Shown here: piece by piece, positions 1 through 64,000 of the stretch
Position numbering within the stretch: position 1 is the first letter of the stretch
How the letters are laid out: every line of letters starts with the position of its first letter
From: a candidate division WOR-3 bacterium
GTDB taxonomy: Bacteria; Hydrothermota; Tepidihabitantia; SM23-42
Direction of reading: 5' to 3'
Assembly: GCA_027026255.1 (NCBI GenBank)
Contig: JALVOT010000014.1
Coordinates: 23,986-87,985 of the forward strand
Length of the DNA stretch: 64,000 nt
Program-made: the position numbers and the translations under genes
Notes under the pieces: model-generated
Database searches by the model: none
What the model saw: the letters and a program-made list of their open reading frames with translations, nothing else
What the model was told of the DNA's origin: nothing

Positions 1-302
1 AAATTTTTATAGATTGAACCAGGTAGTACAATCGGAATGGCAAAGATTAATCCGATGCGGCGGCGCAAATCATTTATGGGAAGTTCCATAATGTTTTTAC
101 CGTCCAATAATATTTCACCGGTGATTGTGGCACCATCAAGTTCAATCAGGCGATTTATCGCCCGTAAAAGTGAACTCTTACCGGAATTTGCCGGGCCAAT
201 TATTCCCAGAATTTCATTTTCCGTAACATCGAGATTGATATTCTTTAATGCCTGAAAATTTTTATAGAATAGGTTCAGATTTCTGATTGATATCTTTGCC
301 AT
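1..302 (-). CDS. pstB: Phosphate ABC transporter ATP-binding protein PstB, 5' part only (runs off window start)
   Basis: Minus-strand translation from ATG 300-302 reads MAKISIRNLNLFYKNFQALKNINLDVTENEILGIIGPANSGKSSLLRAI..., an ABC ATPase N-terminus with Walker A-like GPANSGKS. Sits directly after pstA in canonical pstSCAB order. Absent from ORF track because no stop lies in the window. Confidence 0.75.
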   Translation of the reverse strand, partial: MAKISIRNLNLFYKNFQALKNINLDVTENEILGIIGPANSGKSSLLRAINRLIELDGATITGEILLDGKNIMELPINDLRRRIGLIFAIPIVLPGSIYKN

Positions 303-308
303 AATATT

Positions 309-1151
309 TTAATAGTATCGGGCAATGAAACGATGCACCAGACGATAGGCGATGAAGTTAATTAAAAGGATGATGATTATCAAAACGGTTGCAGTAGCAT
401 ACGCCTTGGGCATTGAGATGCCTTCCCGTGCAAGGATATAAAAATGGACAGCGAGGGTGCGGGTTGATGAGAATATTGAGGTCGGTAATCCCAAGGAAGA
501 GCCAGCAGTAAATATCACCGCAGCAGTTTCACCGATCGCCCGACCAATACCCAGAATAACACCGGTTAGGATACCGGGCAGAGCAGTAGGAAGCACGACC
601 TTTAAGATTGTATCAAGTTTTCCTCCACCTAAGGAGTAACTTATCTCACGGTAGGCCCGGGGGACGGTCTTTATTGCCTCTTCTGATGTTCTTATGATCG
701 TGGGCAGAATCATTACTGCTAAGGTGAGTCCTCCGGAAAGCACACTCCAGCCAAAGTTGAGGGTAATTACAAAGAAGATGAATCCAAACAATCCAAAGAT
801 GATTGAGGGCACACCATTCAGGCAGTCTGCACCAAAACTGATTATCCGACGCACAAATCCTGCTTTTGTATATTCGACTAAATAGACCGCACTTCCCACC
901 CCAATTGGTGCAGCAATGATTATTGCGAGCAGGGTGACAAACAGGGTTCCTAAGATTGACGGAAAGATTCCACCTGCCTTTCCCATATCCGTTGTTCTTT
1001 CGGTTAAAAATTTCAAAGAGACCTGACCAAGTCCGTTTTTCAGGATGAAGCCGATGATAAAGAAGAGGACGAATATTGTAATGACCGTCATTATCAGGAG
1101 TGCGGTATAGGCGATAATCTGGTTTGTGCGTGGTCCTACTCTGAAGGTCAT
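309..1151 (-). CDS. pstA: Phosphate ABC transporter permease PstA
   Basis: 280 aa polytopic membrane protein with the ABC permease signature region (GIGRAIGETAAVIFTAG); position after pstC. Confidence 0.8.
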   Translation of the reverse strand: MTFRVGPRTNQIIAYTALLIMTVITIFVLFFIIGFILKNGLGQVSLKFLTERTTDMGKAGGIFPSILGTLFVTLLAIIIAAPIGVGSAVYLVEYTKAGFVRRIISFGADCLNGVPSIIFGLFGFIFFVITLNFGWSVLSGGLTLAVMILPTIIRTSEEAIKTVPRAYREISYSLGGGKLDTILKVVLPTALPGILTGVILGIGRAIGETAAVIFTAGSSLGLPTSIFSSTRTLAVHFYILAREGISMPKAYATATVLIIIILLINFIAYRLVHRFIARYY

Positions 1152-1984
1152 TATTCCTTCCCTTTAAATCTTATTGCAATGATATTGAGAATCACGATGA
1201 TAATAAAGAGAAAGGAACCACAGGCAAAGAGGGCAGCCCTGTGATCACCGGTTGCATAACCGAGTTCTAAGGCAATGGTTGAGGTCAGGGTTCGGACTGA
1301 ATCGAGTATTGAATGGGGAATCTTCAGGGCATTGCCTGCGATCATAATCACTGCCATTGTCTCACCGATCGCCCGACCCATCCCCAGAATAATCCCGGCG
1401 ATGATGCCGGAACGTGCCGCCGGTATCAAAAGCATCACAACGGTCTGCCATTTTGTCGCCCCGAGGGCAAATGAACCTTCGCGATAGGTTTTGGGTACAG
1501 CCCTTAATGAGTCATAAGAGATGCTGACGATGGTTGGTAAAATCATTATGCCGAGGATTATGCTTGCGGTGAGCACTGAAAAGCCCGGGCCACCAAAATG
1601 GGTGCGGACAAAAGGAACCAGAATAACAATACCCATAAAACCATAAACCACGGAAGGAATGCCGGCCAGAAGTTCAATAATGGGTTTAAGGGTTTTCTGG
1701 ATTGTTCCTGAGGAAAATTCAGAGAGGAAGATTGTGCAGGCAAGTCCGAATGATACACCGATAATCAATGCCCCGGCAGTCACCATTATAGAGCCGACAA
1801 TCATTGAAAGAATTCCGAAATGTCCCCGGGTTGGAGCCCAGTGGGTTGAAAAGATATTATGGAGTCCGGCTTTAAATATCAGGGGTAATCCCTGCTGGAA
1901 GATAAAGAAGCTAATAAGGGCAAGGGTGAGGATTGCCGAAAAGGCGACTACCATCAAGAACTTTTCAGCAATCTTATCTTTCAT
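1151..1984 (-). CDS. pstC: Phosphate ABC transporter permease PstC
   Basis: 277 aa permease paralogous to PstA (GMGRAIGETMAVIMIAG); start overlaps the pstS stop. Confidence 0.8.
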   Translation of the reverse strand: MKDKIAEKFLMVVAFSAILTLALISFFIFQQGLPLIFKAGLHNIFSTHWAPTRGHFGILSMIVGSIMVTAGALIIGVSFGLACTIFLSEFSSGTIQKTLKPIIELLAGIPSVVYGFMGIVILVPFVRTHFGGPGFSVLTASIILGIMILPTIVSISYDSLRAVPKTYREGSFALGATKWQTVVMLLIPAARSGIIAGIILGMGRAIGETMAVIMIAGNALKIPHSILDSVRTLTSTIALELGYATGDHRAALFACGSFLFIIIVILNIIAIRFKGKE

Positions 1985-2774
1985 TATTAAATGGAACTGC
2001 GGGGATTAAACCATTCCCGGCAAGAATTTTCTGGCCCTTTGGGGATAAGACATAATCAATGAATTTTTTGACTTCACCTTTTGGTTCCTCAAGAAGTAAT
2101 AATAAAAATGGTCGACAGAATTTATAATGGTGGGAGATAAGATTTTCCGGGGTGGGTTTTATGCCATCAATGGCGATAGCCTTTTCCCGTTCATCAACCA
2201 GACCTGCAGATATATATCCGATACCGTTTGGTGTTGTGGCGATAATCTCTCTCACCGAGCCGTTAGAGTCCTGGACAAGGCAGCGGTCACTTATTTCTTC
2301 TCCCTCCATTATCAGTTCCTCAAATGAACCCCGGGTGCCGGAACCTTCTTCACGGGTAACCGGGATTATTATCTCATCCTTTCCTCCGACATCTTTCCAG
2401 TTTCTTATTTTCCCGGTAAAGATACCCCGAATCTGTTCAACCGTTAGATTATCCACGGGATTGCTCGGATGGACTATGACTGCAACGCCATCCATTGCGA
2501 TTAATATCTGTTTAAGCCGTTTCTCATCGCCAATCAGATGTCTTGATGAGGTGCCGATATTGCAGATGCGATTGAATGTCGCCTGGATTCCTGCGGTTGA
2601 ACCACCACCCTGGACAATGATTGCGATGCCGGGATGTTCACGCATATAATTGTCTGCGACCTGTTCAATAAACGGCTGGACCGAGGTTGAACCGGCGATA
2701 ATAATGCCGGAGCCTGCCTTTTTCTGGGTGCAGGTAAGCATAGTAAAGGTTAAAAGCATCAGAAAATATCGCAC
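1974..2774 (-). CDS. pstS: Phosphate-binding protein PstS (probable lipoprotein, GTG start)
   Basis: 266 aa with signal peptide and periplasmic-binding-protein motifs (SGTRGSFEE); first gene of the pst operon. Confidence 0.75.
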   Translation of the reverse strand: MRYFLMLLTFTMLTCTQKKAGSGIIIAGSTSVQPFIEQVADNYMREHPGIAIIVQGGGSTAGIQATFNRICNIGTSSRHLIGDEKRLKQILIAMDGVAVIVHPSNPVDNLTVEQIRGIFTGKIRNWKDVGGKDEIIIPVTREEGSGTRGSFEELIMEGEEISDRCLVQDSNGSVREIIATTPNGIGYISAGLVDEREKAIAIDGIKPTPENLISHHYKFCRPFLLLLLEEPKGEVKKFIDYVLSPKGQKILAGNGLIPAVPFNNER

Positions 2775-2783
2775 GGTCAGGTT

Positions 2784-2811
2784 ATTATAATCAGAATAAC
2801 CAAATCGTCAA
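2784..2811 (-). promoter_or_regulatory. sigma70-type promoter for pstSCAB: TTGACG, 16 bp, TATAAT, 9 nt before the GTG start
   Basis: Read directly on the minus strand: -35 at 2806-2811, -10 at 2784-2789. Confidence 0.5.
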
Positions 2812-2850
2812 TAAAATAATTCATCACTCAGGTAAATGATTCGATAACCT

Positions 2851-3033
2851 ATGATTTTTTCTAAACTTCTTAACATCAATCTTTATTCTGGATTTAAAAA
2901 TCGCCATTCAGGAGGGGTGGCGAGTTGTGGTTCAAGTGTTGAGGAGGCATTTAAAAATCTGAAAGAGGCAGTGGAGCTTTATCTTGAAAATGCCCGTGAA
3001 TTAGGATTACTGGAGCAAATTGAAGCTGAATGA
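2851..3033 (+). CDS. HicB-like (UPF0150) antitoxin-family small protein, no HicA partner
   Basis: C-terminal stretch SCGSSVEEAFKNLKEAVELYLENARELGL resembles the HicB/UPF0150 motif (GC.SQG.TLEEAL.NAKEA.ELYLE). No toxin ORF adjacent. Confidence 0.35.
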   Translation: MIFSKLLNINLYSGFKNRHSGGVASCGSSVEEAFKNLKEAVELYLENARELGLLEQIEAE

Positions 3034-3078
3034 TTTTTCAAGGGGAAATTTCATAATTGTATTATTAAAATATATGAA

Positions 3079-3513
3079 TTATTTGCCAAAGTCAATTTTT
3101 ATATTTATATCAGAAGGCACACGAAATCGTAATAAAATTTTAGAATCACCACTTAAGCGTTGTTTTTCAGCTCTAAATAGTATATTGAGATGTATAGAAT
3201 TATCATTTGTTTTTTCTGCTTGATTAGTAGTATTAGAAGAAAAATGATGTAGGTGTGCTTTTATATTGAGATATCCAGAAAAAGTGTTGTTCAATTTATC
3301 GATTGTTAAATAGCCAATAGCATCGGTTGTTCCTTCTGACAAGGAATATAGAAAACCATTAGCTTTATGGTAAAGAAATGATTTTATGGAGTCAGATTCA
3401 ATATTTACTGAGTCCATCAGGCAAGTATTAAATTTAATACATAAGAAATAATTATGTTGTATAACATCAAGATCATACATACTTGGTGATGCATAGTATC
3501 CATAGATTACCAA
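3079..3513 (-). CDS. Hypothetical protein, possibly an orphan toxin-tip remnant (TTG start)
   Basis: 144 aa ORF lying directly 3' of a degenerate Rhs core-end relic (3522-3545) but out of frame with it. No recognisable motif. Confidence 0.3.
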   Translation of the reverse strand: MVIYGYYASPSMYDLDVIQHNYFLCIKFNTCLMDSVNIESDSIKSFLYHKANGFLYSLSEGTTDAIGYLTIDKLNNTFSGYLNIKAHLHHFSSNTTNQAEKTNDNSIHLNILFRAEKQRLSGDSKILLRFRVPSDINIKIDFGK

Positions 3514-3521
3514 TACAGAGT

Positions 3522-3545
3522 AGTTTCCTTAAGGGGTTATTGATA
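3522..3545 (-). repeat. Degenerate relic of the Rhs core 3' end (encodes ..NNPLR..)
   Basis: ccttaaggggttattga matches the block encoding VNNPLRF at 7555-7571 and 5624-5640. Confidence 0.4.
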
Positions 3546-3562
3546 CCTTTAGTAACATAGTA

Positions 3563-4024
3563 TCAAATTCCTACAACCAAAAGCTGCAGGAATTTTGGCC
3601 CCATCCATAGAGCGAACCAGGTATTATCACCCTTAATTCGCAACCAGAACCACATAAGTAGAATTACCGCTATTGAACCAAGTAAACAATACCAGCCACT
3701 GATGGTTAAAATTAAACGTAATAACAATGGCGGTTCGAATTTCTTGCTGGCCTTACGAAGTTTAAGAGAAAATATAAAGATGAATATTCCGATCAGAACC
3801 AGAGGTGTTAAACCGATACGCAAAGGGGTAGTATCAGCAACCGTTGGGAATAAATCTGCATACCGTGACCAAGCATCCCAGAGTCTTAATACATATTCAA
3901 AAATGGTATTGAAAATAAAACGTGCGAGTATAGAGTATGGGAAATAGAAAGCAAAAGCACTAAAGAGAATTATAACTGCCCCTAAGAGAAATTTTTTAGT
4001 GAAGAAGTCTTTTATTTGCAGCAT
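3563..4024 (-). CDS. Small polytopic membrane protein, candidate Rhs-toxin immunity protein (paralogue of 4556-5050)
   Basis: 153 aa with about 4 TM segments; shares blocks with the 164-aa protein (PLRIGLTPLVLIGI vs SLRIALTPLLLIGI; ISGWYCLLGSIAVILLMWF vs ICGWYCLVMTSIVILAMWF). Lies just 3' of a cassette-junction relic carrying an intact promoter. Confidence 0.5.
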   Translation of the reverse strand: MLQIKDFFTKKFLLGAVIILFSAFAFYFPYSILARFIFNTIFEYVLRLWDAWSRYADLFPTVADTTPLRIGLTPLVLIGIFIFIFSLKLRKASKKFEPPLLLRLILTISGWYCLLGSIAVILLMWFWLRIKGDNTWFALWMGPKFLQLLVVGI

Positions 4025-4112
4025 TAATGCTCCTATTTATAAAAGTGTGAATTGACCCATTTTTTAGCAAAATAATATTCATCTTAGAGCGAATTTTCAC
4101 ATATTTCCTATC

Positions 4113-4225
4113 TGATAAGTAGTTTATCCCATTTTCGTCAAGTCTGCTGCCCGTAGTCTTTAATTTCTTCTCCATCTTTCCTTATTGATAATTATAGCAA
4201 AATTATCAAGGATTTCAAGATTTTT
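4113..4225 (-). repeat. Degenerate relic of an orphan Rhs-CT cassette 5' junction (leader plus first ~25 codons, no toxin domain)
   Basis: About 75-80% identical by eye to 5733-5840. Minus strand reads MEKKLKTTGSRLDENGINYLSDRKY, compare orphan cassette MKNELKTFSKELDENNLNYFCQRYY. Confidence 0.55.
4191..4218 (-). promoter_or_regulatory. Conserved cassette promoter (TTGAAA, 16 bp, TATAAT, 15-nt leader) in the relic cassette
   Basis: Same box sequence and spacing as the orphan-cassette promoter at 5803-5830. Confidence 0.5.
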
Positions 4226-4247
4226 TTTGATTCTTACGCATTTTTAT

Positions 4248-4532
4248 TTAGAATAAGAATATGTTGTAAATGTCTGTATGAATGCGGTTTAGCAATGTCC
4301 TTATGGATAAAACAATGCCTGTCAATCCAAATATGAAGTTTATTAATCTAACATAAGATAATTTTCTTTTGTCTTTATATGTCAGACCATACATTACTGC
4401 AATTATACTGAAAGGAATGCCTAACACAGGCTGGGTAGATAAAATCAAACCCATAATTACCCATACAAATTTATCAAAAATATTACTACTTGAATAATTA
4501 GTATCCATATTTTTTTTCTTGTTGATGAACAT
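4248..4532 (-). CDS. Small membrane protein (2-3 TM), function unknown
   Basis: 94 aa hydrophobic ORF between the two immunity-candidate paralogues. Confidence 0.4.
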   Translation of the reverse strand: MFINKKKNMDTNYSSSNIFDKFVWVIMGLILSTQPVLGIPFSIIAVMYGLTYKDKRKLSYVRLINFIFGLTGIVLSIRTLLNRIHTDIYNIFLF

Positions 4533-4555
4533 TATATATTAAATACATAATTATC

Positions 4556-5050
4556 TTAAGGCCCAGCTGGCATATAAATTGGCGCTCCGCTTAAATAGCC
4601 ATTCAGAAAATGGCCATAAACCATTATAAAAACGCTTGATTTATCAGGCCAAGTAAATGCACGAATTTGTATATCAAACCACATCGCAAGAATTACTATG
4701 CTTGTCATAACTAAACAATACCAACCACAAATCAATGAAATCCATCTAAGATTTATTAAACGATTAACTTTGCATATTGAAGATAATTTCTGTAACAAAA
4801 GAAAAAGTAGTATACCAATGAGTAGTAAAGGTGTAAGAGCGATACGTAAAGAATTTATACTGTTGGGAAGTGCTGATGTTGACAACCAGAACCTGGTTGT
4901 ATAATTCCATATAGTAACAAAGATGAACTTGGCTAAAATAGGGTATGGCAAATACCCGGCGATAAAAGCAATTATTATTGTAATTATGCCGATTGCAGCT
5001 CTATTCAGAAAAAGCTTATGTTTTGCGACTTCACCCAGTGCATTTATCAT
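4556..5050 (-). CDS. Small polytopic membrane protein, candidate immunity protein for the orphan Rhs toxin
   Basis: 164 aa; start overlaps the stop of the orphan toxin ORF (5047-5050), the usual toxin-immunity arrangement; paralogue of 3563-4024. Confidence 0.5.
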   Translation of the reverse strand: MINALGEVAKHKLFLNRAAIGIITIIIAFIAGYLPYPILAKFIFVTIWNYTTRFWLSTSALPNSINSLRIALTPLLLIGILLFLLLQKLSSICKVNRLINLRWISLICGWYCLVMTSIVILAMWFDIQIRAFTWPDKSSVFIMVYGHFLNGYLSGAPIYMPAGP

Positions 5051-5787
5051 TTTCTATAGAAATAAAAATAAACCCATCTATTTGCGAAGAGATGGCCTGA
5101 ATTATTTGCTTTTCTGTGAATTATGTTCCACCAAGATAGGTCAGTCCTTGTCCAACCGTGGGCACGTAGCCAAATAATTTCAGCAAATTCATGGGCAAAA
5201 GATTTTCGTAGACTCCAAGTCTTATTCCATTGCATTTTATTAATTTTAAACTCCCATATTGTCAAAATCTCATTTTTTGGATTACCTGCAACAGATTTTC
5301 CCAGGTGTTCAACAATCATATATTCAAATTTAGACACTTCAGCCCAATAATCTATTGTGGCAAGAAATCCAGAATTTTCTTTTAACCAAGATATTGCATT
5401 AAGAATATCATCTAAGGTTATTTTTCCCCCCGGATGATAACTTTCCCAATCATCATATGTAATTTGATCCAGCATCTTTTCAAGACTGCGCATTGCGTTC
5501 ATTAACTTACTTTGTCTTCTCAGTTGTTCCATATGAATAAATGTCCACCATGAGGGGTCGCCAGCGTCTACGGGACTTTCTTTTTTAGATTCCATCATTC
5601 TTTCACCAGTAGGGTCGGTAAACCTTAAGGGGTTATTGACACAATAGGCATAGGGAGATGATGCAGGGGAATTCTCAGGGTCCAACCTCAAAAACCTCCC
5701 AATCTCTGCCTCATAATACCGCTGGCAGAAGTAGTTAAGATTGTTTTCATCAAGTTCCTTGCTAAAGGTCTTTAATTCATTCTTCAT
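5047..5787 (-). CDS. Orphan Rhs C-terminal toxin cassette (Rhs core tail plus unrecognised toxin domain)
   Basis: 246 aa. N-terminus MKNELKTFSKELDENNLNYFCQRYYEAEIGRFLRLDP...YAYCVNNPLRFTDPTG duplicates the end of the full-length Rhs core (FDENNLNYFCQRYYEAEIGRFLSLDP...YAYCVNNPLRFTDPLG), then diverges completely. Confidence 0.65.
   Translation of the reverse strand: MKNELKTFSKELDENNLNYFCQRYYEAEIGRFLRLDPENSPASSPYAYCVNNPLRFTDPTGERMMESKKESPVDAGDPSWWTFIHMEQLRRQSKLMNAMRSLEKMLDQITYDDWESYHPGGKITLDDILNAISWLKENSGFLATIDYWAEVSKFEYMIVEHLGKSVAGNPKNEILTIWEFKINKMQWNKTWSLRKSFAHEFAEIIWLRAHGWTRTDLSWWNIIHRKANNSGHLFANRWVYFYFYRK
5612..5762 (-). repeat. Direct repeat of the Rhs core 3' end (orphan copy)
   Basis: 41-bp block 5612-5652 is identical to 7547-7587; about 70-bp block 5690-5762 is near-identical to 7640-7712. 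The spacer between blocks differs. Confidence 0.8.
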
Positions 5788-5802
5788 TTTTCCTTCTTGA
5801 TA

Positions 5803-5830
5803 ATTATAGTAAAATCAAGTGATTTTTCAA
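5803..5830 (-). promoter_or_regulatory. Internal promoter of the orphan toxin cassette (TTGAAA, 16 bp, TATAAT, 15-nt leader with AAGGA)
   Basis: Read on minus strand: -35 at 5825-5830, -10 at 5803-5808, ATG at 5785-5787. Confidence 0.5.
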
Positions 5831-5955
5831 GAAGATATTTCATCGCCCGGTATTTTATTTTTCTGGAAAAGTTGTGTATTAACAGAGGAAAATAATTGTG
5901 GAATCGAAACAAGTTGAAGGAAAATAAATATAAGTTAATTATTCCACAGCGTTTG

Positions 5956-6747
5956 TTAATGAAACACACCTCGTATATTCAATATTACCGATATTAATAC
6001 GAAAATATTAAAGCTCACAAAATAACCAATCGGTAATAACAAAGAATGTCGTTTCCAATATAAGTAAATTACGAGCAGTCCATTAAATAAAATCCAGATT
6101 GTGTTAATGATACTAAACTGATTGTGCGAGAATATTATCCCATGGCACAATGTGAAAATTATGGTAGTAACTATTGCACCAGTTTTAATACCCATCTTTT
6201 TAGCAAAAGCAGGGAATGCAAATCCTATGAAAAATATAGATTCTCCAATTGGTCCTATGATACTTACAATAATTGCGCGTGAGAAGTTTATGTAATAATT
6301 AATTTGATTGGAGGCAATAAACTTTGGTACTTTTGGTAAAATATTGTTGCCTGTAATTATGATTGGTAGTAATAATATAAGTTTTAAACATAAAGCCAGG
6401 ATAAATCCAGTAAAAAAATAAATTAGCCACCTATCGGATCGTAAACCTAAAGTTCTTAGTGATCCAAATTTTCTCAGTTTTATCCATAATATAGGCACAA
6501 ATGTGTAGAGAAGTTGATTAATCATTAAGCATAATATAACTATATACCAACGTTTTTTAAGATAAGTTAATAATATTGAATAAAGTTCTGAATTTTTTTC
6601 GAAATGTGAGAAATCTATATGTGTAGGTGAAAAGATTTTAAATGAAATTATGACCAAACTCAAATATATTAAAATAATAAGAAAAAAGGTCACGACGACA
6701 TCAGTTATACCCCATTTTACATTAAGTATCTCATTAGATTTGTTCAT
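5956..6747 (-). CDS. Polytopic membrane protein with degenerate CPBP/Abi-like motifs, candidate immunity protein for the full-length Rhs toxin
   Basis: 263 aa, about 7-8 TM. GPIGESIFFIGF and FTLCHG...SHNQF loosely match CPBP motifs (EExxxR, FxxxH, HxxxN) with catalytic positions substituted. First gene 3' of the Rhs toxin; extremely AT-rich. Confidence 0.4.
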   Translation of the reverse strand: MNKSNEILNVKWGITDVVVTFFLIILIYLSLVIISFKIFSPTHIDFSHFEKNSELYSILLTYLKKRWYIVILCLMINQLLYTFVPILWIKLRKFGSLRTLGLRSDRWLIYFFTGFILALCLKLILLLPIIITGNNILPKVPKFIASNQINYYINFSRAIIVSIIGPIGESIFFIGFAFPAFAKKMGIKTGAIVTTIIFTLCHGIIFSHNQFSIINTIWILFNGLLVIYLYWKRHSLLLPIGYFVSFNIFVLISVILNIRGVFH

Positions 6748-6951
6748 ATTTATCTTATGCTGGCAATAATTGTACAGCGATATTTCGATTGAAGAAAATA
6801 ATAATCAATGGTCTTGATACGATATTCGATTTGAGGTTATCTGTAATGAATAATCGAACTTATTCAGAAATTTATAAAAATGCAAACTGTATAGGTGGTA
6901 TCGCATCTGTAGTCCTGGTTAAATATCTATATCTGATGTGATATATAGCCA

Positions 6952-9900
6952 TTAGCTTAAGCCCCTGGGAATAGGAAGAATTTCTTTTTCCTCTTTTTTG
7001 GTGGGTTCAGACGGTTTTCGCCACCAGGCTGGTGGAAACATATTTTTATAGTAATCATCGTTCCACATTTCATCGAGTTCCTCGATTGGTAATTTATTAT
7101 AACCACGAGGAGGATAAACGATATTCTTCGGATGATGTATATTCTCAAAAGCAGGCTGCCTTTCTTTATGTTTTTCTGGTTGAGGTAGATTAGGTTCGTT
7201 CGGATAGAAAGATGATTTGGGGATAATCTGTTCTAATGATTCGATGAAGTTCTCGCCAAGAATTATGTATCCAGACAATTGGAGTATAATACCTACGTAA
7301 TGTGTTATGGGGTGAGGGTACGCTTCAAGCATTACTCCCAAATTAATTAATTCTATTTCAAGCTGTGAGCCTTTCACAGTTTCTAACGCTTGACTGCCCA
7401 AATTTTTTGTTGTATTATAGAACACTTTTATTTTTGTTTCAATATTTGCTTCAGAATTTTCAAAAAATAGATTCAACCCTGATTCATGGCCAATGAATTC
7501 GTAATAATCGTTTGGCGACATAAAGAGAGGTACCTGCAGCCCCAATGGGTCGGTAAACCTTAAGGGGTTATTGACACAATAGGCATAACGGTTCTGGGAT
7601 TGAGGAACTTCAATATAACCACCAAAGGGATCAAGAGACAAAAACCTTCCGATCTCTGCCTCATAATACCGCTGGCAGAAGTAGTTAAGATTGTTTTCAT
7701 CAAATTCCTTGCCGGTGAAGGTATGGGTGTTATCAGCAGTACCTGATTTTGTTATTTCACCGAATGGATAATAATATGCAGTCCAGACCACTGAACCCGA
7801 TTCATCGGTCATCTTCCTTGATGAACCTAAAACATCACAATGATAAAAGGTGGTATCTGCACCATCAATCCTTGCAATATGTAATCCACCGGCATAGACA
7901 TACCTTGCCAGTATTGAACCATCCGGGGAATATTCAATAAGCGGATTTATACCGTCATAAACATAGTAAATCGTATAGTCAGTTGTTGTATTAATTCCGG
8001 ATGTAGTTATCTCACCATAGCCGTTGATTTCACCACCGAATGTTTTATTGGTGCCGGGAAAGACATCAACTGCATTTGAACCACCCTGATGCAGGGTATC
8101 AACATTCACAGGTAAACCAGGGTCAAAGGTTGAGATGGTCCACCGCAGGGGACCATAATGATTTAATAACTGTTTGGAGATCTTTATCTGGATACTGCCA
8201 TCAGGACCAATAATCCGTTCCACTGTCATACCAGAGGGCATTACAGTCTTTGTGCCGTCTGCCCTGTAAAAACCGTATTCTCCATCGTCTATATATAGAC
8301 AGTATTCCCAGGCAGCATTTTTTGGCACCTTTGTCTTCATATCTTCTGGTAAGGTAATTCTACCCGAATTTGGAATCGTGTCAAGGTCTAAGGTGATAAA
8401 GAGCTTTAATCGGCTGACCTGGGCAAAGATATATCGGTTGACGACGGTAAAGATATAATACCGGGCGGTATTTTTTATGTAGACTTTTTCAATATCAAGT
8501 CCTTTATTATATACTGTATCCGGACCGGATGATTTGAATCCTAAGTCGTTTGCTGCATCAGTGAATAGGGTTCTTGAAGTTATCCCTGTGCCGGGAGTTA
8601 ATTTATGATAATGTTTTTTGACCCTGAGGCCGGAACTGTTATAGGCATAATCAATGGTTTCAGGACCTTTTTTATAATAGATTAGCCGATTATTCCAGTC
8701 ATAGGCAAATGAATCGACCAAACTGCCTGAGGAATTGTTGCGTTTAATAATATTACCATTGTCATCATAATAATACTCATAATCTCTGTGGTCGGTTTTT
8801 AGCCGGTTGGTATTTGACCAGTATGAATATGAGTTACCATTTTTTGCAGTGCGGTTTCCTGTTTTGTCATAGCTGAATGATTGGATACCTGCTAATTGGG
8901 TGACCGCGGTGAGTCGATTCAGGGCATCATAGGTAAAGGTCTGGGTGTATCTGCTGTTAAGATAGTCGGTAATTGAATGGATATTGCTGTTATCTTCGTA
9001 AGAATAACCGAGTTTTAGAATATCACCGGTTTTATAAGCCCTCACCAGGATTGGACGAAGCCGGGAATCATAGGTTATTGTATCCACTACCCCGTTATCA
9101 TAACTTAGCTTTACAATCTGACCTGCAGGATTATATTTAAAGGTTGTTAAAAGACCGGGGACGGATTTTATCTGGCCGAGTCTATTGTATCGGTATTTTA
9201 TTTTGTCGTCTGTTGATAAATAGATCAGGATGCACTGGTTCGCATAATTAAAATTATAGGTAAACGATTTTTCACCACTCAGACCTACAATATTAACCCT
9301 TTTGAGTCCTAATCTGCCTCGATCATCATAGTAGTATGTTATTGAATCTATTCCGCAGGTAACAACTTTACTCAGTCGACCCGTAGGATTAGCCAGTTCA
9401 TAAGGAGTTGGTCCTCCGGTCGTAATATCATAGGTCAGTCTGACTTTATCTGCCCAGGTGGAGCCATTATCGGTTGAAAGTTCTATTTTGGTCAAACGGT
9501 TGATATTATCATAGGTATACCGAACCCATCCATTCGGGTCTTTTTTTAGCGTTAAATTTCCCAGGTCATTATATTCATCATAGAGCACATCAACTGGGTT
9601 ACCATTGTAATAATATGAAGATGTTGCATCCGGACCATCCACACCACGCAATCTGCCAAGGGTATCATAATAGTATTTTGTCACCCTCCCTTCGGCATCG
9701 GTCACTTTTGTCAATCTGCCGAGGGTATCATATTGATAACAGGTGCGGTTATTATTGGCATCAATGATTGTATCAATTGCGCCGTAGGCATTATAAATAT
9801 GGATGGTTTTATTACCCTTTTCATCAATGATGGTGTCGGTATTGGCATAGTATTTTACCTGAGAATATTTACCATCAGGATGGGTTATTTTTATAATGCG

Positions 9901-10257
9901 TCCCAGAGCATCATACTCATAGGTGGTAATTTGAGACCAGGAAGGTGAACTATAACTGTATGATGTACCGAAGATTGTATAGGGGTTACAAACTGAATCT
10001 TTTTTACTGTTTTTATTATAAGAAATATTCCGGATAATCGTCCGGGCGTTATCAAAATCAAATTTTTTGGTTTGAATCAGTTTACCAAATCCATCATAGA
10101 AGTTTTTACTTACTATCCAGTATGTAGCCCCAGCTTCGTCGATGAAGTCTATTTTTATCGAATCAATAACTGCAGATGGAATTTCAAAGTCTTTATAGGT
10201 AATTCTCCGGGATGCTGAAGATTCATTGGGCTGGAAGGTTTTTATTAATCGGCTCAT
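6952..10257 (-). CDS. Rhs/YD-repeat protein with C-terminal polymorphic toxin domain of unrecognised family
   Basis: 1101 aa with many YD repeats (YDALGRII, YDTLGRLT, YDALNRLT). Rhs core end FYHCDVLGSSRKM...YAYCVNNPLRFTDPLGLQ, then about 210 aa unique C-terminus ending in a Pro/Lys-rich tail. No signal peptide or PAAR-like N-terminus visible. Confidence 0.85.
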   Translation of the reverse strand: MSRLIKTFQPNESSASRRITYKDFEIPSAVIDSIKIDFIDEAGATYWIVSKNFYDGFGKLIQTKKFDFDNARTIIRNISYNKNSKKDSVCNPYTIFGTSYSYSSPSWSQITTYEYDALGRIIKITHPDGKYSQVKYYANTDTIIDEKGNKTIHIYNAYGAIDTIIDANNNRTCYQYDTLGRLTKVTDAEGRVTKYYYDTLGRLRGVDGPDATSSYYYNGNPVDVLYDEYNDLGNLTLKKDPNGWVRYTYDNINRLTKIELSTDNGSTWADKVRLTYDITTGGPTPYELANPTGRLSKVVTCGIDSITYYYDDRGRLGLKRVNIVGLSGEKSFTYNFNYANQCILIYLSTDDKIKYRYNRLGQIKSVPGLLTTFKYNPAGQIVKLSYDNGVVDTITYDSRLRPILVRAYKTGDILKLGYSYEDNSNIHSITDYLNSRYTQTFTYDALNRLTAVTQLAGIQSFSYDKTGNRTAKNGNSYSYWSNTNRLKTDHRDYEYYYDDNGNIIKRNNSSGSLVDSFAYDWNNRLIYYKKGPETIDYAYNSSGLRVKKHYHKLTPGTGITSRTLFTDAANDLGFKSSGPDTVYNKGLDIEKVYIKNTARYYIFTVVNRYIFAQVSRLKLFITLDLDTIPNSGRITLPEDMKTKVPKNAAWEYCLYIDDGEYGFYRADGTKTVMPSGMTVERIIGPDGSIQIKISKQLLNHYGPLRWTISTFDPGLPVNVDTLHQGGSNAVDVFPGTNKTFGGEINGYGEITTSGINTTTDYTIYYVYDGINPLIEYSPDGSILARYVYAGGLHIARIDGADTTFYHCDVLGSSRKMTDESGSVVWTAYYYPFGEITKSGTADNTHTFTGKEFDENNLNYFCQRYYEAEIGRFLSLDPFGGYIEVPQSQNRYAYCVNNPLRFTDPLGLQVPLFMSPNDYYEFIGHESGLNLFFENSEANIETKIKVFYNTTKNLGSQALETVKGSQLEIELINLGVMLEAYPHPITHYVGIILQLSGYIILGENFIESLEQIIPKSSFYPNEPNLPQPEKHKERQPAFENIHHPKNIVYPPRGYNKLPIEELDEMWNDDYYKNMFPPAWWRKPSEPTKKEEKEILPIPRGLS
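7547..7712 (-). repeat. Rhs core 3'-end segment repeated at 5612-5762 (master copy)
   Basis: See 5612-5762. Confidence 0.8.
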
Positions 10258-10260
10258 AAT

Positions 10261-10288
10261 AGATTACCCGGAACTTTAAGGATGTAAA
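10261..10288 (-). promoter_or_regulatory. Possible promoter of the Rhs gene (TTTACA, 16 bp, TAATCT, 3 nt before ATG)
   Basis: Correct spacing but a weaker -10 than the other promoters in this window. Confidence 0.3.
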
Positions 10289-10464
10289 TGTGTGGGATGT
10301 ACTGAGGGCGATTGGCATTCAAAGTGCAGTAAATATCGTTGTTGATAAGAATTTTGAGGGTAGTATTACAGTTTATCTGGGAAAGGTTACTTCAGAACAG
10401 GGATTGAAGAAGCTGCTTGAGGCAAACGGTTTTCTCCGAAGAAAAAAGAGAATTATTTTTTTGT
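10263..10464 (+). pseudogene. Gene fragment with secretin-N/STN-like motif; no canonical start, runs into stops
   Basis: Frame reads ..NFKDVNVWDVLRAIGIQSAVNIVVDKNFEGSITVYLGKVTSEQGLKKLLEANGFLRRKKRIIFL*, resembling the N-terminal domain motif of secretins and TonB-dependent receptors (DVLRAL...NIVVD...G.VT..L......AL..LL.ANGL). Only about 60 codons. Confidence 0.3.
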
Positions 10465-10652
10465 AAAGAAAAGATTAAAAGAACGATTAAAAAAGTTTAC
10501 AGCCGCTGATGGTAAACTCGGTTTGAATGTGAAGAATGCATCGAGAGATGAAAATTATTTCCGGTATCGGATCGGGGTTTGCATCTGAACTTTCCATCCT
10601 CCAGATTTTGTTTTTTTAACTCAGGATAAAAATTCACTGCTCCACTTATTGC

Positions 10653-10680
10653 TTGATTTAAAGAAAATTATATGTATAAT
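10653..10680 (+). promoter_or_regulatory. sigma70-type promoter (TTGATT, 16 bp, TATAAT) with 21-nt leader and AAGGAGG for the Yip1 gene
   Basis: Boxes and SD read directly upstream of ATG 10702. Confidence 0.5.
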
Positions 10681-10701
10681 AAAATACTAAGGAGGTAGAG
10701 T

Positions 10702-11259
10702 ATGTTAGAAAAGATTAAAGCAATACTATTTCAACCCAAAGAGACCTGGCCCAAGATTAAGGCCGATGGTGAGAATTTCGGTGAGGTCCTAACCAGGTAT
10801 GCGGTGCCTCTGGCAGCAATCCCTGCTTTTTTTGGTCTACTCGGTCATTCAATATTCTTCCGGATATTCTTCGGTTTTTCATTAATCTGGGCGATTGTCT
10901 ATTATATACTGATACTTATTGGACTCTATGTTGAGGGTATTGTGATTAACGCCCTTGCTCCTTCATTCGGTTCAAGACAGGATTCAACTGATGCATTCAA
11001 ACTTGCGGTCTATGCCTATACCCCGGTTTTTGTCGCCGGTATATTGAACATCTTCCCTATGTTGGGGATCCTGGCTTTCCTCATTTCTCTTTATGGATTG
11101 TATCTTTTATACCTGGGTCTGCCGGTTATGATGGAGACACCAAAGGAAAAGGTCATCGGTTATCTTGTGGTGACTATTATCGTTCTGATAATCATATATT
11201 TTATAATCGGCGCAATTTCCACGGCAATTCTTTCTATCTTCTGGAGGCCGCTCTTTTAA
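10702..11259 (+). CDS. Yip1-family membrane protein
   Basis: 185 aa, 5 TM, layout typical of Yip1/DUF1282 proteins; strong SD. Confidence 0.6.
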   Translation: MLEKIKAILFQPKETWPKIKADGENFGEVLTRYAVPLAAIPAFFGLLGHSIFFRIFFGFSLIWAIVYYILILIGLYVEGIVINALAPSFGSRQDSTDAFKLAVYAYTPVFVAGILNIFPMLGILAFLISLYGLYLLYLGLPVMMETPKEKVIGYLVVTIIVLIIIYFIIGAISTAILSIFWRPLF

Positions 11260-11269
11260 ATAGATAATT

Positions 11270-12208
11270 TTATTCTAATACAATTCTGGTTCCGGTCTGA
11301 CCAAGGATTGCCTGGCGTGCCTTGTCAAGGGATGTAATAATAACTTCTTTACCACCCTTTTCTAAAAAAGATATTGCTGATTCAATCTTGGGACCCATAT
11401 TACCCGGGGGGAAATGTCCTTCCTGTAAATATCTCTTCGCCTCAGAAACAGTCAGATTACGCAGCATTTTCTGGTCTGGTTTATTATAGTTCAGGTAAAT
11501 ATATTCAACATTGGTCAGGATTAAAAGGGTTTGAGCCTGAATATCAAAAGCAAGCACTGCCGAGGCACGGTCCTTATCAATTACTGCATCAACTCCTTCA
11601 TATGTTCCATCATTTTCTATATATACCGGGATACCACCACCACCGGCGGCGATAACAATAGTTCCTTCATCAACCAGTTCTCGAATGATACGTCGATTTA
11701 CAATCTTTATGGGTCGGGGTGAGGGCACGACCCGACGATAGCCTTTTCCTGAATCATCTTTTATCACCCAGTTGAATACCTTGGCAAGTTTTTCTGCCTG
11801 GTTTTTTGTATAGAATGGGCCAATAAATTTTGTTGGATTAATAATTGAAGGGTCGTCAGGGTCAACAATCACCTGAGTGACGATTGTAATTACATCCCTT
11901 TTAATACCCATCTGCATTAGTTTATTCTGAAGGCTCTGTTCAATCATATACCCCATACCGCCTTCAGTATCAGCAACAATCACACCCAGGGGCAGAACAG
12001 GAATGTCATGGGCGGTTCTTTCCACGCGCAAAAGGGCATTGCCCACCTGCGGTCCATTACCATGGGTAACGGCGAGGTTATAGCCTTCCTGGATTAATTC
12101 AACAATGCCCATCAATGCCTTTCTTGTATTGGCGAATTGTTCATGAATATTTTCTTTGCCGGTCTGGGCGATGGCATTTCCGCCCAGGGCAACGACTGCC
12201 TTCTTCAT
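11270..12208 (-). CDS. arcC: Carbamate kinase
   Basis: 312 aa; MKKAVVALGGNAI...VTHGNGPQVG...IAAGGGGIPV motifs of the carbamate kinase family. Confidence 0.85.
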   Translation of the reverse strand: MKKAVVALGGNAIAQTGKENIHEQFANTRKALMGIVELIQEGYNLAVTHGNGPQVGNALLRVERTAHDIPVLPLGVIVADTEGGMGYMIEQSLQNKLMQMGIKRDVITIVTQVIVDPDDPSIINPTKFIGPFYTKNQAEKLAKVFNWVIKDDSGKGYRRVVPSPRPIKIVNRRIIRELVDEGTIVIAAGGGGIPVYIENDGTYEGVDAVIDKDRASAVLAFDIQAQTLLILTNVEYIYLNYNKPDQKMLRNLTVSEAKRYLQEGHFPPGNMGPKIESAISFLEKGGKEVIITSLDKARQAILGQTGTRIVLE

Positions 12209-12213
12209 TTTGA

Positions 12214-12241
12214 ATTATAAATATAAACCGATAAAAGTCAA
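12214..12241 (-). promoter_or_regulatory. Leaderless sigma70-type promoter for arcC (TTGACT, 16 bp, TATAAT, 5 nt to ATG)
   Basis: -35 at 12236-12241, -10 at 12214-12219 on the minus strand. Confidence 0.55.
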
Positions 12242-12260
12242 GATTTTTGTGCGATCGACT

Positions 12261-14018
12261 TTACATTTTACGCCGTCCCTGAAATGTAAAGTTCTCATCA
12301 AGCCATCGCTTTACGGTCCGGGCAGATTCATATTTTTTTATTGCATTGAGATAGATATAGTTTTGCTGCGTCATTTTTTTGACCACCTCAAGGTTGAATT
12401 TCACCCTTGGATCATTTATTATCGGCGGTATTCTGATTTTCAGTTTATTGAAATTAAACGGTTGATATCCTGTAGTATCCTTTTTTATTTCGTAACAGAG
12501 ACCCCGGGGAACAGCGTGGTATGGTTTCAAGACAAAGGCAATATCATAATCAGGAAACGGCACGGCTAAGAATACACCATTGTCAAGTCGGGACCTGGTC
12601 ATAGCATTTAATAGATTGATGAATTTTTTCTGAATCAAAACAGGGTCATACTGAAGTCCATATTCAAATTTTCTCAATTCAACAAGATAGTCTTCAGTCT
12701 CTTTTTTTATCTGATTATAAAACTTTGGATATTCATTCTTGAGATATTTGATATACCAGGTTCGACGCAAAAGTTCTTTATCAACAACAATGAGGTCAGG
12801 TCTTATATTTTTTACTTTTCTCAAGTACATTATCGGTGAATAAATATCCCAGTAGGTAGTGATCAGCAAGCTGTTTTCTGGTAATTGCGAAATATGAGCG
12901 GCGCCGAATTGAAGCCCGAAGTGGTTATTTCTCAGGGTGCAGGATGCATAGTTCACGATGGGAAATATCGCGGCGATAATAAAAACAATCAGGGGTTTCA
13001 GATGGCGCGATAATAATTTTAAGCCGTATGCAGAGACAATGATTAAACCGACAAATCCTGGAATGTAATAGGATTCAATATCAGGAATTGAATAATTTAT
13101 TGCATAGAAGAGATTTAAGAGGATAGTAATTATAAAGAGCCAGAACTCTTTTCTTTTTTTAATGTATAGTGTGTAAAAACCCAGAATCGGAATTGGAATC
13201 AATACAAATAAAAAACCACGGGAGATTATTTTGAGTCCATTTAAAAGATTATTCAGTATCTCTTTAACTGATAAAGAAAACATCCATACTTGATACTGTT
13301 TGCCCGTAATATGCCAGAAAAGTCTTTGAAGATTATGTGTATTACCCCAGGCGATTTCTGCCCCGGCATTGGTTCTGATTAAAAGATAGAGATAAGGGCT
13401 TATGCCGATAAAAAAGAGGATGGATCCTGAGATGATTTTTTTTAGTCCCGGTCGCCAGGTAATTATGGTGTATAATAAGACCGGTATGGAGAGGGCAAAG
13501 ATTATAATGTGGTTTGTAAAGCTCAGGCCGATTAGATACATTATTATATAAAATGTGCGGTCGGTTTTTTCCTGATTGAGGGTATAAAAAATCAAGGTTG
13601 CAAAAAGAAGGGTGAAGGAATAGACCTCATTGGTTATCGCAATGCGCCAGACAATTGGTGCAAAGGCAAATAACGAAGTGATGATTACAGGGTGGATTTG
13701 ATTTCCAAGGATTTTTTGGGAAATTTTGTAGATAAAAAAGACTGAGATGATTGAGAAGAGAGCCGAGAGGAGGTTAAGTCCAATTATCGGTTCAGGAAAA
13801 AGATGGGCGAATGGATACGAAATGATTGTATATAATGGATAGCCAGTAGGATGGGCGATACCAAGGCAGCAGCTGACTGTGGCGAGTTCTCCGGAATCAA
13901 TCGTATAAACAGTCGGGCAGAGCGAGTAAAGATATATCAGAAAGGCAGCGCAGATAAATATAATTTCCGGAAGAAAATATTTTAATTTAATGATGACCTT
14001 TGCTGGATGGGTGCAGCC
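12261..14018 (-). CDS. DUF2723-like polytopic membrane protein (glycosyltransferase-C fold-like); 5' end anomalous, no canonical start before TTG at 13595
   Basis: ORF track gives 12261-13595, but the frame stays open and coding-like up to a TAA at 14019-14021 (...KYFLPEIIFICAAFLIYLYSLCPTVYTIDSGELATVSCCLGIAHPTGYPLYTI...). This carries the DSGEL / HPTGYPLY block I recall as the conserved N-terminal region of DUF2723 proteins. Confidence 0.5.
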   Translation of the reverse strand, partial: GCTHPAKVIIKLKYFLPEIIFICAAFLIYLYSLCPTVYTIDSGELATVSCCLGIAHPTGYPLYTIISYPFAHLFPEPIIGLNLLSALFSIISVFFIYKISQKILGNQIHPVIITSLFAFAPIVWRIAITNEVYSFTLLFATLIFYTLNQEKTDRTFYIIMYLIGLSFTNHIIIFALSIPVLLYTIITWRPGLKKIISGSILFFIGISPYLYLLIRTNAGAEIAWGNTHNLQRLFWHITGKQYQVWMFSLSVKEILNNLLNGLKIISRGFLFVLIPIPILGFYTLYIKKRKEFWLFIITILLNLFYAINYSIPDIESYYIPGFVGLIIVSAYGLKLLSRHLKPLIVFIIAAIFPIVNYASCTLRNNHFGLQFGAAHISQLPENSLLITTYWDIYSPIMYLRKVKNIRPDLIVVDKELLRRTWYIKYLKNEYPKFYNQIKKETEDYLVELRKFEYGLQYDPVLIQKKFINLLNAMTRSRLDNGVFLAVPFPDYDIAFVLKPYHAVPRGLCYEIKKDTTGYQPFNFNKLKIRIPPIINDPRVKFNLEVVKKMTQQNYIYLNAIKKYESARTVKRWLDENFTFQGRRKM

Positions 14019-14309
14019 TTACTCTTTCCGGGCGAAATTCAGGCGCAGGTTTGTTAACCGTGTCTGGATATCTTTTTTCTCCGCCGTGTCGAGTTCCGGT
14101 TCAATTATCTTGAACAGGGCATCGATTGAATCGATTGCAAGTCGTGCCTGTTTCAGGTCTTTGGTATGGCTCTGGGTTTCAGGATGGGCAACAAAATCCA
14201 TATAAGCCCAGGCCTTTGCCTCAAGCGAAAGGATATTCATTATCACCACCTCTTTTACCCGGATGGGCTTATCCAGCAATTTTTCTTTTTTTTCTTTCTT
14301 TTCAGCCAT
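14019..14309 (-). CDS. Hypothetical 96-aa Lys/Glu-rich protein; same frame as the DUF2723-like ORF, separated by one TAA
   Basis: ATG at 14307-14309 sits 6 nt after a perfect TTGACA, 16 bp, TATAAT promoter. Predicted helical and soluble, no recognised motif. Confidence 0.45.
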   Translation of the reverse strand: MAEKKEKKEKLLDKPIRVKEVVIMNILSLEAKAWAYMDFVAHPETQSHTKDLKQARLAIDSIDALFKIIEPELDTAEKKDIQTRLTNLRLNFARKE

Positions 14310-14315
14310 GGATGG

Positions 14316-14343
14316 ATTATATAAATTTATAAATTTTTGTCAA
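14316..14343 (-). promoter_or_regulatory. Leaderless sigma70-type promoter (TTGACA, 16 bp, TATAAT, 6 nt to ATG)
   Basis: -35 at 14338-14343, -10 at 14316-14321 on the minus strand. Confidence 0.55.
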
Positions 14344-14510
14344 TGCCTGATGTATCTGATTCCTCTTAACTTTTTGTCCTGATTTTTTGAGAAATATGTA
14401 AGTTACAGGGCAGTTCTTCTTTCATCCTTTATCCTGAATTTCCCCCCGCCTTTGCGGTTGTCGGTGATAATTCTATCATCATTATGAGCCTGTTTTAATT
14501 ATTTATCTTA

Positions 14511-14538
14511 TTGATTTTTTTCTGATTTCTTTTATAAT
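14511..14538 (+). promoter_or_regulatory. Leaderless sigma70-type promoter (TTGATT, 16 bp, TATAAT, 5 nt to GTG 14544) for the Nudix gene
   Basis: Boxes read directly; divergent from the promoter at 14316-14343. Confidence 0.5.
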
Positions 14539-14540
14539 CT

Positions 14541-14939
14541 TTGGTGAAGCAGGCGGTCGCAGTTGTGGTCAAAAAGGACGGCAGGTTCCTTTTAATCAGA
14601 CGGGCAAAAAATGATTCAGCACAGGATTATTGGTGTCCGGTAACCGGTGCGGTGGAGCCTGGAGAAAGTCAGGAACAGGCAGTGATACGCGAGGCAAAAG
14701 AAGAAGTTGGAATTGATGTGAAACCGATAAAAAAGGTCTGGGAATGTCCGACTGAGAATGAAGCGTATATATTACACTGGTGGTATGTAAAACTTATTAA
14801 TGAAGAGATAAAACCAAATCCTTTAGAGGTGCAGGATTATTGCTGGGTCAACTATAAGGAAATGGAGCATTTGGATAAGACCTTTAGTGCGGATTTAAGA
14901 TTCTTCAGAGAGTTTGGCTCAGATTTACCCGATTCTTAA
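14541..14939 (+). CDS. NUDIX hydrolase (TTG 14541 or GTG 14544 start)
   Basis: Nudix box GAVEPGESQEQAVIREAKEEVGI matches GX5EX7REUXEEXGU. Confidence 0.75.
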   Translation: MVKQAVAVVVKKDGRFLLIRRAKNDSAQDYWCPVTGAVEPGESQEQAVIREAKEEVGIDVKPIKKVWECPTENEAYILHWWYVKLINEEIKPNPLEVQDYCWVNYKEMEHLDKTFSADLRFFREFGSDLPDS

Positions 14940-15045
14940 GTTTTATTTAGAGCCGTTAACTGTAAACTGAATTTTATCTTTATTAGCGATATCGCCGGCA
15001 AATATTTCTTCGCTGCTTAACCAATAGCAATCGCAACAGGAAAAT

Positions 15046-15567
15046 TCAATTCAGATTCATTTTCAGGATTGGAAATTCAGGATGGTCGTGCTGAATCACG
15101 AATCCATTTTTCAGATAAAATTCTACTGGTCCGGCAGGATTATCTTCACTATTCTTTCGTGCGATGACCTGAACAGCAGTTATATTCCTCTCTTCTAAAT
15201 TTTCAAGCACTGAATTGAGAAGCACGGACCCAAATCCGGTTTCTCGATTGCGTTTTTTAAAGATAAATAAACAGGCAATTATGATTACATCAGGTTCCGG
15301 GATGACTGGATAGTTAATTAAATTGGGAAAGTATCGGGGTGGGGCATAGGTGGCATAACCGATAATTTTATCATCCACAGACAAGAGCCTTCCGCAGTCT
15401 CCAAATTCATTCCTTACATTTTTGAGCCATTCTTTTTTTATAGTTAGTAGATTATTATTTTCTTTACAATTTGCAATCTCGGGATGCTGCCAGTAAACAC
15501 AATGCTTACAACTTGATGAAACCGCATCTAATGTTTTTTCGGTCAGATTCAGAATCTGAATCTTCAA
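15046..15567 (-). CDS. GNAT-family N-acetyltransferase with N-terminal Cys pair
   Basis: 173 aa; acetyl-CoA motif A RNRETGFGSVLL; translationally adjacent to the SPFH gene (15567/15568). Confidence 0.55.
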   Translation of the reverse strand: MKIQILNLTEKTLDAVSSSCKHCVYWQHPEIANCKENNNLLTIKKEWLKNVRNEFGDCGRLLSVDDKIIGYATYAPPRYFPNLINYPVIPEPDVIIIACLFIFKKRNRETGFGSVLLNSVLENLEERNITAVQVIARKNSEDNPAGPVEFYLKNGFVIQHDHPEFPILKMNLN

Positions 15568-16509
15568 CTATTTAACCTGAAGCAGAGGGATAAAGTTTTT
15601 ATCATAGGGTGAAATCACAATTGTATTATTGGGAGAGTCATAAAGTTTCTGCAGATTTTCAAGGTATTTCCAGGAGAGATATGCCCTTCCTCTTTCACCG
15701 ATTAGAGATTGGGCAATTATGCGCTGTGCCTGAGCAATACCGGATGCCTCAATCTTCTTTCTTTCAGCCTCTTTCTTCTCCTTCTGGAGGACGAACTCCA
15801 TTTTCTGGGCTTCCTGTTCCGCCTCAAGTTTTGCCTCAATTGCGCTCTTTACCTTTGCCGGAAGACTGATATTTCTTAAAAGAACCTTTTCCAGCACTAT
15901 ACCGCGGCTTTCGTAGTCTTTCTTTAATGCCCGGGTGATTTCATTTTGAACCTCTTCGCGTTTTTCCGAATAGATTTCAACCGCCATATATCTTACTGTA
16001 GTATTTCTTATCGCTGTGCGGGCTGCCGGTCTGACAATCTTGGAGACATAATCACTGCCGATTTTCTGAAAGACAATCGCTGCCTTTTCCGGCATAAGAT
16101 GGAACCAGACCGTAAGGTCCATCTTGACCTCAAGCCCATCCCGGGTTAGTGCACTTATGGCATCATCACCGTATCTTTGACCCTCTTCAGTCGCCGCCGA
16201 CATTGTATATGCCTGGGTGCGGATACTCATAATTTTGAGGTTTATGAAGGGGTTAACAACATTGAGACCTTCACGCATGGTAGAACCGGTCAGGACCCGA
16301 CCGAAGAGTATCTGGATTCCAACTGAGCCAGGCGGCACAATGCGCAGGAGAGAAGTGATTATTAAAATAACAGCCAGGGCAGTTCCACCCATTGATACAT
16401 AGGAGCGAATTTTAAGTTTGTCCTGAAGCCGAAGATCTTCAGGTCTGACCTTGTAGGTTGCACGAAAGACAATTAAAAAAACGATGATAAGAATCCCTAA
16501 GATAAACAT
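15568..16509 (-). CDS. SPFH/band-7 domain membrane protein
   Basis: 313 aa; N-terminal TM, SPFH core, C-terminal Ala/Glu/Lys-rich coiled coil. Confidence 0.8.
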   Translation of the reverse strand: MFILGILIIVFLIVFRATYKVRPEDLRLQDKLKIRSYVSMGGTALAVILIITSLLRIVPPGSVGIQILFGRVLTGSTMREGLNVVNPFINLKIMSIRTQAYTMSAATEEGQRYGDDAISALTRDGLEVKMDLTVWFHLMPEKAAIVFQKIGSDYVSKIVRPAARTAIRNTTVRYMAVEIYSEKREEVQNEITRALKKDYESRGIVLEKVLLRNISLPAKVKSAIEAKLEAEQEAQKMEFVLQKEKKEAERKKIEASGIAQAQRIIAQSLIGERGRAYLSWKYLENLQKLYDSPNNTIVISPYDKNFIPLLQVK

Positions 16510-16559
16510 ACATACCTCCTTTCATTAAGGTCCGGATTCTCCAAATCAGATATATTATT

Positions 16560-16587
16560 ATTATAACTTAAATTCCCTTAGTGTCAA
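16560..16587 (-). promoter_or_regulatory. sigma70-type promoter (TTGACA, 16 bp, TATAAT) with about 45-nt leader and AGGAGGT for SPFH-GNAT
   Basis: -35 at 16582-16587, -10 at 16560-16565 on the minus strand. Confidence 0.5.
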
Positions 16588-16646
16588 TTGGTGTGAACAC
16601 TGACTCCTCTCCACTTTTTGTCCCGGTTTTTTGTAAGTACAATATA

Positions 16647-16758
16647 GCCGAGGGGCGTCCCGCCCCGAGGCAGGAACGCCTGGCGAGCTGCCGGAGATTC
16701 TGAAACGAGTTAAGAATGATAAACCTCCAGCGGGCGGCGGGGACGCCGCCCGCGCTGG
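16647..16758. ncRNA. GC-rich hairpin island, candidate structured RNA of unassigned family
   Basis: Two near-perfect GC hairpins (ggggcg-tcc-cgcccc; ccagcgggcggcg-ggga-cgccgcccgcgctgg) flank an AT hairpin in an otherwise AT-rich 600-bp non-coding gap. No flanking T-run, so not a plain terminator. Strand not determined. Confidence 0.25.
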
Positions 16759-16954
16759 AAAAAATTGAACCGGGCGAAGATGGCAGAGAAATTTTTCAAA
16801 TAACCAATAAATAATATAAAAAAAGTAAAACGAAGTTGTTGAGTATTTTTCGTCTTAGTTTAATAATCTCAGGGAAGTTTATTCTGTCCAGAATACCGTT
16901 GTAATTAATCAAGGAGGCATAATGAAAAAAGTGGAGAGGAATCAGGTGTGAACA

Positions 16955-17022
16955 GTTATTCGTTATACGGTGTCGATGCCCGTCTGGTTTATAGGTTGTG
17001 GTTAATCGGCTAAAAACAAAAA
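16955..17022 (+). repeat. Conserved 68-bp intergenic element, copy 1
   Basis: gttattcgttatacggtgtcgatgcccgtctggtttataggttgtggttaatcggctaaaaacaaaaa; about 90% identical to 21166-21232, same orientation. Confidence 0.7.
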
Positions 17023-17113
17023 TAAAAGCCTGTTTTATTACAGCACTTCAGTCTGACCTTTTCAATCTGCCCGGCGACGAGATTTACAGGGTATAATTAA
17101 ATATTAAAGGTCG

Positions 17114-18205
17114 TCAATAGTAAAAGAAACAGCAGGCCCGGCAGACTGAGAAGAATTCTCTGTTTTTTATCCGGATGCGGAGATTTTTATTCTTTTTGTT
17201 GTTCCAGAGGTGAAGAAATTTTTCATTGATAAGACTGCCCAGAATATAGTCAGGGCAGGATTCGACTTCACCATCAGGAAGGATTGTTGCGGTATTCCAG
17301 GGTGCCCGGCACCTGCCTTTGAATACCGAATAGAAGTCGGCACCTGGTTTATAGTATTGCAAAAATTGCTGTTTACTGAATCGGGGGAAGATGTTGATTG
17401 TTATTTTTGTGTTCTTTTTTATTTTTTCAAAAACCTTCTGGATATTAGTGAAATTTTCCGGTTTCGGGGCGACACGATATGCCTCGCGCCAGTAGTTCAA
17501 TTCCCGACCCAATATATTTTTCAAAAAATGGCGGTGTTCCTCAATCGCCTCTTTATCAGCAAAAAGTGGATAGAGAAATTTCACTTCATCTATATGAAGA
17601 GAGCGGGCGATATCAACAATTTTTTGCATCGCCAAGGGGTTTTCAAAATTTATCATTGAGTGAATCTTTATTCTGGGTTTTCTTTTTTTCTTTTTTATTT
17701 CATTGATGCCATCAAGGATTTGATTAAAGGTGCCCGCAACGCCCCTGATTTTGTCGTGAATTTCTGCCGGACCATCAATAGAGATATTTATTTGATTTAC
17801 GGTTGCAGCGATAATTGAAGTAAATTTCTTAAGGTAGGTTCCATTGGTGGTGAGGACAAGGAATAGTTTATGCCTTTTGATATATTCCAGGAGTTTATCG
17901 ATATCTGGATAGAGTAATGGTTCACCACCGGAAAGATGAATCCTCGGACCAGACCCTGAAACCTGGTCGATGATCGATTTCCACTGTTCAATTTTTAATT
18001 CTTTCTTGGGGATGCGGAATTTTTCAAAACACATCTTACACCGCAGATTACATCGGTCTGTAGGGAAGATATTGATGGTCTCGGGTGGTAGTGCCTGGTA
18101 ATTTAAGAGCGGGGCAAAGGTGTGGCTGAAGACTGCACCGACCCGGCGGCGGATAATATTAAAGAGATAGGGCGATTTTTCTATTATTAAAACAGGATCA
18201 GCCAT
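17114..18205 (-). CDS. Radical SAM protein with C-terminal SPASM-like Cys cluster
   Basis: 363 aa; CNLRCKMC (CxxxCxxC) near the N-terminus, C-terminal CRAPW...CPDY...CRACC; start overlaps the queG stop. Confidence 0.7.
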   Translation of the reverse strand: MADPVLIIEKSPYLFNIIRRRVGAVFSHTFAPLLNYQALPPETINIFPTDRCNLRCKMCFEKFRIPKKELKIEQWKSIIDQVSGSGPRIHLSGGEPLLYPDIDKLLEYIKRHKLFLVLTTNGTYLKKFTSIIAATVNQINISIDGPAEIHDKIRGVAGTFNQILDGINEIKKKKRKPRIKIHSMINFENPLAMQKIVDIARSLHIDEVKFLYPLFADKEAIEEHRHFLKNILGRELNYWREAYRVAPKPENFTNIQKVFEKIKKNTKITINIFPRFSKQQFLQYYKPGADFYSVFKGRCRAPWNTATILPDGEVESCPDYILGSLINEKFLHLWNNKKNKNLRIRIKNREFFSVCRACCFFYY

Positions 18206-19223
18206 TATTCAAATTATTTATTGCCCAGTGTGCGGTTTGGGCGATGACCGGGTCAGGATGATTGGTGAATTTTTTTAATACCGGCAGAAATCTATTGTCT
18301 TTAGTATTACTGATGCCGATGAGTGCATTCCTTTTTATCGCCCGAAAATCTATCCAGGAGGCGGTAATCTGATTTTTGGGATATTTTCGGCGATATTCAT
18401 CTTCTTCTATATCGAGTATCTTTAAAAGGGGTAAACCGGGACCAACATATCCGATATCACTCTTGGGCGGCTGCGGTTTCACATCTCTATTTTTCGGACA
18501 GACATCCTGACAGGTGGTGCAGCCATAAAGGCGATTGCCCCAGACCTTTGCAATCCTGTCCGGGATCGGACCGTACCAACCAGAGAGTGCCTGGATACAC
18601 CGGGTATTGTCAATAATATATGGTTTGATTATTGCCCCGGTCGGACAGGCGGCAATACATTTATCACAATCTCCACAGTCAATCTCAAGTTCGGTATCCG
18701 GTGTTAATTTTAGATCAGTAACAATCTCTCCGAATACCATCCAGGAACCAAATTCTTTATTTATAATGATGCCATTTTTTCCATAATACCCTACACCACT
18801 TTTCCGGGCAAGGGGTTTTTCAGGGATTGAACCGTTTGAAAAGATGCGGCATTTTGCCCGGGATTCTTTTTTTATGACCTGAGCCAGCCTCTTTAATCTT
18901 TTTTTTAATTCAAGATAGTAATTGCGCCAGGTATAACGGGCGATAATTCCATAAGGGCCATTTTCATTCAAGGGAATTTCTTCGGAGGTTAGATACCCTA
19001 ATGCACCGATGATAATGGATTTTGCCCAGGGAAATCGCACCTGAATATTACAGAATCGTTCAACATCGATATTTGACAGATAATCTGAATCCAGATATAG
19101 GCCCTTCTTTTTTTGCGCCGGGATGATTTTTGCAAGGGTTGTAAATGATCTGGCTTGAGCAATGCGAATTACATCAATTCCGAATTCCCTCCCCAGTTTT
19201 TTGAGTTCCGTTTCATCAATCAC
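18198..19223 (-). CDS. queG: tRNA epoxyqueuosine(34) reductase QueG
   Basis: 341 aa; two ferredoxin-type Cys motifs (CGDCDKCIAACPTGAI; CTTCQDVCPKN) in the characteristic QueG arrangement. Confidence 0.75.
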   Translation of the reverse strand: MIDETELKKLGREFGIDVIRIAQARSFTTLAKIIPAQKKKGLYLDSDYLSNIDVERFCNIQVRFPWAKSIIIGALGYLTSEEIPLNENGPYGIIARYTWRNYYLELKKRLKRLAQVIKKESRAKCRIFSNGSIPEKPLARKSGVGYYGKNGIIINKEFGSWMVFGEIVTDLKLTPDTELEIDCGDCDKCIAACPTGAIIKPYIIDNTRCIQALSGWYGPIPDRIAKVWGNRLYGCTTCQDVCPKNRDVKPQPPKSDIGYVGPGLPLLKILDIEEDEYRRKYPKNQITASWIDFRAIKRNALIGISNTKDNRFLPVLKKFTNHPDPVIAQTAHWAINNLNNG

Positions 19224-19229
19224 TATTTT

Positions 19230-19460
19230 TTATTTCAGTAATATTCCCAGAGGGAAGAAGACAAGGTAGCCCACGATTAATAGTATCGGAGAGATTACTA
19301 TATCCCCGGCAGCGAGAAGGATAAAACCGAGGACAACAAGAATAAGTCCGATGCCGAAAAATATAGTATTCTTGCGTGAAAATTGAATCTGGACCAGGGT
19401 CTGGGCTGGTTTTTCTTTTATCTCCTTTTCCTTCTTTTTCTTTTTGGATTTTTTTGACAT
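19230..19460 (-). CDS. Small membrane protein with Lys-rich N-terminus
   Basis: 76 aa; AAGGAG SD 6 nt upstream; preferred over the overlapping alternative-frame ORF 19216-19467. Confidence 0.5.
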   Translation of the reverse strand: MSKKSKKKKKEKEIKEKPAQTLVQIQFSRKNTIFFGIGLILVVLGFILLAAGDIVISPILLIVGYLVFFPLGILLK

Positions 19461-19463
19461 CTT

Positions 19464-21113
19464 TCACTCCTTCTCTTTTTCGCCTCTTCGGGCAATCTTT
19501 TTAAAATCACCATCACTAATTTTATAGATATCAAATGCCTGATTCTTCTTGGTGATTTCATCAATCAGGCGCGGTAGAGTTGTCCGGGTATAATTCTTTA
19601 ATACCCTTAACTGATATAGACCTTCAAAGAATCTTTTTGCCAGCTCACCAATCGAACTGATATTCTGGTCTATTATATTGAGCAGTGAGGAATCAGGTTC
19701 CGCCGGGCTGGAAAATATCGCACCCTCAACATATCTTTCACCCAGTCTCGGCACCCTTTCCTTCTTGAATGTCTTTATTCCCAGCAGCTGCACACCCTCC
19801 AGACCATAATATGCAATCTGGGGTGTCGTATTTATAATCATATCTGAACTCATTGCCAAAAATATCGCCTCGGGTTCCATTTTTTTTATTGCCTTAAGTT
19901 GATATTTCAGAGTAATGGAATCAGGGGAGAAACTTATATTTGCCACCACGGTGCGATTATTCTTTATGACCTCCTGGGCGAATGTTCGGGCGATTATATT
20001 ATAATTTTCTTCATCACTGTAGAGGATTGCAAATTTGTTAATACCAAGGTTAAAGATAGCATAGTCGGCGATTATCTTTGCCTGGGTTTCAAAGTTTTCT
20101 TTTCTGGTGAAGACAAGGGGAATCTGTTCAAACCGCGCCTCTTCGGTTATGGGAAGAAAGACAGGAACGCCTTTACCATCCGCAAATCCGCAGATTCCAA
20201 ATGCCTCTCGAGAGCTTACCGGAGCAATGAGAAAATCGACCTGTAAATCATTAATCAGTTTCCGGGCGGCAATGATTGCTTCAATCGGGTCGGATTTTGT
20301 ATCAAGAAGGTGGAGAGAGTATGGAAGTATTTTATTTTTTTCAAATGATTTTATGACTTTGAATAATTCCTTCCCGATATCTTTAAATTTTCCGCTCAGA
20401 GGCAGGAGAACACCGGCCCGGCCGGTGGTTGAACCGAGGTTTATGAATCGCTGGTATTCTTCAATCTCAAATTTATAAGCCGTTTGTGGATAGCGTCGTA
20501 TGAGCAGATTAAAATCCCTTTCGGCCTCTGCTTTTTTCCCCTCGCGGGCTTCAATCTGGGCGAGGTTGTAGAGAATATGTTCATCAACCGGTTCCGCCAT
20601 AAAGATGCGGTGTAATTTTTCCAGTTGTGAAATTGATAGGTTGGGCAGGGTCTTCAGAATGTGCTCAAATGCCTTTGCCCGGGCGATTGTGTCTTTGCTG
20701 CTTGTATAGAATTTTAGAAGATAAAATGATGCCTTATAATCCCTGGCAAGATTGTAATACGACTCTCCCAGGAGTGATAAAGTATTTGTGTAGTATTTTG
20801 AATTGGGGAATTCTTCAATAAAATATTCACCGGTTGAAACCGCCTTTTCAAACCGATTTAGTTTATAATAACAGAATGCAGTGAGGTAGAGGGCAGGTTC
20901 ATAGGCATCACTCTTTTTATATTTTTTAATTATCAGCTGAAACTGTTCTAATGCCCGGGTATATGCCTTTTTGTTAAAATAATCCTGTCCCTTTTCAAAC
21001 AGCGTTATCGCCTTTTCATTGGCATACTCGGCTTCGTATTGCTTGAGTATGCTCGGTTGTATTTGGGCACAACCAAAAAAGAGTATTGGGAGAATTAGAG
21101 ATAGTTTTTTCAT
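19464..21113 (-). CDS. TPR-repeat plus LivK-type periplasmic-binding-fold protein (LpoA-like architecture)
   Basis: About 549 aa; signal peptide with lipobox-like FFGCAQ, N-terminal TPR helices, C-terminal type-1 PBP fold. ATG at 21111-21113 preferred over the TTG at 21116 given by the ORF track. Confidence 0.55.
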   Translation of the reverse strand: MKKLSLILPILFFGCAQIQPSILKQYEAEYANEKAITLFEKGQDYFNKKAYTRALEQFQLIIKKYKKSDAYEPALYLTAFCYYKLNRFEKAVSTGEYFIEEFPNSKYYTNTLSLLGESYYNLARDYKASFYLLKFYTSSKDTIARAKAFEHILKTLPNLSISQLEKLHRIFMAEPVDEHILYNLAQIEAREGKKAEAERDFNLLIRRYPQTAYKFEIEEYQRFINLGSTTGRAGVLLPLSGKFKDIGKELFKVIKSFEKNKILPYSLHLLDTKSDPIEAIIAARKLINDLQVDFLIAPVSSREAFGICGFADGKGVPVFLPITEEARFEQIPLVFTRKENFETQAKIIADYAIFNLGINKFAILYSDEENYNIIARTFAQEVIKNNRTVVANISFSPDSITLKYQLKAIKKMEPEAIFLAMSSDMIINTTPQIAYYGLEGVQLLGIKTFKKERVPRLGERYVEGAIFSSPAEPDSSLLNIIDQNISSIGELAKRFFEGLYQLRVLKNYTRTTLPRLIDEITKKNQAFDIYKISDGDFKKIARRGEKEKE

Positions 21114-21120
21114 CAATCAG

Positions 21121-21148
21121 ATATTACTCAAAAATGCGTATATGTCAA
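21121..21148 (-). promoter_or_regulatory. Leaderless sigma70-type promoter (TTGACA, 16 bp, TAATAT, 7 nt to ATG 21113) for the LpoA-like/queG/radical-SAM operon
   Basis: -35 at 21143-21148, -10 at 21121-21126 on the minus strand. Confidence 0.5.
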
Positions 21149-21165
21149 CGGGTTAGTAAAGGATC

Positions 21166-21232
21166 GTTATTCGTTGTGCGGTGTCGATGCCCGTTTAGTT
21201 ATAGGTTGTGGTTAATCGGCTGAAGACAAAAA
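21166..21232 (+). repeat. Conserved 68-bp intergenic element, copy 2
   Basis: gttattcgttgtgcggtgtcgatgcccgtttagttataggttgtggttaatcggctgaagacaaaaa; lies between two divergent promoters; closed by a downstream inverted segment (ccacgaataacg). Confidence 0.7.
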
Positions 21233-21379
21233 ACCACGAATAACGAAACCTTACGACGAGACGGGCTTCGATGTCCAACAACTTACAACGATGTTATCCG
21301 GTGCTTGAGAAATTCTATTCGCGACAGCGTATAACTTCCAGGGCGCAGCCCGCACTTTCAACCCTTCGTGAATAACTTC

Positions 21380-21407
21380 TTGATTTTTTAAGAAATCTAT
21401 TTAATAT
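21380..21407 (+). promoter_or_regulatory. Leaderless sigma70-type promoter (TTGATT, 16 bp, TAATAT, 5 nt to ATG 21413)
   Basis: Boxes read directly. Confidence 0.5.
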
Positions 21408-21412
21408 TAGCT

Positions 21413-22573
21413 ATGCGATATTTAATGATAATCAATGTGCTTTTTGTTTCTATTCTCAGTAACTGCACCCACTACATAAAATATACTCCGGATCCGGAAA
21501 GGGATATCGGAGATTGGGTAAAGAACTTTAATTGCCAGAAATCATTTCATTATTCATATAAATTGCAGACCGCCTGGCTCTCTTCGACAGCCGAGGGTGA
21601 TTGTATTATCGGCCTCGGTGAGCATATCAAGGGGACCTGGCAAAGGCCAGAATCTACGGTCAATTTTGAATATATTGGATTAGGGGATATCGAGTATATT
21701 AAAAAGGATGGAAAATGGGAACGGGCAGTAAGGGGGGAAGAATCCAATATATTTGAGCAGATTAAGCGGATAATGGAGTTTGACAGCTTTGTATATAAGG
21801 GGTTTGAACAGGGATACTGGTATCAATTTAAACCGAATATTCCATTCCTTGCCCCAAAGAGATGGCGCGATATGAAGGGATATCTTAAAATTTCTGAGAA
21901 GACATTTTTGCCTGAATTTATCTGGGCTGGACTGCCAGATTCAACGACATTTTATCAAATAAGTTTAGAGCGGTATAATAAGATAAGAGGTATAAAACCG
22001 CCGCGCCATAATTATAATCTATTTACCGTCGATATCAATATTGAACCCCGGCATGGACTTGGCTTAATTAATAAGAGGTTGAAACTGATTGGTCTGAATT
22101 ATCAACTTAAGATTCAGGATTCGGTTCTGGTGCTGAGGGTACCGGACTATTATCGTGGGACCGACCTTGAGTCGGCACTTGCTCCCGGAAGCCTTGAGGT
22201 CTGGGGCTTAACCAAACTCAAGGCAGAATCAAAAAGGGTTATATACATTAATGAGGATATTAAAAAACCAGTCTATCTTACAGGAAAATTACTGAATAAC
22301 CGCGATATTAAGGATGCACGGATTCGTTTTGATGAACGGCACCGACCCTATATTTTACTAAAACTTAAGAAGAAGTTTAAATTTCCTGAAGAGGTCGTCT
22401 TTCTATCTGATCACCGTTTGATAGCTGCGGTAAAACTTGACACCAGAAGAAAAATGGATAAAATAAGGCTGCTGACAGAAATGGAATATTATCGCATTGA
22501 ATTCCTCAGAGCCGGAATTATCCAGCCATTGCCCCCTTTGAAACTGAAAATTTTTAAAAAGGGGAGTAGTTGA
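21413..22573 (+). CDS. Hypothetical secreted protein or lipoprotein, first gene of the GT2 operon
   Basis: 386 aa with N-terminal signal peptide (MRYLMIINVLFVSILSNC); no recognised catalytic motif; stop overlaps the GT2 start. Confidence 0.5.
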   Translation: MRYLMIINVLFVSILSNCTHYIKYTPDPERDIGDWVKNFNCQKSFHYSYKLQTAWLSSTAEGDCIIGLGEHIKGTWQRPESTVNFEYIGLGDIEYIKKDGKWERAVRGEESNIFEQIKRIMEFDSFVYKGFEQGYWYQFKPNIPFLAPKRWRDMKGYLKISEKTFLPEFIWAGLPDSTTFYQISLERYNKIRGIKPPRHNYNLFTVDINIEPRHGLGLINKRLKLIGLNYQLKIQDSVLVLRVPDYYRGTDLESALAPGSLEVWGLTKLKAESKRVIYINEDIKKPVYLTGKLLNNRDIKDARIRFDERHRPYILLKLKKKFKFPEEVVFLSDHRLIAAVKLDTRRKMDKIRLLTEMEYYRIEFLRAGIIQPLPPLKLKIFKKGSS

Positions 22574-24048
22574 TTACATTAATTCTAATCATCTATACCC
22601 TGTTTCTTATAATTCTCTTTGGTTACTCGATTCATGCATTTATACTTTTAAATTACTATTATAAGTTTCACAAACATCCGGTGCATCGAAAAAAGAAAAA
22701 GAAGGTTTTAAAGAATTTTCCTGCGGTAACAGTCCAACTGCCTATTTATAACGAAAAATATGTGGTGCACCGTTTAATAAAGAGTGTTGTGGAGCTGGAT
22801 TATCCCAGGGAAAGGCTGGAGATTCAGGTGCTTGATGATTCTGATGATGAAACTACGGAGATTGTCGAGCACCTTGTGCAGATTTATCAAAAGGATGGCT
22901 ATGATATAAAACATATAAGAAGGGGGTCGCGCCGGGGTTTTAAGGCAGGTGCATTGCAGTATGGGCTTGAGATGGCAAAGGGTGAATTTCTTGCAATTTT
23001 TGATGCCGATTTTGTTCCGCCCAGAGACTTTCTTACGGAGTTATTACCGGAATTTGAGGATCAAAATATCGGCGGTGTTCAGGCACGCTGGGGGCATTTA
23101 AATGATCGGGCGTCTTTTCTTACCCGGGCACAGGCAATCGGCCTTGATAATCACTTTGCAATAGAACAGCGTCTTCGTTTTTTAGCAAACTGTTTTATCA
23201 ATTTCAATGGAACCTGTGGAATCTGGAGGAAAAAAGCAATTATTGATGGTGGAGGATGGCACAGTGATACCCTTGCTGAGGACCTTGACCTTTCTTATCG
23301 GGTTCAATTAAAGGGCTGGAAGATAAAATACCGCGAAGATTTTGCGGTTCAGGGAGAATTACCTGAGAATGTTGCAAGTTTCCGCATCCAGCAGAATCGC
23401 TGGGCAATGGGCACAATCCAGGTTGCCCGTAAACTATTAATAAAGGTTTTGAAATCGAAACTCAGGCCGATTGCAAAGTTTGAGGCGTTTGTTCATCTTA
23501 CCTGTCATATAAATTTTCTTGCTATGCTTGGTCTGGCAATATTTTCGCCGATTATTGTCTATTTAAAGGTTGAAGGGCTCGCCCCGACCGGTTATTATAT
23601 ATTCGCTTCGTTCTTTACGATTGGGGCATTTGGTTATCCTATTCTCTATTATCTTTCCCAGCGTGAGCTTTATAAAGACTATATTCACAGGATTCCATTC
23701 ATCGCCGGGGTGATTGCCTACTCAATGGGTTTATCAGTATCCAACACCAAGGCGATAATTGAGGGCTGGCTTAAAAAACATCATATCTTTACCCGAACCC
23801 CAAAGTCCGGAGGAAAAAAACAGGGGTACCGTCCCGAATGTAAATTCTTTGTCCCTCTTGTTGAACTCCTTTTGGGGATTTATATGCTTTCGGGTCTGAT
23901 TTATGTCGTTGTCCACTTCCAATTAATTCTCATTCCCTTTCTACTACTCTATTGTTATGGATTTTTGAGTTTGGGTGTCCTTTCCCTTAAGGATTTAATC
24001 TTTGTTCCCAGATTTAAGGAGGTTGCATGCTCAAGAGAGAACTTTTAG
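22570..24048 (+). CDS. Membrane-embedded processive family-2 glycosyltransferase (cellulose/chitin/hyaluronan-synthase-like)
   Basis: 492 aa; N-terminal TM, D/DxD region ([13 protein letters not shown]), QxxRW motif ([10 protein letters not shown]), C-terminal TM bundle. Confidence 0.8.
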
Positions 24049-24197
24049 ATATTCTGGTCTGTCCAAAGTGTAAGGGTGAATTGGAATATGACCAGAAAAA
24101 TCAGGAGTTAATTTGTCACAAATGTAAACTTGCCTATGCAATAAAAGATGATATTCCTATTATGCTTATTGAAGAGGCAAGGAAATTGAATGATTGA
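24027..24197 (+). CDS. Trm112/YcaR-like small zinc-ribbon protein (56 aa; below ORF-track cutoff)
   Basis: [56 protein letters not shown]; AAGGAGG SD at 24016-24022. Confidence 0.6.
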
Positions 24198-27100
24198 CCT
24201 TGCACTGATAGTTTTCGTTATTGCAGGGACAGATATCCGAACAGTTGAAGACGGTGTTATAGTATCATTTTCAATGACAAAGGTTGAGGCGGAAAGTCTT
24301 AAAATCCCTGATGCGCGGTGGTTAAATAAGGTCGGTGATCCGGCACTGCCTTGTTTACACTATAAATTCGGTATCCCACAGAATGGTGAGGTTGCGGTTT
24401 CGATACTGGAGAATGATGAGGCGGTGATCGATGGTCAGAAGATTGACCCAGTGGTTGAGTTGGGTATTAAGGAATCGGCACCCCGGGATACAGAATTATT
24501 CCGCAGTGAAGTCTATAAAGAAAATAAGTTTTTCCCTCACAATTTGGTTGTTGTTTCCGAACCGGGATATCTGCGTGATCTCTATACAGTTGATGTGCGG
24601 ATTAATCCGGTCCGTTATAACCCGGTGAAGAACCGGGTGCGTTATTCGAGAAGATTTATTATAAAAATAAAGTTTAAAGGTAAGCCGTTCATTAATGCTC
24701 CTTTTGATACTACATTTGAAAGGGTAATGCGCCATCTGGTTGATAATTATGAGCAGTGCCGTCTCTGGCGTTTGACACCATCACGGAATGGGACAAATCC
24801 ATTTGCCCAGGGAACCTGGTTTAAGATAGCGGTTGAAAAAGAGGGGATTTATCGGATTGGCTATAAAGAGATTAAGAATGCCGGGATCGACCCTGCCCAA
24901 TTTGACCCCAGGACGATGCGGATTTATACGGCAAAATTTGACCTCTTAACACGGAGCGTTCCATTGCCTGATTCACTCGATTCATTGGTTGAAATCCCCT
25001 GTTTTGTTCAGGGTGAATCAGATGGGGTGTTTAATAAAGATGACTATCTTGTTTTCTACGGCTATCCAGCAAGCCATTTTATTCCTGATACCTCAATTTC
25101 CTGGTTTTATAATGGATATGCAAAAAAGAATATCTACTGGTTTACATTTGGTGGAAAATATGGTAAGAGGATGTCGAGGGTAGATGCCCGTTATAATGGA
25201 GACCCTGTCGATACCCTGGTACAGGAGGTGCTGCATTTTGAAGAGGATAATGGTAATCCGACGCGTTCTGGCATAAACTGGTACTGGCAGGAGGTTTCCC
25301 CGGGTGAGGGTCAGGGCGCTGAAACCTCGGTTAATATTGAACATCCCTTTGCAGCGGGAGATGCCCGTATCAGCGCCAGCCTTTTCGATTCAATCGGGGT
25401 GAGCGGTCCATTTATTTATCGTTTTTCCGTAAATGATAATATAGCTTATAATGAGACCTTATCGCTCAGTTCTCACTGGTCATTTCCTCCCCAGTATTTT
25501 AATATCGAGACATCCTTAAAAGGTGATTCCTCTATTTTTAAGATTGAACTCATCCGACCCCAGGGGGTGGAAGGCAAGATGCTTGCCTGGTTTAATGCCC
25601 TTGATATTCTTTATCAGCGCCTCACCCGATTGACAGAACCTTTCCATGCATATTTTTCGGCACCCGAAGATTACTCTATCAAATGTGATGATGCAGAAGA
25701 ACCGGTTTTTGTCTTTGATATTTCTGATATACAAAATCCCAGGATGTTGTATAATTTAAAGCTGGATAATGGAAAACTTTATCTTTCAGGAACCTGCGAT
25801 TCTTTTCAGCTGCTCTATTTTTGTAAACTTGGTTCGACTGAACCGGTTAAATTGATTCCCGCCAAACCGGGAAAATTACGCGAGCATTCTTCTGGATGCC
25901 AGTATCTTATAATCACCCATCCGAAATTTTCTAAGGCGATAATGCCCCTTGTGCACTACCGCAGCCAGGACTATACAGTTAGGGTGGTGAATATTTATGA
26001 AATCTATGATGATTTTTCATACGGAAAGTTTGACCCCTTAGCGATTAAGCATTTCTTTTATTATGCCCTTAATAACTGGGATGTCTTTCCGAGTTTTGTG
26101 CTTTTGGTGGGTGACGGCACATACGATTATAAGAATAATCTTCATAAAGAAAATCCTCCCAATTATATTCCGATGTATGAAACAGGGAGTCTTTTAATCG
26201 GTAATCCCGGAATTCCTCCGAATACAATTTATGAAGGTGAATATACCGATTTTGGAGGCGGCGAGTCAGTTGCCTCAGGCAGAATCACGGTCAGGACCAA
26301 TGCCGAGGTCAGGGACTTTATTGATAAGTTAATTACCTATGAGACGAAAAATATTGACGGTATCTGGAATCAAAGGATTATCCTTGCCGGTGATGATGAG
26401 TATGCGGGAAACCACTGGGAAGGACCGGATATGCACTGTGGCGCCTGTGAGGCTATATTCAGGAATGTCCCGGATTCTCTTTATAACTTCGCCAAGATTT
26501 ATATGATAAGTTATCCGCCGTTTCCACCCTACGGAGGTCAGGTCAATAAGGTGAATGCCCGCAAGGCATTTATTCGGGAATTGAATAAGGGCGGTTTTGC
26601 CGGAGTCTATTTCGGCCATGGCAATACTCATCAGCTTGCCCATGAAGGGCTCTTCTATGATATTTATATTCCCGAAATAAATAATGGGAGACGATGTTAT
26701 TTCTTTTATTTTGGTTCCTGCACCGTAGGAAGGTTTGATGATTCGGATTATGAATGTATCGGTGAGGAATTTGTGCGGATTAAAGACGGCGCAATCGGCA
26801 CGATGGCATCAACCGGTGGCACCTATGTGCAGGGTAATGTGGCTATCGGTAATACTCTTTTTAGACTGATGACCTCACCGGATAGTGATTTGACAATGGG
26901 CGAGTGTTTTCGCATCGCCAAGGTGTATGGAAGCCCGTCATATCTTCTTATCGGTGAGCCGGCAACGAGATTAAGAAAAATAAAGACAAAAATGACATTG
27001 ACTGCCTTGAGTGATTCATTGAAGCCCCTTCAAAGGTTGAAAGCGGTCGGGTCTGTCCCTTATTATTATCTTGACGCCTTTGTTCGTGATACTACACATA

Positions 27101-28023
27101 TCGAGAAGTTTGATGCTACAACCCAGGATAAGATTAGTGGTCATGTCTATCGGTTGGTCCAGACCGGACGGAATGCCTGGAAACCGTTTGATTATCAAAT
27201 AGATGGTAAAGAGATATATTCAGGATTCTGGGATGATGATACTGCGAAGATGATTGTTCCGCAGGTATCTACGGTAAACCGCCCGGTAGTAAAATTGACC
27301 TATTGCGCCAATCGCAAATCTGGTTCGCTCGATTCAATTCTGATTTATGGGGTGGCATCACCTTCATCTGATGATCAGGGACCGCAACTAAAACTTTATG
27401 ATCAGGCAAGGGTTTTACAGAATGGGGATTGGGTGGATAAGGATTTTATCCTTACCGGTCGGGTTGCTGATATGAGCGGCATTAATCTGCTAAATTCAGT
27501 TGAGGACATCAATCGCGGTTTTTATCTCTATATAAATAATGATATCGATAATAGGATTGATTTAAGAGACTATTTTACCTATGATAAGAATTCCTATACA
27601 GATGGAACATTTAATGTGAAGATTAGCCTGCCTAATCCGGTTGATACAATTAAGATAAATGTTGCGGATAATAATTATAATCAGACATATCAGAAACTTA
27701 TATTAAATACCGATATTTATGAATCGGTTAAGATTTCTAATTTTCTGGTCTATCCAAATCCGATTACAAATGACGCCGGGGTGTGGTTTACATTTAACCT
27801 TTCAAGTTCAGCCCTGGTTAATTTAAAGGTCTTTACAATTGCAGGACGACTTGTAAAGACAATCGATGATTTCTACTGTCGAGCCGGTTATAATCAGAAA
27901 TTCTGGGATGGTCTTGATGATTCGGGTCAGCCTCTTGCTAATGGAGTTTATCTGGTCAGGGCATATTGTGAGAAGGCTAACGCCCGGACTGAAGTGATTG
28001 AAAAATTTATTATCGCCCGATAA
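24190..28023 (+). CDS. Gingipain-like cysteine peptidase (family C25) with T9SS-type C-terminal sorting domain
   Basis: 1277 aa; C25 catalytic dyad context [10 protein letters not shown]...[15 protein letters not shown]; C-terminal about 80 aa ([20 protein letters not shown]...[10 protein letters not shown]) resembles the T9SS CTD beta-sandwich. Confidence 0.7.
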
Positions 28024-28045
28024 TTTTACTGTAAGGGAGTGAAAG

Positions 28046-28513
28046 ATGGAAAAATTGATCGACCGGGTGGAGTTCAACACCCGGGTGGCAAAGGTTACAT
28101 TGCAGAAGGTTACAGACAAACCCGGTATTGCTGCGGAGATATTTTCTCTGCTGGGTAAACATGGCATAAATGTTGAACTGATTTCGAGTTGCTCGGTAGG
28201 CCAAAAGAAGTCTGATATTTCACTGGCAGTGCTGGAAGATGACCTTGATGAGGTGGTGAGAATTCTAAAGAAATTTAAAGAAAAGTTTGGTATGAAGGGG
28301 ATTTTGGTCGATAAAGATGTTGGAATGATATCGGTCTTTGGTGAAAATCTTTCCCGGCAACCGAATGTTGCCTCTTATATCTTCCATATGATTTCTGAGG
28401 AGGGTATTAATATTAAGATGATTAATGCCTCAATGCTGGTTATGACCATTGTAATTGATGAGAAGAGGATTATGGATATAGTCGCCTCTTTAAGGGCCGA
28501 ATTTATGATTTGA
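28046..28513 (+). CDS. Tandem ACT-domain protein
   Basis: 155 aa; two ACT-like repeats (VTDKPGIAAEIFSLLGKHGINVELI; QPNVASYIFHMISEEGINIKMI); AGGGAG SD. Confidence 0.55.
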   Translation: MEKLIDRVEFNTRVAKVTLQKVTDKPGIAAEIFSLLGKHGINVELISSCSVGQKKSDISLAVLEDDLDEVVRILKKFKEKFGMKGILVDKDVGMISVFGENLSRQPNVASYIFHMISEEGINIKMINASMLVMTIVIDEKRIMDIVASLRAEFMI

Positions 28514-28547
28514 TTATGATTATAAAAAAATTTAAAGGAGGTAAGGT

Positions 28548-28730
28548 ATGAGGATGTTGAAATATTTCAGCCTTCTGGTTGCCGTGGTCTGTATGGGACT
28601 GGCCATTACTGCACGATTGTTTTTACCCGGCAAGATATTATTCGGCTTGGCTGCCCTCAGCTATCTCAGGTTAACAATGATAATGCTGCTTTTCGCCCTG
28701 ACCTTTCATTTCTTATTTTCGGAAAGATAG
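28548..28730 (+). CDS. Small membrane protein (60 aa)
   Basis: Strong SD (AAAGGAGGT) 7 nt upstream; two hydrophobic helices. Confidence 0.4.
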   Translation: MRMLKYFSLLVAVVCMGLAITARLFLPGKILFGLAALSYLRLTMIMLLFALTFHFLFSER

Positions 28731-28733
28731 CAT

Positions 28734-29048
28734 TTAAACGGTCGGGGGTTGAGATTTTAAAGCACGGGTATTCTCTTCAATCGCCAGGATTACCAGGATC
28801 AGGTCGGCACCGGCGAGTAGACTGATAAACCAGATGGCACCGATAATCAAAACATAAAAGGCCATACCAACCGCACTGATTGAGCCCAATGACGGCATAT
28901 TCCCATAACGAGAACCAAGTCCGGCTAATGCTGCCCCGCCAACGAGCATCGCCAGAAATCCGATAACCGTGAATACGGCTACAATCCAGGCGATTATTTT
29001 TAATACAATACTTATGATTCTTAATGCCCTGAATTTGTTGTCCATCAT
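28734..29048 (-). CDS. Small membrane protein (104 aa, 3 TM)
   Basis: Hydrophobic ORF immediately 3' of mfd. Confidence 0.45.
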   Translation of the reverse strand: MMDNKFRALRIISIVLKIIAWIVAVFTVIGFLAMLVGGAALAGLGSRYGNMPSLGSISAVGMAFYVLIIGAIWFISLLAGADLILVILAIEENTRALKSQPPTV

Positions 29049-29056
29049 ACCTCCTT

Positions 29057-31873
29057 TTATGTGATTATATTTATAAAATCGGTTGTGTCAATGTGGTCGG
29101 AAAAGTGGAAGAGGAGTTTATCGCCTTTTTGGGTAACTTCAGTTGCCCCAAGTTCTCTTGCCCGCAGTCTTATGCGTGCGATCAAAAATAAGTTTTCTAC
29201 AGTTTTCGGGAATTTACCGAAGCGGTCAATCAATTCTTCTTTTATTGAATTAATCTCAAATCGGGATTCGGCATCAAGTAATCTTTTATAAAGGGCGATC
29301 CTTTCATAGGGGTTCTTTATATAATCTGAAGGAAAGAAGGCATCAATCCTGAGATTGAGGATGGGCTCGGCCGGGGTTGGAATGCCTTTGAGGCTGTGCA
29401 CCGCCTCGGTAAGCATTTTTATGTAGTGATGATACCCGATTGCCGATACACAGCCGGACTGCTCTTTGCCTAAGAGATTTCCAATGCCCCTTATTTCCAT
29501 ATCCCTTAGTGCCAGTCTGAAGCCGGAACCCAGGGATGAATATGTAACAAGTGCCGAAAGGCGTTTGTGTGCCTCATCAGAGATCGATTGATTTGAGGGG
29601 ATGATAAAATAGGCATATGCCTGTTTATCACCGCGACCGACCCGACCCCTTAATTGGTGAAGGTCAGCAAGGCCAAATTTATGTGCTTCATCAATGATAA
29701 TTGTATTAACCCGGGGCATATCCAATCCTGATTCAACGATTGCGGTTGAAAGGAGAAGGTCATATTTGCCGCTGAGAAACTCCATAATTCTCTTTGTGAC
29801 AACCTCTTCTTTCATTCGGCCGTGGAGAAGGCAGATTCTCAATCCGGGGAGAATCTTTAAAAGCCTCTTTCTTGTCGATTCAATGGTCTGAATCCGATTG
29901 TGCACATAAAAACATTGACCTCCCCGGGCGATTTCAAATTCTATAATCTTTTTAATCTCTTCTTGTTCAAAAAAGATGACCCGGGTGATGATATCCTGTC
30001 TGCCCGGCGGCGGGGTATAGATATTAGAGATTCCCCGTATCCCGGTGAGTGCCATATAAAGGGTGCGGGGAATCGGTGTCGCTGATAGATAAAGGACATC
30101 GAGGTTCGGAATCAAATGTTTTAGTCGTTCTTTCTGCCGCACGCCAAAACGCTGTTCCTCGTCGATGATGAGCAGGCCAAGGTCTTTGAATTTTATATCG
30201 GATTGGAGCAGACGGTGGGTTCCAATGATGATATCAATCGTGCCCCGGGCAAGTTCTTTGATTATCTTTATCTGTTCTTTTTTCTTATTAAGCCGAGAGA
30301 GCATTGCCACCTTTACCGGAAATTGTTCTAATCTTTTCTTAAATGTATTGTAGTGCTGGAGCGCAAGGATTGTTGTTGGACAGATTAAGGCAGATTGTTT
30401 TCCATCAAGGGCAGCCTTGAACGATGCACGCAGGGCGATTTCAGTCTTACCATATCCAACATCGCCACATATCAAACGGTCGGCAGGATGTGCTGATTCC
30501 ATATCCCTTTTTACATCATTTATTGCTTGAAGCTGGTCCGGGGTCTCTTCATAGGGAAAAGAGATTTCGAGTTCTTTCATTTCAAAGGTATCTTTACTAA
30601 AGGCAAATCCTTTTTCTTTACTGCGGCGTGCATAGAGTTTTAATAATTCAATTGCAAACCTCTCGGTTGCTTTTTTTACTTTATTTTTTGTCTTTGCCCA
30701 GACACTGCTGCCCAGGCGTGAAAGTTTTGGTGGCCGATTATCCGGGGTGATGTATCTTTCCAGTAGATTCAGCTTTTCCACGGGTAGATAGACGCGGTCG
30801 GTTCCTGCATAATTAATCTGTAGACATTCAATCCTTCGGCCTTCAATTTCCAGCACGGTTAACCCTTTGAACTGACCAATCCCATATTCAGAGTGAACCA
30901 CATAATCTCCAGCCCGCAACCCCAGAAGGTCATCAATAAATGGTCCTTTATAAATTTTCTTTCTTCTTTTTAAGGGACCAAATATATCGGTTTCACTGAG
31001 ATATACAGTTCTGTTTTTAATGTCGATAAAACCGTTTTTTATAGGCCGGGGAATGATTTCGGTTTCTTTAAACAGGGTGTGCAATTTTTCTGCCAGGGAA
31101 GCCGGCACCAGAAATTTGAATTGATAGTTTCCCTTTTTTATGTCGTTATGTAATGCACTCAAATCACCATAATATTTGCGTGCTGAAGAGAGCTGGTATT
31201 CAATTCCTGTCTGGCTGGTGAATATGATTGCGGGTAAGGGCAGGTCGATGTCGTTCTCACTGACAAATATACCTCTGTTTCTAATTAATTCAAGGAGTGG
31301 TTCGGGTTTATCAAAAAGCTCGACAATTTTTATTTCAGCATTCTTGATGGTCTGGACCGAGCGCTGGGTCTGGATATCAAATTTTCTTAGGGAGATGATT
31401 TTCTCACCGAAAAATTCTATTCTCAGGGGAATATTTTCCGATTCATAGATGTCGATAATTCCACCGCGCCGGGCGAATTCATTTTCCTCTTCAACATTTT
31501 CAACCCGGTTGAATCCTGTTTCAATGAGTGCCCTTTCAAACTTTTCGACATCAAGCTCTTTGTTCAGGTAAATTTTTAATTTTTTCTTTATTCTTATGTT
31601 TTCTTTCAGGATTTCTGGAGTGATTATGATTAAATCTGAGGGTAGATAAAAGGGATGTTCTCTGGTAATTAATCCCACATTTCGGGTTAGCCGTTTGCAT
31701 TCGCAGAAATAGTCAAGTGCATCTTTATCACCGGATACGAAGATAACCGGTGTAATATTTCTTTGGAGTTCAAGTATGAAAAGGGTTTTTGCTGAGCCGA
31801 AGAGCCCGGAAACATAAATTTTTTTTTCCGTCTTTAACCGATTGATTATATTATTTATACCGAAATCTAACAT
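29057..31873 (-). CDS. mfd: Transcription-repair coupling factor Mfd (short form)
   Basis: 938 aa; CarD/TRCF RNAP-interacting domain (YVVHSEYGIGQFKGL), SF2 helicase motifs (GDVGYGKTE, DEEQRFGV), TRG region. Confidence 0.85.
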   Translation of the reverse strand: MLDFGINNIINRLKTEKKIYVSGLFGSAKTLFILELQRNITPVIFVSGDKDALDYFCECKRLTRNVGLITREHPFYLPSDLIIITPEILKENIRIKKKLKIYLNKELDVEKFERALIETGFNRVENVEEENEFARRGGIIDIYESENIPLRIEFFGEKIISLRKFDIQTQRSVQTIKNAEIKIVELFDKPEPLLELIRNRGIFVSENDIDLPLPAIIFTSQTGIEYQLSSARKYYGDLSALHNDIKKGNYQFKFLVPASLAEKLHTLFKETEIIPRPIKNGFIDIKNRTVYLSETDIFGPLKRRKKIYKGPFIDDLLGLRAGDYVVHSEYGIGQFKGLTVLEIEGRRIECLQINYAGTDRVYLPVEKLNLLERYITPDNRPPKLSRLGSSVWAKTKNKVKKATERFAIELLKLYARRSKEKGFAFSKDTFEMKELEISFPYEETPDQLQAINDVKRDMESAHPADRLICGDVGYGKTEIALRASFKAALDGKQSALICPTTILALQHYNTFKKRLEQFPVKVAMLSRLNKKKEQIKIIKELARGTIDIIIGTHRLLQSDIKFKDLGLLIIDEEQRFGVRQKERLKHLIPNLDVLYLSATPIPRTLYMALTGIRGISNIYTPPPGRQDIITRVIFFEQEEIKKIIEFEIARGGQCFYVHNRIQTIESTRKRLLKILPGLRICLLHGRMKEEVVTKRIMEFLSGKYDLLLSTAIVESGLDMPRVNTIIIDEAHKFGLADLHQLRGRVGRGDKQAYAYFIIPSNQSISDEAHKRLSALVTYSSLGSGFRLALRDMEIRGIGNLLGKEQSGCVSAIGYHHYIKMLTEAVHSLKGIPTPAEPILNLRIDAFFPSDYIKNPYERIALYKRLLDAESRFEINSIKEELIDRFGKFPKTVENLFLIARIRLRARELGATEVTQKGDKLLFHFSDHIDTTDFINIIT

Positions 31874-31893
31874 CAGGGGCTTGAGAATATATT

Positions 31894-32799
31894 TTAATTA
31901 TTTTTTTTGTCTGCGATTGCCACACCAAGGGCGATTGAATTTAATTTTGCCTGAGGCTTGTCAGCCCGCGACAGCATCACCACCGGCTTCTGGGCACCCA
32001 TTACGATTCCTCCGGGGATTGCCCGGGCAAAGTAGATTAAACCTTTTGCCCATATATTTGCTGCGGCAATATTCGGCATTAAAATAAAATCAACATCACC
32101 GGCAACCCGGCTCGGGATCTTTTTATGTTCGGCAGCCGGTTTGGAGATTGCGACATCAAAACCAAATGGTCCTTCAATAATACAATTCGGAATATGGCCG
32201 GCTTTATTTAATTTTACAATCTCAACGGCATCTATGGTTTCAGGCATATCCGGATGAATACTCTCGCTGGCCGCGACCAGGGCAATTTTGGGCATTTTGA
32301 TATGCAGGGCATTGAGAAGCTGAAGACCATTTTTGATTATCTCTATCCTCAGTTCAAGATTAAGTTTTGGATTCATTCCGCCATCCGACATAAATATGAG
32401 CTTATGATAGCCGGGGATTTCAAGGACCGCAATATGACTCAGAATCCGACCGGTGCGCAGTCCCCATTCTTTATTCAGCACACCTTTAAGAAATGTTGAT
32501 GTTGGTAGCATTCCTTTCATCAAAATTCCGTTTCTTGCCCTGACAATTGCCGTTCCCGTTTTCATCGCCTCATTTTCTTCAGCGACATCAATGATTTCTA
32601 ATGAAGTTGAATCTAAGTGGACCGAATCAGCACATTTGAGCACTTCATCTTTTTTGTCAACGAGGATTGGATTAATCAGGTTTAATTCATAAGCCAGTCT
32701 GATGCCTTCGAGGACAACCGGGTCTGCCGCTTTTACAACAACACAATTTATCTTTCCTTTTTTTCGGGTAAAACTAATCAGCTCAGAAAATGATTTCAT
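31894..32799 (-). CDS. Phosphate butyryl/acetyltransferase family protein
   Basis: 301 aa; Pta/Ptb-fold similarity along the full length. Confidence 0.7.
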   Translation of the reverse strand: MKSFSELISFTRKKGKINCVVVKAADPVVLEGIRLAYELNLINPILVDKKDEVLKCADSVHLDSTSLEIIDVAEENEAMKTGTAIVRARNGILMKGMLPTSTFLKGVLNKEWGLRTGRILSHIAVLEIPGYHKLIFMSDGGMNPKLNLELRIEIIKNGLQLLNALHIKMPKIALVAASESIHPDMPETIDAVEIVKLNKAGHIPNCIIEGPFGFDVAISKPAAEHKKIPSRVAGDVDFILMPNIAAANIWAKGLIYFARAIPGGIVMGAQKPVVMLSRADKPQAKLNSIALGVAIADKKNN

Positions 32800-32800
32800 T

Positions 32801-33886
32801 CTAAATAATTTCTTTCAAAACCCTGATTACTCTTTCGTTCTGTTGCGGTGTACCGATTGTAATCCTTAGGTGATGGGAAAGACCATATTCATAGATGGTT
32901 CGGAGAATAACACCCCTTTTCTGAGCCAGATTGAATATCTCCATCGCTTCCTTAGAAAATTCAACCATAATGAAGTTTCCGTAGGTAGGTACATATTCTA
33001 AACCCAATTTCTTTAATTCTTTATAAAAAAATTTCTTGCCTTCTTCGTTATTGGCGATACTTTTTTTTACAAAATCCTTATCATCTAATGCCGCTGATGC
33101 AGCAGCCTGACCGGCGCGATTGACATTGAAGGGAAGCCTGACCTTCATCAATGCGGTGATGATATCCGGACTGGAAAATCCATATCCAATCCTGAGACCG
33201 GCCAGACCGTAAATCTTGGAGAATGTATGGAGTGCGATCAGATTACTGTGTTTCAATAGATAATTCGGTGCCTTAGGATAGAATTCATCTTCAATATACT
33301 CATTGTATGCTTCATCAATGACCAGTATAACATGGTCCGGAATCTTTTTGATGAATTGGTCAAATTGCTCTTTTGTGATTATGGTGCCGGTGGGATTGAT
33401 CGGGTTATCAATAATTATGATTTTTGTCTTTGTATTAATCGCCTGAGTTATTTTTTCAATATTGTGTTTGAAGTCCACCAGGGGTATTGATACCATTTTG
33501 CCGCCGAATATCTGACAGGCGATTTTGTACATAATAAACGAGGGCTCGCTCATTATAACTTCATCTCCGGGGTTCACATATGCCTTAAAGATAAGTTCAA
33601 TCAGTTCAACGGAGCCGTTGCCGATGATGATTTGATTGATAGGAATTTTATATTTTGTGCTGAGTCGATGCTTCAGATGAAAACAATTATCATCCGGGTA
33701 AATGTTCAATTTATTGAGACTCTTTTTTAAGGCCGCGACCGCCGTTGGTGGAGGGCCCAGGGGATTTTCATTTGATGCAAGTTTCAGAATTTCACCGGTC
33801 AGACCCTGTTCACGGGCTATATCTTCAATCGCCTTACCGGGTTTGTAGGGTTTTATATTTTTAACAAAATTTCTCAGTTCAATCAT
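32801..33886 (-). CDS. hisC: Histidinol-phosphate aminotransferase (class II PLP aminotransferase)
   Basis: 361 aa; NENPLGPPP, IIDNPINPTG, PLP-lysine context FSKIYGLAGLRIGY. Confidence 0.75.
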   Translation of the reverse strand: MIELRNFVKNIKPYKPGKAIEDIAREQGLTGEILKLASNENPLGPPPTAVAALKKSLNKLNIYPDDNCFHLKHRLSTKYKIPINQIIIGNGSVELIELIFKAYVNPGDEVIMSEPSFIMYKIACQIFGGKMVSIPLVDFKHNIEKITQAINTKTKIIIIDNPINPTGTIITKEQFDQFIKKIPDHVILVIDEAYNEYIEDEFYPKAPNYLLKHSNLIALHTFSKIYGLAGLRIGYGFSSPDIITALMKVRLPFNVNRAGQAAASAALDDKDFVKKSIANNEEGKKFFYKELKKLGLEYVPTYGNFIMVEFSKEAMEIFNLAQKRGVILRTIYEYGLSHHLRITIGTPQQNERVIRVLKEII

Positions 33887-33900
33887 ATTAACCTCATCAT

Positions 33901-33928
33901 ATTATACCCAGAATTTTAAAAAATACAA
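33901..33928 (-). promoter_or_regulatory. sigma70-type promoter (TTGTAT, 16 bp, TATAAT) with 14-nt leader (GAGGT SD) for hisC/pta-like/mfd
   Basis: -35 at 33923-33928, -10 at 33901-33906 on the minus strand. Confidence 0.45.
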
Positions 33929-34055
33929 TATTTTTCTATGTTGTCCGTCAACGGTTGATTTTTTAGCTGCTTAATCATTTCCACGGTTTATTTGAATCTG
34001 TGATTATTTTATCCTGCAATAAAATGCCTTTGATGGATGAGTAACTGCCGGATGA

Positions 34056-34083
34056 TTGACTTTGTCCGGATTTTGTCTATAAT
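34056..34083 (+). promoter_or_regulatory. Leaderless sigma70-type promoter (TTGACT, 16 bp, TATAAT, 6 nt to ATG 34090)
   Basis: Boxes read directly. Confidence 0.55.
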
Positions 34084-34089
34084 AAGAAT

Positions 34090-34320
34090 ATGCTGAAGCG
34101 TGTTTATGTTTCTTTAGATGAATTTACTGCGATAACACTTAAGACAATGCTTGAGGGGAAAGGTATTAAGGCGATGGTTCGCAGGTTTGAGACAACCTGG
34201 CTTAACGGTTTACCGAAATTTATGGAAGGCGGCTGGGGAGAAATTTTGGTTCCGGAAGATGATAAAGAACTGGCTGAAAGATATATTCAGGAATTTCTCA
34301 AAGACAGCAATCAGGATTAA
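34090..34320 (+). CDS. DUF2007-like small protein
   Basis: 76 aa; family assignment from overall pattern only. Confidence 0.4.
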   Translation: MLKRVYVSLDEFTAITLKTMLEGKGIKAMVRRFETTWLNGLPKFMEGGWGEILVPEDDKELAERYIQEFLKDSNQD

Positions 34321-34885
34321 ATTTTTTACCAAATTTATTGTAAGAAACGATTTCTTTGAGTTTTTTGCGCGGTCGGGCATTAATTCCTCCGATACCTCTT
34401 TTGTTTGATGGTTCTGCAGGATATCCCAGTGCCAGAAGCACTGCAATACGATAACGACGCGGAATATCGAGCAGTTTTTTTATGTAGGGTTCATTAAACC
34501 AACCCACAAAGCAGGTTCCAATACCAAGTTCGGTTGCCGCCATAACCATATGGGTCATCGCGATGGAAATGTCAATCAGATGATTTTCGTGTTTGAATAT
34601 CTGGGCGATATAATGGGTCAGTGCCTTTTGATAACAGCCCACGATTACCAGAGGTGCATCCTTTATCCATTTAATTATACCCCTTGTTCCCGCCGGAACC
34701 CTATCCGGAATCTTGTTGATAATCTCTTTATCGTCAATTACTACAAAATGCCAGGCCTGACGATTACTTGATGATGGGGCAAGCCTTGCCGCTTCGAGAA
34801 TCTTTAATATCTTATCCGCTTCAATTTTTTGTCGGGAAAATTTTCTGATACTACGACGCCATTCAATTGCTTCAAATACATTCAT
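34298..34885 (-). CDS. Nitroreductase-family flavoprotein
   Basis: 195 aa; nitroreductase-fold motifs (RRSIRKF near N-terminus; GIGTCFVGWF). Confidence 0.7.
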   Translation of the reverse strand: MNVFEAIEWRRSIRKFSRQKIEADKILKILEAARLAPSSSNRQAWHFVVIDDKEIINKIPDRVPAGTRGIIKWIKDAPLVIVGCYQKALTHYIAQIFKHENHLIDISIAMTHMVMAATELGIGTCFVGWFNEPYIKKLLDIPRRYRIAVLLALGYPAEPSNKRGIGGINARPRKKLKEIVSYNKFGKKFNPDCCL

Positions 34886-34916
34886 AAAATATTTTTTGAA
34901 TTTTAATTATTTTAAT

Positions 34917-35501
34917 TTATGTGAGGCCGAACAGTCCGCTGAATCCGAGGAATGCGAGAGAAACAAGGCTGGCGGCAATGAATGCGATTGGATATCCTTT
35001 TAATGATGGGTTTATCGGGGCAAGATCAAGTTGTTCTCTGATTGCAGCAAAGGTGATGATGACCAGGATGAATCCAAGTCCGGTACCGATTGCGAATATA
35101 GTAGCATTGAGGAGATTGAAGTTGTTGTCAATATTTAAAAATGTTACGGCGAGGATTGCACAATTAGTTGTAATTAATGGTAGATAGATACCGAGTGCAT
35201 CATAAAGATTTTTATATGACTTTTTTAAAAACATCTCAACCAGCTGCACTAAAGAGGCGATCGTGAGAATAAAAGTAGCCGTCCTTAAGAATACTAAATT
35301 CAGGGGTAAAAGAATGAGATGAAAGACAATCCAGGTAATCCACGCCGCCAGGGTCATTACAAAGATTACAGCCATTCCCATTCCGGTTGCGGTCTCAACC
35401 GCCGTGGAAACTCCAAAGAATGGACATAATCCAATGAAACGCATCAGTATTATGTTATTTACAAGAAACGCACCGAGAAATATTAACGCAGGATTCTTCA
35501 T
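34917..35501 (-). CDS. rnfA: Rnf electron-transport complex subunit A
   Basis: 194 aa, 6 TM; GLCPFFGVS signature, paralogous to RnfE. Confidence 0.85.
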   Translation of the reverse strand: MKNPALIFLGAFLVNNIILMRFIGLCPFFGVSTAVETATGMGMAVIFVMTLAAWITWIVFHLILLPLNLVFLRTATFILTIASLVQLVEMFLKKSYKNLYDALGIYLPLITTNCAILAVTFLNIDNNFNLLNATIFAIGTGLGFILVIITFAAIREQLDLAPINPSLKGYPIAFIAASLVSLAFLGFSGLFGLT

Positions 35502-36100
35502 TATTGCCCCTTTCTTACATATTTATTGATTAATGCCTTTAATATTCCGATTACCAGAAAGGCACCGGGTGGAAGGATCATAAATATAACCGGTGACTTT
35601 TTGAAGCCTTCACCAAGCACCACCATTCCCAGGAATGTGCCGTTGCCCAGAATTTCCCGAATCGTGCCCATAATAGTCAGGGCTATGGTGAACCCCAGTC
35701 CGGTTCCCAAGCCGTCAAGTGCTGCATCAAGGACCGAATTCTTGGAAGCAAAGGCTTCGGCCCGGCCCAGAATCATACAGTTTACAACAATCAAAGGGAC
35801 AAACACACCCAGGGCACGATAAAGTTCGGGTTCGTATGCCTGCATAAAGTAGTCAATAATCGTAACAAATGTCGATATGATTAATATGAATATGGGTATC
35901 CTTACCTGATTCGGGATATTCCTGCGCAGCACCGATATTATAACATTTGAGAAGAATAGAACAAAGGTTGCGGCCAGACCCATACCAAAACCGTCGCGCA
36001 CTGTCCCTGAGGTGGCAAGGGCTGGACAGAGTCCAATCATCAGGACAAATACTGCATTCTCTTTCATTAATCCCCGGGTAAAGATATTTATTCGTTTCAT
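35501..36100 (-). CDS. rnfE: Rnf electron-transport complex subunit E
   Basis: 199 aa; LMIGLCPALATS signature. Confidence 0.85.
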   Translation of the reverse strand: MKRINIFTRGLMKENAVFVLMIGLCPALATSGTVRDGFGMGLAATFVLFFSNVIISVLRRNIPNQVRIPIFILIISTFVTIIDYFMQAYEPELYRALGVFVPLIVVNCMILGRAEAFASKNSVLDAALDGLGTGLGFTIALTIMGTIREILGNGTFLGMVVLGEGFKKSPVIFMILPPGAFLVIGILKALINKYVRKGQ

Positions 36101-36993
36101 TTCAAATACTCCTTAAACCGTTTAATGCCGTTCTTCACGCCATTGATTAATGCCTTAGATGAAATTGTCGCACCGGTTATCGCTTCGGGCATTCCTTTTT
36201 TAAATTTATTGAGAAAATTCTGGTCTTTGATTTTGTCACCAAAGCCGGCGCTTTCATTTATATAGAGAATATCGACCCCGGTGATTTTCTTTTTCTTATT
36301 TAATCCCACAATGAACTTAATCGTATCAAGATAGCCGGATGTTGCACCGATAAATACGATACCCAGGGTATCGGTATCACTCAATGCATACCAGAGGGTA
36401 TCTTTTATAATAGGAGAAAATGATTTTGCCCCGGGGAAGAGCTTCTTTTTATCGTATGTGGGGCCTAAATATTTTGAATAGGTATCAATGCCCTGTTTAA
36501 TACCATTGCAGACCGCCCTTGATGATATCGTTGCGGCGGTAATGCCATCGATTGTGCCGCCGTCTTTTTTCAGTAATACATCATTACCACATTTTCCGAT
36601 AAATTGTCCGGTAAATTCCGGTTCCGTGGTCTTGACACCCAAACCCGGAGTCTCTTTCAGACCTTCAGCTGCACTGGCAATCTTTATTCCGGTAATCTTA
36701 CCATCCGGGCCTAAACCTACGGTTATGGGGATAGGTCCACCATAGCCGCGCGGAAATACCCGATAAACAATGCCTACTCTGTTGCCGGCCGAATCAAATG
36801 CCTGCCATAGGGTATCCGGGATAATATTCTTAAATTCCCGGGCTTCGATAACCTGTCTTAATCCTTCAAGACTCAATTTCTTTTTGGTTTCTTTTATCCG
36901 GGGCGAAGTAAATGCATAAACAAATGATAATACAACAGCACAGACGAGTGCAACGATAAACAGGGTCAGAACCATTTTCCTCGTGTCGTTCAT
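36097..36993 (-). CDS. rnfG: Rnf subunit G with tandemly duplicated FMN-binding domain
   Basis: 298 aa, about 100 aa longer than usual. Two homologous modules, each ending in the FMN-attachment motif (IDGITAATISSRAVCNGIKQGI; EAITGATISSKALINGVKNGIKRF) and each starting with DTLW. Confidence 0.8.
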   Translation of the reverse strand: MNDTRKMVLTLFIVALVCAVVLSFVYAFTSPRIKETKKKLSLEGLRQVIEAREFKNIIPDTLWQAFDSAGNRVGIVYRVFPRGYGGPIPITVGLGPDGKITGIKIASAAEGLKETPGLGVKTTEPEFTGQFIGKCGNDVLLKKDGGTIDGITAATISSRAVCNGIKQGIDTYSKYLGPTYDKKKLFPGAKSFSPIIKDTLWYALSDTDTLGIVFIGATSGYLDTIKFIVGLNKKKKITGVDILYINESAGFGDKIKDQNFLNKFKKGMPEAITGATISSKALINGVKNGIKRFKEYLK

Positions 36994-37985
36994 TTCTTTC
37001 CCTTTCTGATTTCTCCAAAAACCCGTTCCCTGGTCAATCGATCAATAAGCGGCGTGAAGACATTCATTAAAAGAATTGAATATGATACACCTTCAGGATA
37101 TCCACCCCAGACTCTTATCACCATTGTGAGCACACCACAACCAATCCCAAAGATCCACCTGCCCTTTTTGGTAATGGGCGAGGTTACCCAATCGGTTGCC
37201 ATAAAGAAGACACCAAGGAATAGACCGCCCGAAAACAGGTGGAAGAGAAGGCTGCCTCTGGTTGGGAGAACCAAGGCGAGCAGGATAAAACTGCCCAGAT
37301 ATCCTACAACAATGCGGTAATCAGTAATTCCAATGATAATTAAAAATATTCCCCCAATTAATAATAATAGGGCAGAGGTTTCTCCAATGCATCCTCCGAC
37401 CTTACCGATAAAAAGGTTCTTAATCGTTGCGAATTCATTCAAATGTTTGATAACAAAATGGGGATCACCATAGTTTGCCGCATTTTTCAAGAGATTGAGT
37501 GGTGTCGCCGAGGTTATACCATCAATACCCGATAGAGTTCCGTTTACCGGGGCAAGCCATTCCTTGGTCATCGCCCAGGGCCAGGATGCCATTAAAAATG
37601 CACGGCCGGCCAATGCCGGATTAATGAAATTGTAACCCAGCCCACCGAATAACTGTTTTGCAAAGATTATGGCAAATGCGCTTCCTACAATCGGGATCCA
37701 GAAAGGAACCCCGGGCGGCAGGTTGAATGCAAGTAGTATTCCGGTGAGGATTGCGCTGCCGTCGGTGATGCTGATATTCCGACCCAACATGCGCTCCATT
37801 ACTGCCTCACACACAACACTTGTGATAATACTTAACAGCACAATAATCAATGCCCTGATACCAAAGAGATAAGTGCTGAAAATCAAGGTTGGGATGAGGG
37901 CGATAATAACCAGACGCATTGCCTTATTGATATCTCGCTTTGACCTTATATGAGGAGATGCAGATACCTGTAATAATTCTTTCAT
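36990..37985 (-). CDS. rnfD: Rnf electron-transport complex subunit D
   Basis: 331 aa polytopic NqrB/RnfD-type protein; conserved GGxxxN/P regions. Confidence 0.85.
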   Translation of the reverse strand: MKELLQVSASPHIRSKRDINKAMRLVIIALIPTLIFSTYLFGIRALIIVLLSIITSVVCEAVMERMLGRNISITDGSAILTGILLAFNLPPGVPFWIPIVGSAFAIIFAKQLFGGLGYNFINPALAGRAFLMASWPWAMTKEWLAPVNGTLSGIDGITSATPLNLLKNAANYGDPHFVIKHLNEFATIKNLFIGKVGGCIGETSALLLLIGGIFLIIIGITDYRIVVGYLGSFILLALVLPTRGSLLFHLFSGGLFLGVFFMATDWVTSPITKKGRWIFGIGCGVLTMVIRVWGGYPEGVSYSILLMNVFTPLIDRLTRERVFGEIRKGKK

Positions 37986-39274
37986 TTTTTCTCGGTTCTC
38001 CTTATCTCTGCTTTACCATATTTAATATAATGAACAAGCGGGATTCTTGCCGGACAACTGTAGGCACAACATCCACATTCAATACAATCCAAGGCGCCAA
38101 ACTCCTTTGCCGTTTTGAACCGGCGGTTTTTGACAAATTTATAAATTTCCGTAGGCATCAAGCCCATAGGGCAGACATCAATACAACTGGCACAGCGCAC
38201 ACATGGACCTTCAGGAAATGTTTGTGCCCTGGCCCGGACAATTATCCCTGATGTGCCTTTGATTACCGGGACCTCGTCGGTGAATTGGGCAATGCCCATC
38301 ATCGGGCCGCCAAAGATAATCTTCTTTGGTGGGTTTGTGTATCCGCCGCAGTGGTTTATTACATCTATCGCCCGGGTTCCAATACGGACGAGAAGATTTT
38401 TCGGTTCTTTTATACCATCGCCAGTAACCGTAACAACCCGGTCGATCAATGGTTTACGGTATTTTGCCGCTTGGAATGCAGCATAGGCAGTTCCAACATT
38501 CTGAACCACACATCCAACATCCATCGGCAGGCCTCCCCTGGGGACCTCACGATTGAGCACCGCCTTAATCAACTGTTTCTCTGCACCTTGAGGATATTTT
38601 GTCTTTAAAATTACCACTTCAACGCCTTCTTTTTTTAAGACATCGGCGGCATCAAGTTTATTATTTTCAATTGCGAATATGAGCCGGGGTGCATCTAAAA
38701 CACGCTGGAATAAACCGGCGCCTTCAATTATGCCAATCGGGTATTCCAGAATTAATCGGTGATCAGCAGTAAGCATTGGTTCACATTCACAGCCGTTTAT
38801 AATAATGGTATCTATCTTTTTACCCTCAGGTGGAGATAGTTTGACATAGGTTGGAAATGCTGCACCCCCCAGACCCACGATACCGGCTTCTTTAATGATC
38901 TCAATAAGTTCTTTGCGGCTTAAGGATTCATAATTCTGCTTTACCTTAACGCCTTGTTCCCATTCATCCTGATTATTTGATTCAATAATACAGCAGAGTG
39001 ACTCTCCGACAACCGGGTGGGGATATTTTTTGATATCCACCACCGTGCCTGAAATACTTGAATGGACCGAACTGGAAATAAAGCCATCTGCTTCACCGAT
39101 CTTTGTGCCTACCTTTACCTCATCGCCCTTTTTTACCAGGGGAAGTGCTGGTTTGCCAGTATGCTGAGAAAAGGGGATATAGACCCTTTTTGGTAAGGGC
39201 ATCGCCTCAATAGCAATCTTTTCAGTATATTTTTCTTCGTGGGGATGAACTCCACCAGAAAATCCCTTTGCCAT
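37982..39274 (-). CDS. rnfC: Rnf electron-transport complex subunit C (start refined to ATG 39272-39274)
   Basis: Two 4Fe-4S motifs (CASCIDVCP; CIECGCCAYSCP) and NADH-binding fold. The internal ATG (MAKGFSGGVHP...) lies 7 nt after a consensus promoter, so the TTG at 39292 in the ORF track is rejected. Confidence 0.85.
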   Translation of the reverse strand: MAKGFSGGVHPHEEKYTEKIAIEAMPLPKRVYIPFSQHTGKPALPLVKKGDEVKVGTKIGEADGFISSSVHSSISGTVVDIKKYPHPVVGESLCCIIESNNQDEWEQGVKVKQNYESLSRKELIEIIKEAGIVGLGGAAFPTYVKLSPPEGKKIDTIIINGCECEPMLTADHRLILEYPIGIIEGAGLFQRVLDAPRLIFAIENNKLDAADVLKKEGVEVVILKTKYPQGAEKQLIKAVLNREVPRGGLPMDVGCVVQNVGTAYAAFQAAKYRKPLIDRVVTVTGDGIKEPKNLLVRIGTRAIDVINHCGGYTNPPKKIIFGGPMMGIAQFTDEVPVIKGTSGIIVRARAQTFPEGPCVRCASCIDVCPMGLMPTEIYKFVKNRRFKTAKEFGALDCIECGCCAYSCPARIPLVHYIKYGKAEIRRTEKK

Positions 39275-39281
39275 ATCAAGC

Positions 39282-39309
39282 AGTATAGTCAATTTTTTTC
39301 CAAAGTCAA
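39282..39309 (-). promoter_or_regulatory. Leaderless sigma70-type promoter (TTGACT, 16 bp, TATACT, 7 nt to ATG) for rnfCDGEA
   Basis: -35 at 39304-39309, -10 at 39282-39287 on the minus strand. Confidence 0.5.
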
Positions 39310-39724
39310 TAATTTTTTAGCAATTATCATATTTTATTAAAAAAATTTTCTGGACGGTGCAGCCTTTTCTCTCTGTTGAACCTGATTTATTCTGAGCAGA
39401 TTCACTTTACAGGTTATAAACATACATAGAAAATTTCCGGTTTCTGGTTTATAGATAATCGTTATTCATTCCAGGCACCGTCGCCATTTTTTTATTTTTA
39501 ATTAATATTAATTAATGATAATATTTTTGTTATGGGGTATATCTATGAAGATAATGAGATGTTTATGATGGCCGGGGATGGTGATGGTGAAGAGACAAAT
39601 CACGGTGCGGCTGATGACCGGTTCGGTCTCTTGATGGAAATGGATTACGGCGGTTGTGCTGTTATTAAACAGGGCCAATCAGACAACTCAAATTGTGCGG
39701 CAATCTGATTTTATATAATGGGCG

Positions 39725-39752
39725 TTGACAAGTAATAGTTATTAGATATAAT
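39725..39752 (+). promoter_or_regulatory. Leaderless sigma70-type promoter (TTGACA, 16 bp, TATAAT, 6 nt to ATG 39759)
   Basis: Perfect consensus hexamers. Confidence 0.6.
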
Positions 39753-39758
39753 TTCATT

Positions 39759-40775
39759 ATGATGCTTAAGAGATTGAGTGAGTTATATGGTGTGAGTGGT
39801 GATGAGGAAGAGGTGAGAAATTTTATCAAACTACAGATTAAGGATGATGTCGATGATATGATTGAAGATGCCTATGGTAATTTGATTGCCCGTAAAGGAA
39901 AGAAAAAGCTTCCTAAGATAATGCTTGCTGCACATATGGATGAGGTTGGCTTTATGATCACTGCGGTTGAAAAGAACGGCCTTTTGAGGTTTCGTTCGAT
40001 TGGAATATTGCCCCAGGTGGTTCTGGCAAAACGGGTGGCATTTCGTAATAAAGATATCAAAGGGGTTATTGGTGCGAAACCTGTCCATCAATTAAAACCT
40101 GAAGAACAGAAAAGTATCCCAGAACCGGACCAACTATTTATTGATATCGGGGTTAGTAGCAAGGAAGAGGCAGAAAAATTGGTGCAGGTGGGTGATTACT
40201 GCACATTTGATACCCGATTCCGCAGGCAGGGTAATACCATTTTTGGAAAGGCGTTTGACAATCGGGTCGGTTGTTATGTGCTTATTCAATTAATAAAAAA
40301 TTATGACCTACCATGTTATTATACCTTCACCGTGCAGGAGGAGTTGGGATTGATGGGTGCCCGTATCGCCGGTTATCGTATTGACCCGCAGATTGCCCTG
40401 GCAGTTGATACGACCGCATCAGGAAAATGGCCGACAGAAAAGGATCTTCCTCAATATCCTGAATTAAATAAGGGACCGGCAATCAGTATCGCCGACCGTT
40501 CTGTAATCTGTGACAAAGAATTAACCGGGCTTATAATCAAAACCGCCCAGGAAAACAGTATACCATATCAGTTCAAAAGGCCGATGATTGGGGGGACCGA
40601 TGCCGGGGAGATTCATCTTGTTAAAAGAGGTGTGAAGAGTGCGGTATTATGCACACCAGCCCGATATATCCATTCACCACTCTCTATCGCTTCATTAAAG
40701 GACATTGAGGCGTTGATTAAATTATTGAACCTAAGTATTAAAAAGATTTTAACCAGGGGAGAACTATGGAATTGA
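39759..40775 (+). CDS. M42-family metallo-aminopeptidase (FrvX/TET-like)
   Basis: 338 aa; AAHMDEVGFMI, metal-ligand contexts; tandem with a paralogue. Confidence 0.8.
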   Translation: MMLKRLSELYGVSGDEEEVRNFIKLQIKDDVDDMIEDAYGNLIARKGKKKLPKIMLAAHMDEVGFMITAVEKNGLLRFRSIGILPQVVLAKRVAFRNKDIKGVIGAKPVHQLKPEEQKSIPEPDQLFIDIGVSSKEEAEKLVQVGDYCTFDTRFRRQGNTIFGKAFDNRVGCYVLIQLIKNYDLPCYYTFTVQEELGLMGARIAGYRIDPQIALAVDTTASGKWPTEKDLPQYPELNKGPAISIADRSVICDKELTGLIIKTAQENSIPYQFKRPMIGGTDAGEIHLVKRGVKSAVLCTPARYIHSPLSIASLKDIEALIKLLNLSIKKILTRGELWN

Positions 40776-41767
40776 TAAAGAAGTTGTGTGAGACCTTTGG
40801 CCCGTCCGGTCGGGAAGAATCAGTGCGGAAATTGATTCAGCATACCGTAAAGACCTATTGCGACGAATTGAAGGTTGATGCATTGGGCAATCTTATCTGC
40901 CGGAAAAAACCGCGGCGAAAGGCAAAGAATACATCGAGGATAATGTTCTGCGCCCATATGGATGAAATTGGTTTGATAATAACCCATATTGAAAAACGGG
41001 GATTTTTAAGGTTTGCTCCGGTTGGTGGTGTCTATTCTGAAAGGTGTCTTGCCCAGAGGGTAAAATTTGAATCAGGGATTGTTGGTATTATCGGTGTTGA
41101 GACAAAACCGGAAACTCCAAAACCGCCCCGGCTCGATAATATGTTCATCGATATCGGGGCGAGGAATCGCAAAGAGGCGGAAAGGTTAGTAAAGATAGGT
41201 GATATGGCGACATTTTACCAGCGAGTTGAAAAATTGCAGGGCAGGATTGTTGCCAAGGCACTGGACGATCGGATTGGTTGCTACTGTCTGATTGAGGCAT
41301 TAAAAAGGGTTAAGAAAAATAAGGATGAACTCTATTTTGTATTTTCCGCCCAGGAAGAGGTGGGAGCACGCGGGGCAAGGACCGGGGCCTATGCCATAGA
41401 ACCAGAATATGCCCTGGCGGTTGATGTGACCGGAACCGGAGATACTCCGCAGTCTCCAAGGATGGCGGTTGCTCTGGGTGAAGGGACGGCAATCAAGGTA
41501 AAGGATAGTAATTTTATTACCCATCCTTTTATTAAGGACCGTCTTATCCAGTATGCCCGAAAAAATAAGATTATTTATCAACTTGAAGTCCTTGAATACG
41601 GCACCACAGATGCTTCAGTTATTCAGATTGTGCGCGAAGGCGCATTAAGTGGTGTTCTCTCCATACCAAGTCGTTATATCCATTCCACGGGTGAGGTTTG
41701 TGACCTGGGAGATGTTGAACAGACAATCAGGTTGCTTGCCTGCAGTGCTGAAAATGGATTTGAATAA
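40766..41767 (+). CDS. M42-family metallo-aminopeptidase (paralogue)
   Basis: 333 aa; CAHMDEIGLII; overlaps the upstream paralogue by 10 nt. Confidence 0.8.
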   Translation: MELIKKLCETFGPSGREESVRKLIQHTVKTYCDELKVDALGNLICRKKPRRKAKNTSRIMFCAHMDEIGLIITHIEKRGFLRFAPVGGVYSERCLAQRVKFESGIVGIIGVETKPETPKPPRLDNMFIDIGARNRKEAERLVKIGDMATFYQRVEKLQGRIVAKALDDRIGCYCLIEALKRVKKNKDELYFVFSAQEEVGARGARTGAYAIEPEYALAVDVTGTGDTPQSPRMAVALGEGTAIKVKDSNFITHPFIKDRLIQYARKNKIIYQLEVLEYGTTDASVIQIVREGALSGVLSIPSRYIHSTGEVCDLGDVEQTIRLLACSAENGFE

Positions 41768-41773
41768 TAATTT

Positions 41774-42526
41774 ATGAAGAAAGGCTATTCGGTTGTAATA
41801 ACCTCAACTGATAGCACAAATACCCGGTCTTTTTTTCTCTCCCGGACATTCTTAAACATTTGTGTGGTAATTGCCGGTATCATAGTCATTGCCTTAGTGG
41901 TGGCTGTAGTAAATTACGGACGGGTATATGTTAGGGCGATTCAGGCCGATGCCCTGAAAAAAAGAAATCTTAAACTGGAGAAGGAGTTTGCAAAGTTAAA
42001 ACAGATAGAAAAACTCATTGCCCAGACTGAAGACTATGGTAAGAAATTAAAGAATATGCTGGGAGTTGAAAAGACCCCACCGCCCGTTGAGATAAATTTT
42101 AATGGTTTTACAACTGATATAAAGCGTCCTGATTCTCTAAATATTACAAAAGACAATATCCCATCGCTTTTGCCGGTGGTGGGTCAGATTTCACGCAGCT
42201 TTGGTATTAATCATAAAGGTATTGATATTGCTGCGCCCCAGTTATCTCCAGTGGTTGCCGCCGGTTCTGGTATTGTGCAGCAAACAGGCTGGGATTCATT
42301 ATTCGGTAATTATGTGATTGTGAAGCATAATAAAGACTATTCGACATTCTATGGACATCTCTATTCAGTGGATGTGAAGAAAGGAGATAAGATCAATGGT
42401 GGTCAGATTATCGGAACAGTTGGGTCAACTGGAAGTTCAACTTCACCCCATCTGCATTATGAGGTAAGGTTTCGAGGGAAACAGGTTGACCCAATGGGCT
42501 ATCTGCCCTTTTTTATCAAAATGTGA
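41774..42526 (+). CDS. M23-family peptidoglycan metalloendopeptidase
   Basis: 250 aa; N-terminal TM and coiled coil; HKGIDIAAP...HLHYEV zinc-ligand motifs. Confidence 0.75.
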   Translation: MKKGYSVVITSTDSTNTRSFFLSRTFLNICVVIAGIIVIALVVAVVNYGRVYVRAIQADALKKRNLKLEKEFAKLKQIEKLIAQTEDYGKKLKNMLGVEKTPPPVEINFNGFTTDIKRPDSLNITKDNIPSLLPVVGQISRSFGINHKGIDIAAPQLSPVVAAGSGIVQQTGWDSLFGNYVIVKHNKDYSTFYGHLYSVDVKKGDKINGGQIIGTVGSTGSSTSPHLHYEVRFRGKQVDPMGYLPFFIKM

Positions 42527-42535
42527 GGTGAATTG

Positions 42536-43492
42536 GTGAAGGTTTTAATTACCGGAATATCCGGTTTTGTTGGAAGCCATCTGGCTGAATACTTTTTGGT
42601 ACAGAAAAATTGTGAGGTTTTTGGAACGATTAAGTGGCGTTCAATGCGTGATAATATCGTTCATATTGAGAAACAGATAAAACTATTTGAGTGTGATATA
42701 AATGATGCCTTTGCTATGAAGATGATGCTGGCTGAGGTCAGACCCGATTACATATTCCATCTTGCTGCCCAGAGTTATGTTCCGTTCTCCTGGCGTGCGC
42801 CGCAGGAGACAATCAGTACCAATGTTATTGGTGAGGTAAATCTCTTTGAATCCGTAAGAGAATTGAAACTTGATTCAAAGATACAGATTGCCGGTTCGAG
42901 TGAAGAATACGGTCTTGTCTATCCTGAAGAGACTCCAATTAAAGAGACAAATCCCTTAAGGCCTTTAAGCCCATATGCAGTTAGTAAGGTGGCACAGGAT
43001 TTTCTCGGTTATCAATATTTTAAGAGTTACGGTCTAAAGATCGTCCGCACCCGGGCATTTAATCATACCGGACCCCGGCGTGGAGATGTCTTTGTTACCT
43101 CCAATTTTGCAAAACAGCTGGTTGAGATAGAAAAAGGAATGCGCCGGCCGGTTATCTATGTGGGAAATCTGAATGCGGTGCGCGATTTTCTCGATGTGCG
43201 TGATGTGGTGCGGGCATATGTGCTTGCCCTGGAAAAGGGCGAACCCGGAGAGGTCTATAATATTGCGTCAGGAAAGGGTATTAAGATTAAGGAACTGCTT
43301 GATCGTTTAATTGAATTATCCGGTGTTGATTTAAAGGTGGAAGCTGATCCTGCTCGATTAAGACCCAGTGATGTTGAACTTTTAATCGGTTCGCCTGAGA
43401 AGTTTCAGAAGGCAACCGGCTGGAAACCTGAGATACCGTTTGACAAAACATTAAAAGACCTGCTTGATTTCTGGCGTGAGAAACTGAAATGA
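42536..43492 (+). CDS. NAD-dependent sugar-nucleotide epimerase/dehydratase (SDR family)
   Basis: Rossmann GISGFVGSHL; catalytic YAVSK. GTG 42536 after GAGGTG SD (ORF track gives TTG 42533). Confidence 0.8.
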   Translation: MKVLITGISGFVGSHLAEYFLVQKNCEVFGTIKWRSMRDNIVHIEKQIKLFECDINDAFAMKMMLAEVRPDYIFHLAAQSYVPFSWRAPQETISTNVIGEVNLFESVRELKLDSKIQIAGSSEEYGLVYPEETPIKETNPLRPLSPYAVSKVAQDFLGYQYFKSYGLKIVRTRAFNHTGPRRGDVFVTSNFAKQLVEIEKGMRRPVIYVGNLNAVRDFLDVRDVVRAYVLALEKGEPGEVYNIASGKGIKIKELLDRLIELSGVDLKVEADPARLRPSDVELLIGSPEKFQKATGWKPEIPFDKTLKDLLDFWREKLK

Positions 43493-44406
43493 AGACCGTT
43501 CTTATTACCGGAAGCGAGGGGTTTGTCGGCGGTTATTTACTTACTGCATTAAAAGAGGACCTTTATAAGATTGTTCCGACAAGCCATCCCAGGTTGATCC
43601 CCAAAATAGGTGAGTATATACCGCTTGATATCCTGAGTTTTGAAATGACCAGGGAGATTATAAGGGAATATAAACCTGACATAATTTTCCATCTTGCGGC
43701 AATAAGTTCGGTATCGCGTTCATTCCGGGAGCCACCGGTTACATATGATACAAATATTATGGGCACAGTAAATCTTTTAGAATCCGCAAGGTCATTGAAT
43801 TCAAAAGTCCGTTTTATCTATGTTTCAACCTGTGAGGTTTATGGTGGAGGTCGTAATCTCTCTGAAGATGCACCCATTGTTTTAAAAAACCCCTATGCGG
43901 TGAGTAAATATGCTGCTGAGCTGGTATGTCAGAATTATGGACAATTCGGCATTGATTGGATGATACTCAGACCATTTACCCATACCGGACCCGGCCAGGC
44001 AGACAATTTTGTTCTCTCTTCGATTGCCCGCCAGATTGCAGAGATGGAAAAAGATAAAAAACCGCCTCTGATTGAACTCGGTAATATCAAGGCAGAACGG
44101 GAGTTTATGAATGTTCGGGATATAGTGTATGGATATCGTCTTGCCCTGAAAAAGTGTCGGGTGAAAAAAATATATAATATTTCATCAAATAAGGGCTATA
44201 CAATCGAAAAGGTGCTGCGGATATTCAAAAAGATTGCCCGTAAGAAGTTCGAGATAAAGGTGAGTGCGGAACGAGTGCGAAAGGTTGATATCCCCTATCT
44301 TATTGGCAATGGAAGACGATTTTCCCGGGCAACCGGCTGGAAACCAGGGGTGACCATTGAAAAGACGGTCGAAGACCTTTTAAATTACTGGCGCGCAAAG
44401 ATATAA
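43489..44406 (+). CDS. NAD-dependent sugar-nucleotide epimerase/dehydratase (second paralogue)
   Basis: GSEGFVGGYL; YAVSKYAAE; start overlaps the upstream stop. Confidence 0.8.
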   Translation: MKTVLITGSEGFVGGYLLTALKEDLYKIVPTSHPRLIPKIGEYIPLDILSFEMTREIIREYKPDIIFHLAAISSVSRSFREPPVTYDTNIMGTVNLLESARSLNSKVRFIYVSTCEVYGGGRNLSEDAPIVLKNPYAVSKYAAELVCQNYGQFGIDWMILRPFTHTGPGQADNFVLSSIARQIAEMEKDKKPPLIELGNIKAEREFMNVRDIVYGYRLALKKCRVKKIYNISSNKGYTIEKVLRIFKKIARKKFEIKVSAERVRKVDIPYLIGNGRRFSRATGWKPGVTIEKTVEDLLNYWRAKI

Positions 44407-44413
44407 AAAATCA

Positions 44414-45508
44414 ATGAACATTTTGCTGATTAACTGGCAGGATTGGCTCAATCCATATGCCGGCGGTGCTGAGGTTTATATGTATGAAATCTTTTCCCGT
44501 TTGATAAAAAAAGGACATCGGGTAGTGCTGCTTTGTAGTCGTGCACCCGGGCAGAGCCGATTTGAGAAACTGGATGGATTTGAAATTCATCGATTAGGTA
44601 ATCGGCAAAACTTCAACTTTTTAGCGGTCTCAGGCTTGCGGGCGATACTCAGACATAATAATATTGATATTATTGTTGACGACCTGAATAAGATTCCATT
44701 CTATTCCCCGGCATTTACCCGAAAAAGGGTCTTACCGATTGTGATGCATATCTTTCGTGGTTCGATTTATCGCGAGACAAATTTTCTTTTTGCAAGTTAT
44801 GTTTTTTTAACCGAGAGGTTGATTCCCTTTTTTTATGCGGGTTCAAACTTTGTGGCAATTTCAAAGAGTACCGCCCGGGATCTTGAGGATATCGGGGTGA
44901 AAAAAAAGGTCTTTGTTGTCCATTCAGGGATTCCTGAGATTCCCGAATTTAAAAACATCTCCCGGATTGAAAATCTTGTTGTCTATGTGGGAAGGGTAAA
45001 ACGATACAAGTCTATCGACCACTTTATCCAGGCGGTAAAGTTGATTAGTAAGAAACAGAAGATTATCGCCCGGGTCGTGGGTGATGGTGATGCCTTAGAG
45101 TATCTCAAACAACTTTCTAAGGATCTGGAGGTCGATGTTCAATTTACCGGTTTTGTATCAGAAAAGGAGAAATACAGGATATATCAAAGTGCCCGGGTCG
45201 TTGTTCAACCATCAATCAAAGAGGGGTGGGGACTTACTGCAATTGAGGCTCAGGCCTGTGCAACACCGGTGGTCTGTGCGGATGCCCCCGGTCTGAGAGA
45301 GGCGGTTTTCCATAATAAGACCGGTTTTCTTTATCCATATGGTGATATCGAGATATTTGCAAAAAGGATTTTGCAGTTGATTAATGATGATGACCTCTGG
45401 AATAAATTTTCCGCGGCAGCAAAAAACTGGGCTCAAGAATTTTCCTGGGATAGATCAGCCGAGAAGATGGAGTCGATATTAATTGAACAGATTTTAAATG
45501 AAAATTAA
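44414..45508 (+). CDS. Family-4 glycosyltransferase
   Basis: 364 aa; GT-B C-terminal motif EGWGLTAIEAQACATPVV. Confidence 0.8.
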   Translation: MNILLINWQDWLNPYAGGAEVYMYEIFSRLIKKGHRVVLLCSRAPGQSRFEKLDGFEIHRLGNRQNFNFLAVSGLRAILRHNNIDIIVDDLNKIPFYSPAFTRKRVLPIVMHIFRGSIYRETNFLFASYVFLTERLIPFFYAGSNFVAISKSTARDLEDIGVKKKVFVVHSGIPEIPEFKNISRIENLVVYVGRVKRYKSIDHFIQAVKLISKKQKIIARVVGDGDALEYLKQLSKDLEVDVQFTGFVSEKEKYRIYQSARVVVQPSIKEGWGLTAIEAQACATPVVCADAPGLREAVFHNKTGFLYPYGDIEIFAKRILQLINDDDLWNKFSAAAKNWAQEFSWDRSAEKMESILIEQILNEN

Positions 45509-47738
45509 AACTTTAATATTCATCTTATTTCTTTTAATTATCAGGGGGTTCGGTGAAAATCTTAAAGATGATTTTGAATATGCAAAAACCCAATTTTTAT
45601 CTGGAAACTGGACGGTCGCTGAGGTTTATTTTAAGCATATAAAAGAGAAAGCGCATAATCTATACGGACGCTTAAGTAGATATTACCTCATTAAGATATA
45701 TCAAAAAAAGGGTGATTTGCTTAAATTAATGGATGAGGGATATCAATTTCTTGAAGGTTTTTCCTGCGATGAACATTCTGAAGAGGTATTTAAGGTAATA
45801 ATTTCAGTATTGATTGAGCGTGGTGCATACGGATTGGCATTCGACTATATTAAAAGGTTTAATGAATTCACAATAGATGATTCCGTCATTAATAAGATAG
45901 GGATGGGTTTATATAATCAAAATCCAGAAATGGCGGACAGTGTTCTTACCCGATGTATCCAGACCGATACGATTAAGATTCTCCGGGCAATGCTCCGCCC
46001 GCCAGAAGAGAGGGCTAAATTCCTTGAGTCGGTTTCTGGAAACAGGGGGCTTGTCTATCAGATTGAGAATTTGCTGCAGATGGGTGATACAATTGAGGCA
46101 TATCTAAGATATAATAAGATTATGCATAAAAGATTGGATGATGGACTTTTATACCGTTTTTGTCGGCTTGCCGCAATCTTTGAAAGTGATAGTATCAACA
46201 AATATATTAACAAATTGGCCGGGCAAAAAGGCTATAAAGAAGACGCCAACTTTATCAGCGGTTTACTGGTGGGAAGATTATATCCTGTATCCAGATTTAA
46301 TAAAGAAATATTAGATCTGCTGTTTTTACTCTTTCCCGGCGACAGTGTTGTAAAAAAAATTCCGGATGGAGTGGATATAGACACGCTTCTGGCTGACAGT
46401 TCAAATCTTATCAGGAATTTAAGAAAATTGAAGAAAGAGTATAAAGCTAATTTCAAGATTGATTCGCTGTATTGTGAGGTTCTTATTAAGAAAAAAATAT
46501 ACTCGACCGCCTACAATAATATCAAGCCCTATCTTACATATCATAATACAAAAAAATATGCCCGGTTGATAAGGGCACTCTTTTATTATCATAATCATAA
46601 TTATAAGCATAGCGCCCGGGATATTATTTTAAGCAATACCCGAAATCCTTATTGGGTTTGTTTACTTGCTAAATCCTTAGAAAATCTTTCTCTTAATCCC
46701 GTAAAATTTTATCGTCAGGCATACGACAATGCAGAGGATGATAGTCTCAGAAGGCTTGCCTTTAAGGGACTGGTCAATGCCCTATTTAAAGAGAATGAAT
46801 TCAAAGAAATTTTGAAATTCGACCGCCAGGAGTTTCTCAGTGATACCCTACTGGTGAGGATTTATATAAGCAGTCTTTTGCGGATGGGCAGCTACAATCT
46901 TGCTGATTCCCTGCTTAATGAGTTTGATTTTATCAGACTGGATTATCGACTGGCAAATTACTATGGTGAATTTTTGATTGATAATAAAATGCTCGATAGG
47001 GCAGAGGCATTCTATGATTCTATTATTGAATCTATGGATTCTTTACAACCGGAGATTTATTATAATTATGCCCGGATTGCATTTATGCAGGGCAGGCTTG
47101 ATACCGCGCAGGAACGATTCAAATATTTTGTTGATAAATTCGCCGGTAAAAAATATTTTTACAATGCCCTGTATAAGATTGCTACCATAAATTATCTCAA
47201 GCAGAATTTCGATTCTGCAGGATACTATTATGATATGGCGAGTCAGGATACAACCCTGCGTTATGACGCCTTGAAAAATGAGTTTCTCTGCTATAAAAAA
47301 TCTGGTGCCTGGAAAAGGGCATATAAAACGGCAAAGAGATTACTCGAAATTGCCCGACCTGAAGATGAGGCAGAGATATATTTTAATACAGGCTATACCC
47401 TGCTTCAGGCTGGCAGGCCTGATTCGGCTGAGAAATATCTCGGCTGTGCGATACAGAAAAAACCGACCCCGGAATATATCTACTGGCTGGCTGAGGCATA
47501 TCTGGCACAGGCTGATTTTGCTGGTGCCCTTTATCAATATCAGCGTATCGTCAAAGATTTCCCCCGGGCTGGTATGTGGTTGCCCACTGCCCGGTATAAG
47601 ACCGGACTTATGCTCGAATTTATGGGGCGGTATGCCGAAGCGCGTAGAATCTATAAGATGCTCATAAGAAAAAGGGGAGCGGACGATACCTGGTCAAAGG
47701 AAGCGAAAAAGCGTCTGCGAATTTTGAAGGAGAAGTAG
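45498..47738 (+). CDS. Secreted TPR-repeat protein
   Basis: 746 aa; signal peptide; repeated TPR-like helices (AEAYLAQADFAGALYQYQRIVKDFP...). Confidence 0.55.
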   Translation: MKIKTLIFILFLLIIRGFGENLKDDFEYAKTQFLSGNWTVAEVYFKHIKEKAHNLYGRLSRYYLIKIYQKKGDLLKLMDEGYQFLEGFSCDEHSEEVFKVIISVLIERGAYGLAFDYIKRFNEFTIDDSVINKIGMGLYNQNPEMADSVLTRCIQTDTIKILRAMLRPPEERAKFLESVSGNRGLVYQIENLLQMGDTIEAYLRYNKIMHKRLDDGLLYRFCRLAAIFESDSINKYINKLAGQKGYKEDANFISGLLVGRLYPVSRFNKEILDLLFLLFPGDSVVKKIPDGVDIDTLLADSSNLIRNLRKLKKEYKANFKIDSLYCEVLIKKKIYSTAYNNIKPYLTYHNTKKYARLIRALFYYHNHNYKHSARDIILSNTRNPYWVCLLAKSLENLSLNPVKFYRQAYDNAEDDSLRRLAFKGLVNALFKENEFKEILKFDRQEFLSDTLLVRIYISSLLRMGSYNLADSLLNEFDFIRLDYRLANYYGEFLIDNKMLDRAEAFYDSIIESMDSLQPEIYYNYARIAFMQGRLDTAQERFKYFVDKFAGKKYFYNALYKIATINYLKQNFDSAGYYYDMASQDTTLRYDALKNEFLCYKKSGAWKRAYKTAKRLLEIARPEDEAEIYFNTGYTLLQAGRPDSAEKYLGCAIQKKPTPEYIYWLAEAYLAQADFAGALYQYQRIVKDFPRAGMWLPTARYKTGLMLEFMGRYAEARRIYKMLIRKRGADDTWSKEAKKRLRILKEK

Positions 47739-47739
47739 T

Positions 47740-48216
47740 ATGAAAAGATATTGTCCATTTTTTATTTTTATAATACTTTTATTCCTTCATTGCTGTGGTT
47801 ATTCAACCCGTTCCTTATTACCTGGATATATTAATAAAATCCATATCCGCCTCTTTGAGAACAACACAATAAAACCAGGATTGGATGAACTGGCTACAGA
47901 ACAGGTTATTAACGCCTTCCAGAATGGCTCTAATCTGAAAATCACTGATGAAGCAAGGGCTGATCTTCTCCTGGAAGGAAGGGTTTCGAAATTTAACAAA
48001 GAACCTTACACCTATACCGCAAATCAGGATGTCATTGAATATAAAATAACAATCGGATTTACCGTGCGCTGTGTGGACCGGGTTAAAAATAGTGTCTTCT
48101 GGGAAGGGACGGTGTCTGATTGGGCACTCTACTCAACCGAGGAGGATGCAGGGATAAAAAAGGCGATGAAGAAGGTTGCGGAAAGATTGGTGACTACGAT
48201 TTTAACCAACTGGTGA
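47740..48216 (+). CDS. Small lipoprotein, LptE-like
   Basis: 158 aa; signal peptide with Cys; overall similarity to LptE-type lipoproteins is weak. Confidence 0.35.
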   Translation: MKRYCPFFIFIILLFLHCCGYSTRSLLPGYINKIHIRLFENNTIKPGLDELATEQVINAFQNGSNLKITDEARADLLLEGRVSKFNKEPYTYTANQDVIEYKITIGFTVRCVDRVKNSVFWEGTVSDWALYSTEEDAGIKKAMKKVAERLVTTILTNW

Positions 48217-49061
48217 TGAAGGGATTGATGAATATTGGTTTACCAGAACATAAAAGTAAAGACTTTGAAGATTTTTTACTCAGGGCAATCGATTTTGAGA
48301 CCGGTAAACCCTTATCACCGGCAAGAGACAGATCTGTTGATTATTATATAGAGCAGGGTGATGAAAAATACTTTTTTTCGTATTATAAAGATGCCCTTAA
48401 ATGCTACGCCCTTGCCCTTAAGAAAGAACCCGGCACAATACAGGCCTGGGCTGGTCAGATAAGATGCCTGCTCGATCTGGGCCTTTATGCTTCAGCATTA
48501 TACTGGGCGGAAAGGTCTTTAAATCTATGTAGAGATAATACCCTCTTGGAATGTCTGACTGCGCTCTGCCTCAGCTTTACAGGTAATGATAAAAAGGCTG
48601 AGGAGATCATCAACCGTCCGGTAAAGGAATCAGATTCTGCAATGGTCTGGCTGATAAGGGGCGAGACATTGATAAAGTTTAAAAGGCATAGTTTCTTATT
48701 TCCCCGGCGCCATAATATCGGTCCACTCGGTGCCTTCTTCTCATTTCTGAAGGCGCTTGAGCCAGACCCCAAGGATGGTTTAATAAACCAGCGCATCGGG
48801 ATTGCCTATTTAAGGCAAAATTATCTTATGAGAGCGTTTGAGCATCTCCGTCTTGCCCTCATCGCCGCCCCCCAGAATCCACTCACGCTGTATCATCTTG
48901 CAGAATACTATCGTCGTAAAAAAAATTATCGCTATGCACGATTTTATGTTAAGAAGTCTATAGCATTCAACCTACATCTTGATTCAGCAATTGAACTTCT
49001 GCAGATTTTATCCAGCCCGATTGTCAAATTTAAAGAAAAGTTGGGTTTGGTTTTTTTATAA
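48216..49061 (+). CDS. TPR-like helical repeat protein (start refined to ATG 48216, overlapping upstream stop)
   Basis: ORF-track start 48120 overlaps the previous gene by 96 nt; ATGA overlap at 48214-48218 is the usual coupled start. Confidence 0.5.
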   Translation: MKGLMNIGLPEHKSKDFEDFLLRAIDFETGKPLSPARDRSVDYYIEQGDEKYFFSYYKDALKCYALALKKEPGTIQAWAGQIRCLLDLGLYASALYWAERSLNLCRDNTLLECLTALCLSFTGNDKKAEEIINRPVKESDSAMVWLIRGETLIKFKRHSFLFPRRHNIGPLGAFFSFLKALEPDPKDGLINQRIGIAYLRQNYLMRAFEHLRLALIAAPQNPLTLYHLAEYYRRKKNYRYARFYVKKSIAFNLHLDSAIELLQILSSPIVKFKEKLGLVFL

Positions 49062-49072
49062 AGGAGAAAACG

Positions 49073-51043
49073 GTGAGGAAAAAATTGGTTGCAATTAACG
49101 ATTTATATAAGATAAAGTTTTTAAGGGAAATCACTCTCGCCCCATCCGGGGACAGGATTGCCTATACAGTAGAATGGCTTGACTACAAAAAAAATACTTA
49201 CTACTCAAACCTCTATGTTGTTGACCTCAAGGCAGGGGTGCGCCATTATATCAGGGGTAATAAGAAGATAAGAAGCCTGCGCTGGTCACCGGATGGTAAA
49301 TTTATTTCATTCATTATGTCGGAAAAAGAGAGTCAGCATATCTGGTTGATACCGGTTGATGGTGGTGAACCATTCTCCCTTACCAGTGTCCCGGGCTCAT
49401 TTGGAAAATATGTCTGGACACCGAACAGCAGATATATAATCTGTGAATTCACCAAACATAAGGAGGATAAAGAGAGAATCCCTGAAAAGGGTAAACCACC
49501 ACTATACTACTATATAAAAAGACCCTGGTATAAACTCGATGGCAGGGGTATACTCCCGGAAGAGAAACCACATATCTGGCGGGTGCATACAAAAACCGGC
49601 GTAATGAAACAACTTACATCCGGTAAGAATGGAGATACCTCTCCTAATATTTCTCCCGACGGTAAAAAGATTGTCTTCGTATCCAATCGCCGGGAATCAT
49701 TTGAAGAGAAACTGCTCTATACTGATATCTTTGTTGTTGATATTGAAGGTAAAAAAGAAATGAAGATAAAGACCCTGCCCGGGCCCAAGGCGGCGCCATT
49801 TTTCCTGCCCGATAATGAAACGATTGTCTATGTGGGAAGAAAATATCCGAATGACTATGCCGGATGGCGTAATGACTATATCTGGGCAGTGGGGATGAAA
49901 AAGGGGAAGGTGGTGAATCTTACTGCTTCTCTGGACCGCACTGTTTCGGACCGGGTGATTGATGATCTGGGTCATCCTGAGGGAGATGAACCAAAGCCGT
50001 CCCGGGATGGCAAAAAAATATTCTTTGCCGCAACTGATTATGGAAATACAATACTCTATGGTGTCTCTGTCAAAAAGAGAAAGGTATTTAAATATTATGA
50101 TGAACCGGGAAGGGTGTATGCTTTTGATTATGATGGAAAAGAAACTTTTGTTATTGCCCGTTCTACGCCAACCGACCCCGGTAATATCTATCTGTTGAAA
50201 AATGGTAGGTCACAAAAATTGACCGACATCAACAGAGATTATCATCAGAGCCATCGCATTGCAAGTCCTGAGGAGATTCGATTCACCGGTTTCAAGGGAA
50301 GGGAGATACAGGGCTGGATATTAAAGCCCCCTGATTTTAATAAAAACAGGCGATATCCTTTATTGGTTCAAATTCATGGTGGACCACATTTTAGCTACGG
50401 CAATTCATTCTTCCATGAATTTCAGGTGCTTGCGGCAAATGGTTATATCGTATTTTACTGTAATCCCCATGGCAGTATCGGTTACGGTGAAGGATTTGCT
50501 GAGGAATTGCACAATAGATGGGGGATACCTGATTCACAGGATATATTGAAGGGTATTGCAATACTTAAAAGGCGGCGATACATTGATCAGAAAAGACTCG
50601 GGGTTATGGGGGGAAGTTATGGAGGTTTTATGACCAACTGGCTTATCGGACATACCGATATCTTCAGGGCGGCGGTCACGATGCGCAGTGTTGTTAATAT
50701 GCTTTCGTTCTTCAGCTCAGATTTCGGGTTTTCCTTAGCAAGGGAATTTAAGGGTTTATGGTGGCATCCAAAGAATTTTAAATTTTACTGGAATATGTCG
50801 CCGATAAAATATGTTGCTAAGATAAGGACTCCATTGCTCATTGTTCATTCTGAACAGGACCACCGCTGTCCAATAAGTCAGGGGGAAGAACTTTTTGTCG
50901 CCTTAAAATTGTTAAAGCGGGAAGTTGAGATGCTGCGTTTCCCTTCAGAATCCCATGGATTGTCCCGACATGGTTCACCCCGGCGCCGGGAAAAGAGGCT
51001 TGAATTCATCCTGAAATTTGTTGACCGATATTTAAAAAAATAG
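49073..51043 (+). CDS. S9-family serine peptidase (prolyl oligopeptidase/acylaminoacyl-peptidase type) with N-terminal beta-propeller
   Basis: 656 aa; nucleophile elbow GGSYGG; C-terminal Asp/His region; AAGGAG SD before GTG. Confidence 0.8.
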   Translation: MRKKLVAINDLYKIKFLREITLAPSGDRIAYTVEWLDYKKNTYYSNLYVVDLKAGVRHYIRGNKKIRSLRWSPDGKFISFIMSEKESQHIWLIPVDGGEPFSLTSVPGSFGKYVWTPNSRYIICEFTKHKEDKERIPEKGKPPLYYYIKRPWYKLDGRGILPEEKPHIWRVHTKTGVMKQLTSGKNGDTSPNISPDGKKIVFVSNRRESFEEKLLYTDIFVVDIEGKKEMKIKTLPGPKAAPFFLPDNETIVYVGRKYPNDYAGWRNDYIWAVGMKKGKVVNLTASLDRTVSDRVIDDLGHPEGDEPKPSRDGKKIFFAATDYGNTILYGVSVKKRKVFKYYDEPGRVYAFDYDGKETFVIARSTPTDPGNIYLLKNGRSQKLTDINRDYHQSHRIASPEEIRFTGFKGREIQGWILKPPDFNKNRRYPLLVQIHGGPHFSYGNSFFHEFQVLAANGYIVFYCNPHGSIGYGEGFAEELHNRWGIPDSQDILKGIAILKRRRYIDQKRLGVMGGSYGGFMTNWLIGHTDIFRAAVTMRSVVNMLSFFSSDFGFSLAREFKGLWWHPKNFKFYWNMSPIKYVAKIRTPLLIVHSEQDHRCPISQGEELFVALKLLKREVEMLRFPSESHGLSRHGSPRRREKRLEFILKFVDRYLKK

Positions 51044-51049
51044 TGTAGT

Positions 51050-51559
51050 ATGCAGATTCTGGCAATCCTGGGTCTGGTGTTTGTAATTTATATCATCTGG
51101 AAATACTGGGCGTTGTGTGTTGGTGCTGGATACGACCCAACCCCAATGGATAAGGTTCACAAGATGTTGAAACTGGCACAGGTAGAACCGGATGATATAG
51201 TCTATGATCTGGGCTGTGGTGATGCGCGTGTTCTTATTACCGCCGCAAAGAAGTTTGGTGCTCGCGGCTGCGGCATTGAGATCGACCCTTTTCGATTTTT
51301 TTTCGCCTGGTTTCTTGTATTTATTTCCGGTTGTCTCAATCGAATAAGTATCAGGTTTGGTAATTTTTTCAAAAAAGATATAAGAGATGCTACGGTTGTT
51401 GTAGTTTTCTTATATGGACCAACAAATAATCGATTGAAAGAAAAATTTTTAAAGGAACTCAAGCCCGGGACAAGGATAGTATCTTATGTCTGGAGGTTTG
51501 ATGACTGGGAAGAAAGAGACGCCCTGCCTGATGATAGGATATATCTTTATGTAATCTAA
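51050..51559 (+). CDS. Class I SAM-dependent methyltransferase-like protein
   Basis: 169 aa; motif I VYDLGCGDARVL. Confidence 0.5.
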   Translation: MQILAILGLVFVIYIIWKYWALCVGAGYDPTPMDKVHKMLKLAQVEPDDIVYDLGCGDARVLITAAKKFGARGCGIEIDPFRFFFAWFLVFISGCLNRISIRFGNFFKKDIRDATVVVVFLYGPTNNRLKEKFLKELKPGTRIVSYVWRFDDWEERDALPDDRIYLYVI

Positions 51560-51736
51560 TCATTGCATTAGAAAAAAATGAAGTTAAAAGGTTGGGTGGT
51601 TGTGAAAAAAAAATCAATCATTCGGGCATTCTGGGTTTGCCCCCGGTTACTTTTTTCTCATTCGGATTCGTAAAACTCCACTCCGATATACCGAATGCCC
51701 CCCCCCTATTTTTAACACCTGAATTTTCCTTTTATG

Positions 51737-51764
51737 TTGACATTCATTGGAAATTGGTTATTAT
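51737..51764 (+). promoter_or_regulatory. sigma70-type promoter (TTGACA, 16 bp, TATTAT, 13 nt to ATG 51778) for the trehalose synthase gene
   Basis: Boxes read directly; supports the internal ATG as start rather than ORF-track 51592. Confidence 0.5.
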
Positions 51765-51777
51765 AATAGTAGTTATT

Positions 51778-53961
51778 ATGGTCAAATTGATAATTGTTTC
51801 CAATCGCTTGCCGATTACCGTTGTAAAACGGGAAGGAAGATTAAAATTTAATCCCAGTGTTGGTGGACTGGCAACCGGACTTGAATCTTTTTATAAATCG
51901 TATAACAGTATCTGGGTAGGCTGGCCGGGGACGGCGGCGGAAAGAATAAAAAATGAGAAAGAACAGATATACGAGAGATTGACGAAAGATAATTCCTATC
52001 CGGTGTTTTTGAAACAACATGATATTGATTTATATTACCACAGTTTCTGTAATAAAACAATCTGGCCCCTTTTTCACTATTTCACCCAGCATACAAGCTA
52101 CAATAAAAAATCCTGGCAGGCATATAAACGGGTAAATGATATTTTTTGCAAAGAGGTCTTGAAAGTCGCCCGTGCTGAAGACAAGATATGGGTTCACGAC
52201 TATCAATTGATGCTATTGCCGAAGATGTTAAGGGAAAAATTACCCGAGGCGACAATCGGTTTTTTTCTTCACATTCCTTTTCCATCTTCTGAGGTCTTCA
52301 GACTTCTTCCCTGTAGAAAGGAGATTATTGAAGGTATTCTCGGTGCCGACCTTGTCGGCTTTCATACCTATGACTATGTGCACCACTTTATTGAATCGAT
52401 AAGAAGATTATTGGGTTATGAATTCAGTCTTGGCCAGATTGCCGCCCTGAATCGTATCATAAGGGTTGATGCATTCCCCTTAGGAATTGACTATGAAAAG
52501 TATGCCCGGGCCGCTGATAGCCAATCGGTCCAGAATGAGATTAAGAAGATAAGAAAAAAGGTGGGGGATAGGAAGATTATTATTTCTGTGGACCGCCTCG
52601 ATTATACAAAGGGCATTCCTCAGCGTCTTGAGGCATTCGAATATTTTCTTGATAAATATCCTGAGTATCGTGAAAAGGTAACTATGATACTTGTTGCAGT
52701 ACCCTCCCGCACCGGGGTCGAGCAGTATGCCCAGTTAAAAAGGAGTGTTGATGAATTAATAAGTCGCATAAATGGCGAATATGGAACCCTGAGCTGGATG
52801 CCCATCTGGTATCTTTACAGATTTCTTCCATTTCACAACCTGATTCCTTTATATCGTATCGCAGATGTTGCTCTTATTACACCCTTAAGGGATGGGATGA
52901 ACCTTATTGCCAAGGAATTTATTGCGACCAAAACTGATAAAAAAGGTGTTTTAATATTGAGTGAGATGGCGGGAGCAGCAATGGAGCTTGGGGAGGCGAT
53001 TATTGTAAACCCCAATAACAAAGAAGAGATCGCCCGGGCAATAAAAACCGCCCTTGAGATGCCGGCGTCGATTCAGATAAAAAATAATGAAGTGATGCAG
53101 CAGCGATTGAAACGCTACAATGTTGAACGCTGGGCAAATGATTTTATGGATAGGCTCTATCATATTAAGAAGATTCAACAGGACCTCAGTGCCAAAAGAT
53201 TTACACCAAATATAAAGGCGAAATTATTGGAAGATTATCAGCATAGTAAAAAAAATCTTATCCTGCTTGATTATGATGGAACATTGATTGAGTTTGTAGA
53301 ACAGCCGGGGCAGGCAAGACCCGACAATGATGTTCTCGGTTTACTCAGGCTTCTTACTGAAAAGAAGAAGAATGAAGTTGTCATTACCAGTGGTCGGCAA
53401 AAAGATATCTTAGATGAGTGGTTTCATGGATTACATCTAAATTTTATTGCCGAGCACGGGGTCTGGATAAAAAAGAAGAATAGTAACTGGCAATTGATTG
53501 AACCCCTGCGGAATGATTGGAAGGAACAGATAAGGCCAATCCTGGAATTATATGTTGACCGCACCCCGGGTTCACTTATCGAAGAAAAGGAATTTTCCCT
53601 GGTCTGGCACTATCGGAAGGCGGACCCAAAGCTTGCGGCAATCAGATTGGGTGAATTGAAGGATGCCCTTATGCATCTGACTGCAAACTTTGATCTTGGG
53701 GTGCTTGAAGGAAGTAAGATTATTGAAATAAAAAATATGGGGATAAATAAAGGAAGGGCGGTATTGCAGTGGTTAACCGAGATAGACTGGGATTTTATCC
53801 TTGCGATCGGTGATGACTGGACCGATGAGGATACATTCGCAATCTTACCCGAAATTGCCTATTCCATCAAGGTCGGGCTGGGGATATCAAAGGCAAAATA
53901 TAGTATTCCATCCCCACAGGAGGTCAGGAATTTGTTGCATGAACTGGTCGTCAAATATTAA
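51778..53961 (+). CDS. Bifunctional trehalose-6-phosphate synthase / trehalose-6-phosphate phosphatase (OtsA-OtsB fusion)
   Basis: N-terminal GT20 domain (HDYQLMLLP; HIPFPSSEVF); C-terminal HAD phosphatase (LLLDYDGTL; GDDWTDED). Confidence 0.8.
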   Translation: MVKLIIVSNRLPITVVKREGRLKFNPSVGGLATGLESFYKSYNSIWVGWPGTAAERIKNEKEQIYERLTKDNSYPVFLKQHDIDLYYHSFCNKTIWPLFHYFTQHTSYNKKSWQAYKRVNDIFCKEVLKVARAEDKIWVHDYQLMLLPKMLREKLPEATIGFFLHIPFPSSEVFRLLPCRKEIIEGILGADLVGFHTYDYVHHFIESIRRLLGYEFSLGQIAALNRIIRVDAFPLGIDYEKYARAADSQSVQNEIKKIRKKVGDRKIIISVDRLDYTKGIPQRLEAFEYFLDKYPEYREKVTMILVAVPSRTGVEQYAQLKRSVDELISRINGEYGTLSWMPIWYLYRFLPFHNLIPLYRIADVALITPLRDGMNLIAKEFIATKTDKKGVLILSEMAGAAMELGEAIIVNPNNKEEIARAIKTALEMPASIQIKNNEVMQQRLKRYNVERWANDFMDRLYHIKKIQQDLSAKRFTPNIKAKLLEDYQHSKKNLILLDYDGTLIEFVEQPGQARPDNDVLGLLRLLTEKKKNEVVITSGRQKDILDEWFHGLHLNFIAEHGVWIKKKNSNWQLIEPLRNDWKEQIRPILELYVDRTPGSLIEEKEFSLVWHYRKADPKLAAIRLGELKDALMHLTANFDLGVLEGSKIIEIKNMGINKGRAVLQWLTEIDWDFILAIGDDWTDEDTFAILPEIAYSIKVGLGISKAKYSIPSPQEVRNLLHELVVKY

Positions 53962-55225
53962 AAAAATATTTTTTATTTTTCTGATTTTATTTTTCAGTAG
54001 CTGTTTTCAGGAAAAGAAACACCTTACATTTATGGTGGGTGGTGCCCCAAATGAGGTTGATTACTGGGAGAAGTTGATTAAAGAATTTTATAGAAAGACC
54101 CATATCAAGGTGGAACTGATTAGACAACCAACTGATACAGATCAGAGACGTCAGGGTCTGATTATTCCTCTGCGGGCGCATAAATCGGCTCCGGATGTCT
54201 TTCTGATGGATGTGGTATGGGTTGCTCAATTTGCAGGTTCTGGCTGGCTCTTGCCCCTTGATGCATTTATTAAAAAGGATAAAATCAATCTCGGGAATTT
54301 CTTCTCGAGTATTATCAATCAGGTTGATAGGACAGAGCAGGGTCTTGTCGCCCTGCCGGTTTATAATGATTGTGGTCTTTTGTATTATCGTAAAGATTTG
54401 CTCGACAAATATGGATTATCGGTTCCCGGGACCTGGAGCGAACTGGTGACAAACGGTCTTCGGGTTCAAACCGAATTGCGCAAGGAGAACCCAAAATTTT
54501 ATGCGTTTGTCTGGCAAGGTGCCCAGTATGAGGGATTGGTCTGCACATTTTTAGAATTTGCGACTTCATTCGGCGGTGGACTTTTAGATTCAGTCGGGAA
54601 TATCACAATCGACAGAAATGAGAATATCAATGCCCTGAAATTTATGTATGACCTTATTCATACTTATAAGATTTCTCCACCCAATACATACACCGAAATG
54701 AAGGAGGAGGAGGTGCGACAATTTTTTGAAAGTGGTAATGCACTTTTCGAAAGAAACTGGCCCTATGCCTGGGGAATGCACAACCGTCTGAGCTCTCCGG
54801 TTAAAGATAAAGTGGGGGTCAGTCAGTTACCCAAGTATCCTGGTAAGAGAAGGGCATCAGCCCTGGGCGGCTGGCATATCGCAATTTCTAAATATTCTGA
54901 CTGTCCGGATAAGGCCTGGGAGCTTGTAAAATTTATTATTTCTTATAATACCGAGAAGGCATTGGCACTTGACTTAGGCTGGAATCCCGGGAGAAGCGAT
55001 TTATATGATGATGAAGAATTGAAAAAAGGGATCGCCCATATTACAGTATTAAAACGGGCATTTGAAAATTCCGTGGCCCGTCCTACATTGCCGTATTATA
55101 CAGGTATTTCCGAGATTCTTCAGCGGCATCTTAACGGGGTGATTGCGGGTCGGGAAAAACCAGAACAGGCGCTACACGATGCCCAGGCTGAGGTTGAATT
55201 GGTTGTTAAGAATTATAGTGAATAG
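53939..55225 (+). CDS. ABC transporter sugar-binding protein (family 1 solute-binding lipoprotein)
   Basis: Signal peptide with lipobox-like FFSSC from ATG 53939; the ORF-track N-terminal extension overlaps OtsAB. Confidence 0.7.
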   Translation: MNWSSNIKKIFFIFLILFFSSCFQEKKHLTFMVGGAPNEVDYWEKLIKEFYRKTHIKVELIRQPTDTDQRRQGLIIPLRAHKSAPDVFLMDVVWVAQFAGSGWLLPLDAFIKKDKINLGNFFSSIINQVDRTEQGLVALPVYNDCGLLYYRKDLLDKYGLSVPGTWSELVTNGLRVQTELRKENPKFYAFVWQGAQYEGLVCTFLEFATSFGGGLLDSVGNITIDRNENINALKFMYDLIHTYKISPPNTYTEMKEEEVRQFFESGNALFERNWPYAWGMHNRLSSPVKDKVGVSQLPKYPGKRRASALGGWHIAISKYSDCPDKAWELVKFIISYNTEKALALDLGWNPGRSDLYDDEELKKGIAHITVLKRAFENSVARPTLPYYTGISEILQRHLNGVIAGREKPEQALHDAQAEVELVVKNYSE

Positions 55226-55243
55226 AAGATTTATAAATAAAGG

Positions 55244-56113
55244 TTGAAAATGAATAATAAGGGTAGAGATGCCCTGCTCTTTATCCTGCCTCTGATATGC
55301 TTTGTAATTCTCTTCATCCTTATTCCCGTTATCGGGACTCTCTTAAACAGTCTGCGGCAGGATGTTTCTTTTATGCCCAAAAGGTTTATTGGTTTTACAA
55401 ATTTTGTAAGATTATCTGCTGACCAGAAGTTCTGGCAGTCGGTTCTCTTTACCCTTGTCTTTCCTGCAATCTCGGTTTTTCTGGAGATGGTCTTTGGAAT
55501 GGTCATCGCCATTACCCTGAATCAGACTTTGAAACTGCGTGGTCTTTTGCGGGGTATTGCACTCATACCCTGGGCAATACCCGGGGTGATTAGTGCCCGT
55601 ATCTGGCAGATGATATATCGTTATGATTATGGACTTGCAAATTATCTATTAAAATTTGTCGGGATTGGACCGGTTAACTGGTTGGGTAGTTCAAGTGGTG
55701 CATTCTTGTGTCTGGTTATGGCAGATGTCTGGCGTACTACACCATTTGTGGCAATAATACTCCTGGCGGGGCTTCAAGTTATTCCCACCGAATTGTATGA
55801 GCAGGCAAAGGTGGATGGTGCCGGTCCGATTAAGAGATTTCTTTACATCACCTTACCTTTGCTCAGTCCGATTATTATCGTTGCCCTTATCTTCAGGACG
55901 ATCGATGCCTTAAGGGTATTTGACATAATTTATGTCCTGACCGGGGGAGGTCCGGGTGGGGCAACTACTTCACTTTCAATCTATGGATACCGATTTTATC
56001 TTCTGGGCGATTTCGGCTATGGTTCAGCAATTTCCGTAATGCTCTTTATCTTCGCATTAATCTTTGCATTGATCTTTATTAAGGCAGGAAAATTCGGAAG
56101 GCTGTCGGTATGA
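55244..56113 (+). CDS. Sugar ABC transporter permease (MalF-type)
   Basis: 289 aa, 6 TM; EAA loop EQAKVDGAGPIKRF. Confidence 0.85.
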   Translation: MKMNNKGRDALLFILPLICFVILFILIPVIGTLLNSLRQDVSFMPKRFIGFTNFVRLSADQKFWQSVLFTLVFPAISVFLEMVFGMVIAITLNQTLKLRGLLRGIALIPWAIPGVISARIWQMIYRYDYGLANYLLKFVGIGPVNWLGSSSGAFLCLVMADVWRTTPFVAIILLAGLQVIPTELYEQAKVDGAGPIKRFLYITLPLLSPIIIVALIFRTIDALRVFDIIYVLTGGGPGGATTSLSIYGYRFYLLGDFGYGSAISVMLFIFALIFALIFIKAGKFGRLSV

Positions 56114-56934
56114 TGGTAGAGAGGGAAGAGGCGGTCTTAAAAAAATCAGGGGTGATTTTTGTATTGTTCTTCTCGCTGATTCCGGTCTTCTGGATGCTTA
56201 TAATATCATTAAGCCAGAGCCCTGATTTTCTTGTAAACGGCGAAATGGTATTAACTTTGAAGAATTACTTCGATATCATTGCCCGGCACAATTTACATTT
56301 TTTGGACTTTTTAAAAAACAGCATAATTGTTGCCGGTATCAGTTCACTATTTAGCACATTGATTGCCGCACTTGCCGGTTATGCAGTTTCCCGAATCAGA
56401 TTCAGGGGTAGAATGGTTTTTATGATTCTTGTGCTTACCCTTTCAATGTTTCCTCAGATATGTATTATCGGCTATCTCTATAAATTTATGAGCAGGCTGG
56501 GCTGGATTAATTCCTATCCAGGACTTATATTGCCATATATTGCCTGGAGTCTGCCCCTGGGTCTTTGGATTATGTTAAGTTATTTTTCTCAAATTCCCCG
56601 GGAACTTGATGAAGCCGCAATGGTGGATGGTGCAAACCGCTTTCAAATCCTCATCCGGGTGATTCTTCCGGTTGCCCTGCCTGGTTTTCTTTCTACAATA
56701 TTATTATTATTTATATTTTCATTCAATGAGTTTCTCTTTGCCCTTATGCTGACGACCGATTTTCATTCACAGACCGTGCCGGTGGGGATTGCACTTTTTC
56801 AGGGTCTCCACGGCGAGTTACCCTGGGGATATATTATGTCAGCTTCAACAATTTCCTGCCTGCCGGTAATCATTATTGCCCTTTTGTTTCAGCGCCAGAT
56901 TATTCAAGGATTGACCCGGGGTGCGGTAAAATAA
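56110..56934 (+). CDS. Sugar ABC transporter permease (MalG-type)
   Basis: 274 aa; EAA loop DEAAMVDGANRFQIL. Confidence 0.85.
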   Translation: MMVEREEAVLKKSGVIFVLFFSLIPVFWMLIISLSQSPDFLVNGEMVLTLKNYFDIIARHNLHFLDFLKNSIIVAGISSLFSTLIAALAGYAVSRIRFRGRMVFMILVLTLSMFPQICIIGYLYKFMSRLGWINSYPGLILPYIAWSLPLGLWIMLSYFSQIPRELDEAAMVDGANRFQILIRVILPVALPGFLSTILLLFIFSFNEFLFALMLTTDFHSQTVPVGIALFQGLHGELPWGYIMSASTISCLPVIIIALLFQRQIIQGLTRGAVK

Positions 56935-56947
56935 TTCATCAAAAGTC

Positions 56948-56975
56948 TTGAAAAATTTTCAAAAATATCTATAAT
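56948..56975 (+). promoter_or_regulatory. sigma70-type promoter (TTGAAA, 16 bp, TATAAT) with about 44-nt leader and AAGGAGG
   Basis: Boxes read directly upstream of ATG 57020. Confidence 0.5.
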
Positions 56976-57019
56976 CAAAAAATTATGAATCTTAAGCCTA
57001 TGAAAAGGAGGTTTGTCCG

Positions 57020-58234
57020 ATGAGACGCACCCTGGAGGATTATCGCAATATTGTTGGTGATGATGTCATTTATAAAATATACCATTTATCAAGGGGACTG
57101 TGCGGGAAGTCGCTTGTTCATATTAATTCAACATATTATGGTGGAGGTGTGGCTGAGATATTGAGTGCCCTTGTGCCTTTGATGAATGATGTGGGTTTAT
57201 CTGCCGGGTGGAGAATCCTGCGCGGGACGCCAGATTTTTTTAATATTACCAAAAAATTTCATAATGCTTTGCAGGGAGATACGATACATCTTACTAAAAT
57301 AAAGAAGCAGTTATATATGCAGGCAAATGAGGATTTTTCCACCTATAGTCATATTGATCATGATTGTATTATAATCCACGATCCACAGCCACTACCCCTG
57401 ATAAATTTTTATAAAAAACGGCAGCCCTGGATCTGGCGTATTCATATTGACCTTTCACATCCCGATACAAAACTCTGGAATTATCTTAAAAAATTTATTT
57501 TGAAATTTGATGTAATAATACTTTCCCATGAAGATTATCGGCGGCCTGATATTCCAGTGGAACAGGTTATTATTCATCCGGCAATTGATCCGCTGTCGAC
57601 GAAGAATATGGATGTTAGTGATAAAACGATCAGTAAAACTCTGAAAAAATTTGATATTCCCACCGATAAACCGATTATCAGTCAGGTGTCAAGGTTTGAT
57701 AAGTGGAAGGATCAGGAAGGGCTGATTGAGATTTATCATCTGGTTCGGAAAAAGATTGATTGCCGTCTGGTTCTATGCGGTAGTATGGCTACTGATGATC
57801 CGGAATCCCAGCAATATTATGAACGCATCAAGAGAAAGGCGAATAATCTGATAAAAAGCAAAGATATCATTTTGATTACCAGTGAGAATAATATTCTGGT
57901 AAACGCCCTCCAGCGCCGTTCATCGGTTGTGATTCAAAAGTCATTGCGAGAGGGCTTCGCTCTGACTGTGACCGAGGCATTATGGAAGAGTAAGCCGGTT
58001 ATTGCATCAGATATTGGTGGAATACCGCTGCAGATAAAGGATGGTGAAAATGGTTTTCTGCTTGACCCTGAGGATTATGAGGGATTTGCCGACCGGATTT
58101 TACGGTTATTAAAAAATCCTAAACTTGCTGCTAAACTCGGCGAAGCTGGAAGAGAAGTGGTGAAGAAGAAATTTTTAATCACAAGGTTATTAACTGATTA
58201 TCTGAATCTCCTCCAGAAACTTTTGATAAAGTGA
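57020..58234 (+). CDS. GT4 glycosyltransferase, TreT-like trehalose synthase candidate
   Basis: 404 aa; N-terminus EDYRNIVGDD...VHINSTYYGGGVAEIL...FFNITKKFHNALQG resembles archaeal/bacterial TreT as I recall it; linked to OtsAB and a sugar ABC importer. Confidence 0.55.
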   Translation: MRRTLEDYRNIVGDDVIYKIYHLSRGLCGKSLVHINSTYYGGGVAEILSALVPLMNDVGLSAGWRILRGTPDFFNITKKFHNALQGDTIHLTKIKKQLYMQANEDFSTYSHIDHDCIIIHDPQPLPLINFYKKRQPWIWRIHIDLSHPDTKLWNYLKKFILKFDVIILSHEDYRRPDIPVEQVIIHPAIDPLSTKNMDVSDKTISKTLKKFDIPTDKPIISQVSRFDKWKDQEGLIEIYHLVRKKIDCRLVLCGSMATDDPESQQYYERIKRKANNLIKSKDIILITSENNILVNALQRRSSVVIQKSLREGFALTVTEALWKSKPVIASDIGGIPLQIKDGENGFLLDPEDYEGFADRILRLLKNPKLAAKLGEAGREVVKKKFLITRLLTDYLNLLQKLLIK

Positions 58235-58246
58235 TACATATTTCAT

Positions 58247-58702
58247 ATGTCTGACTTTTATCGAATTGCTTGTAATATCCAGAAGCTGATTGATGAGGAG
58301 TTGAACAGGGGATACGGCAGGAAGGCGATTGAACACTGGCATAATCCAAAAAATTGGGGGATTATGAATAAGGCGGATGGTTATGCTAAAATTACCGGTC
58401 CCTGTGGTGATACAATGGAGATTTCTATTCTGGTTGAGGATAACAGGATTATAAAATGCACATTCGATACCGATGGCTGTGGTGCTACAGTCGCCTGTGG
58501 TAGTATTGTAACCGAGCTGGCGACAGGTAAATCTATTTTCGCGGCAAGGCAGATAGACCAGCAAAAGGTGCTTGACTATTGCGGAGGATTCCCCGACGAG
58601 AATACACATTGTGCACTGCTTGCTGCCAATACCCTGCAGAGGGCGATTGATAAGTATCTTCAAGATTCTAACTTACCCTGGAAAAAATTTTATAGAAAAT
58701 AG
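58247..58702 (+). CDS. NifU/IscU-like Fe-S cluster scaffold-domain protein
   Basis: 151 aa; three conserved Cys contexts (GPCGD; DGCGA; HCALLA). Confidence 0.65.
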   Translation: MSDFYRIACNIQKLIDEELNRGYGRKAIEHWHNPKNWGIMNKADGYAKITGPCGDTMEISILVEDNRIIKCTFDTDGCGATVACGSIVTELATGKSIFAARQIDQQKVLDYCGGFPDENTHCALLAANTLQRAIDKYLQDSNLPWKKFYRK

Positions 58703-58707
58703 GTTAT

Positions 58708-59688
58708 TTAAAGGGTGAACCCTGAACTCCGGGCATCGACCGATAGGCTTGAAGGCCCAAATTTTTTAAATCTTTTTGAGCCCGCCAGTCCAATCATTAC
58801 TCCGTTGTCAGTGCAGAACTGAAGACTGGTTAGATATAATTTTATTTTTTCTTTTTTGGCGAGATTTTTAAAGTATTCGCGCAGCCGTTGATTGGCTGAG
58901 ACACCGCCAACAATTCCCAGGCCCTTGACCTTTGTCTGTTTTAAACACCTTTCAGTAACTTCAATAAGATGTTTGATTGCTGATTCCTGAAAATTTGCGA
59001 CGACATCCGGCCGATTATAATAGGGATTATTTTTTACATAATACAAAACCGCGGTCTTTAAGCCTGAATAACTGAAGTTGAATTTTGATGGTCTTGGAAC
59101 AGGAAACTTTATCTTACCCAGCCTGCCTTTAGCAGCCTCTTTCTCAATATATGGTCCACCCGGATAAGGAAGCCCGGTTAATTTTGCTACCTTATCAAAT
59201 GCCTCACCACAGGCATCGTCAAGGGTTCGGCCCATAGTTTTATAGCTAAATTCCTTTTGTACAAGCACGATTTCAGTATGGCCTCCTGATACAATGAGCA
59301 CAAGATATGGATAGGCGGGTTTACTTCCATCAAGTTGCAGAGAATAGATATGTCCTTCAAGATGGTTTATTCCTATGAAAGGTTTATTAAGACTTATGGC
59401 AATAGATTTTGCAAAGGAGAGTCCAACCAGAAGTGAGCCAACCAGGCCTGGTCCATAAGTAGCCGAGACAAGGTCGATATCTGATAATTTTATGTTTGCA
59501 ATCTCAAGGGCGAGTTTTGTCAGGGGCATTATTACCTTGATATGGTTTCTTGCGGCAATTTCCGGCACCACACCACCAAATTTTGTATGTGCAATCTGGG
59601 ATGAGACGATATTCGCCAGGACATTTTGGTCCTTAATAATACCGACTGCGGTTTCATCACAGGATGTTTCAATACCCAGGGTTATCAT
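58708..59688 (-). CDS. tsaD: tRNA N6-adenosine threonylcarbamoyltransferase TsaD (start refined to ATG 59686-59688)
   Basis: MITLGIETSCDETAVGI...; Kae1/TsaD motifs. The 102-codon upstream extension in the ORF track is rejected because a consensus promoter ends 5 nt before this ATG. Confidence 0.85.
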   Translation of the reverse strand: MITLGIETSCDETAVGIIKDQNVLANIVSSQIAHTKFGGVVPEIAARNHIKVIMPLTKLALEIANIKLSDIDLVSATYGPGLVGSLLVGLSFAKSIAISLNKPFIGINHLEGHIYSLQLDGSKPAYPYLVLIVSGGHTEIVLVQKEFSYKTMGRTLDDACGEAFDKVAKLTGLPYPGGPYIEKEAAKGRLGKIKFPVPRPSKFNFSYSGLKTAVLYYVKNNPYYNRPDVVANFQESAIKHLIEVTERCLKQTKVKGLGIVGGVSANQRLREYFKNLAKKEKIKLYLTSLQFCTDNGVMIGLAGSKRFKKFGPSSLSVDARSSGFTL

Positions 59689-59693
59689 ACCCA

Positions 59694-59721
59694 ATTTTAT
59701 CCAAACTGCATTGAAAATCAA
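59694..59721 (-). promoter_or_regulatory. Leaderless sigma70-type promoter (TTGATT, 16 bp, TAAAAT, 5 nt to ATG) for tsaD
   Basis: -35 at 59716-59721, -10 at 59694-59699 on the minus strand. Confidence 0.5.
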
Positions 59722-59987
59722 GCCTGAGTTATTTAACGGCGCCGTCCTGGAATAATCGGGATTGGCGGGCTGGTTCTGCAGCGGTGCTTTTGGTAGAGAC
59801 ATTTCTCTTTTTGTCTGCTTTATTGAATGAACAGCCTCTGAAAACCCGGGTTCTGGTTTCTCATTGACTGTCCGGACGGATTTTAATGATTTATTAAGAG
59901 AAGGGATGTTTGATATCAGAGGGAGATTCAATAGAGAAATGGCGAATTCGTTTGTCCGAGCCATTGTTGAATCCTCGGTGGAAGGTC

Positions 59988-60015
59988 TTGACATTGATTG
60001 ATTTCTAAATATAAT
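59988..60015 (+). promoter_or_regulatory. sigma70-type promoter (TTGACA, 16 bp, TATAAT) with about 80-nt structured leader for the REC-PAS regulator
   Basis: Perfect hexamers; leader contains a GTCAGT/ACTGAC hairpin followed by a T-run. Confidence 0.5.
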
Positions 60016-60100
60016 ATAACCATAAATATAAATTTGGAAGGTCAGTATGTAACTGACAAGGGCGGTAGCTTATCTTTTTTCAAAACGAAGGGATGTGATT

Positions 60101-61219
60101 ATGAAAAACAAAGTTTTTCTTGTAACTCAGGATTTAAAACTGGTTGATGAAATAGTGCCCATCCTTAAAAACGAAGGTTTTGAGGTCCATACCACTGCAT
60201 CACCCGAGATGGTTTCTGAACAATGTAAAAAAGAAAATTTTGACCTTGTCTTACTCGATGTGCATCTTCGTAAAGTCCCGTATGAAAAATTGATTCCGGA
60301 AATTAAGAACGCCTCGCCGGAAACTGAGGTTGTTGTTATGACCTCTTATGCATTTCCTGAAAGTATGGCTAAAGATGATATATCAGACATCGCCGGCTAT
60401 TTAATAAAACCTTTTAGCCGGGATAAGGTAAAAAAGGTTATTACCCGGGCACTAAAGCAGGGTGAGTTGATTAGAGAAAATAAAAGGCTTCTATTAAATA
60501 TTACTGCTGCAAAAAAGGAATGGGAGGCAACGGTTGATGCAATAGATAGTCCGATATTTGTGACCGATTTCGATTATAATATTCTCAGGGCAAATCTGAC
60601 AACCTTTCAGACACTGGGTAAGGGTGTGAAGGATGTTGTGGGACACAAATGCTATAAGGTTTTCCATTGTGCGGACTATCCGCTTGATGATTGTCCTGGT
60701 AAACGGGCAATGGATAGAGGTGAACCGGTGCATGATGTCATATCATTTAAAGGCTTAAAAAAGAGGTTAAATTGCAGTGTTTATCCTCAGGTATTTGCTG
60801 AAGGCGGCGGGCTTGTCCATTATCTACATGAGCCTGATGTCAAACCTGAATTCCAGGCTGAGATGATGACTAAATATGAAAGGCTCTTTCTTGATGCGGC
60901 ATTACCGATCCTCCTTATTGATTTAGAAAATTACAAGGTGGTGGATGCAAACCAGCGGGCGATTGAATTGTTTGGTTATAACCCGGAAAATATATCAGAC
61001 CGAGATTTAGAAGAACTTTTTCCTCAAAAAGAGCGTGAATCGGTGATGTCCTGGATGATTAAAGAGGCAGAGGGGAACAGCGGTGTTATAAAGACAAAAA
61101 TTCTGACGGACGGGGATAAAGAGATTGCTGTCTATATGTTTGCCAATCCGGTAGAGATTGGGAGTCAGCGGTTTCTGGAAACCTTTATTATCCTGGAAGA
61201 TTCATTAAAATCTGATTAA
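60101..61219 (+). CDS. Response-regulator receiver domain protein with PAS-type sensory domains (no DNA-binding or kinase output recognised)
   Basis: REC motifs (DLVLLDVHL; LIKPF) then PAS-like regions. ATG 60101 preferred over ORF-track GTG 60095 on SD spacing. Confidence 0.65.
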   Translation: MKNKVFLVTQDLKLVDEIVPILKNEGFEVHTTASPEMVSEQCKKENFDLVLLDVHLRKVPYEKLIPEIKNASPETEVVVMTSYAFPESMAKDDISDIAGYLIKPFSRDKVKKVITRALKQGELIRENKRLLLNITAAKKEWEATVDAIDSPIFVTDFDYNILRANLTTFQTLGKGVKDVVGHKCYKVFHCADYPLDDCPGKRAMDRGEPVHDVISFKGLKKRLNCSVYPQVFAEGGGLVHYLHEPDVKPEFQAEMMTKYERLFLDAALPILLIDLENYKVVDANQRAIELFGYNPENISDRDLEELFPQKERESVMSWMIKEAEGNSGVIKTKILTDGDKEIAVYMFANPVEIGSQRFLETFIILEDSLKSD

Positions 61220-61471
61220 AAAGGAGCAGTATTCCGTTGAAATTGAAAATATTTTACAAATCAGAATGAAGCGAGTGGTAGGACGCAAGACCGACTTGAT
61301 GAACAGCGAAAAATTAAATGAATTGAGGCGGATATGATTGCAAAATATGCCATTGAATCAAGAGAGTTATTGCGGGTATTGGAGTGGCTAAAGTGCAAAT
61401 TACCTTTGTTTGCTATTTTAAAAGAGTTTAAACAAAGATAGAAGATGTAGAAAGGTTATGGTCTTTACAGA

Positions 61472-63496
61472 ATGAAATACAAATTTTTGGTTCCCCGTAA
61501 AATCAGACCCAAATTCAAAAATTTATTCAGAAGGTATTATGCCTTATATGGAAATGTACTATATAAGGTAAAACCTAAAACATTAACAGATTCTCAATTT
61601 CTTGAAGCCGTTAACGGGTTCAATGACCTATCCGATTTTGTTAATCATATTAAGTCAAGGGAAGAACCAAAATTTTTCATATCAGAACACTATAAACCAG
61701 AGGTGGGTAATATTTTGAAGAATAAATTTCCTGATGCGATGACCAAAATAATTGAGGCGGCAGATGATATCTGTAACCATAATTTTGACCTGCTCGGTTC
61801 AGGTAAAATAAATTTGGGCAACCGGATTGATTGGAATGTAGATTTTAAGACGGGGTACAAATGGGATTTGAAATATTATAAAGCCTATGATGTTAATAAT
61901 CTGGATTCTCATTCGGATATAAAGGTCCCCTGGGAGGTTTCACGGTTTCAACATCTTGTTACATTGGGACAGGCGTACTGGCTGACCCGGAATGAAAAAT
62001 ATGCCGAGGAATTTACGGACCAGATTTCAAGTTGGATTGAAGATAATCCTGTTGGCCTGGGTATTAATTGGATATGTCCTATGGAGATCGCGATACGAAT
62101 TATCAACTGGATTTGCGCGCTCTATTTTTTCAGAAAAGCCCCTTCGGTTTCCAGAAGTTTTATTGTTGAATTTTTGAAATCAATATTCTTACAGGGTCAA
62201 CACATATTCAATAATTTAGAACGATTTCCGAAATCAAATCATTATATTTCCGACATAGTAGGCATATTTTTTCTGGGGATGATGTTCCCTGAATTTAGAA
62301 CTGCTGAAAAATGGCGCAAATTTGCATTTCAAGAATTGCTGATTGAGATGGATAAACAGGTATATGATGATGGTGTTGATTTTGAAGCTTCAGTCTGTTA
62401 TCATCGGTTCGTTCTTGAATTATTTTTTTCATCCTTTTTACTTTGTCGATTGAATGGTATTCAGTTGCCTCAGGTATATTGGAATAAACTAAAGAAAATG
62501 TTCGACTTTGTGCTTTTTTATCTGAAATCGAATGGCTATGCGCCTCAAGTTGGTGATAATGATAACGGGAGATTGATTGTTTTTAAGAAACGAGATGCTC
62601 TTGACCACAGTTATCTTCTGACATTGGCTACTATTCTTTTCAATGATTCAAAATATAAATTGTCAGATTCTGAATTTTCTGAGGAAGGACTCTGGTTTTT
62701 TGGACCTGAGGCATATCAGACATATAAAACCCTGGATAGTAATAGTGATATTTACTCATCCGCCTTTCCGGACAGCGGTTTTTATATTATGCGTAATAAG
62801 AAGTTTTATATCATCGCAAATTGTGGACCGGTAGGCCAGGGCGGTCTGGGTGGTCATTCACATTCTGATAAGTTAAGTTTCGAGTTAAACATCGACGGTG
62901 TAGATATTATAGTCGATACGGGAACGTTTTCATATACCGGTGACTATCGAATGCGTAATCTATTCCGCAGCAGTAAGTTTCATAATACAGTTATTGTAGA
63001 TGACGCTGAGATATGCAGTTTTAAGCCACTTGAAATATTTCGGATGTTTGATGATGCACGCGTTCGCATTATTGATTGGAAAACAAAGGACGAATATGAT
63101 TATCTTGCGGCTGAACACTTTGGTTATTTAAAATTAAGCGATTCTGTCATACATAGGCGGTCCTTCATATTAGATAAGCGGGATAACATATTGAAAATTA
63201 CCGATGCTATTGATGGTAAAGAAACCCATAAGATTGAGGTTTTTTTTCATTTTCCACCCCGACTGTTGATAAAACCTGAATCCGACGGACGCAGCTATAA
63301 AATTAATCTTGATAAGAAGAAAGAATTGTTAATTACTACTCTAAGCAGGAATTTCCATTCCGAATTAAAGATGGGTCTTTATTCCCCTTCTTATGGGATA
63401 AAAGAAGAAGCTCCTTACTTGTGTTATTATCAGACCGTAAAGTTGCCAGTGGAGCTGGAGTTTTACTTTAAATATTATGAAACAAATTTTAATTAA
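61472..63496 (+). CDS. Heparinase II/III-like polysaccharide-lyase family protein
   Basis: 674 aa; overall heparinase II/III-like organisation; family assignment by pattern recall only. Confidence 0.55.
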   Translation: MKYKFLVPRKIRPKFKNLFRRYYALYGNVLYKVKPKTLTDSQFLEAVNGFNDLSDFVNHIKSREEPKFFISEHYKPEVGNILKNKFPDAMTKIIEAADDICNHNFDLLGSGKINLGNRIDWNVDFKTGYKWDLKYYKAYDVNNLDSHSDIKVPWEVSRFQHLVTLGQAYWLTRNEKYAEEFTDQISSWIEDNPVGLGINWICPMEIAIRIINWICALYFFRKAPSVSRSFIVEFLKSIFLQGQHIFNNLERFPKSNHYISDIVGIFFLGMMFPEFRTAEKWRKFAFQELLIEMDKQVYDDGVDFEASVCYHRFVLELFFSSFLLCRLNGIQLPQVYWNKLKKMFDFVLFYLKSNGYAPQVGDNDNGRLIVFKKRDALDHSYLLTLATILFNDSKYKLSDSEFSEEGLWFFGPEAYQTYKTLDSNSDIYSSAFPDSGFYIMRNKKFYIIANCGPVGQGGLGGHSHSDKLSFELNIDGVDIIVDTGTFSYTGDYRMRNLFRSSKFHNTVIVDDAEICSFKPLEIFRMFDDARVRIIDWKTKDEYDYLAAEHFGYLKLSDSVIHRRSFILDKRDNILKITDAIDGKETHKIEVFFHFPPRLLIKPESDGRSYKINLDKKKELLITTLSRNFHSELKMGLYSPSYGIKEEAPYLCYYQTVKLPVELEFYFKYYETNFN

Positions 63497-64000
63497 ACAC
63501 GGCGAACTAAATATTGAAGAAATACCTGCTCCGGTAGTTGATGAGGGAATGGTGCTTGTTGAAGTTTATTATTCTCTTATTAGCACAGGAACAGAAATAT
63601 TTGTAATTAAACAGGAAGAAAAATCTTTATTTAAAAAACTTCTGAAACAACCCGAAAAGATTTCTAAGTTGATAAGGCATCTTAATGAATATGGAATTAG
63701 GAAGACGCTTGCGACGGTAAAGGAAAAGTTAGGTACTAATATTCCACTTGGCTATTCCTGTTCTGGAAGGGTCATTGCATTAGGTGAAGGAGTAACTGAC
63801 TTTCAAATTGGTGATTATGTTGCCTGTGCCGGGGCGGGTAAAGCAAATCATTCAGAGGTGGTTGTTGTACCACAAAATCTTGTCGTCAAAGTTCCTGAAG
63901 GCTGTGAATTAAGGGATGCATCATCTGTTGCGGTAGGTGCAGTAGCATTACAGGGAATAAGAAGATGCGCACCGGATTTTGGAGAAGTTGTTGCTGTAAT
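63477..64000 (+). CDS. Zinc-binding medium-chain dehydrogenase-family oxidoreductase, 5' part (runs off window end)
   Basis: MKQILIKHGELNIEEIPAPVVDEGMVLVEVYYSLISTGTE...GYSCSGRVIALGEGV...; start overlaps the upstream stop; partial. Confidence 0.55.
   Translation, partial: MKQILIKHGELNIEEIPAPVVDEGMVLVEVYYSLISTGTEIFVIKQEEKSLFKKLLKQPEKISKLIRHLNEYGIRKTLATVKEKLGTNIPLGYSCSGRVIALGEGVTDFQIGDYVACAGAGKANHSEVVVVPQNLVVKVPEGCELRDASSVAVGAVALQGIRRCAPDFGEVVAV

Follow-up and report, generated by a model that had tools for sequence, protein, structure and literature searches.

How a gene can be translated when its reading frame offers no canonical start codon at the expected N-terminus is the question raised by one locus in a 64-kb stretch of DNA (64,000 nucleotides, hereafter the window) from a WOR-3 bacterium. 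All features of this locus lie on the minus strand, with coordinates descending in the direction of reading. From 14309 to 12261 a single frame is interrupted by TAA at 14021–14019 and closed by TAA at 12263–12261, these two being its only stops. An ORF for 96 amino acids ends at the first of them, as the initial annotation had pointed out, and the same frame then continues for 585 open codons (14018–12261) with no internal stop or frameshift. The annotation had also described this second part as start-less over its first 141 codons, and indeed the earliest ATG, GTG or TTG after the first TAA is the TTG at 13595–13593, which is codon 142. Direct reading of the sequence revealed no ATG, GTG or TTG in any frame from 14018 to about 13945, and, of the alternative starts allowed by translation table 11, the upper part of the frame offers ATC at 13994–13992 and ATT at 13991–13989, with no others.

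The length of the start-free run, 141 codons, has a probability of about 0.002 given the codon usage of the window, but it is not the rare part of the phenomenon. In the same window, four other genes contain runs of 144–216 codons free of canonical starts, and two orthologues contain none of these codons in the equivalent 101 codons. The true anomaly is the absence of a start in an N-terminal slot of approximately 10 codons, which is occupied by one in 135 of 135 related loci. The idea that selection keeps internal starts out of the first 141 codons was rejected, since orthologues carry from 0 to 7 of them per the same 101 codons and longer start-free runs exist in other genes of the window. 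Odd start usage or recoding throughout the genome was rejected as well, because other plausible genes of the window start canonically and none of the three stop codons is left unused. In every other plausible gene-sized stop-to-stop frame of the window a canonical start appears no more than 25 codons past the upstream stop. Four frames that depart from this (646–1170, 26329–26808, 27823–28374 and 49697–50209, all on the minus strand) are largely contained within longer ORFs and look spurious.

The product of the long frame had been taken for a DUF2723-like membrane protein with a conserved-looking N-terminal block inside the start-less stretch. Both statements agree with the profile search, in which PF11028 (TMEM260-like) scored 79.8 bits (cut-off 24.2) and matched residues 41–186 of the extended frame, beginning at codon 41. 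Alignment with human TMEM260 (PDB 9rql) gave E = 5.9e-27 and joined residues 15–423 of the window protein with residues 34–482 of the human chain. Judged by this homology, the gene is a GT117/TMEM260-like glycosyltransferase. Counted from ATC it occupies 13994–12261, terminates at TAA 12263–12261 and encodes 577 amino acids, the family median being 573. The DSGEL...AHPTGYP segment aligns on GDSGEL...AHPPGYP of 9rql with an Asp–His spacing of 15 residues in both proteins, so that the sugar-recognition motif at 13898–13851 comprises D33 (GAT, 13898–13896) and H48 (CAT, 13853–13851), equivalents of human D52 and H67. In the human enzyme this motif is located between TMH1 and TMH2, the D52A variant is inactive, mutation of H67 abolishes activity, and D441 of the Rossmann-like domain serves as the catalytic base (bioRxiv 10.64898/2026.03.17.711096). 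The latter is aligned with D383 of the window protein (GAT, 12848–12846), YWDIYSP being matched to GDLPGNS. The start-less stretch is therefore needed, since two of the residues that it specifies correspond to D52 and H67, both of them essential.

The position at which the protein should begin was deduced from its relatives. In each of the 135 related loci whose upstream region is complete, a canonical start stands at least 15 codons ahead of the Asp of DSGEL, and the window locus, lacking one, is the sole exception among 136. The initial annotation had named orthologues beginning at the equivalent of 13595 as an observation that would speak against it; instead, 135 of 135 start upstream of this Asp. 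In the 21 closest loci the start is found at about −32 to −38 relative to it, while ATC and ATT of the window occupy −32 and −31, respectively. Approximately half of the close loci begin this gene with TTG or GTG, and TTG is also the start of the closest relative of the window protein (74% amino-acid identity). In the sister species L001 the TTG start at −32 is aligned with the ATC of the window, and the same is true for L164, a strain variant of L001, in which a 14-nt duplication at the start kept the TTG at −32 in frame and shifted the other upstream TTG out. This pins the start at −32. An ATC or ATT start was not found in any of the 135 relatives, and, since it is common to none of them, there is no sign of selection maintaining it. 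Genome and metagenome scans for closer relatives that could date the loss of the canonical start returned nothing between 76% and 100% identity.

The upstream 96-aa ORF (14309–14019, ATG start) is a DUF1844 gene, as its residues 25–93 match PF08899 with 46.4 bits (cut-off 27), and its dN/dS relative to L001 is 0.10. The perfect leaderless promoter ascribed to it is indeed present: TTGACA-N16-TATAAT at 14343–14316 coincides with the sigma-70-type consensus in 12 of 12 positions, and the ATG at 14309 lies 6 nt past the −10 hexamer, which makes the transcript probably leaderless. The promoter is nearly identical in L001 and L164, with one change in the −35 element (TTGACT), while the sequence upstream of −35 is unrelated. 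Neither promoter-like nor terminator-like sites were found on the same strand between the two genes; a weak 9/12 promoter match at 13985–13957 was discarded as an internal promoter of GT117, being downstream of the proposed start. DUF1844 immediately precedes GT117 in 21 WOR-3/Stahlbacteria relatives, and in all 21 they are separate genes, located in the same frame in 9 cases and in different frames in 12. In six relatives the TTG start comes 14 nt before the stop codon of DUF1844, generating a 17-nt gene overlap; some others have gaps of 3–23 nt, and in six the gap reaches 140–350 nt. The in-frame relation of the two genes in the window is a coincidence. They are two separate genes, probably co-transcribed from one promoter of the leaderless type, and the first would end at a genuine TAA. 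Exposure of this conserved operon provides the uncharacterised DUF1844 family with a functional neighbour.

Thus, no canonical start is present at or upstream of the N-terminus defined by homology, and ATC/ATT (13994–13989) takes the orthologous start position 24–27 nt away from the TAA of DUF1844. The spacer contains a conserved block CCATCCAGCAAAG (14010–13998), 12 of 13 positions of which are the same in L001. A 1-nt indel on its 3' side puts this block into different frames relative to the ORF in the window and in L001, and conservation of the DNA despite the difference in frame indicates that CCATCCAGCAAAG is non-coding. At its 3' end there is AAAGG (14001–13997), 2 nt ahead of ATC and 5 nt ahead of ATT. 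It is a weak Shine-Dalgarno-like motif, inferior to the GGAGG/AAGGAG motifs located 5–8 nt ahead of the starts of other window genes; a 16S rRNA gene is absent from the 64-kb window. No stable RNA structure was predicted at the start region or junction (fold z-scores were about 0 for both the window and L001), and neither an Rfam match nor a tRNA was found at the junction. Near-cognate codons further downstream (ATT 13964, ATA 13961, ATC 13955 and CTG 13940) were also considered as starts but not preferred: initiation there would shorten TMH1, no purine-rich motif precedes them, and they come after the position at which the orthologues start.

Based on these data we consider it probable that the gene is intact and that its translation is weakly initiated at ATC or ATT after AAAGG. 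According to this scheme, the canonical start, which is TTG in the closest relative, was replaced in the window lineage; translation would begin at ATC 13994 or ATT 13991, the weak AAAGG motif and the unstructured A/U-rich context may help initiation, and a protein of 576–577 amino acids would be produced at a low level. The analysis demonstrates how the gene is built, where its N-terminus lies, that a canonical start is missing and that the gene is intact and constrained; real use of these codons, at a level of expression that suffices, is inferred. Initiation from AUU, AUC, AUA and CUG in E. coli amounts to 1–2% of the AUG level, and infC and pcnB of this species have natural AUU starts. Evolution very rarely switches a canonical start to AUU or CUG, at 1.6e-5 to 4e-4 per start (PMC5622118). 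Inefficiency of near-cognate codons, weakness of the Shine-Dalgarno-like motif and rarity of such switches were counted against the use of ATC/ATT.

Apart from the start codon, the gene has no signs of decay. Its dN/dS relative to L001 is 0.11 overall; the N-terminal 132 codons taken alone give 0.156 and the remainder 0.096. Tajima relative-rate counts were 27–37 versus 26–34 (p >= 0.25 with all 10 outgroups), and the N-terminal part had not gathered changes in excess. Stop codons, dN/dS and relative rates, therefore, gave no sign of what is typical of pseudogenes, be it disabling lesions other than the start codon or a relaxation of constraint. At positions kept by at least 95% of homologues, 5 changes specific to the lineage were counted in the window protein and 2 in its sister, which may be a faint hint of relaxed constraint, although among homologues the number of changes at highly conserved positions varies from 0 to 7 and the 5 changes of the window are within this range.

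It is this small excess of unique changes, together with the solitary position of the locus among 136, a non-canonical state common to no relative and the inefficiency of near-cognate initiation, that keeps in play a recent loss of the start. The allele would then be null or badly impaired, an incipient pseudogene that had too little time to acquire further lesions. We regard this as unlikely, although it is the strongest alternative and a very recent loss would be compatible with the following observations too: all 585 codons remain open in an AT-rich genome, the purifying constraint is similar in the start-less part, the rate is not accelerated against a sister lineage that has retained TTG, the three residues that human TMEM260 requires are kept, and a near-cognate codon stands exactly at the orthologous start behind a Shine-Dalgarno-like motif. 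An error of consensus or assembly that conceals a real ATG, GTG or TTG would also explain why there is a single exception among 136 loci, the more so as a change of 1–2 bases restores a canonical start. However, the junction is 100% identical in an ENA scaffold of 40.6 kb (over 5.7 kb) and in a Logan contig of SRR13622960 (over 2.6 kb), even though these samples may not be independent, and the start site has no homopolymer or low-complexity feature. The base-call error suggested initially is, therefore, very improbable. Least credible of all is a DUF1844–GT117 fusion protein, arising from readthrough of TAA or encoded by a recently interrupted fused gene. The ORFs are in frame both in the window and in L001, but in 12 of 21 relatives the two frames are not the same, some pairs overlap, PF08899 and PF11028 were combined in none of the best 120 homologues, and the spacer peptide is not conserved, the spacer DNA being preserved in the sister in another frame. 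Among stop codons UAA is, besides, the one least prone to readthrough. Two ideas proposed on first inspection, readthrough of the stop codon and interruption of an ancestral fusion by a nonsense mutation, thus find no support.

Coupling to the upstream gene is a different matter, since it leaves ATC/ATT as the start and questions only the origin of the ribosomes. They may stay on the mRNA after the TAA of DUF1844, move 24–27 nt and reinitiate, in which case initiation would hang on DUF1844 translation. Conservation of the gene pair in 21 relatives, 17-nt overlaps in six of them, gaps of 3–23 nt in others, which make ancestral coupling plausible, and the failure to find an internal promoter or terminator are in line with this assumption. 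On the other hand, pairs native to E. coli and Haloferax lose 40–80% of reinitiation at 13–14 nt and almost all of it at about 22–38 nt (PMC10666635), and spacers of 140–350 nt in six relatives indicate that coupling is not obligatory for the pair. An overlap or a distance of up to about 10 nt (threshold from PMC10666635) is observed in six relatives, while the window has 24–27 nt. Dependence on reinitiation is accordingly improbable, and slightly more so in its strict form, where GT117 is expressed exclusively through the leaderless DUF1844 cistron, with 70S ribosomes moving approximately 25 nt and reinitiating at AUC/AUU. Were it true, the output of GT117 would be strictly tied to DUF1844 translation, and the locus would exemplify natural near-cognate reinitiation on a leaderless bicistronic mRNA. 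From the original idea of reinitiation at a non-canonical codon, the codon itself, aligned with the TTG of a relative in an intact and constrained gene, is thus the best supported part, whereas reinitiation has been weakened.

Direct initiation at ATC/ATT has precedents in E. coli infC and pcnB, where an N-terminus supported by homology likewise coincides with a near-cognate codon of the AUU type and initiation proceeds at a low level, as we suppose for the window gene. The AUU of infC has been retained in different species and has its role in the autoregulation of IF3, while ATC/ATT of the window is unique to one genome, the relatives use ATG, GTG or TTG, and no regulatory logic is apparent. 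With translationally coupled pairs the locus shares conserved co-oriented genes and, in many relatives, a short spacer or overlap, but its own gap of 24–27 nt exceeds the range of efficient reinitiation in the pairs tested (PMC10666635). The protein resembles the human protein O-mannosyltransferase TMEM260 (GT117) in its PF11028 domain, GT-C transmembrane module and correspondence of D33/H48/D383 to D52/H67/D441. It differs in having 577 amino acids, and no part of it was aligned with the TPR domain at the C-terminus of the human enzyme (residues 565–706), which binds the acceptor; no Pfam TPR match was detected in it, and the alignment with 9rql ends at residue 423 of the query and 482 of the chain. 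As in start-loss pseudogenes and truncated gene calls of metagenome-assembled genomes, a gene caller fell back on an internal ATG, but, unlike such pseudogenes, the gene shows no decay besides the start codon. Most likely, then, it begins at a rare ATC/ATT codon. The start loss is unusual for a GT117 gene, yet it belongs to a known kind of exception and does not reveal a new mechanism. Its value as a clean natural example lies in the replacement of a canonical start by ATC/ATT in a gene that is otherwise constrained, such switches being rare.

The chief practical consequence concerns annotation. The public gene model (P0001) starts even after TTG 13595, at ATG 13541, comprises 426 amino acids and has no Pfam domain on record. 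It is a truncation: with a start at either 13595 or 13541 the transmembrane GT-C module would lose its first third, and D33 and H48 with it, and P0001 is thereby deprived of two essential residues of a GT117 glycosyltransferase. Gene callers limited to ATG, GTG and TTG will repeat such truncation wherever a start has drifted to a near-cognate codon. In the gap left by P0001 a spurious 44-aa ORF was called on the opposite strand. Translation of the start-less stretch upstream of 13595 would yield the tryptic peptide ILGNQIHPVIITSLFAFAPIVWR.

Read codon by codon, the minus-strand frame from 14309 to 12261 is interrupted by a single stop, TAA 14021-14019, before it ends at TAA 12263-12261. Past that first stop, the first ATG, GTG or TTG is TTG 13595-13593 at codon 142, and the first ATG of the frame is found at 13541. 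The missing start is therefore real, and the initial annotation was right both in seeing no canonical start within 13596-14018 and in placing a single TAA between this frame and the 96-codon ORF. Direct reading of the minus strand gave no ATG, GTG or TTG in any frame from 14018 to about 13945, and near the top of the frame table 11 offers no alternative starts other than ATC 13994-13992 and ATT 13991-13989. The 96-aa ORF (14309-14019, minus strand) belongs to DUF1844 (Pfam, 46.4 bits against a cut-off of 27), and the long frame encodes a TMEM260-like/DUF2723 protein (PF11028, 79.8 bits against a cut-off of 24.2, plus PMT_2). Its top database matches (553-590 aa) come from candidate division WOR-3, TA06 and Stahlbacteria, some of them named ‘glycosyltransferase family 117 protein’ (hence GT117). 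The sole 100%-identical entry, P0001, is a 426-aa model; it begins at the internal ATG 13541, and its record lists no Pfam domain. Opposite the N-terminal part thus left unannotated, a 44-aa ORF was called publicly at 13851-13985 of the plus strand, which is almost certainly spurious. At the C-terminus the window protein is 24 residues longer (12264-12335, minus strand, versus 4666-4668 in L001) than P0002, the GT117 protein of L001, the locus of the closest relative.

The conserved N-terminal block does lie in the start-less stretch, as had been claimed: the PF11028 match begins at codon 41, well within it, and the counterparts of two residues essential in human TMEM260 are encoded there. Residues 15-423 align with human TMEM260 (PDB 9rql, E = 5.9e-27), with D33 (GAT 13898-13896, minus strand) opposite D52, H48 (CAT 13853-13851, minus strand) opposite H67 and D383 opposite D441. 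In the human protein the variants D52A and D441A lack activity, which mutation of H67 likewise abolishes (bioRxiv 10.64898/2026.03.17.711096). Initiation at TTG 13595 or ATG 13541 would cost the protein a third of its transmembrane GT-C module, the first, together with D33 and H48; such a product could not be an active GT-C enzyme.

ATG, GTG and TTG jointly account for 4.3% of window codons, which gives P ~0.002 for a start-free run of 141 codons; runs of 144-216 codons occur within four other window genes, and two orthologues have no such codon across the equivalent 101 codons. The length of 141 codons thus overstates the anomaly. The real exception is the lack of a start codon in a short N-terminal slot: all 135 related loci whose upstream region is complete carry ATG, GTG or TTG 15 or more codons ahead of the Asp in the DSGEL motif, and in the 21 closest loci the start is at about −32 to −38 codons from this Asp. 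All other plausible gene-sized frames in the window have a canonical start no more than 25 codons past the upstream stop; four gene-sized frames that do not are mostly inside longer ORFs and look spurious. The start loss is a single-gene lesion rather than a property of the genome.

A base-call error, one of the explanations offered initially, is not borne out, since two other assemblies, ENA scaffold ERZ23491057 (40.6 kb) and a Logan contig built from SRR13622960, match the window at 100% identity over 5.7 and 2.6 kb, respectively, junction included; different assemblers thus agree, though the underlying samples may not be independent. Stop-codon readthrough and a recent nonsense mutation in a fused gene had also been proposed. 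By tblastn DUF1844 was found directly upstream of GT117 in 21 close WOR-3/Stahlbacteria relatives (L001-L020, L032), always as a separate gene and in varying arrangement: in six loci the GT117 TTG start is 14 nt before the DUF1844 stop, giving a 17-nt overlap, six others have a gap of 3-45 nt, and in six Stahlbacteria-type loci the spacer reaches 140-350 nt. An ancestral fusion, later interrupted, is therefore unsupported. Only 9 of the 21 relatives have both genes in the same frame, and PF08899 and PF11028 occur together in none of the 120 best homologues, which answers the initial suggestion to look for orthologues with the 96-aa segment fused. The in-frame relation in the window is thus a one-in-three coincidence and the TAA an ordinary stop, leaving readthrough without support. 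That the pairing is conserved points to a possible functional link for DUF1844, an uncharacterised family. Stahlbacteria-type spacers (L002 2683-3000, L003 2791-2930, L007 271-410, also L016 and L032) contain 8-nt-periodic repeats, with (T)ATCAG units in their left part and CCTG(A/G)TA units in their right part. The two sets jointly make a long imperfect inverted repeat, and a further 28-nt inverted repeat nested in L002 (2752-2779 and 2886-2913, 93% complementary) looks like a small inserted element; the window has none of these features.

Alignment of orthologues, recommended initially, placed their N-termini upstream of the equivalent of 13595. L001, from a metagenome-assembled genome with 74% amino-acid identity, shares the order promoter, DUF1844, TAA, GT117, and its TTG reads L-S-R-I-R-Y-F-L-P-E, aligning with I-I-K-L-K-Y-F-L-P-E of the window. 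The strain variant L164 (99.5% identical to L001) carries a 14-nt tandem duplication, TTTGTCCAGGATAA, exactly at the GT117 TTG start (about 1475-1505, equivalent to L001 3004-3020), so this clade varies in the start region. The duplication preserves an in-frame TTG and shifts the alternative upstream TTG out of frame, which fixes the real start at the equivalent of window ATC 13994. The 13-nt spacer block CCATCCAGCAAAG (14010-13998) is identical to L001 at 12 of 13 positions, and a 1-nt indel 3′ of it changes its frame relative to the ORF between the two species; it is thus conserved as non-coding, and its ‘GCTHPAK’ codons are outside the protein. AAAGG at its 3′ end, 2 nt before ATC and 5 nt before ATT, is akin to purine-rich Shine-Dalgarno motifs preceding other window genes. 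The start of the public 426-aa model should be moved upstream, to 13994 or 13991.

The promoter TTGACA-N16-TATAAT (14343-14316, minus strand) matches the consensus at 12 of 12 positions, with the DUF1844 ATG 6 nt past the end of the −10 hexamer, in line with the perfect leaderless promoter noticed earlier. L001 and L164 carry almost the same promoter, differing at one position of the −35 hexamer (TTGACT); upstream of the −35 the sequences are unrelated. Such a layout fits a leaderless bicistronic transcript. Neither promoter-like nor terminator-like sites were found between DUF1844 and GT117 on this strand, and the start region has no significant RNA structure (fold z ~0). Based on this we propose that AUC or AUU initiates GT117 translation independently and inefficiently behind the weak AAAGG motif, resembling the natural AUU starts of E. 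coli infC and pcnB; such near-cognate codons give there 1-2% of AUG (bioRxiv 10.1101/063800). About half of the close loci start GT117 with a weak TTG or GTG, so low expression seems to be the norm in relatives, and its further drop may be tolerated. Initiation coupled to DUF1844 termination is possible, but the gap of 24-27 nt argues against its efficiency: in native gene pairs reinitiation falls by 40-80% at 13-14 nt and is almost abolished at 22-38 nt (PMC10666635). Among the initial options non-canonical initiation at ATC/ATT is therefore best supported as to the site, but not as efficient reinitiation, and obligate near-cognate reinitiation on leaderless mRNA is unlikely.

Alternatively, the window may carry a very recent start-loss allele. 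Relative to L001, dN/dS of GT117 is 0.11 for the whole gene, 0.156 in the 132 N-terminal codons that precede the first canonical start and 0.096 in the remainder. Both this measure and the relative-rate tests take in a long branch (dS about 1.1-1.5) as a whole, and a very recent loss could escape them. These low values, similar in the start-less part, and a length of 577 aa against the family median of 573 are evidence that the gene is still constrained; dN/dS of DUF1844 is 0.10. Tajima tests with ten outgroups (27-37 window-unique and 26-34 sister-unique changes, p at least 0.25) registered no acceleration on the window branch versus the TTG-bearing sister and no excess change in the N-terminal third. 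The lone contrary signal, a faint one, is five lineage-specific substitutions at positions conserved in 95% or more of homologues, versus two in the sister (range among homologues 0-7). The feature is thus a rare exception of a known kind, a near-cognate start or, alternatively, a very recent start-loss allele, in the conserved DUF1844-GT117 operon of a WOR-3-lineage bacterium. It needs no new mechanism. Evolutionary switches from canonical to AUU or CUG starts are known but infrequent, at 1.6e-5 to 4e-4 per start (PMC5622118).

Leaderless-type layouts with near-consensus −35/−10 elements and ATG 5-6 nt past the −10 were also seen at 12206-12241 (minus strand), before an AA_kinase-family gene (ATG 12208), and at 39725-39761 (plus strand), before the gene starting at 39759. 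GGAGG-type Shine-Dalgarno motifs precede most other window genes, so the organism apparently mixes both initiation modes. At 15565-15570 (minus strand) the TTG start of a 173-aa ORF (15567-15046) abuts the TAG stop of the upstream Band_7 gene, which suggests a tightly coupled pair.

Follow-up and report, generated by a model that had tools for sequence, protein, structure and literature searches.

REP units are palindromes of 20-40 nt, linked to RAYT transposases, which occur in tens to hundreds of copies and are usually located in transcribed 3'-end spacers. Another type of short intergenic homology is represented by the putative mobile promoters (PMPs), homologous stretches of 50-100 nt found in one genome upstream of non-homologous genes, among which two-member families, with a mean length of 66 nt and a mean identity of 92%, are the commonest (Matus-Garcia, Nijveen and van Passel 2012, PMC3488235). 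PMPs are defined by an alignment of at least 50 nt at 80% identity or more, by non-homologous flanking coding sequences, and by a location between -50 and -150 nt from the start codon (PMC3488235).

The window analysed here, a stretch of 64,000 nt from contig JALVOT010000014.1 (GCA_027026255.1) of a candidate division WOR-3 bacterium, contains a 68-bp repeat that a first-pass annotation had described as two direct copies. Both copies occur at the coordinates then given (Table 1), with 61 of 68 positions identical (89.7%), and the repeat is non-coding, as had been supposed, no frame-consistent ORF being found. The search for more copies that the annotation had proposed, performed within ~88 kb of the source genome, yielded further members, bringing the family to four unit copies and one partial copy distributed over four loci. 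The 68-bp repeat is probably part of a low-copy, lineage-specific and interspersed family of mosaic non-coding repeats, either MITE/BIME-like or derived from a duplication of the PMP type.

Table 1. Repeat members, neighbouring motifs and transcription signals, numbered from the first letter of the window.
Feature	Position	Strand	Description
Copy 1 (E1)	16955..17022	+	central and right blocks only
Copy 2	21166..21232	+	68-bp unit by the earlier definition; -50 to -116 from the LpoA-like start codon
Copy 3	21237..21292	-	inverted degenerate copy of the unit; nhmmer E=1.5e-12
E2	21151..21314	-	longest member (~164 nt): copy 2, 18-nt spacer, inverted copy 3 and left block AATTTCTCAAGCACCGGATAAC
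E5	39430..39470	-	partial member: last 13 nt of the unit AATGAATAACGAT and right-flank block TATCTATAAACCAGAAACCGGAAAT; E=1.8e-6
Motif X	16926..16954	+	inverted copy of promoter-upstream motif AAAAAGTGGAGAGGAATCAG (+GTGTGAACA); abuts copy 1
Motif Y	16600..16633	-	34 nt; core GAGGAGTCAG, 12 nt upstream of the Band7 -35 box
LpoA-like/83-aa/QueG/radical-SAM operon promoter	21121..21148	-	promoter scan; TTGACA-16-TAATAT, 4 nt before ATG
386-aa lipoprotein gene promoter-like sequence	21380..21407	+	TTGATT-16-TAATAT, read from sequence; 5 nt before ATG
G+C-rich hairpin	16727..16758	-	read from sequence

With respect to size and identity, the pair formed by copies 1 and 2 matches the commonest class of PMPs, and the flanking genes (Band7 and radical SAM for copy 1, LpoA-like and the 386-aa lipoprotein for copy 2) are unrelated, in agreement with the PMP alignment criterion. 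Copy 2 falls inside the PMP range of positions, whereas copy 1, located 3' of the operon and 446-513 nt upstream of the Band7 start codon, falls outside and would go unscored. Other differences from the PMPs reside in the identity between members E4 and E2 (76%), which is below the 80% cut-off, and in the location of the elements, which occur upstream of the core promoters instead of containing them. The family resembles the BIME, REP and REPIN sequences in being short, non-coding, intergenic and lineage-specific, in its mosaic sub-blocks, and in the occurrence of both singlets and inverted doublets with a short spacer in between, such as copy 2/copy 3. However, the present unit measures ~60-70 nt and is devoid of an internal palindrome, the five members in 88 kb lie mostly upstream of promoters, the doublet occurs at one locus out of four, and its hairpin is modest. 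Finally, E2, an imperfect palindrome of 130-165 nt with the ends ATCGTT.../...AACGAT, is reminiscent of the MITE/ERIC-like elements (Correia elements, ERIC/IRU), as are the non-coding nature of the repeat, its insertion relative to a sister species and the existence of an internally deleted variant, E4; it differs from them by the lack of target-site duplication, by arms that are only ~68% alike, and by the absence of fold-back in E4.

Members of the repeat family

The differences between copies 1 and 2 consist of 6 transitions, no transversion and one 1-nt indel, and follow no pairing logic. A conserved 22-mer and a conserved 16-mer, for which shuffled sequences predict 0.00 and 0.11 occurrences, respectively, are found in the window at these two sites only. 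Copy 1 ends 3 nt short, without the ...GAT terminus, at its junction with motif X. Two accessory features attributed to the pair did not stand up to analysis. The segment acgacgaga, reported downstream of both copies, is not significant, the best alignment of the flanks being just CGACGAGA, which is equalled by 336 of 500 shuffles. Similarly, the inverted segment cgaataacg, thought to close copy 2, builds no stem for it and belongs to copy 3, which is identical to copy 2 in 41 of 60 aligned columns (~68%) and aligns in inverted orientation with a local score of 43, as compared to 17.9 ± 3.7 for shuffles (0/500 as high). Together, copies 2 and 3 form a 130-nt imperfect palindrome (21163-21292). 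The repeat as first reported is real, but its limits of 68 bp have to be abandoned in favour of a larger and mosaic homology unit, which covers ~21151-21314 in IGR2.

The fourth copy, E4 (L019:15821-15943), is located 4.7 kb to the left of the window, upstream of the tRNA-Arg(ACG)-tadA-tRNA-Arg(UCG) cluster. It has the left and right blocks in common with E2 and lacks the central ~56 nt (score 141 versus 54 ± 7 for shuffles), and its identity to copy 1 and to copy 2 amounts in each case to ~76%. The partial member E5 precedes the rnfC promoter by ~125 nt, in a spacer whose flanking genes have opposite orientations. It contains the flank and, of the right block, no more than the end, and is 85.7% identical to E4 over 42 nt. 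Since these additional members occur elsewhere, the bracketing of the operon by copies 1 and 2, to which attention had been drawn, is incidental. Four blocks can be recognized: a left block (AATTTCTyA..CACCGGA..ATCGykGTAAGTTGTTGGACAT), a central block containing ..AGCCGATTAACCACAACCTATAA.., a right block (..GGCATCGACACCGnnnAACGAATAACGAT) and a right-flank block (TyTCTATAAACCAGA..AACCGrAAAT). The family is considered mosaic because its members have different sub-blocks in common. The graded identities (90%, ~76% and ~68%) fit successive duplications.

Apart from one pair at two tRNA-Arg genes, the members of the family are the only spacer matches obtained by self-BLAST (E<=1e-3). Pattern scans of the GTDB genomes and JGI metagenomes with probes from the central block, the variable part of the family, returned chance matches only, the search of IMG/VR gave zero or chance matches to the repeat, and BLAST against phages and plasmids gave nothing for it. 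The family may be restricted to this uncultured WOR-3 bacterium, a weakly tested proposal as far as the scans of other genomes relied on these variable central-block probes.

The two spacers in related genomes

In the sister species (WOR-3 4484_100-like; L001, L002, L012 and L013), the same genes and promoters occur at both sites without the element. The divergent spacer of the sister species, in which both promoters are present, is shorter by ~140 nt, and copies 2 and 3 correspond to ~140 nt of extra DNA immediately upstream of a conserved promoter; this excess is almost entirely due to E2, which ends 2 nt from the -35 box of the LpoA-like operon promoter. At the other site, the distance from the radical-SAM gene to the DUF1844 promoter is 166 nt in the sister species versus 2,768 nt here, and copy 1 lies within an additional 2.77 kb that contains NUDIX, GNAT and Band7 genes. 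In the more distant relative L003, DUF1844 also directly follows the radical-SAM gene. From the conservation of the two copies the annotation had concluded that they were functional, a conclusion that does not follow: since neither orthologous site of the sister species carries the element, the 90% identity is explained by a recent duplication and not by a long-term constraint.

The same comparison bears on the suggestion that the direct copies are recombination sites, of the att or cassette type, which would allow the four-gene block to be excised or be a sign of its insertion. Direct repeats do flank a 4.2-kb block, but the LpoA-like, small ORF, QueG and radical SAM genes follow one another without interruption and in unchanged order in relatives, both close and distant, that are devoid of the repeats, so that the block is ancestral, the repeats are new, and the extra DNA lies outside the block. 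In addition, the other members of the family are unpaired, the longest exact identity between copies 1 and 2 is 23 nt, and no recombinase domain was detected by Pfam in the nine neighbouring proteins scanned; recombination sites are accordingly extremely unlikely. Upon inspection of the sequence, the ends of the repeat do not fit the core sites of integron attC.

Copy 1 was correctly placed 3' of the operon, 91 nt beyond the radical-SAM stop, and no promoter was found within 60 nt of it. The G+C-rich hairpin likely marks the end of the operon transcript, in which case copy 1 would belong to the 3' untranslated region of the operon. As shown by motif X, which directly abuts copy 1, the surrounding spacer is a patchwork of locally duplicated pieces. 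Motif Y is 85% identical to 14356-14389, which occupies the equivalent position upstream of the DUF1844 promoter. A single complex rearrangement, involving template switching or patchy repair at the NUDIX/GNAT/Band7 insertion, could have stitched together fragments of nearby spacers and left copy 1 as a by-product, without any mobile family. The spacer 16510-17113, missing as a whole in the relatives, does hold three local pieces (Y, similar to the DUF1844 upstream block, X, which is inverted Y, and copy 1, similar to copy 2), with X and copy 1 joined base to base. As E4, E5 and the inverted copy 3, which occur at other loci, are left unexplained, such an event is improbable as the entire explanation, and this origin for copy 1 would be compatible with a repeat family.

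In the repeat-family reading, which we prefer, the members would have been copied into gene-free spacers after the split from the sister species. Copies 1 and 2, separated by 4.2 kb, would represent the youngest pair and result from a local duplication, which may have occurred during or after the rebuilding of the spacer by insertion of the NUDIX/GNAT/Band7 segment behind the radical-SAM gene.

Promoters and possible functions of the elements

As previously recognized, copy 2 is located between two divergent promoters, each adjoining its own start codon, and both of them are kept in the sister species. The idea of a small structured RNA, riboswitch or attenuator, e.g., a sensor of a queuosine precursor for the queG operon, arises from the proximity of the element to this operon (QueG, 236.7 bits versus a cut-off of 200) and from the minus strand of the copy 2 region, which folds better than shuffles (z = -2.96). 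This fold corresponds merely to the inverted pair formed by copies 2 and 3, and is missing at copy 1 and E4. Because E2 and E4 occur upstream of the -35 boxes on either strand, and the promoters concerned are conserved and start at the ATG, they lie outside any leader. No terminator-like site occurs within the elements, and the orthologous queG operon of the relatives has no such sequence. The failure of the annotation to recognize a known RNA family is borne out by the Rfam scan: no part of the window matched any family at the gathering threshold, and at E<=10 over 16400-21700 there were chance snoRNA/CrcZ-type matches only, none of them on the copies. Covariation does not support a structured RNA or attenuator either: RNAalifold applied to the four copies predicted 3 pairs on each strand (-1.39 and -0.49 kcal/mol), with 0 pairs changed on both sides on either strand, a comparison of low power with four sequences only. 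The RNA reading is largely refuted, and its chance of being correct is minimal.

It is less difficult to conceive the element as cis-regulatory DNA, in which a set of sites would be bound by a transcription factor or a nucleoid protein, or which would serve as an upstream activating sequence. Such a module, propagated to several promoters and selected, would act from untranscribed DNA upstream of the -35 box. E2 and E4 are co-oriented, and each immediately precedes a -35 box, that of the LpoA-like/QueG operon for E2 and that of tRNA-Arg(ACG)-tadA for E4, the distance for E4 being 15 nt from the shared right-flank sequence and 27 nt from the ...AACGAT end of the unit. Three copies show no difference in the right block (GGCATCGACACCG...AACGAATAAC), the window has 5 occurrences of TAAACCAGA versus 0.68 expected, and a motif of the ATAAACCAGA type is found in the element, in the flanks of E4 and E5, and, in the sister species, beside the -35 box of the orthologous promoter. 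However, the ATAAACCAGA stretch is the very part of the unit that differs between copies 1 and 2, the spacing to the -35 box varies from 2 to ~125 nt, copy 1 has no promoter close to it, the sister species possesses the same promoters without the element, and operators are typically much shorter than these units. A selected module of this kind therefore remains rather unlikely. In a narrower version, a propagated cassette would couple genes acting on tRNA wobble position 34 through a lineage-specific regulator bound to the right block, as E2 precedes an operon with queG (tRNA epoxyqueuosine(34) reductase) and E4 a cluster with tadA (tRNA adenosine(34) deaminase); we consider it very unlikely.

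According to the repeat-family reading, most members would be found where two genes diverge, in the untranscribed DNA that immediately precedes a promoter, and would have spread by duplication or transposition at the DNA level, either MITE/BIME-like or by a recombinational "promoter-region propagation". Most copies might be selectively neutral passengers, and their location upstream of promoters might reflect tolerance to insertion, even if the same orientation of E2 and E4 immediately upstream of the -35 box could indicate function rather than such tolerance. No target-site duplication was found at the homology boundaries when the junctions of E2 and E4 and the empty site of the sister species were inspected, and the 10-nt repeat AAACCGAAAT of E4 is internal to the family, since E5 has it too. 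Clean terminal inverted repeats, a mark of MITEs, were not found either, and both negatives count against this reading. The arms of E2 align in inverted orientation and have ATCGTT at both ends, the ends of E4 are poor inverted repeats, and a long hairpin fold occurs in E2 only (z about -1.9 to -2.0), not in E4 (z = +0.2) nor in E1.

Meaning for the WOR-3 lineage

If the repeat-family reading is true, the element is an ordinary small dispersed repeat, and a word of caution follows, namely that a high identity between two spacers of a MAG reflects recent duplication and not constraint. It would also serve as a marker that the genome of an uncultured WOR-3 lineage was recently remodelled locally, the events including the 2.77-kb insertion of three genes and the ~140-nt insertion adjoining a conserved promoter. 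To our knowledge, almost nothing is known about regulation in this candidate phylum. Should the element prove to be a portable upstream regulatory module, it would show in a concrete case how promoter contexts are rewired in a candidate phylum whose transcripts are leaderless.

Members and mosaic structure of the repeat family

The two same-strand copies reported by the first-pass annotation are borne out with corrections, copy 1 and copy 2 sharing 61 identical positions, with six mismatches, all of them transitions, one single-base gap and a longest exact run of 23 nt. Their conserved 22-mer and 16-mer cores have no further site in the 64-kb window with up to three mismatches allowed, and shuffled sequences yield almost none. 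Copy 2 is located upstream of a minus-strand operon of four genes, in the spacer common to the divergent gene of a 386-aa lipoprotein, and copy 1 occurs 91 nt past the radical-SAM stop codon, inside the 604-nt spacer before the Band7/SPFH gene. A chimeric assembly as the origin of copy 1 was discarded, an independent assembly being 100% identical through copy 1 to 16815 and resuming at 16692, with its break at a G+C-rich hairpin and not at a repeat. This imperfect hairpin (16727-16758; CCAGCGGGCGGCG-GGGA-CGCCGCCCGCGCTGG), very rich in G+C in an otherwise A+T-rich spacer, is the sole break of that same-population assembly, with scaffold ends at 16815 and 16692; the end of a Logan contig, at 16996, falls within copy 1.

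Comparison of copy 2 with the reverse complement of its right-hand DNA uncovers a degenerate, inverted copy 3 (score 43 vs 17.9 +/- 3.7 in shuffles, none of 500 reaching 43; nhmmer E=1.5e-12), while copy 1 has no significant inverted partner beside it (score 18 vs 17.4 +/- 3.5). The cgaataacg segment, previously said to close copy 2, belongs instead to copy 3, as does the acgacgaga beside copy 2; the presence of acgacgaga in the flanks of both copies is at chance level (CGACGAGA; 336 of 500 shuffles score as well).

The source genome was extended by about 24 kb with contigs of an independent assembly, which match the window at 100% identity across the overlap. A fourth member, E4, occurs some 4.7 kb to the left of the window, with an M1 peptidase gene on one side and a tRNA-Arg(ACG) gene on the other. 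The fifth, E5, is partial (85.7% identity to E4 over 42 nt, E=1.8e-6) and is found some 125 nt upstream of the rnfC promoter. The search for more copies suggested at first reading has yielded copy 3, E4 and the partial E5, and with further members at other loci the idea that the repeat brackets the operon loses its support.

E4 and the copy 2 locus (whole-spacer score 141 vs 54 +/- 7) have two parts in common, a left block (GTAAGTTGTTGGACAT; AATTTCTyA..CACCGGA..ATCGykGTAAGTTGTTGGACAT; score 47 vs 17 +/- 3.5) and a right block (GGCATCGACACCGNNNAACGAATAACGAT; ..GGCATCGACACCGnnnAACGAATAACGATyCTyTA..AACC). Since E4 possesses both blocks without the central 56 nt or so, the full element beside copy 2, named E2, extends from about 21151 to 21314. 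Copy 1 consists of the central and right blocks only and ends 3 nt short, where the inverted copy of another local motif begins, and E5 retains only the end of the right block and the flank block common with E4. In a self-comparison of the 88 kb (E<=1e-3), the spacer matches comprise this repeat family and one pair at the two tRNA-Arg genes.

Other repeats occur at 4100-7712 among small ORFs, downstream of the gene for a large RHS-repeat protein (5612-5762 vs 7547-7712, about 80%, with 41 nt in one exact match; 4100-4249 vs 5712-5860), and look like an array of orphan toxin-tip/immunity cassettes.

Coordinates of the repeat members and neighbouring features (window positions; the prefixes L019, extension of the source genome, and L021, sister species, denote contigs)
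Feature	Position	Strand	Remark
Copy 1	16955-17022	+	
Copy 2	21166-21232	+	
Copy 3	21237-21292	-	inverted
E2	21151-21314		longest member: copy 2, spacer, copy 3, left block
E4	L019:15821-15943		tRNA-Arg member
E5	39430-39470		partial rnfC member
TPR/periplasmic-binding (LpoA/BamD-like) lipoprotein	19464-21116	-	operon gene
83-aa ORF		-	operon gene, listed between LpoA-like and QueG
QueG	18198-19223	-	operon gene; 236.7 bits vs cut-off 200
Radical-SAM/SPASM protein	17114-18205	-	operon gene
Band7/SPFH	15568-16509	-	within 14346-17113
GNAT	15046-15567	-	within 14346-17113
NUDIX	14541-14939	+	within 14346-17113
Sigma-70-type promoters	21121-21148, 21380-21407, ~14311-14345, ~39280-39310, L019:15720-15760		near consensus
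Decamer GAGGARTCAG	16600-16609 (-), 14356-14365 (-), L021:47-56 (+)		inside 34-nt repeat in window

Promoters and lineage-gained DNA

The genes place the source organism in candidate division WOR-3, with 'WOR-3 bacterium 4484_100' as the closest public relative (LpoA-like protein 84% identical). The operon (17114-21116) diverges unevenly from its sister-species orthologs, the radical-SAM protein being only 61% identical, with differences along its whole length, vs 84% for the LpoA-like protein.

Each of the two promoters either side of copy 2 ends a few bases before its own ATG, so that their earlier description as divergent leaderless promoters is a fair one. Many genes have a near-consensus sigma-70-type promoter (TTGACA/TTGATT, 16-17 nt, TATAAT-like) ending 4-7 nt ahead of their ATG, which suggests that leaderless mRNAs are widespread in the WOR-3 lineage of the source genome. 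The Band7 gene is different in having a leader, which carries a strong ribosome-binding site (AAGGAGG).

Five contigs were available for the sister species, of which four contain the divergent spacer and are mutually identical in it. There, the gene order is unchanged and both promoters are present, in a spacer some 140 nt shorter that shows nothing of the element. For the E4 site, sister-species coverage is a single contig that stops 103 nt upstream of the M1 peptidase gene. The radical-SAM gene and the DUF1844 promoter are 166 nt apart in the sister species vs 2,768 nt in the window, where copy 1 and the Band7, GNAT and NUDIX genes are found in between; the DUF1844 promoter, near 14345, marks the exact point at which homology restarts. 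DUF1844 directly follows the radical-SAM gene in a more distant relative as well. This 2.77-kb segment (14346-17113), not found at that site in the sister species, looks like a recent small insertion with no recognisable mobility gene. Since copies 1 and 2 both reside in DNA gained in the lineage, their 90% identity reflects age and not constraint, contrary to the initial argument that such conservation implies function.

Copy 1 lies in a patchwork spacer: at 16600-16633, upstream of the Band7 promoter, a stretch of 34 nt is 85% identical to a block upstream of the DUF1844 promoter (14356-14389), and an inverted copy of its core (16926-16945) adjoins copy 1 base to base. In three unrelated promoters, those of Band7, DUF1844 and the sister-species M1 peptidase, the decamer GAGGARTCAG precedes the -35 box by exactly 12 nt. 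It is a candidate for the binding site of a regulator acting across the lineage, or for an extended element of the promoter.

Readings of the element as a functional unit

The proposal of a structured RNA is not supported. The Rfam scan returned no match in the whole window at gathering (curated) thresholds and nothing relevant around the locus at E<=10, and E2 and E4, located upstream of -35 boxes, should not be transcribed from either of the divergent promoters. The sole fold beating shuffles is a long imperfect hairpin of copy 2 with the inverted copy 3 (z -1.9 to -3.0), copy 1 and E4 folding no better than shuffles. For the four units, the covariation check with RNAalifold predicted three base pairs, at about -1 kcal/mol, with compensatory changes on neither strand. 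Because of the indel, ORFs running across the copies are broken and do not keep a consistent frame, the scan flagged no promoter-like or terminator-like site inside the units, and the reading of the two copies as recombination sites found no support either. DnaA boxes (TTAACCACA / TTATCCACC) were rejected: the boxes vary among copies, and along the window the cumulative GC skew climbs almost monotonically.

At the level of the DNA, the element may still play a part in regulation. Both long members, E2 and E4, stand in the same orientation right beside a -35 box, a TTGACG-16-TATAAT promoter following the ...AACGAT end of E4 by 27 nt and the right-flank sequence common with E2 reaching within 15 nt of the -35 box; three copies have an identical right block, and a ATAAACCAGA-type motif recurs within and alongside the elements, as well as adjacent to the orthologous sister-species promoter. 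However, the spacing of the elements is inconsistent, copies 1 and 2 differ most in this motif, and in the sister species these promoters are used with no element present. The sister-species radical-SAM/DUF1844 spacer (L012:9110-9175) consists largely of tandem TCTGGTTT/TCTCGTTT-type repeats, the complement of which (AAACCAGA) is the motif recurring within and alongside the element in the source genome.

E2 precedes the queG operon and E4 the tRNA-Arg(ACG)-tadA cluster, and QueG and TadA both act on tRNA position 34, a link which, with two cases, may well be due to chance. That cluster, at L019:16005-16640 and thus about 4.9-5.5 kb to the left of the first window position, groups tRNA-Arg(ACG), tadA and tRNA-Arg(UCG), and tadA, encoding tRNA adenosine(34) deaminase (172 bits vs cut-off 150), directly follows the gene for the tRNA that its product edits. 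The tRNA/tmRNA scan of the window itself found none.

Distribution and relation to known repeats

Among the GTDB species genomes, the probe GTCGATGCC-N8-20-GTGGTTAATCGG gave one chance match, in a haloarchaeon, and in the JGI metagenomes the 18-mer GGTTGTGGTTAATCGGCT gave six matches with no similarity beyond the 18-mer. Three patterns run against IMG/VR gave none, or chance matches of 17-21 nt, BLAST with E2 against phages and plasmids gave no match, and profile and BLAST searches of about 79 kb (partly redundant) of relatives' loci found no member. Because the GTDB and JGI probes fall within the central block or contain it, and this block is where the family varies, absence outside the source genome is weakly established; the right block is a better probe.

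As an interspersed repeat, the family recalls several known kinds. E2 resembles the MITE/ERIC-like imperfect palindromes, with E4 as an internally deleted form, and the singlets and inverted doublets built from sub-blocks recall the BIME/REP-type mosaics. The closest likeness in size and identity is to the two-member 'putative mobile promoter' families known across prokaryotes, with a mean length of 66 nt and a mean identity of 92% (PMC3488235). However, several defining tests failed for each kind: neither target-site duplication nor clean terminal repeats were found, the unit is not palindromic, no transposase is known for the family, and copy 1, unlike putative mobile promoters, lies more than 150 nt from any start codon. 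It is therefore filed only as a 'dispersed intergenic repeat'. The results agree with a mosaic repeat of non-coding DNA, small, interspersed and specific to the lineage, the members of which would have been copied into spacers by DNA-level processes, copies 1 and 2 probably being its most recent, local pair; features of this kind are ordinary, though the organism is unusual.

What the first reader, a model, noticed from the sequence alone, without database searches (positions are those of the whole stretch)
34298..39309. Rnf operon with tandem-duplicated FMN-binding RnfG, no rnfB, and a nitroreductase in the RnfB position
The operon runs rnfC-rnfD-rnfG-rnfE-rnfA from a leaderless promoter. RnfG (298 aa) contains two homologous FMN-binding modules, each with its own Thr-containing attachment motif (TAATISSRAV and TGATISSKAL), where a typical RnfG has one. 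No ferredoxin-like rnfB is present at either end of the operon. The gene after rnfA is a nitroreductase-family flavoprotein. This suggests a modified electron path, with an extra covalently bound flavin and possibly a different cytoplasmic partner.
Basis: partly seen in the sequence, partly recalled or inferred. Interest (0 to 1): 0.5.

Follow-up and report, generated by a model that had tools for sequence, protein, structure and literature searches.

The report
Rnf operon with two-flavin RnfG
This is the core operon of a membrane redox pump (Rnf) from an uncultured WOR-3 bacterium; its periplasmic subunit RnfG has two flavin-binding domains and the ferredoxin-docking gene rnfB is not next to it, but both traits are common in this phylum and two-flavin RnfGs are already described, so the locus is a mild oddity.

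Summary
On the minus strand lie rnfC-D-G-E-A, then a nitroreductase 31 nt later. RnfG (298 aa) has one membrane anchor and two homologous FMN-binding domains. Each domain has an invariant flavin-attachment threonine (T155, T276). Module 2 alone folds like solved RnfG structures. No rnfB, full-size or mini, is present anywhere in the 64 kb.

The window comes from a candidate division WOR-3 bacterium. The roughly 298-aa two-domain RnfG is the standard form in a large, well-sampled lineage. The duplication is old, and multi-flavinylated RnfGs were described in 2021 (Méheust et al., eLife). Two-domain RnfG also occurs with a normal rnfB in the same operon, so the two traits are independent.

Rnf operons in this group are often split (rnfGEAB, rnfEAB, rnfCDG, stand-alone rnfB). 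The window's RnfA/E keep all four [2Fe-2S] cysteines and are highly conserved. One relative (L007) that seems to have truly lost that branch has degenerate RnfA/E. In relatives the nitroreductase has its own ArsR-type regulator and promoter.

Most likely this is a normal Rnf with rnfB encoded elsewhere, plus an extra periplasmic flavin. I could not locate this genome's rnfB.

The parts
39282..39309 (-). Sigma-70-type promoter-like element: TTGACT (39309-39304), 16-nt spacer, TATACT (39287-39282), then 7 nt before the rnfC ATG. Implies a leaderless or near-leaderless mRNA.
   Evidence: 10 of 12 consensus matches. The same layout is conserved upstream of rnfC in L002, L004/L005, L007, L008 and L014. 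No transcript data are available.
37982..39274 (-). rnfC (430 aa from ATG 39274; the mechanical ORF starts at TTG 39292). NADH/FMN-binding subunit with two [4Fe-4S] motifs.
   Evidence: TIGR01945 rnfC at 533 bits; RnfC_N, Complex1_51K, SLBB and Fer4 domains. Cys motifs at 358-368 and 397-407. Start codon argued.
36990..37985 (-). rnfD (331 aa), membrane subunit. Flavin-attachment motif DGITSAT with T161 (codon 37503-37505).
   Evidence: PF03116 at E 1.4e-120; TIGR01946 at 351 bits. Motif. The threonine is conserved in relatives.
36097..36993 (-). rnfG (298 aa): one N-terminal transmembrane helix (about residues 7-27) followed by two FMN-binding domains.
   Evidence: PF04205 with two stretches; TIGR01947 rnfG at 150.8 bits. 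Hydropathy. AlphaFold2 model pLDDT 84.9. Foldseek top hits are RnfG 7zc6_G, 8rb8_G and 9eri_G.
36463..36852 (-). RnfG module 1 (residues 48-177), the canonical RnfG domain. Attachment threonine T155 (codon 36529-36531) in DGITAATISS.
   Evidence: Aligns to solved RnfG 7zc6_G over residues 6-174, E 2.6e-19. Groups with single-domain RnfGs in a neighbour-joining tree. T155 is invariant in 22 homologues.
36100..36462 (-). RnfG module 2 (residues 178-298), the extra FMN-binding domain. Attachment threonine T276 (codon 36166-36168) in EAITGATISS.
   Evidence: 37% identical to module 1. Its profile hits RnfG 7zc6_G at E 3.3e-20 and the multi-flavin protein domain 8p2b at E 2.8e-15. Model of the module alone: pLDDT 89.3, pTM 0.83. 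Foldseek TM-score 0.80-0.83 to RnfG 7zc6_G and 9eri_G. G274-A275-T276 are invariant.
35501..36100 (-). rnfE (199 aa). Cys25 (36026-36028) and Cys108 (35777-35779) are [2Fe-2S] ligand positions.
   Evidence: TIGR01948 at 256 bits. Cysteines. Ligand positions conserved in about 60 loci.
34917..35501 (-). rnfA (194 aa). Cys26 (35424-35426) and Cys114 (35160-35162) are [2Fe-2S] ligand positions.
   Evidence: TIGR01943 at 243 bits..
34886..34916 (-). 31-nt AT-rich spacer between rnfA and the nitroreductase. No terminator-like site, so co-transcription is likely in this genome.
   Evidence: Co-transcription is inferred, not shown.
34298..34885 (-). Small soluble nitroreductase-family flavoprotein (195 aa). 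A neighbour of the operon, probably not a subunit.
   Evidence: PF00881 at E 6e-33. Best solved relatives are generic nitroreductases (8cqt at E 7e-30). No hydrophobic segment. Orthologues (69-71% identical) lie downstream of rnfA in L002, L004 and L107; in L002 and L004 (sequence read) they sit behind an ArsR-like gene, in L107 behind a gap of matching size. None is found in L109, L111 or L007.

Best explanation
This is the core operon (rnfCDGEA) of an otherwise conventional ferredoxin:NAD+ Rnf ion pump in a candidate division WOR-3 bacterium. It is probably transcribed as a leaderless mRNA.

Its RnfG belongs to a large WOR-3 family. In that family an old internal duplication added a second periplasmic FMN-binding domain after the canonical one. 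Both domains keep the threonine to which the flavin transferase ApbE attaches FMN.

Electrons most likely travel the usual semicircle (inferred): ferredoxin, RnfB, the RnfA/E [2Fe-2S] cluster, RnfG FMN, RnfD FMN/riboflavin, RnfC, NAD+. The ferredoxin-docking subunit RnfB is most likely encoded elsewhere in the genome, because rnf operons in this group are frequently split.

The second flavin most likely acts as a periplasmic side branch. It would be an entry or exit point, or an electron buffer, towards extracytoplasmic partners, hanging off the main path. This is inference.

The downstream nitroreductase is an ordinary cytoplasmic flavoenzyme that happens to be a conserved neighbour. It is not a replacement for RnfB.
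For: Identity of all five subunits and their cofactor motifs.

Organism: homologues are named candidate division WOR-3, and the contig was located.

The two-domain RnfG is the lineage norm:
- More than 1000 homologues were found. The top 120 are all about 298 aa.
- 22 homologues down to 38% identity keep T155 and T276 and the ETxGxG loops.
- Module 2 has the RnfG fold.
- Module 1 copies cluster with single-domain RnfGs, and no module pair from one protein are sisters. The duplication is therefore old.
- Module 2 evolves faster (59% against 70% mean identity) but keeps the flavin site.

Precedent: multi-flavinylated RnfGs in RNF clusters were described, with a proposed second extracytosolic pathway (PMC8238504).

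Independence of the two traits: two-domain RnfG with rnfB in the operon occurs in L014/L015, L009 and L148. Single-domain RnfG operons without an adjacent rnfB also exist (L156, L173, L184).

Split operons and stand-alone rnfB-like genes:
- Split forms: rnfEAB (L010-13, L023), rnfGEAB (L009), rnfCDG-only (L125, L160, L166).
- Stand-alone rnfB-like genes with a transmembrane helix plus the PF04060 domain: L096 (named WOR-3), L104 and L105.

Published survey: 23 of 23 WOR-3 MAGs with rnfC, D, G, E and A also have K03616 rnfB.

The RnfA/E path is intact here. All four cluster cysteines are present. RnfA/E are 83-88% identical within the lineage (one partial RnfE ORF, L111, 69%); RnfA is 73-79% and RnfE 59-66% identical to operons that carry rnfB. 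In the one relative whose RnfA/E lost three of the four cysteines (L007), those proteins have decayed to 29-30% identity.

Support for a side branch: L007 keeps RnfC, RnfD (threonine retained) and the two-flavin RnfG although its RnfA/E branch looks dead. The NADH-RnfD-RnfG(2 FMN) arm is therefore selectable on its own.

Nitroreductase: an ArsR-type regulator gene with its own promoter precedes it in L002 and L004, and it is absent downstream in L109, L111 and L007.
Against: The rnfB of this particular genome was not found. It is absent from all 64 kb.

In none of about eight independent window-lineage loci is rnfB within the sequence available (up to 8-10 kb on either side).

None of the 240 best RnfB hits from two searches shares a contig with the window-lineage RnfGs, although about 14 of those contigs exceed 100 kb.

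The stand-alone RnfB-like genes I found belong to other organisms. They could be RnfB paralogues of the PRK07118 type rather than true subunits.

The KEGG-based rnfB calls in the survey may include such paralogues.

The role of the second flavin is entirely inferred. No periplasmic redox partner is encoded nearby.
Confidence: 0.68

Rival explanations
1. The lineage truly lacks RnfB. The RnfA/E [2Fe-2S] cluster is fed by a different cytoplasmic partner. Candidates are the adjacent nitroreductase-family flavoprotein, a soluble ferredoxin docking directly, or an unrecognised protein. This would parallel the way NqrF replaced RnfB in Na+-NQR.
For: No rnfB in 64 kb or next to any window-lineage operon. 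No shared contigs between RnfB hits and window-lineage RnfG hits. A nitroreductase orthologue lies downstream of rnfA in four of six window-lineage loci that have enough downstream sequence, while both outer flanks differ. In the window it sits only 31 nt after rnfA. Replacement of RnfB has a precedent in NQR evolution (PMC12174285).
Against: The nitroreductase has no membrane anchor and no Fe-S motif, and it resembles generic soluble nitroreductases. In L002 and L004 it follows its own ArsR-type regulator and promoter. It is missing downstream in L109, L111, L007 and L119. All 23 WOR-3 MAGs with a full rnfCDGEA set in the survey table score positive for rnfB. Split rnf operons are common in this group.
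Confidence: 0.12
2. RnfB is absent and the complex no longer uses ferredoxin. It moves electrons only between NADH (RnfC), RnfD and the two periplasmic RnfG flavins, to or from an extracytoplasmic acceptor. This would resemble the one-way 'NQR/RNF-like' systems. RnfA/E would be kept for structure or ion conduction.
For: A relative (L007) appears to have gone this way. It has rnfCDGEA, a two-flavin RnfG and no rnfB nearby, and its RnfA/E lost three of the four cluster cysteines. Méheust et al. proposed extracytosolic transfer for multi-flavinylated RnfGs.
Against: In the window all four cysteines are intact. RnfA/E are the most conserved subunits of the operon (83-88% identity within the lineage, apart from one partial RnfE ORF at 69%). 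This is the opposite of the decay seen in L007. No periplasmic redox enzyme is encoded nearby.
Confidence: 0.05
3. The second flavin is part of the main path, not a side branch. One FMN domain stays near RnfA/E and the other near RnfD. The two would form a fixed two-step relay that replaces or shortens the large swinging movement that single-domain RnfG/NqrC makes between the two sites.
For: In solved Rnf/NQR structures the single RnfG/NqrC domain must move between RnfA/E and RnfD (PMC12174285). The two domains are joined by a short linker of roughly 10-15 residues. Both flavin sites are under strict conservation. No external partner gene is evident.
Against: Module 2 evolves clearly faster than module 1, which is unexpected for a core relay element. 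Closely related operons work with single-domain RnfG (L008, 50% identity in module 1). L007 keeps both flavins without a working RnfA/E site. The inter-domain geometry in the model is not confident (pTM 0.54).
Confidence: 0.15

Closest known systems
Canonical Rnf complexes with solved structures (Clostridium tetanomorphum 7ZC6, Acetobacterium woodii 9ERI, Azotobacter vinelandii 8AHX/8RB8)
   Same: The same five core subunits with the same cofactor-binding motifs are present. These are the RnfC FMN/NADH domain plus two [4Fe-4S] clusters, the RnfD attachment threonine, four RnfA/E cysteines, and a membrane-anchored RnfG FMN domain. Module 1 aligns to 7zc6_G at E 2.6e-19.
   Different: Solved RnfGs have one FMN domain (187-207 residues in the modelled chains; 189-237 in the deposited sequences). 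This one has two (298 aa). Those operons carry rnfB (rnfCDGEAB and similar), whereas here rnfB is not linked.
Multi-flavinylated RnfGs noted by Méheust et al. 2021 (eLife 10:e66878, PMC8238504)
   Same: RnfG proteins with more than one FMN-binding domain inside rnf gene clusters. The authors proposed that they provide a second pathway to extracytosolic acceptors. This is the same concept as the present protein.
   Different: That survey defined an RNF cluster by the presence of RnfB (K03616) in the cluster. rnfCDGEA-only operons like this one would therefore not have been counted as RNF. No WOR-3 entry was found in the stored parts of its supplementary files.
Stand-alone multi-flavinylated proteins (for example CbFMN4, PDB 8P2B; PMC10339131)
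   Same: Tandem ApbE-type FMN-binding domains. The module 2 profile matches CbFMN4 domain 1 at E 2.8e-15. The representative search returned many RnfG-like proteins with 2-13 such domains.
   Different: Those proteins carry 3-13 domains, are mostly from Gram-positive bacteria, and are not subunits of an Rnf pump.
Na+-NQR and the partial 'NQR/RNF-like' systems
   Same: Homologous core (NqrB/RnfD, NqrC/RnfG, NqrD,E/RnfE,A). NQR shows that the RnfB position can be taken over by another protein (NqrF). NQR/RNF-like systems show that a one-way NAD(P)H-to-outside arm can exist alone.
   Different: All subunits here score as Rnf, not Nqr. RnfC keeps its cofactor motifs (NqrA has none). RnfD is not fused to an NqrF-like NAD-binding domain. 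RnfA/E are present and intact.

Membership tests
Rnf complex (RnfABCDGE-type ferredoxin:NAD+ oxidoreductase) | RnfC with an NADH/FMN-binding domain and two [4Fe-4S] motifs | tested here: met
   TIGR01945 at 533 bits (cut-off 246); Complex1_51K, RnfC_N and SLBB domains; two CxxCxxCxxxC motifs.
Rnf complex (RnfABCDGE-type ferredoxin:NAD+ oxidoreductase) | RnfD membrane subunit with the flavin-attachment threonine | tested here: met
   TIGR01946 at 351 bits (cut-off 207). DGITSAT with T161, conserved in relatives.
Rnf complex (RnfABCDGE-type ferredoxin:NAD+ oxidoreductase) | RnfG: N-terminal membrane anchor plus an FMN-binding domain with an attachment threonine | tested here: met
   TIGR01947 at 150.8 bits (cut-off 102). 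One hydrophobic helix. T155. Fold match to solved RnfGs.
Rnf complex (RnfABCDGE-type ferredoxin:NAD+ oxidoreductase) | RnfA/RnfE pair with four cysteines for the intramembrane [2Fe-2S] cluster | tested here: met
   TIGR01943 at 243 bits and TIGR01948 at 256 bits, both above their cut-offs. RnfE C25/C108 and RnfA C26/C114.
Rnf complex (RnfABCDGE-type ferredoxin:NAD+ oxidoreductase) | RnfB: membrane-anchored Fe-S subunit (PF04060 domain plus ferredoxin-type clusters) that accepts electrons from ferredoxin | tested here: not met
   Absent from the whole 64-kb window in all six frames. The rest of the genome could not be searched with these tools, so 'not met' applies to the locus, not to the organism.
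Rnf complex (RnfABCDGE-type ferredoxin:NAD+ oxidoreductase) | Ferredoxin:NAD+ oxidoreductase activity coupled to Na+/H+ translocation | not testable with these tools
   Requires biochemistry.
Multi-flavinylated RnfG (Méheust et al. 2021) | More than one FMN-binding (PF04205) domain in one RnfG polypeptide | tested here: met
   Two Pfam stretches. Internal homology at E 8e-19. The module 2 profile and fold match RnfG.
Multi-flavinylated RnfG (Méheust et al. 2021) | An ApbE-type [S/T]GA[S/T] attachment motif in each domain | tested here: met
   T-A-A-T155 and T-G-A-T276. Both threonines are invariant in 22 homologues.
Multi-flavinylated RnfG (Méheust et al. 2021) | Extracytosolic location of the flavin domains | tested here: met
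   A single N-terminal hydrophobic helix followed by both domains, as in solved RnfG. The topology itself is inferred by homology.
Multi-flavinylated RnfG (Méheust et al. 2021) | Encoded in an RNF cluster as that study defined it (RnfB, K03616, within the cluster) | tested here: not met
   The cluster has rnfC, D, E and A but no rnfB. The operational definition is quoted.
Multi-flavinylated RnfG (Méheust et al. 2021) | Actual covalent FMN on both threonines, installed by ApbE | not testable with these tools
   No ApbE gene is present in the window. Confirmation needs mass spectrometry.
Nitroreductase superfamily (PF00881) | Nitroreductase-fold FMN-binding domain | tested here: met
   PF00881 at E 6.3e-33. 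Best solved relatives are 8cqt (E 7e-30) and 4dn2 (E 1e-28).
RnfB-like electron input module (the role proposed for the nitroreductase) | Membrane tether and an Fe-S (or equivalent) centre able to reach the RnfA/E cluster, with strict co-occurrence with the core genes | tested here: not met
   No hydrophobic segment and no cluster motif. It has a separate ArsR-type regulator and promoter in L002 and L004. It is absent downstream of rnfA in L109, L111, L007 and L119.
NQR/RNF-like partial systems (Méheust et al. 2021) | RnfD/NqrB-like membrane domain fused to an NqrF-type NAD-binding domain, without RnfA/E | tested here: not met
   RnfD is 331 aa with only PF03116. RnfA and RnfE are present and intact.

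The most novel reading that the evidence does not exclude
The whole window lineage of WOR-3, which is well sampled in metagenomes, may run an Rnf core with no RnfB at all. In that case the intact RnfA/E [2Fe-2S] cluster would be fed by an unrecognised cytoplasmic donor. Possibilities include the syntenic nitroreductase or direct ferredoxin docking. The second periplasmic flavin would give the pump a third terminal. That would be a new input module for the Rnf/NQR machine family, comparable to the RnfB-to-NqrF swap.
Probability: 0.12. Interest if true: 0.7.

Novelty: new member of a known kind. Interest (0 to 1): 0.3.

Why it matters
Rnf is the main energy-conserving redox pump of many anaerobes, and a recent survey calls it the primary respiratory enzyme of WOR-3. 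Knowing that most of this phylum uses an RnfG with two covalent flavins matters for metabolic reconstructions. So does knowing that its rnf genes are often scattered, because annotation rules that demand rnfB in the cluster, as in the 2021 flavinylation survey, would miss these operons.

The function of a second periplasmic flavin on an ion pump is unknown and is experimentally approachable. The contrast between this intact locus and the relative with decayed RnfA/E (L007) suggests a natural series. It would run from a closed ferredoxin:NAD+ loop towards an NADH-to-outside electron outlet.

As it stands, however, the window itself shows an ordinary member of an already described class.

Tried and rejected
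Attempts to find this genome's rnfB all failed:
- Contig look-ups of RnfB hits. P0294, P0278, P0344, P0510 and P0465 all come from other organisms. GC content and tetranucleotide correlation were 0.24-0.87, against 0.95-0.98 for pieces of the window itself.
- Cluster-member look-up, to compare NCBI accession ranges. It returned no accessions.
- Matching 'longest contig' values between 120 RnfG hits and 240 RnfB hits. There was no real match.
- A genome-contig scan with an RnfB alignment.
- Looking up a protein from the left end of the window. It returned only an ENA scaffold, not the NCBI assembly accession.
- Searching the WOR-3 paper's supplement for the relevant assembly accessions. Nothing was found.

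Other dead ends and rejected ideas:
- The metagenome scan with the single RnfG protein found nothing.
- Rejected: the rnfE-A-B cluster from the sibling sample (L010) as a second copy in this genome. It has 36% GC and its RnfE/A are 67-69% identical, so it is a different species with a split operon.
- Rejected: a weak tblastn hit at 11004-11126 (E 0.03). It lies in an alternative frame inside a Yip1-family gene.
- Rejected: a Thermotoga-style mini-RnfB (about 10 kDa). No such motif is present in the window.
- Rejected: a recent tandem duplication.

Full report
WHAT IS THERE

On the minus strand of the window lie six tightly packed genes.
- rnfC (37982-39292 as a mechanical ORF), rnfD (36990-37985), rnfG (36097-36993), rnfE (35501-36100) and rnfA (34917-35501). 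Consecutive genes overlap by 1-4 nt.
- After a 31-nt AT-rich spacer comes a 195-aa nitroreductase-family gene (34298-34885).
- All five Rnf proteins score above the curated NCBIfam cut-offs for the Rnf subunits rather than the Nqr ones.
- The cofactor motifs are complete:
  - two CxxCxxCxxxC motifs in RnfC;
  - the attachment threonine of RnfD (DGITSAT, T161);
  - exactly two cysteines each in RnfE (C25, C108) and RnfA (C26, C114). By alignment with the rnfB-carrying operons and from my knowledge of the NqrD/E ligands, these are the positions that ligate the intramembrane [2Fe-2S] cluster described in PMC12174285.

THE PROMOTER CLAIM

TTGACT (39309-39304), 16 nt, TATACT (39287-39282) is the best minus-strand promoter-like site in the region. 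The ATG of MAKGFSGGVHP follows 7 nt after the -10 box. The TTG that the ORF lister takes as the start lies immediately upstream of, and 1 nt into, the -10 box.

The same layout (-35, 16-17 nt, -10, 6-9 nt, ATG) is found upstream of rnfC in L002, L004/L005, L007, L008 and L014. A leaderless or near-leaderless rnfC mRNA is therefore supported by conservation, though not by transcript data. RnfC is most likely 430 aa.

RnfG REALLY HAS TWO FLAVIN DOMAINS

- Pfam reports two FMN_bind stretches. The two halves align at 37% identity, E 8e-19.
- The protein has one N-terminal hydrophobic helix and nothing else hydrophobic.
- An AlphaFold2 model of the whole protein is confident (pLDDT 84.9). It shows the same strand/helix order twice, and its best PDB matches are the RnfG chains of solved Rnf complexes.
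The result was pLDDT 89.3 and pTM 0.83. Foldseek puts RnfG of C. tetanomorphum and A. woodii on top (TM 0.80-0.83).
- A sequence profile of module 2 hits RnfG 7zc6_G at E 3.3e-20. That alignment places its TGAT on the AITGAT motif of RnfG, the family's flavin-attachment motif.
- The profile also hits a domain of the characterised multi-flavin protein CbFMN4 at E 2.8e-15.
- In 22 two-domain homologues spanning 38-83% identity, T155 and T276, the preceding G/A-A and the ETxGxG loop are invariant or nearly so in both modules.

WHERE IT COMES FROM AND HOW COMMON IT IS

- The exact protein sits on a 312-kb NCBI contig and on ENA metagenome scaffolds. Close homologues are named candidate division WOR-3.
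- More than 1000 homologues were found, and the 120 best are all about 298 aa.
- In a search of 1.8 billion representatives, RnfG-like proteins with 2-13 FMN domains are abundant.
- A neighbour-joining tree of separated modules puts every module 1 with single-domain RnfGs. It never pairs the two modules of one protein. The duplication is therefore old.
- Module 2 evolves faster (59% against 70% mean identity within the lineage; 32% against 49% among distant members).
- Méheust et al. 2021 already described 'multi-flavinylated RnfGs' in RNF clusters. They proposed that these give a second path to extracytosolic acceptors.
- Their RNF definition required RnfB in the cluster, so operons like this one would not have been filed as RNF.

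THE MISSING rnfB

The window holds no rnfB.
- There is no other ferredoxin-type motif except in a QueG-like gene.
- There is no RnfB-type NCGxCGxxGC motif, which also rules out a Thermotoga-like mini-RnfB.
- There is no tblastn hit with six RnfB queries.

Comparing about 100 related loci shows the following.
- (a) Every window-lineage locus (window, L002, L004, L107-L111) has the two-domain RnfG and no adjacent rnfB.
- (b) Two-domain RnfG also occurs in full rnfCDGEAB operons (L014/L015), in rnfGEAB (L009), and with rnfEAB 1.4 kb downstream (L148).
- (c) Single-domain operons without an adjacent rnfB exist as well (L156, L173, L184).
- (d) The operon is often split into halves: rnfEAB alone (L010-13, L023) and rnfCDG alone (L125, L160, L166).
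- (e) Stand-alone rnfB-like genes exist in L096 (named WOR-3), L104 and L105. They have an N-terminal helix plus the PF04060 domain and score above the TIGR01944 cut-off.

The two traits are therefore independent, and unlinked rnf genes are normal here. In the stored part of Table S4 of a 181-MAG WOR-3 survey, all 23 MAGs positive for rnfC, D, G, E and A are also positive for rnfB.

AN INTERNAL CONTROL

One relative, L007 (GCA_049700315.1), has rnfCDGEA, a two-domain RnfG and no rnfB nearby.
- Its RnfE/RnfA homologues are only 29-30% identical to the window's, although its RnfC, D and G are 50-54% identical.
- Those homologues fall far below the family cut-offs and have lost three of the four cluster cysteines.
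- All other loci with RnfE/A sequence covering the ligand positions (about 60), including the window lineage, keep every ligand cysteine that their sequence covers.
- In the window lineage RnfA and RnfE are the best conserved subunits (83-88% identity, apart from one partial RnfE ORF in L111 at 69%).

Where the ferredoxin-side branch seems truly abandoned, RnfA/E decay. Here they do not. This argues that a cytoplasmic Fe-S donor, most simply RnfB encoded elsewhere, is still in use. I could not find that gene for this genome. Every route open to me failed or led to other organisms.

THE NITROREDUCTASE

- It is a small soluble member of the family with only generic solved relatives. It has no membrane segment and no cluster motif.
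- Orthologues (69-71% identical) follow rnfA in L002, L004 and L107, while the outer flanks differ. There is therefore some conserved synteny.
- In L002 and L004, however, an ArsR/SmtB-type regulator gene with its own promoter-like site lies between rnfA and the nitroreductase. L107 has a gap of matching size.
- No nitroreductase follows rnfA in L109, L111, L007 or L119.
- In the window the regulator is gone and the gene sits 31 nt after rnfA, so it is probably co-transcribed here.
- This pattern fits a neighbouring, separately regulated detoxification or redox gene better than a subunit replacing RnfB.

HOW IT MOST LIKELY WORKS

Shown by sequence and models:
- a complete RnfC-D-G-E-A core with all cofactor sites;
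- an extra periplasmic FMN-binding domain with a conserved attachment site.

Inferred:
- The pump runs the usual ferredoxin-RnfB-RnfA/E-RnfG-RnfD-RnfC-NAD+ loop, with RnfB supplied in trans.
- FMN on module 2 hangs off the periplasmic part of the path as a side entry, exit or buffer.
- The L007 case shows that the NADH-RnfD-RnfG(2 FMN) arm is kept even without a working RnfA/E site. This favours a side branch over a purely internal relay.
- The relay idea is not excluded, because the inter-domain geometry in the model is not reliable (pTM 0.54).
- No periplasmic partner is encoded nearby, and no ApbE gene is in the window.

VERDICT

This is a new member of an already described kind (multi-flavinylated RnfG), in a phylum where that form and scattered rnf genes are the rule. 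Interest is modest. The residual novel reading, a truly RnfB-less pump with a new input partner, remains possible at roughly one in eight and can be settled by a whole-genome search.

Noticed in passing
L007:5730-10052 (NCBI GCA_049700315.1, JBNAVN010000005.1): A relative has rnfCDGEA, a two-FMN RnfG (P0122) and no rnfB within 8 kb. Its RnfE/RnfA are only 29-30% identical to the window's and score far below the family cut-offs. They have lost three of the four [2Fe-2S] cysteines (RnfE C25M and C108S; RnfA C114Y). Its RnfC, RnfD (threonine retained) and RnfG stay intact. It looks like an Rnf derivative that has abandoned the ferredoxin-side branch.
   Followed up: partly
L010-L013 and L023 (rnfE-A-B only); L125, L160, L166 (rnfC-D-G only); L009 (rnfG-E-A-B): Rnf operons in WOR-3, Stahlbacteria and related metagenome contigs are repeatedly split. 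One half is NADH-side (rnfCDG) and the other is ferredoxin-side (rnfEAB).
   Followed up: partly
L096:3499-4359, L104:8001-8858, L105:5895-6764: Stand-alone short (285-289 aa) RnfB-like genes with an N-terminal helix and the PF04060 domain, and with no other rnf gene within 3.5-8 kb on either side. In L104 a small NifU-like gene follows. They may be trans-encoded RnfB or PRK07118-type paralogues.
   Followed up: partly
L004:10078-10613 and L002:10234-10530: An ArsR/SmtB-type HTH regulator gene lies between rnfA and the nitroreductase in relatives. It was not called as a gene in L004. It is missing in the window.
   Followed up: partly
window 34090-34320 (+): A 76-aa ORF with a weak, below-threshold DUF2007 match converges on the nitroreductase and overlaps its 3' end by 23 nt.
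   Followed up: no
window 6952-10257 (-) and small ORFs at 3079-6747: An 1101-aa RHS-repeat protein is followed by a run of small ORFs without family matches and an Rce1-like protease gene. This is the layout of a polymorphic toxin and immunity cassette.
   Followed up: no
window 24190-28023 (+): A 1277-aa gingipain-like C25 peptidase with a propeptide and a C-terminal FlgD_ig-type domain, probably a secreted or surface protease.
   Followed up: no
window 51592-53961 (+) and 57020-58234 (+): A fused trehalose-6-phosphate synthase/phosphatase (GT20 plus Trehalose_PPase) and a TreT-type trehalose synthase lie near ABC permease genes (55244-56934). This gives two routes to trehalose in one neighbourhood.
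   Followed up: no
window 58708-59994 (-): A TsaD/Kae1 homologue of 428 aa whose TsaD domain starts only at residue 124. The N-terminal extension is unexplained.
   Followed up: no
window 12261-13595 (-) and 21413-22573 (+): Two sizeable ORFs (444 and 386 aa) with no Pfam match at E 1e-5.
   Followed up: no
window 34298-34315 (C-terminus of the nitroreductase): The window's nitroreductase ends in an extra ...NPDCCL tail with two adjacent cysteines. Its orthologues in L002 and L004 lack this tail.
   Followed up: no
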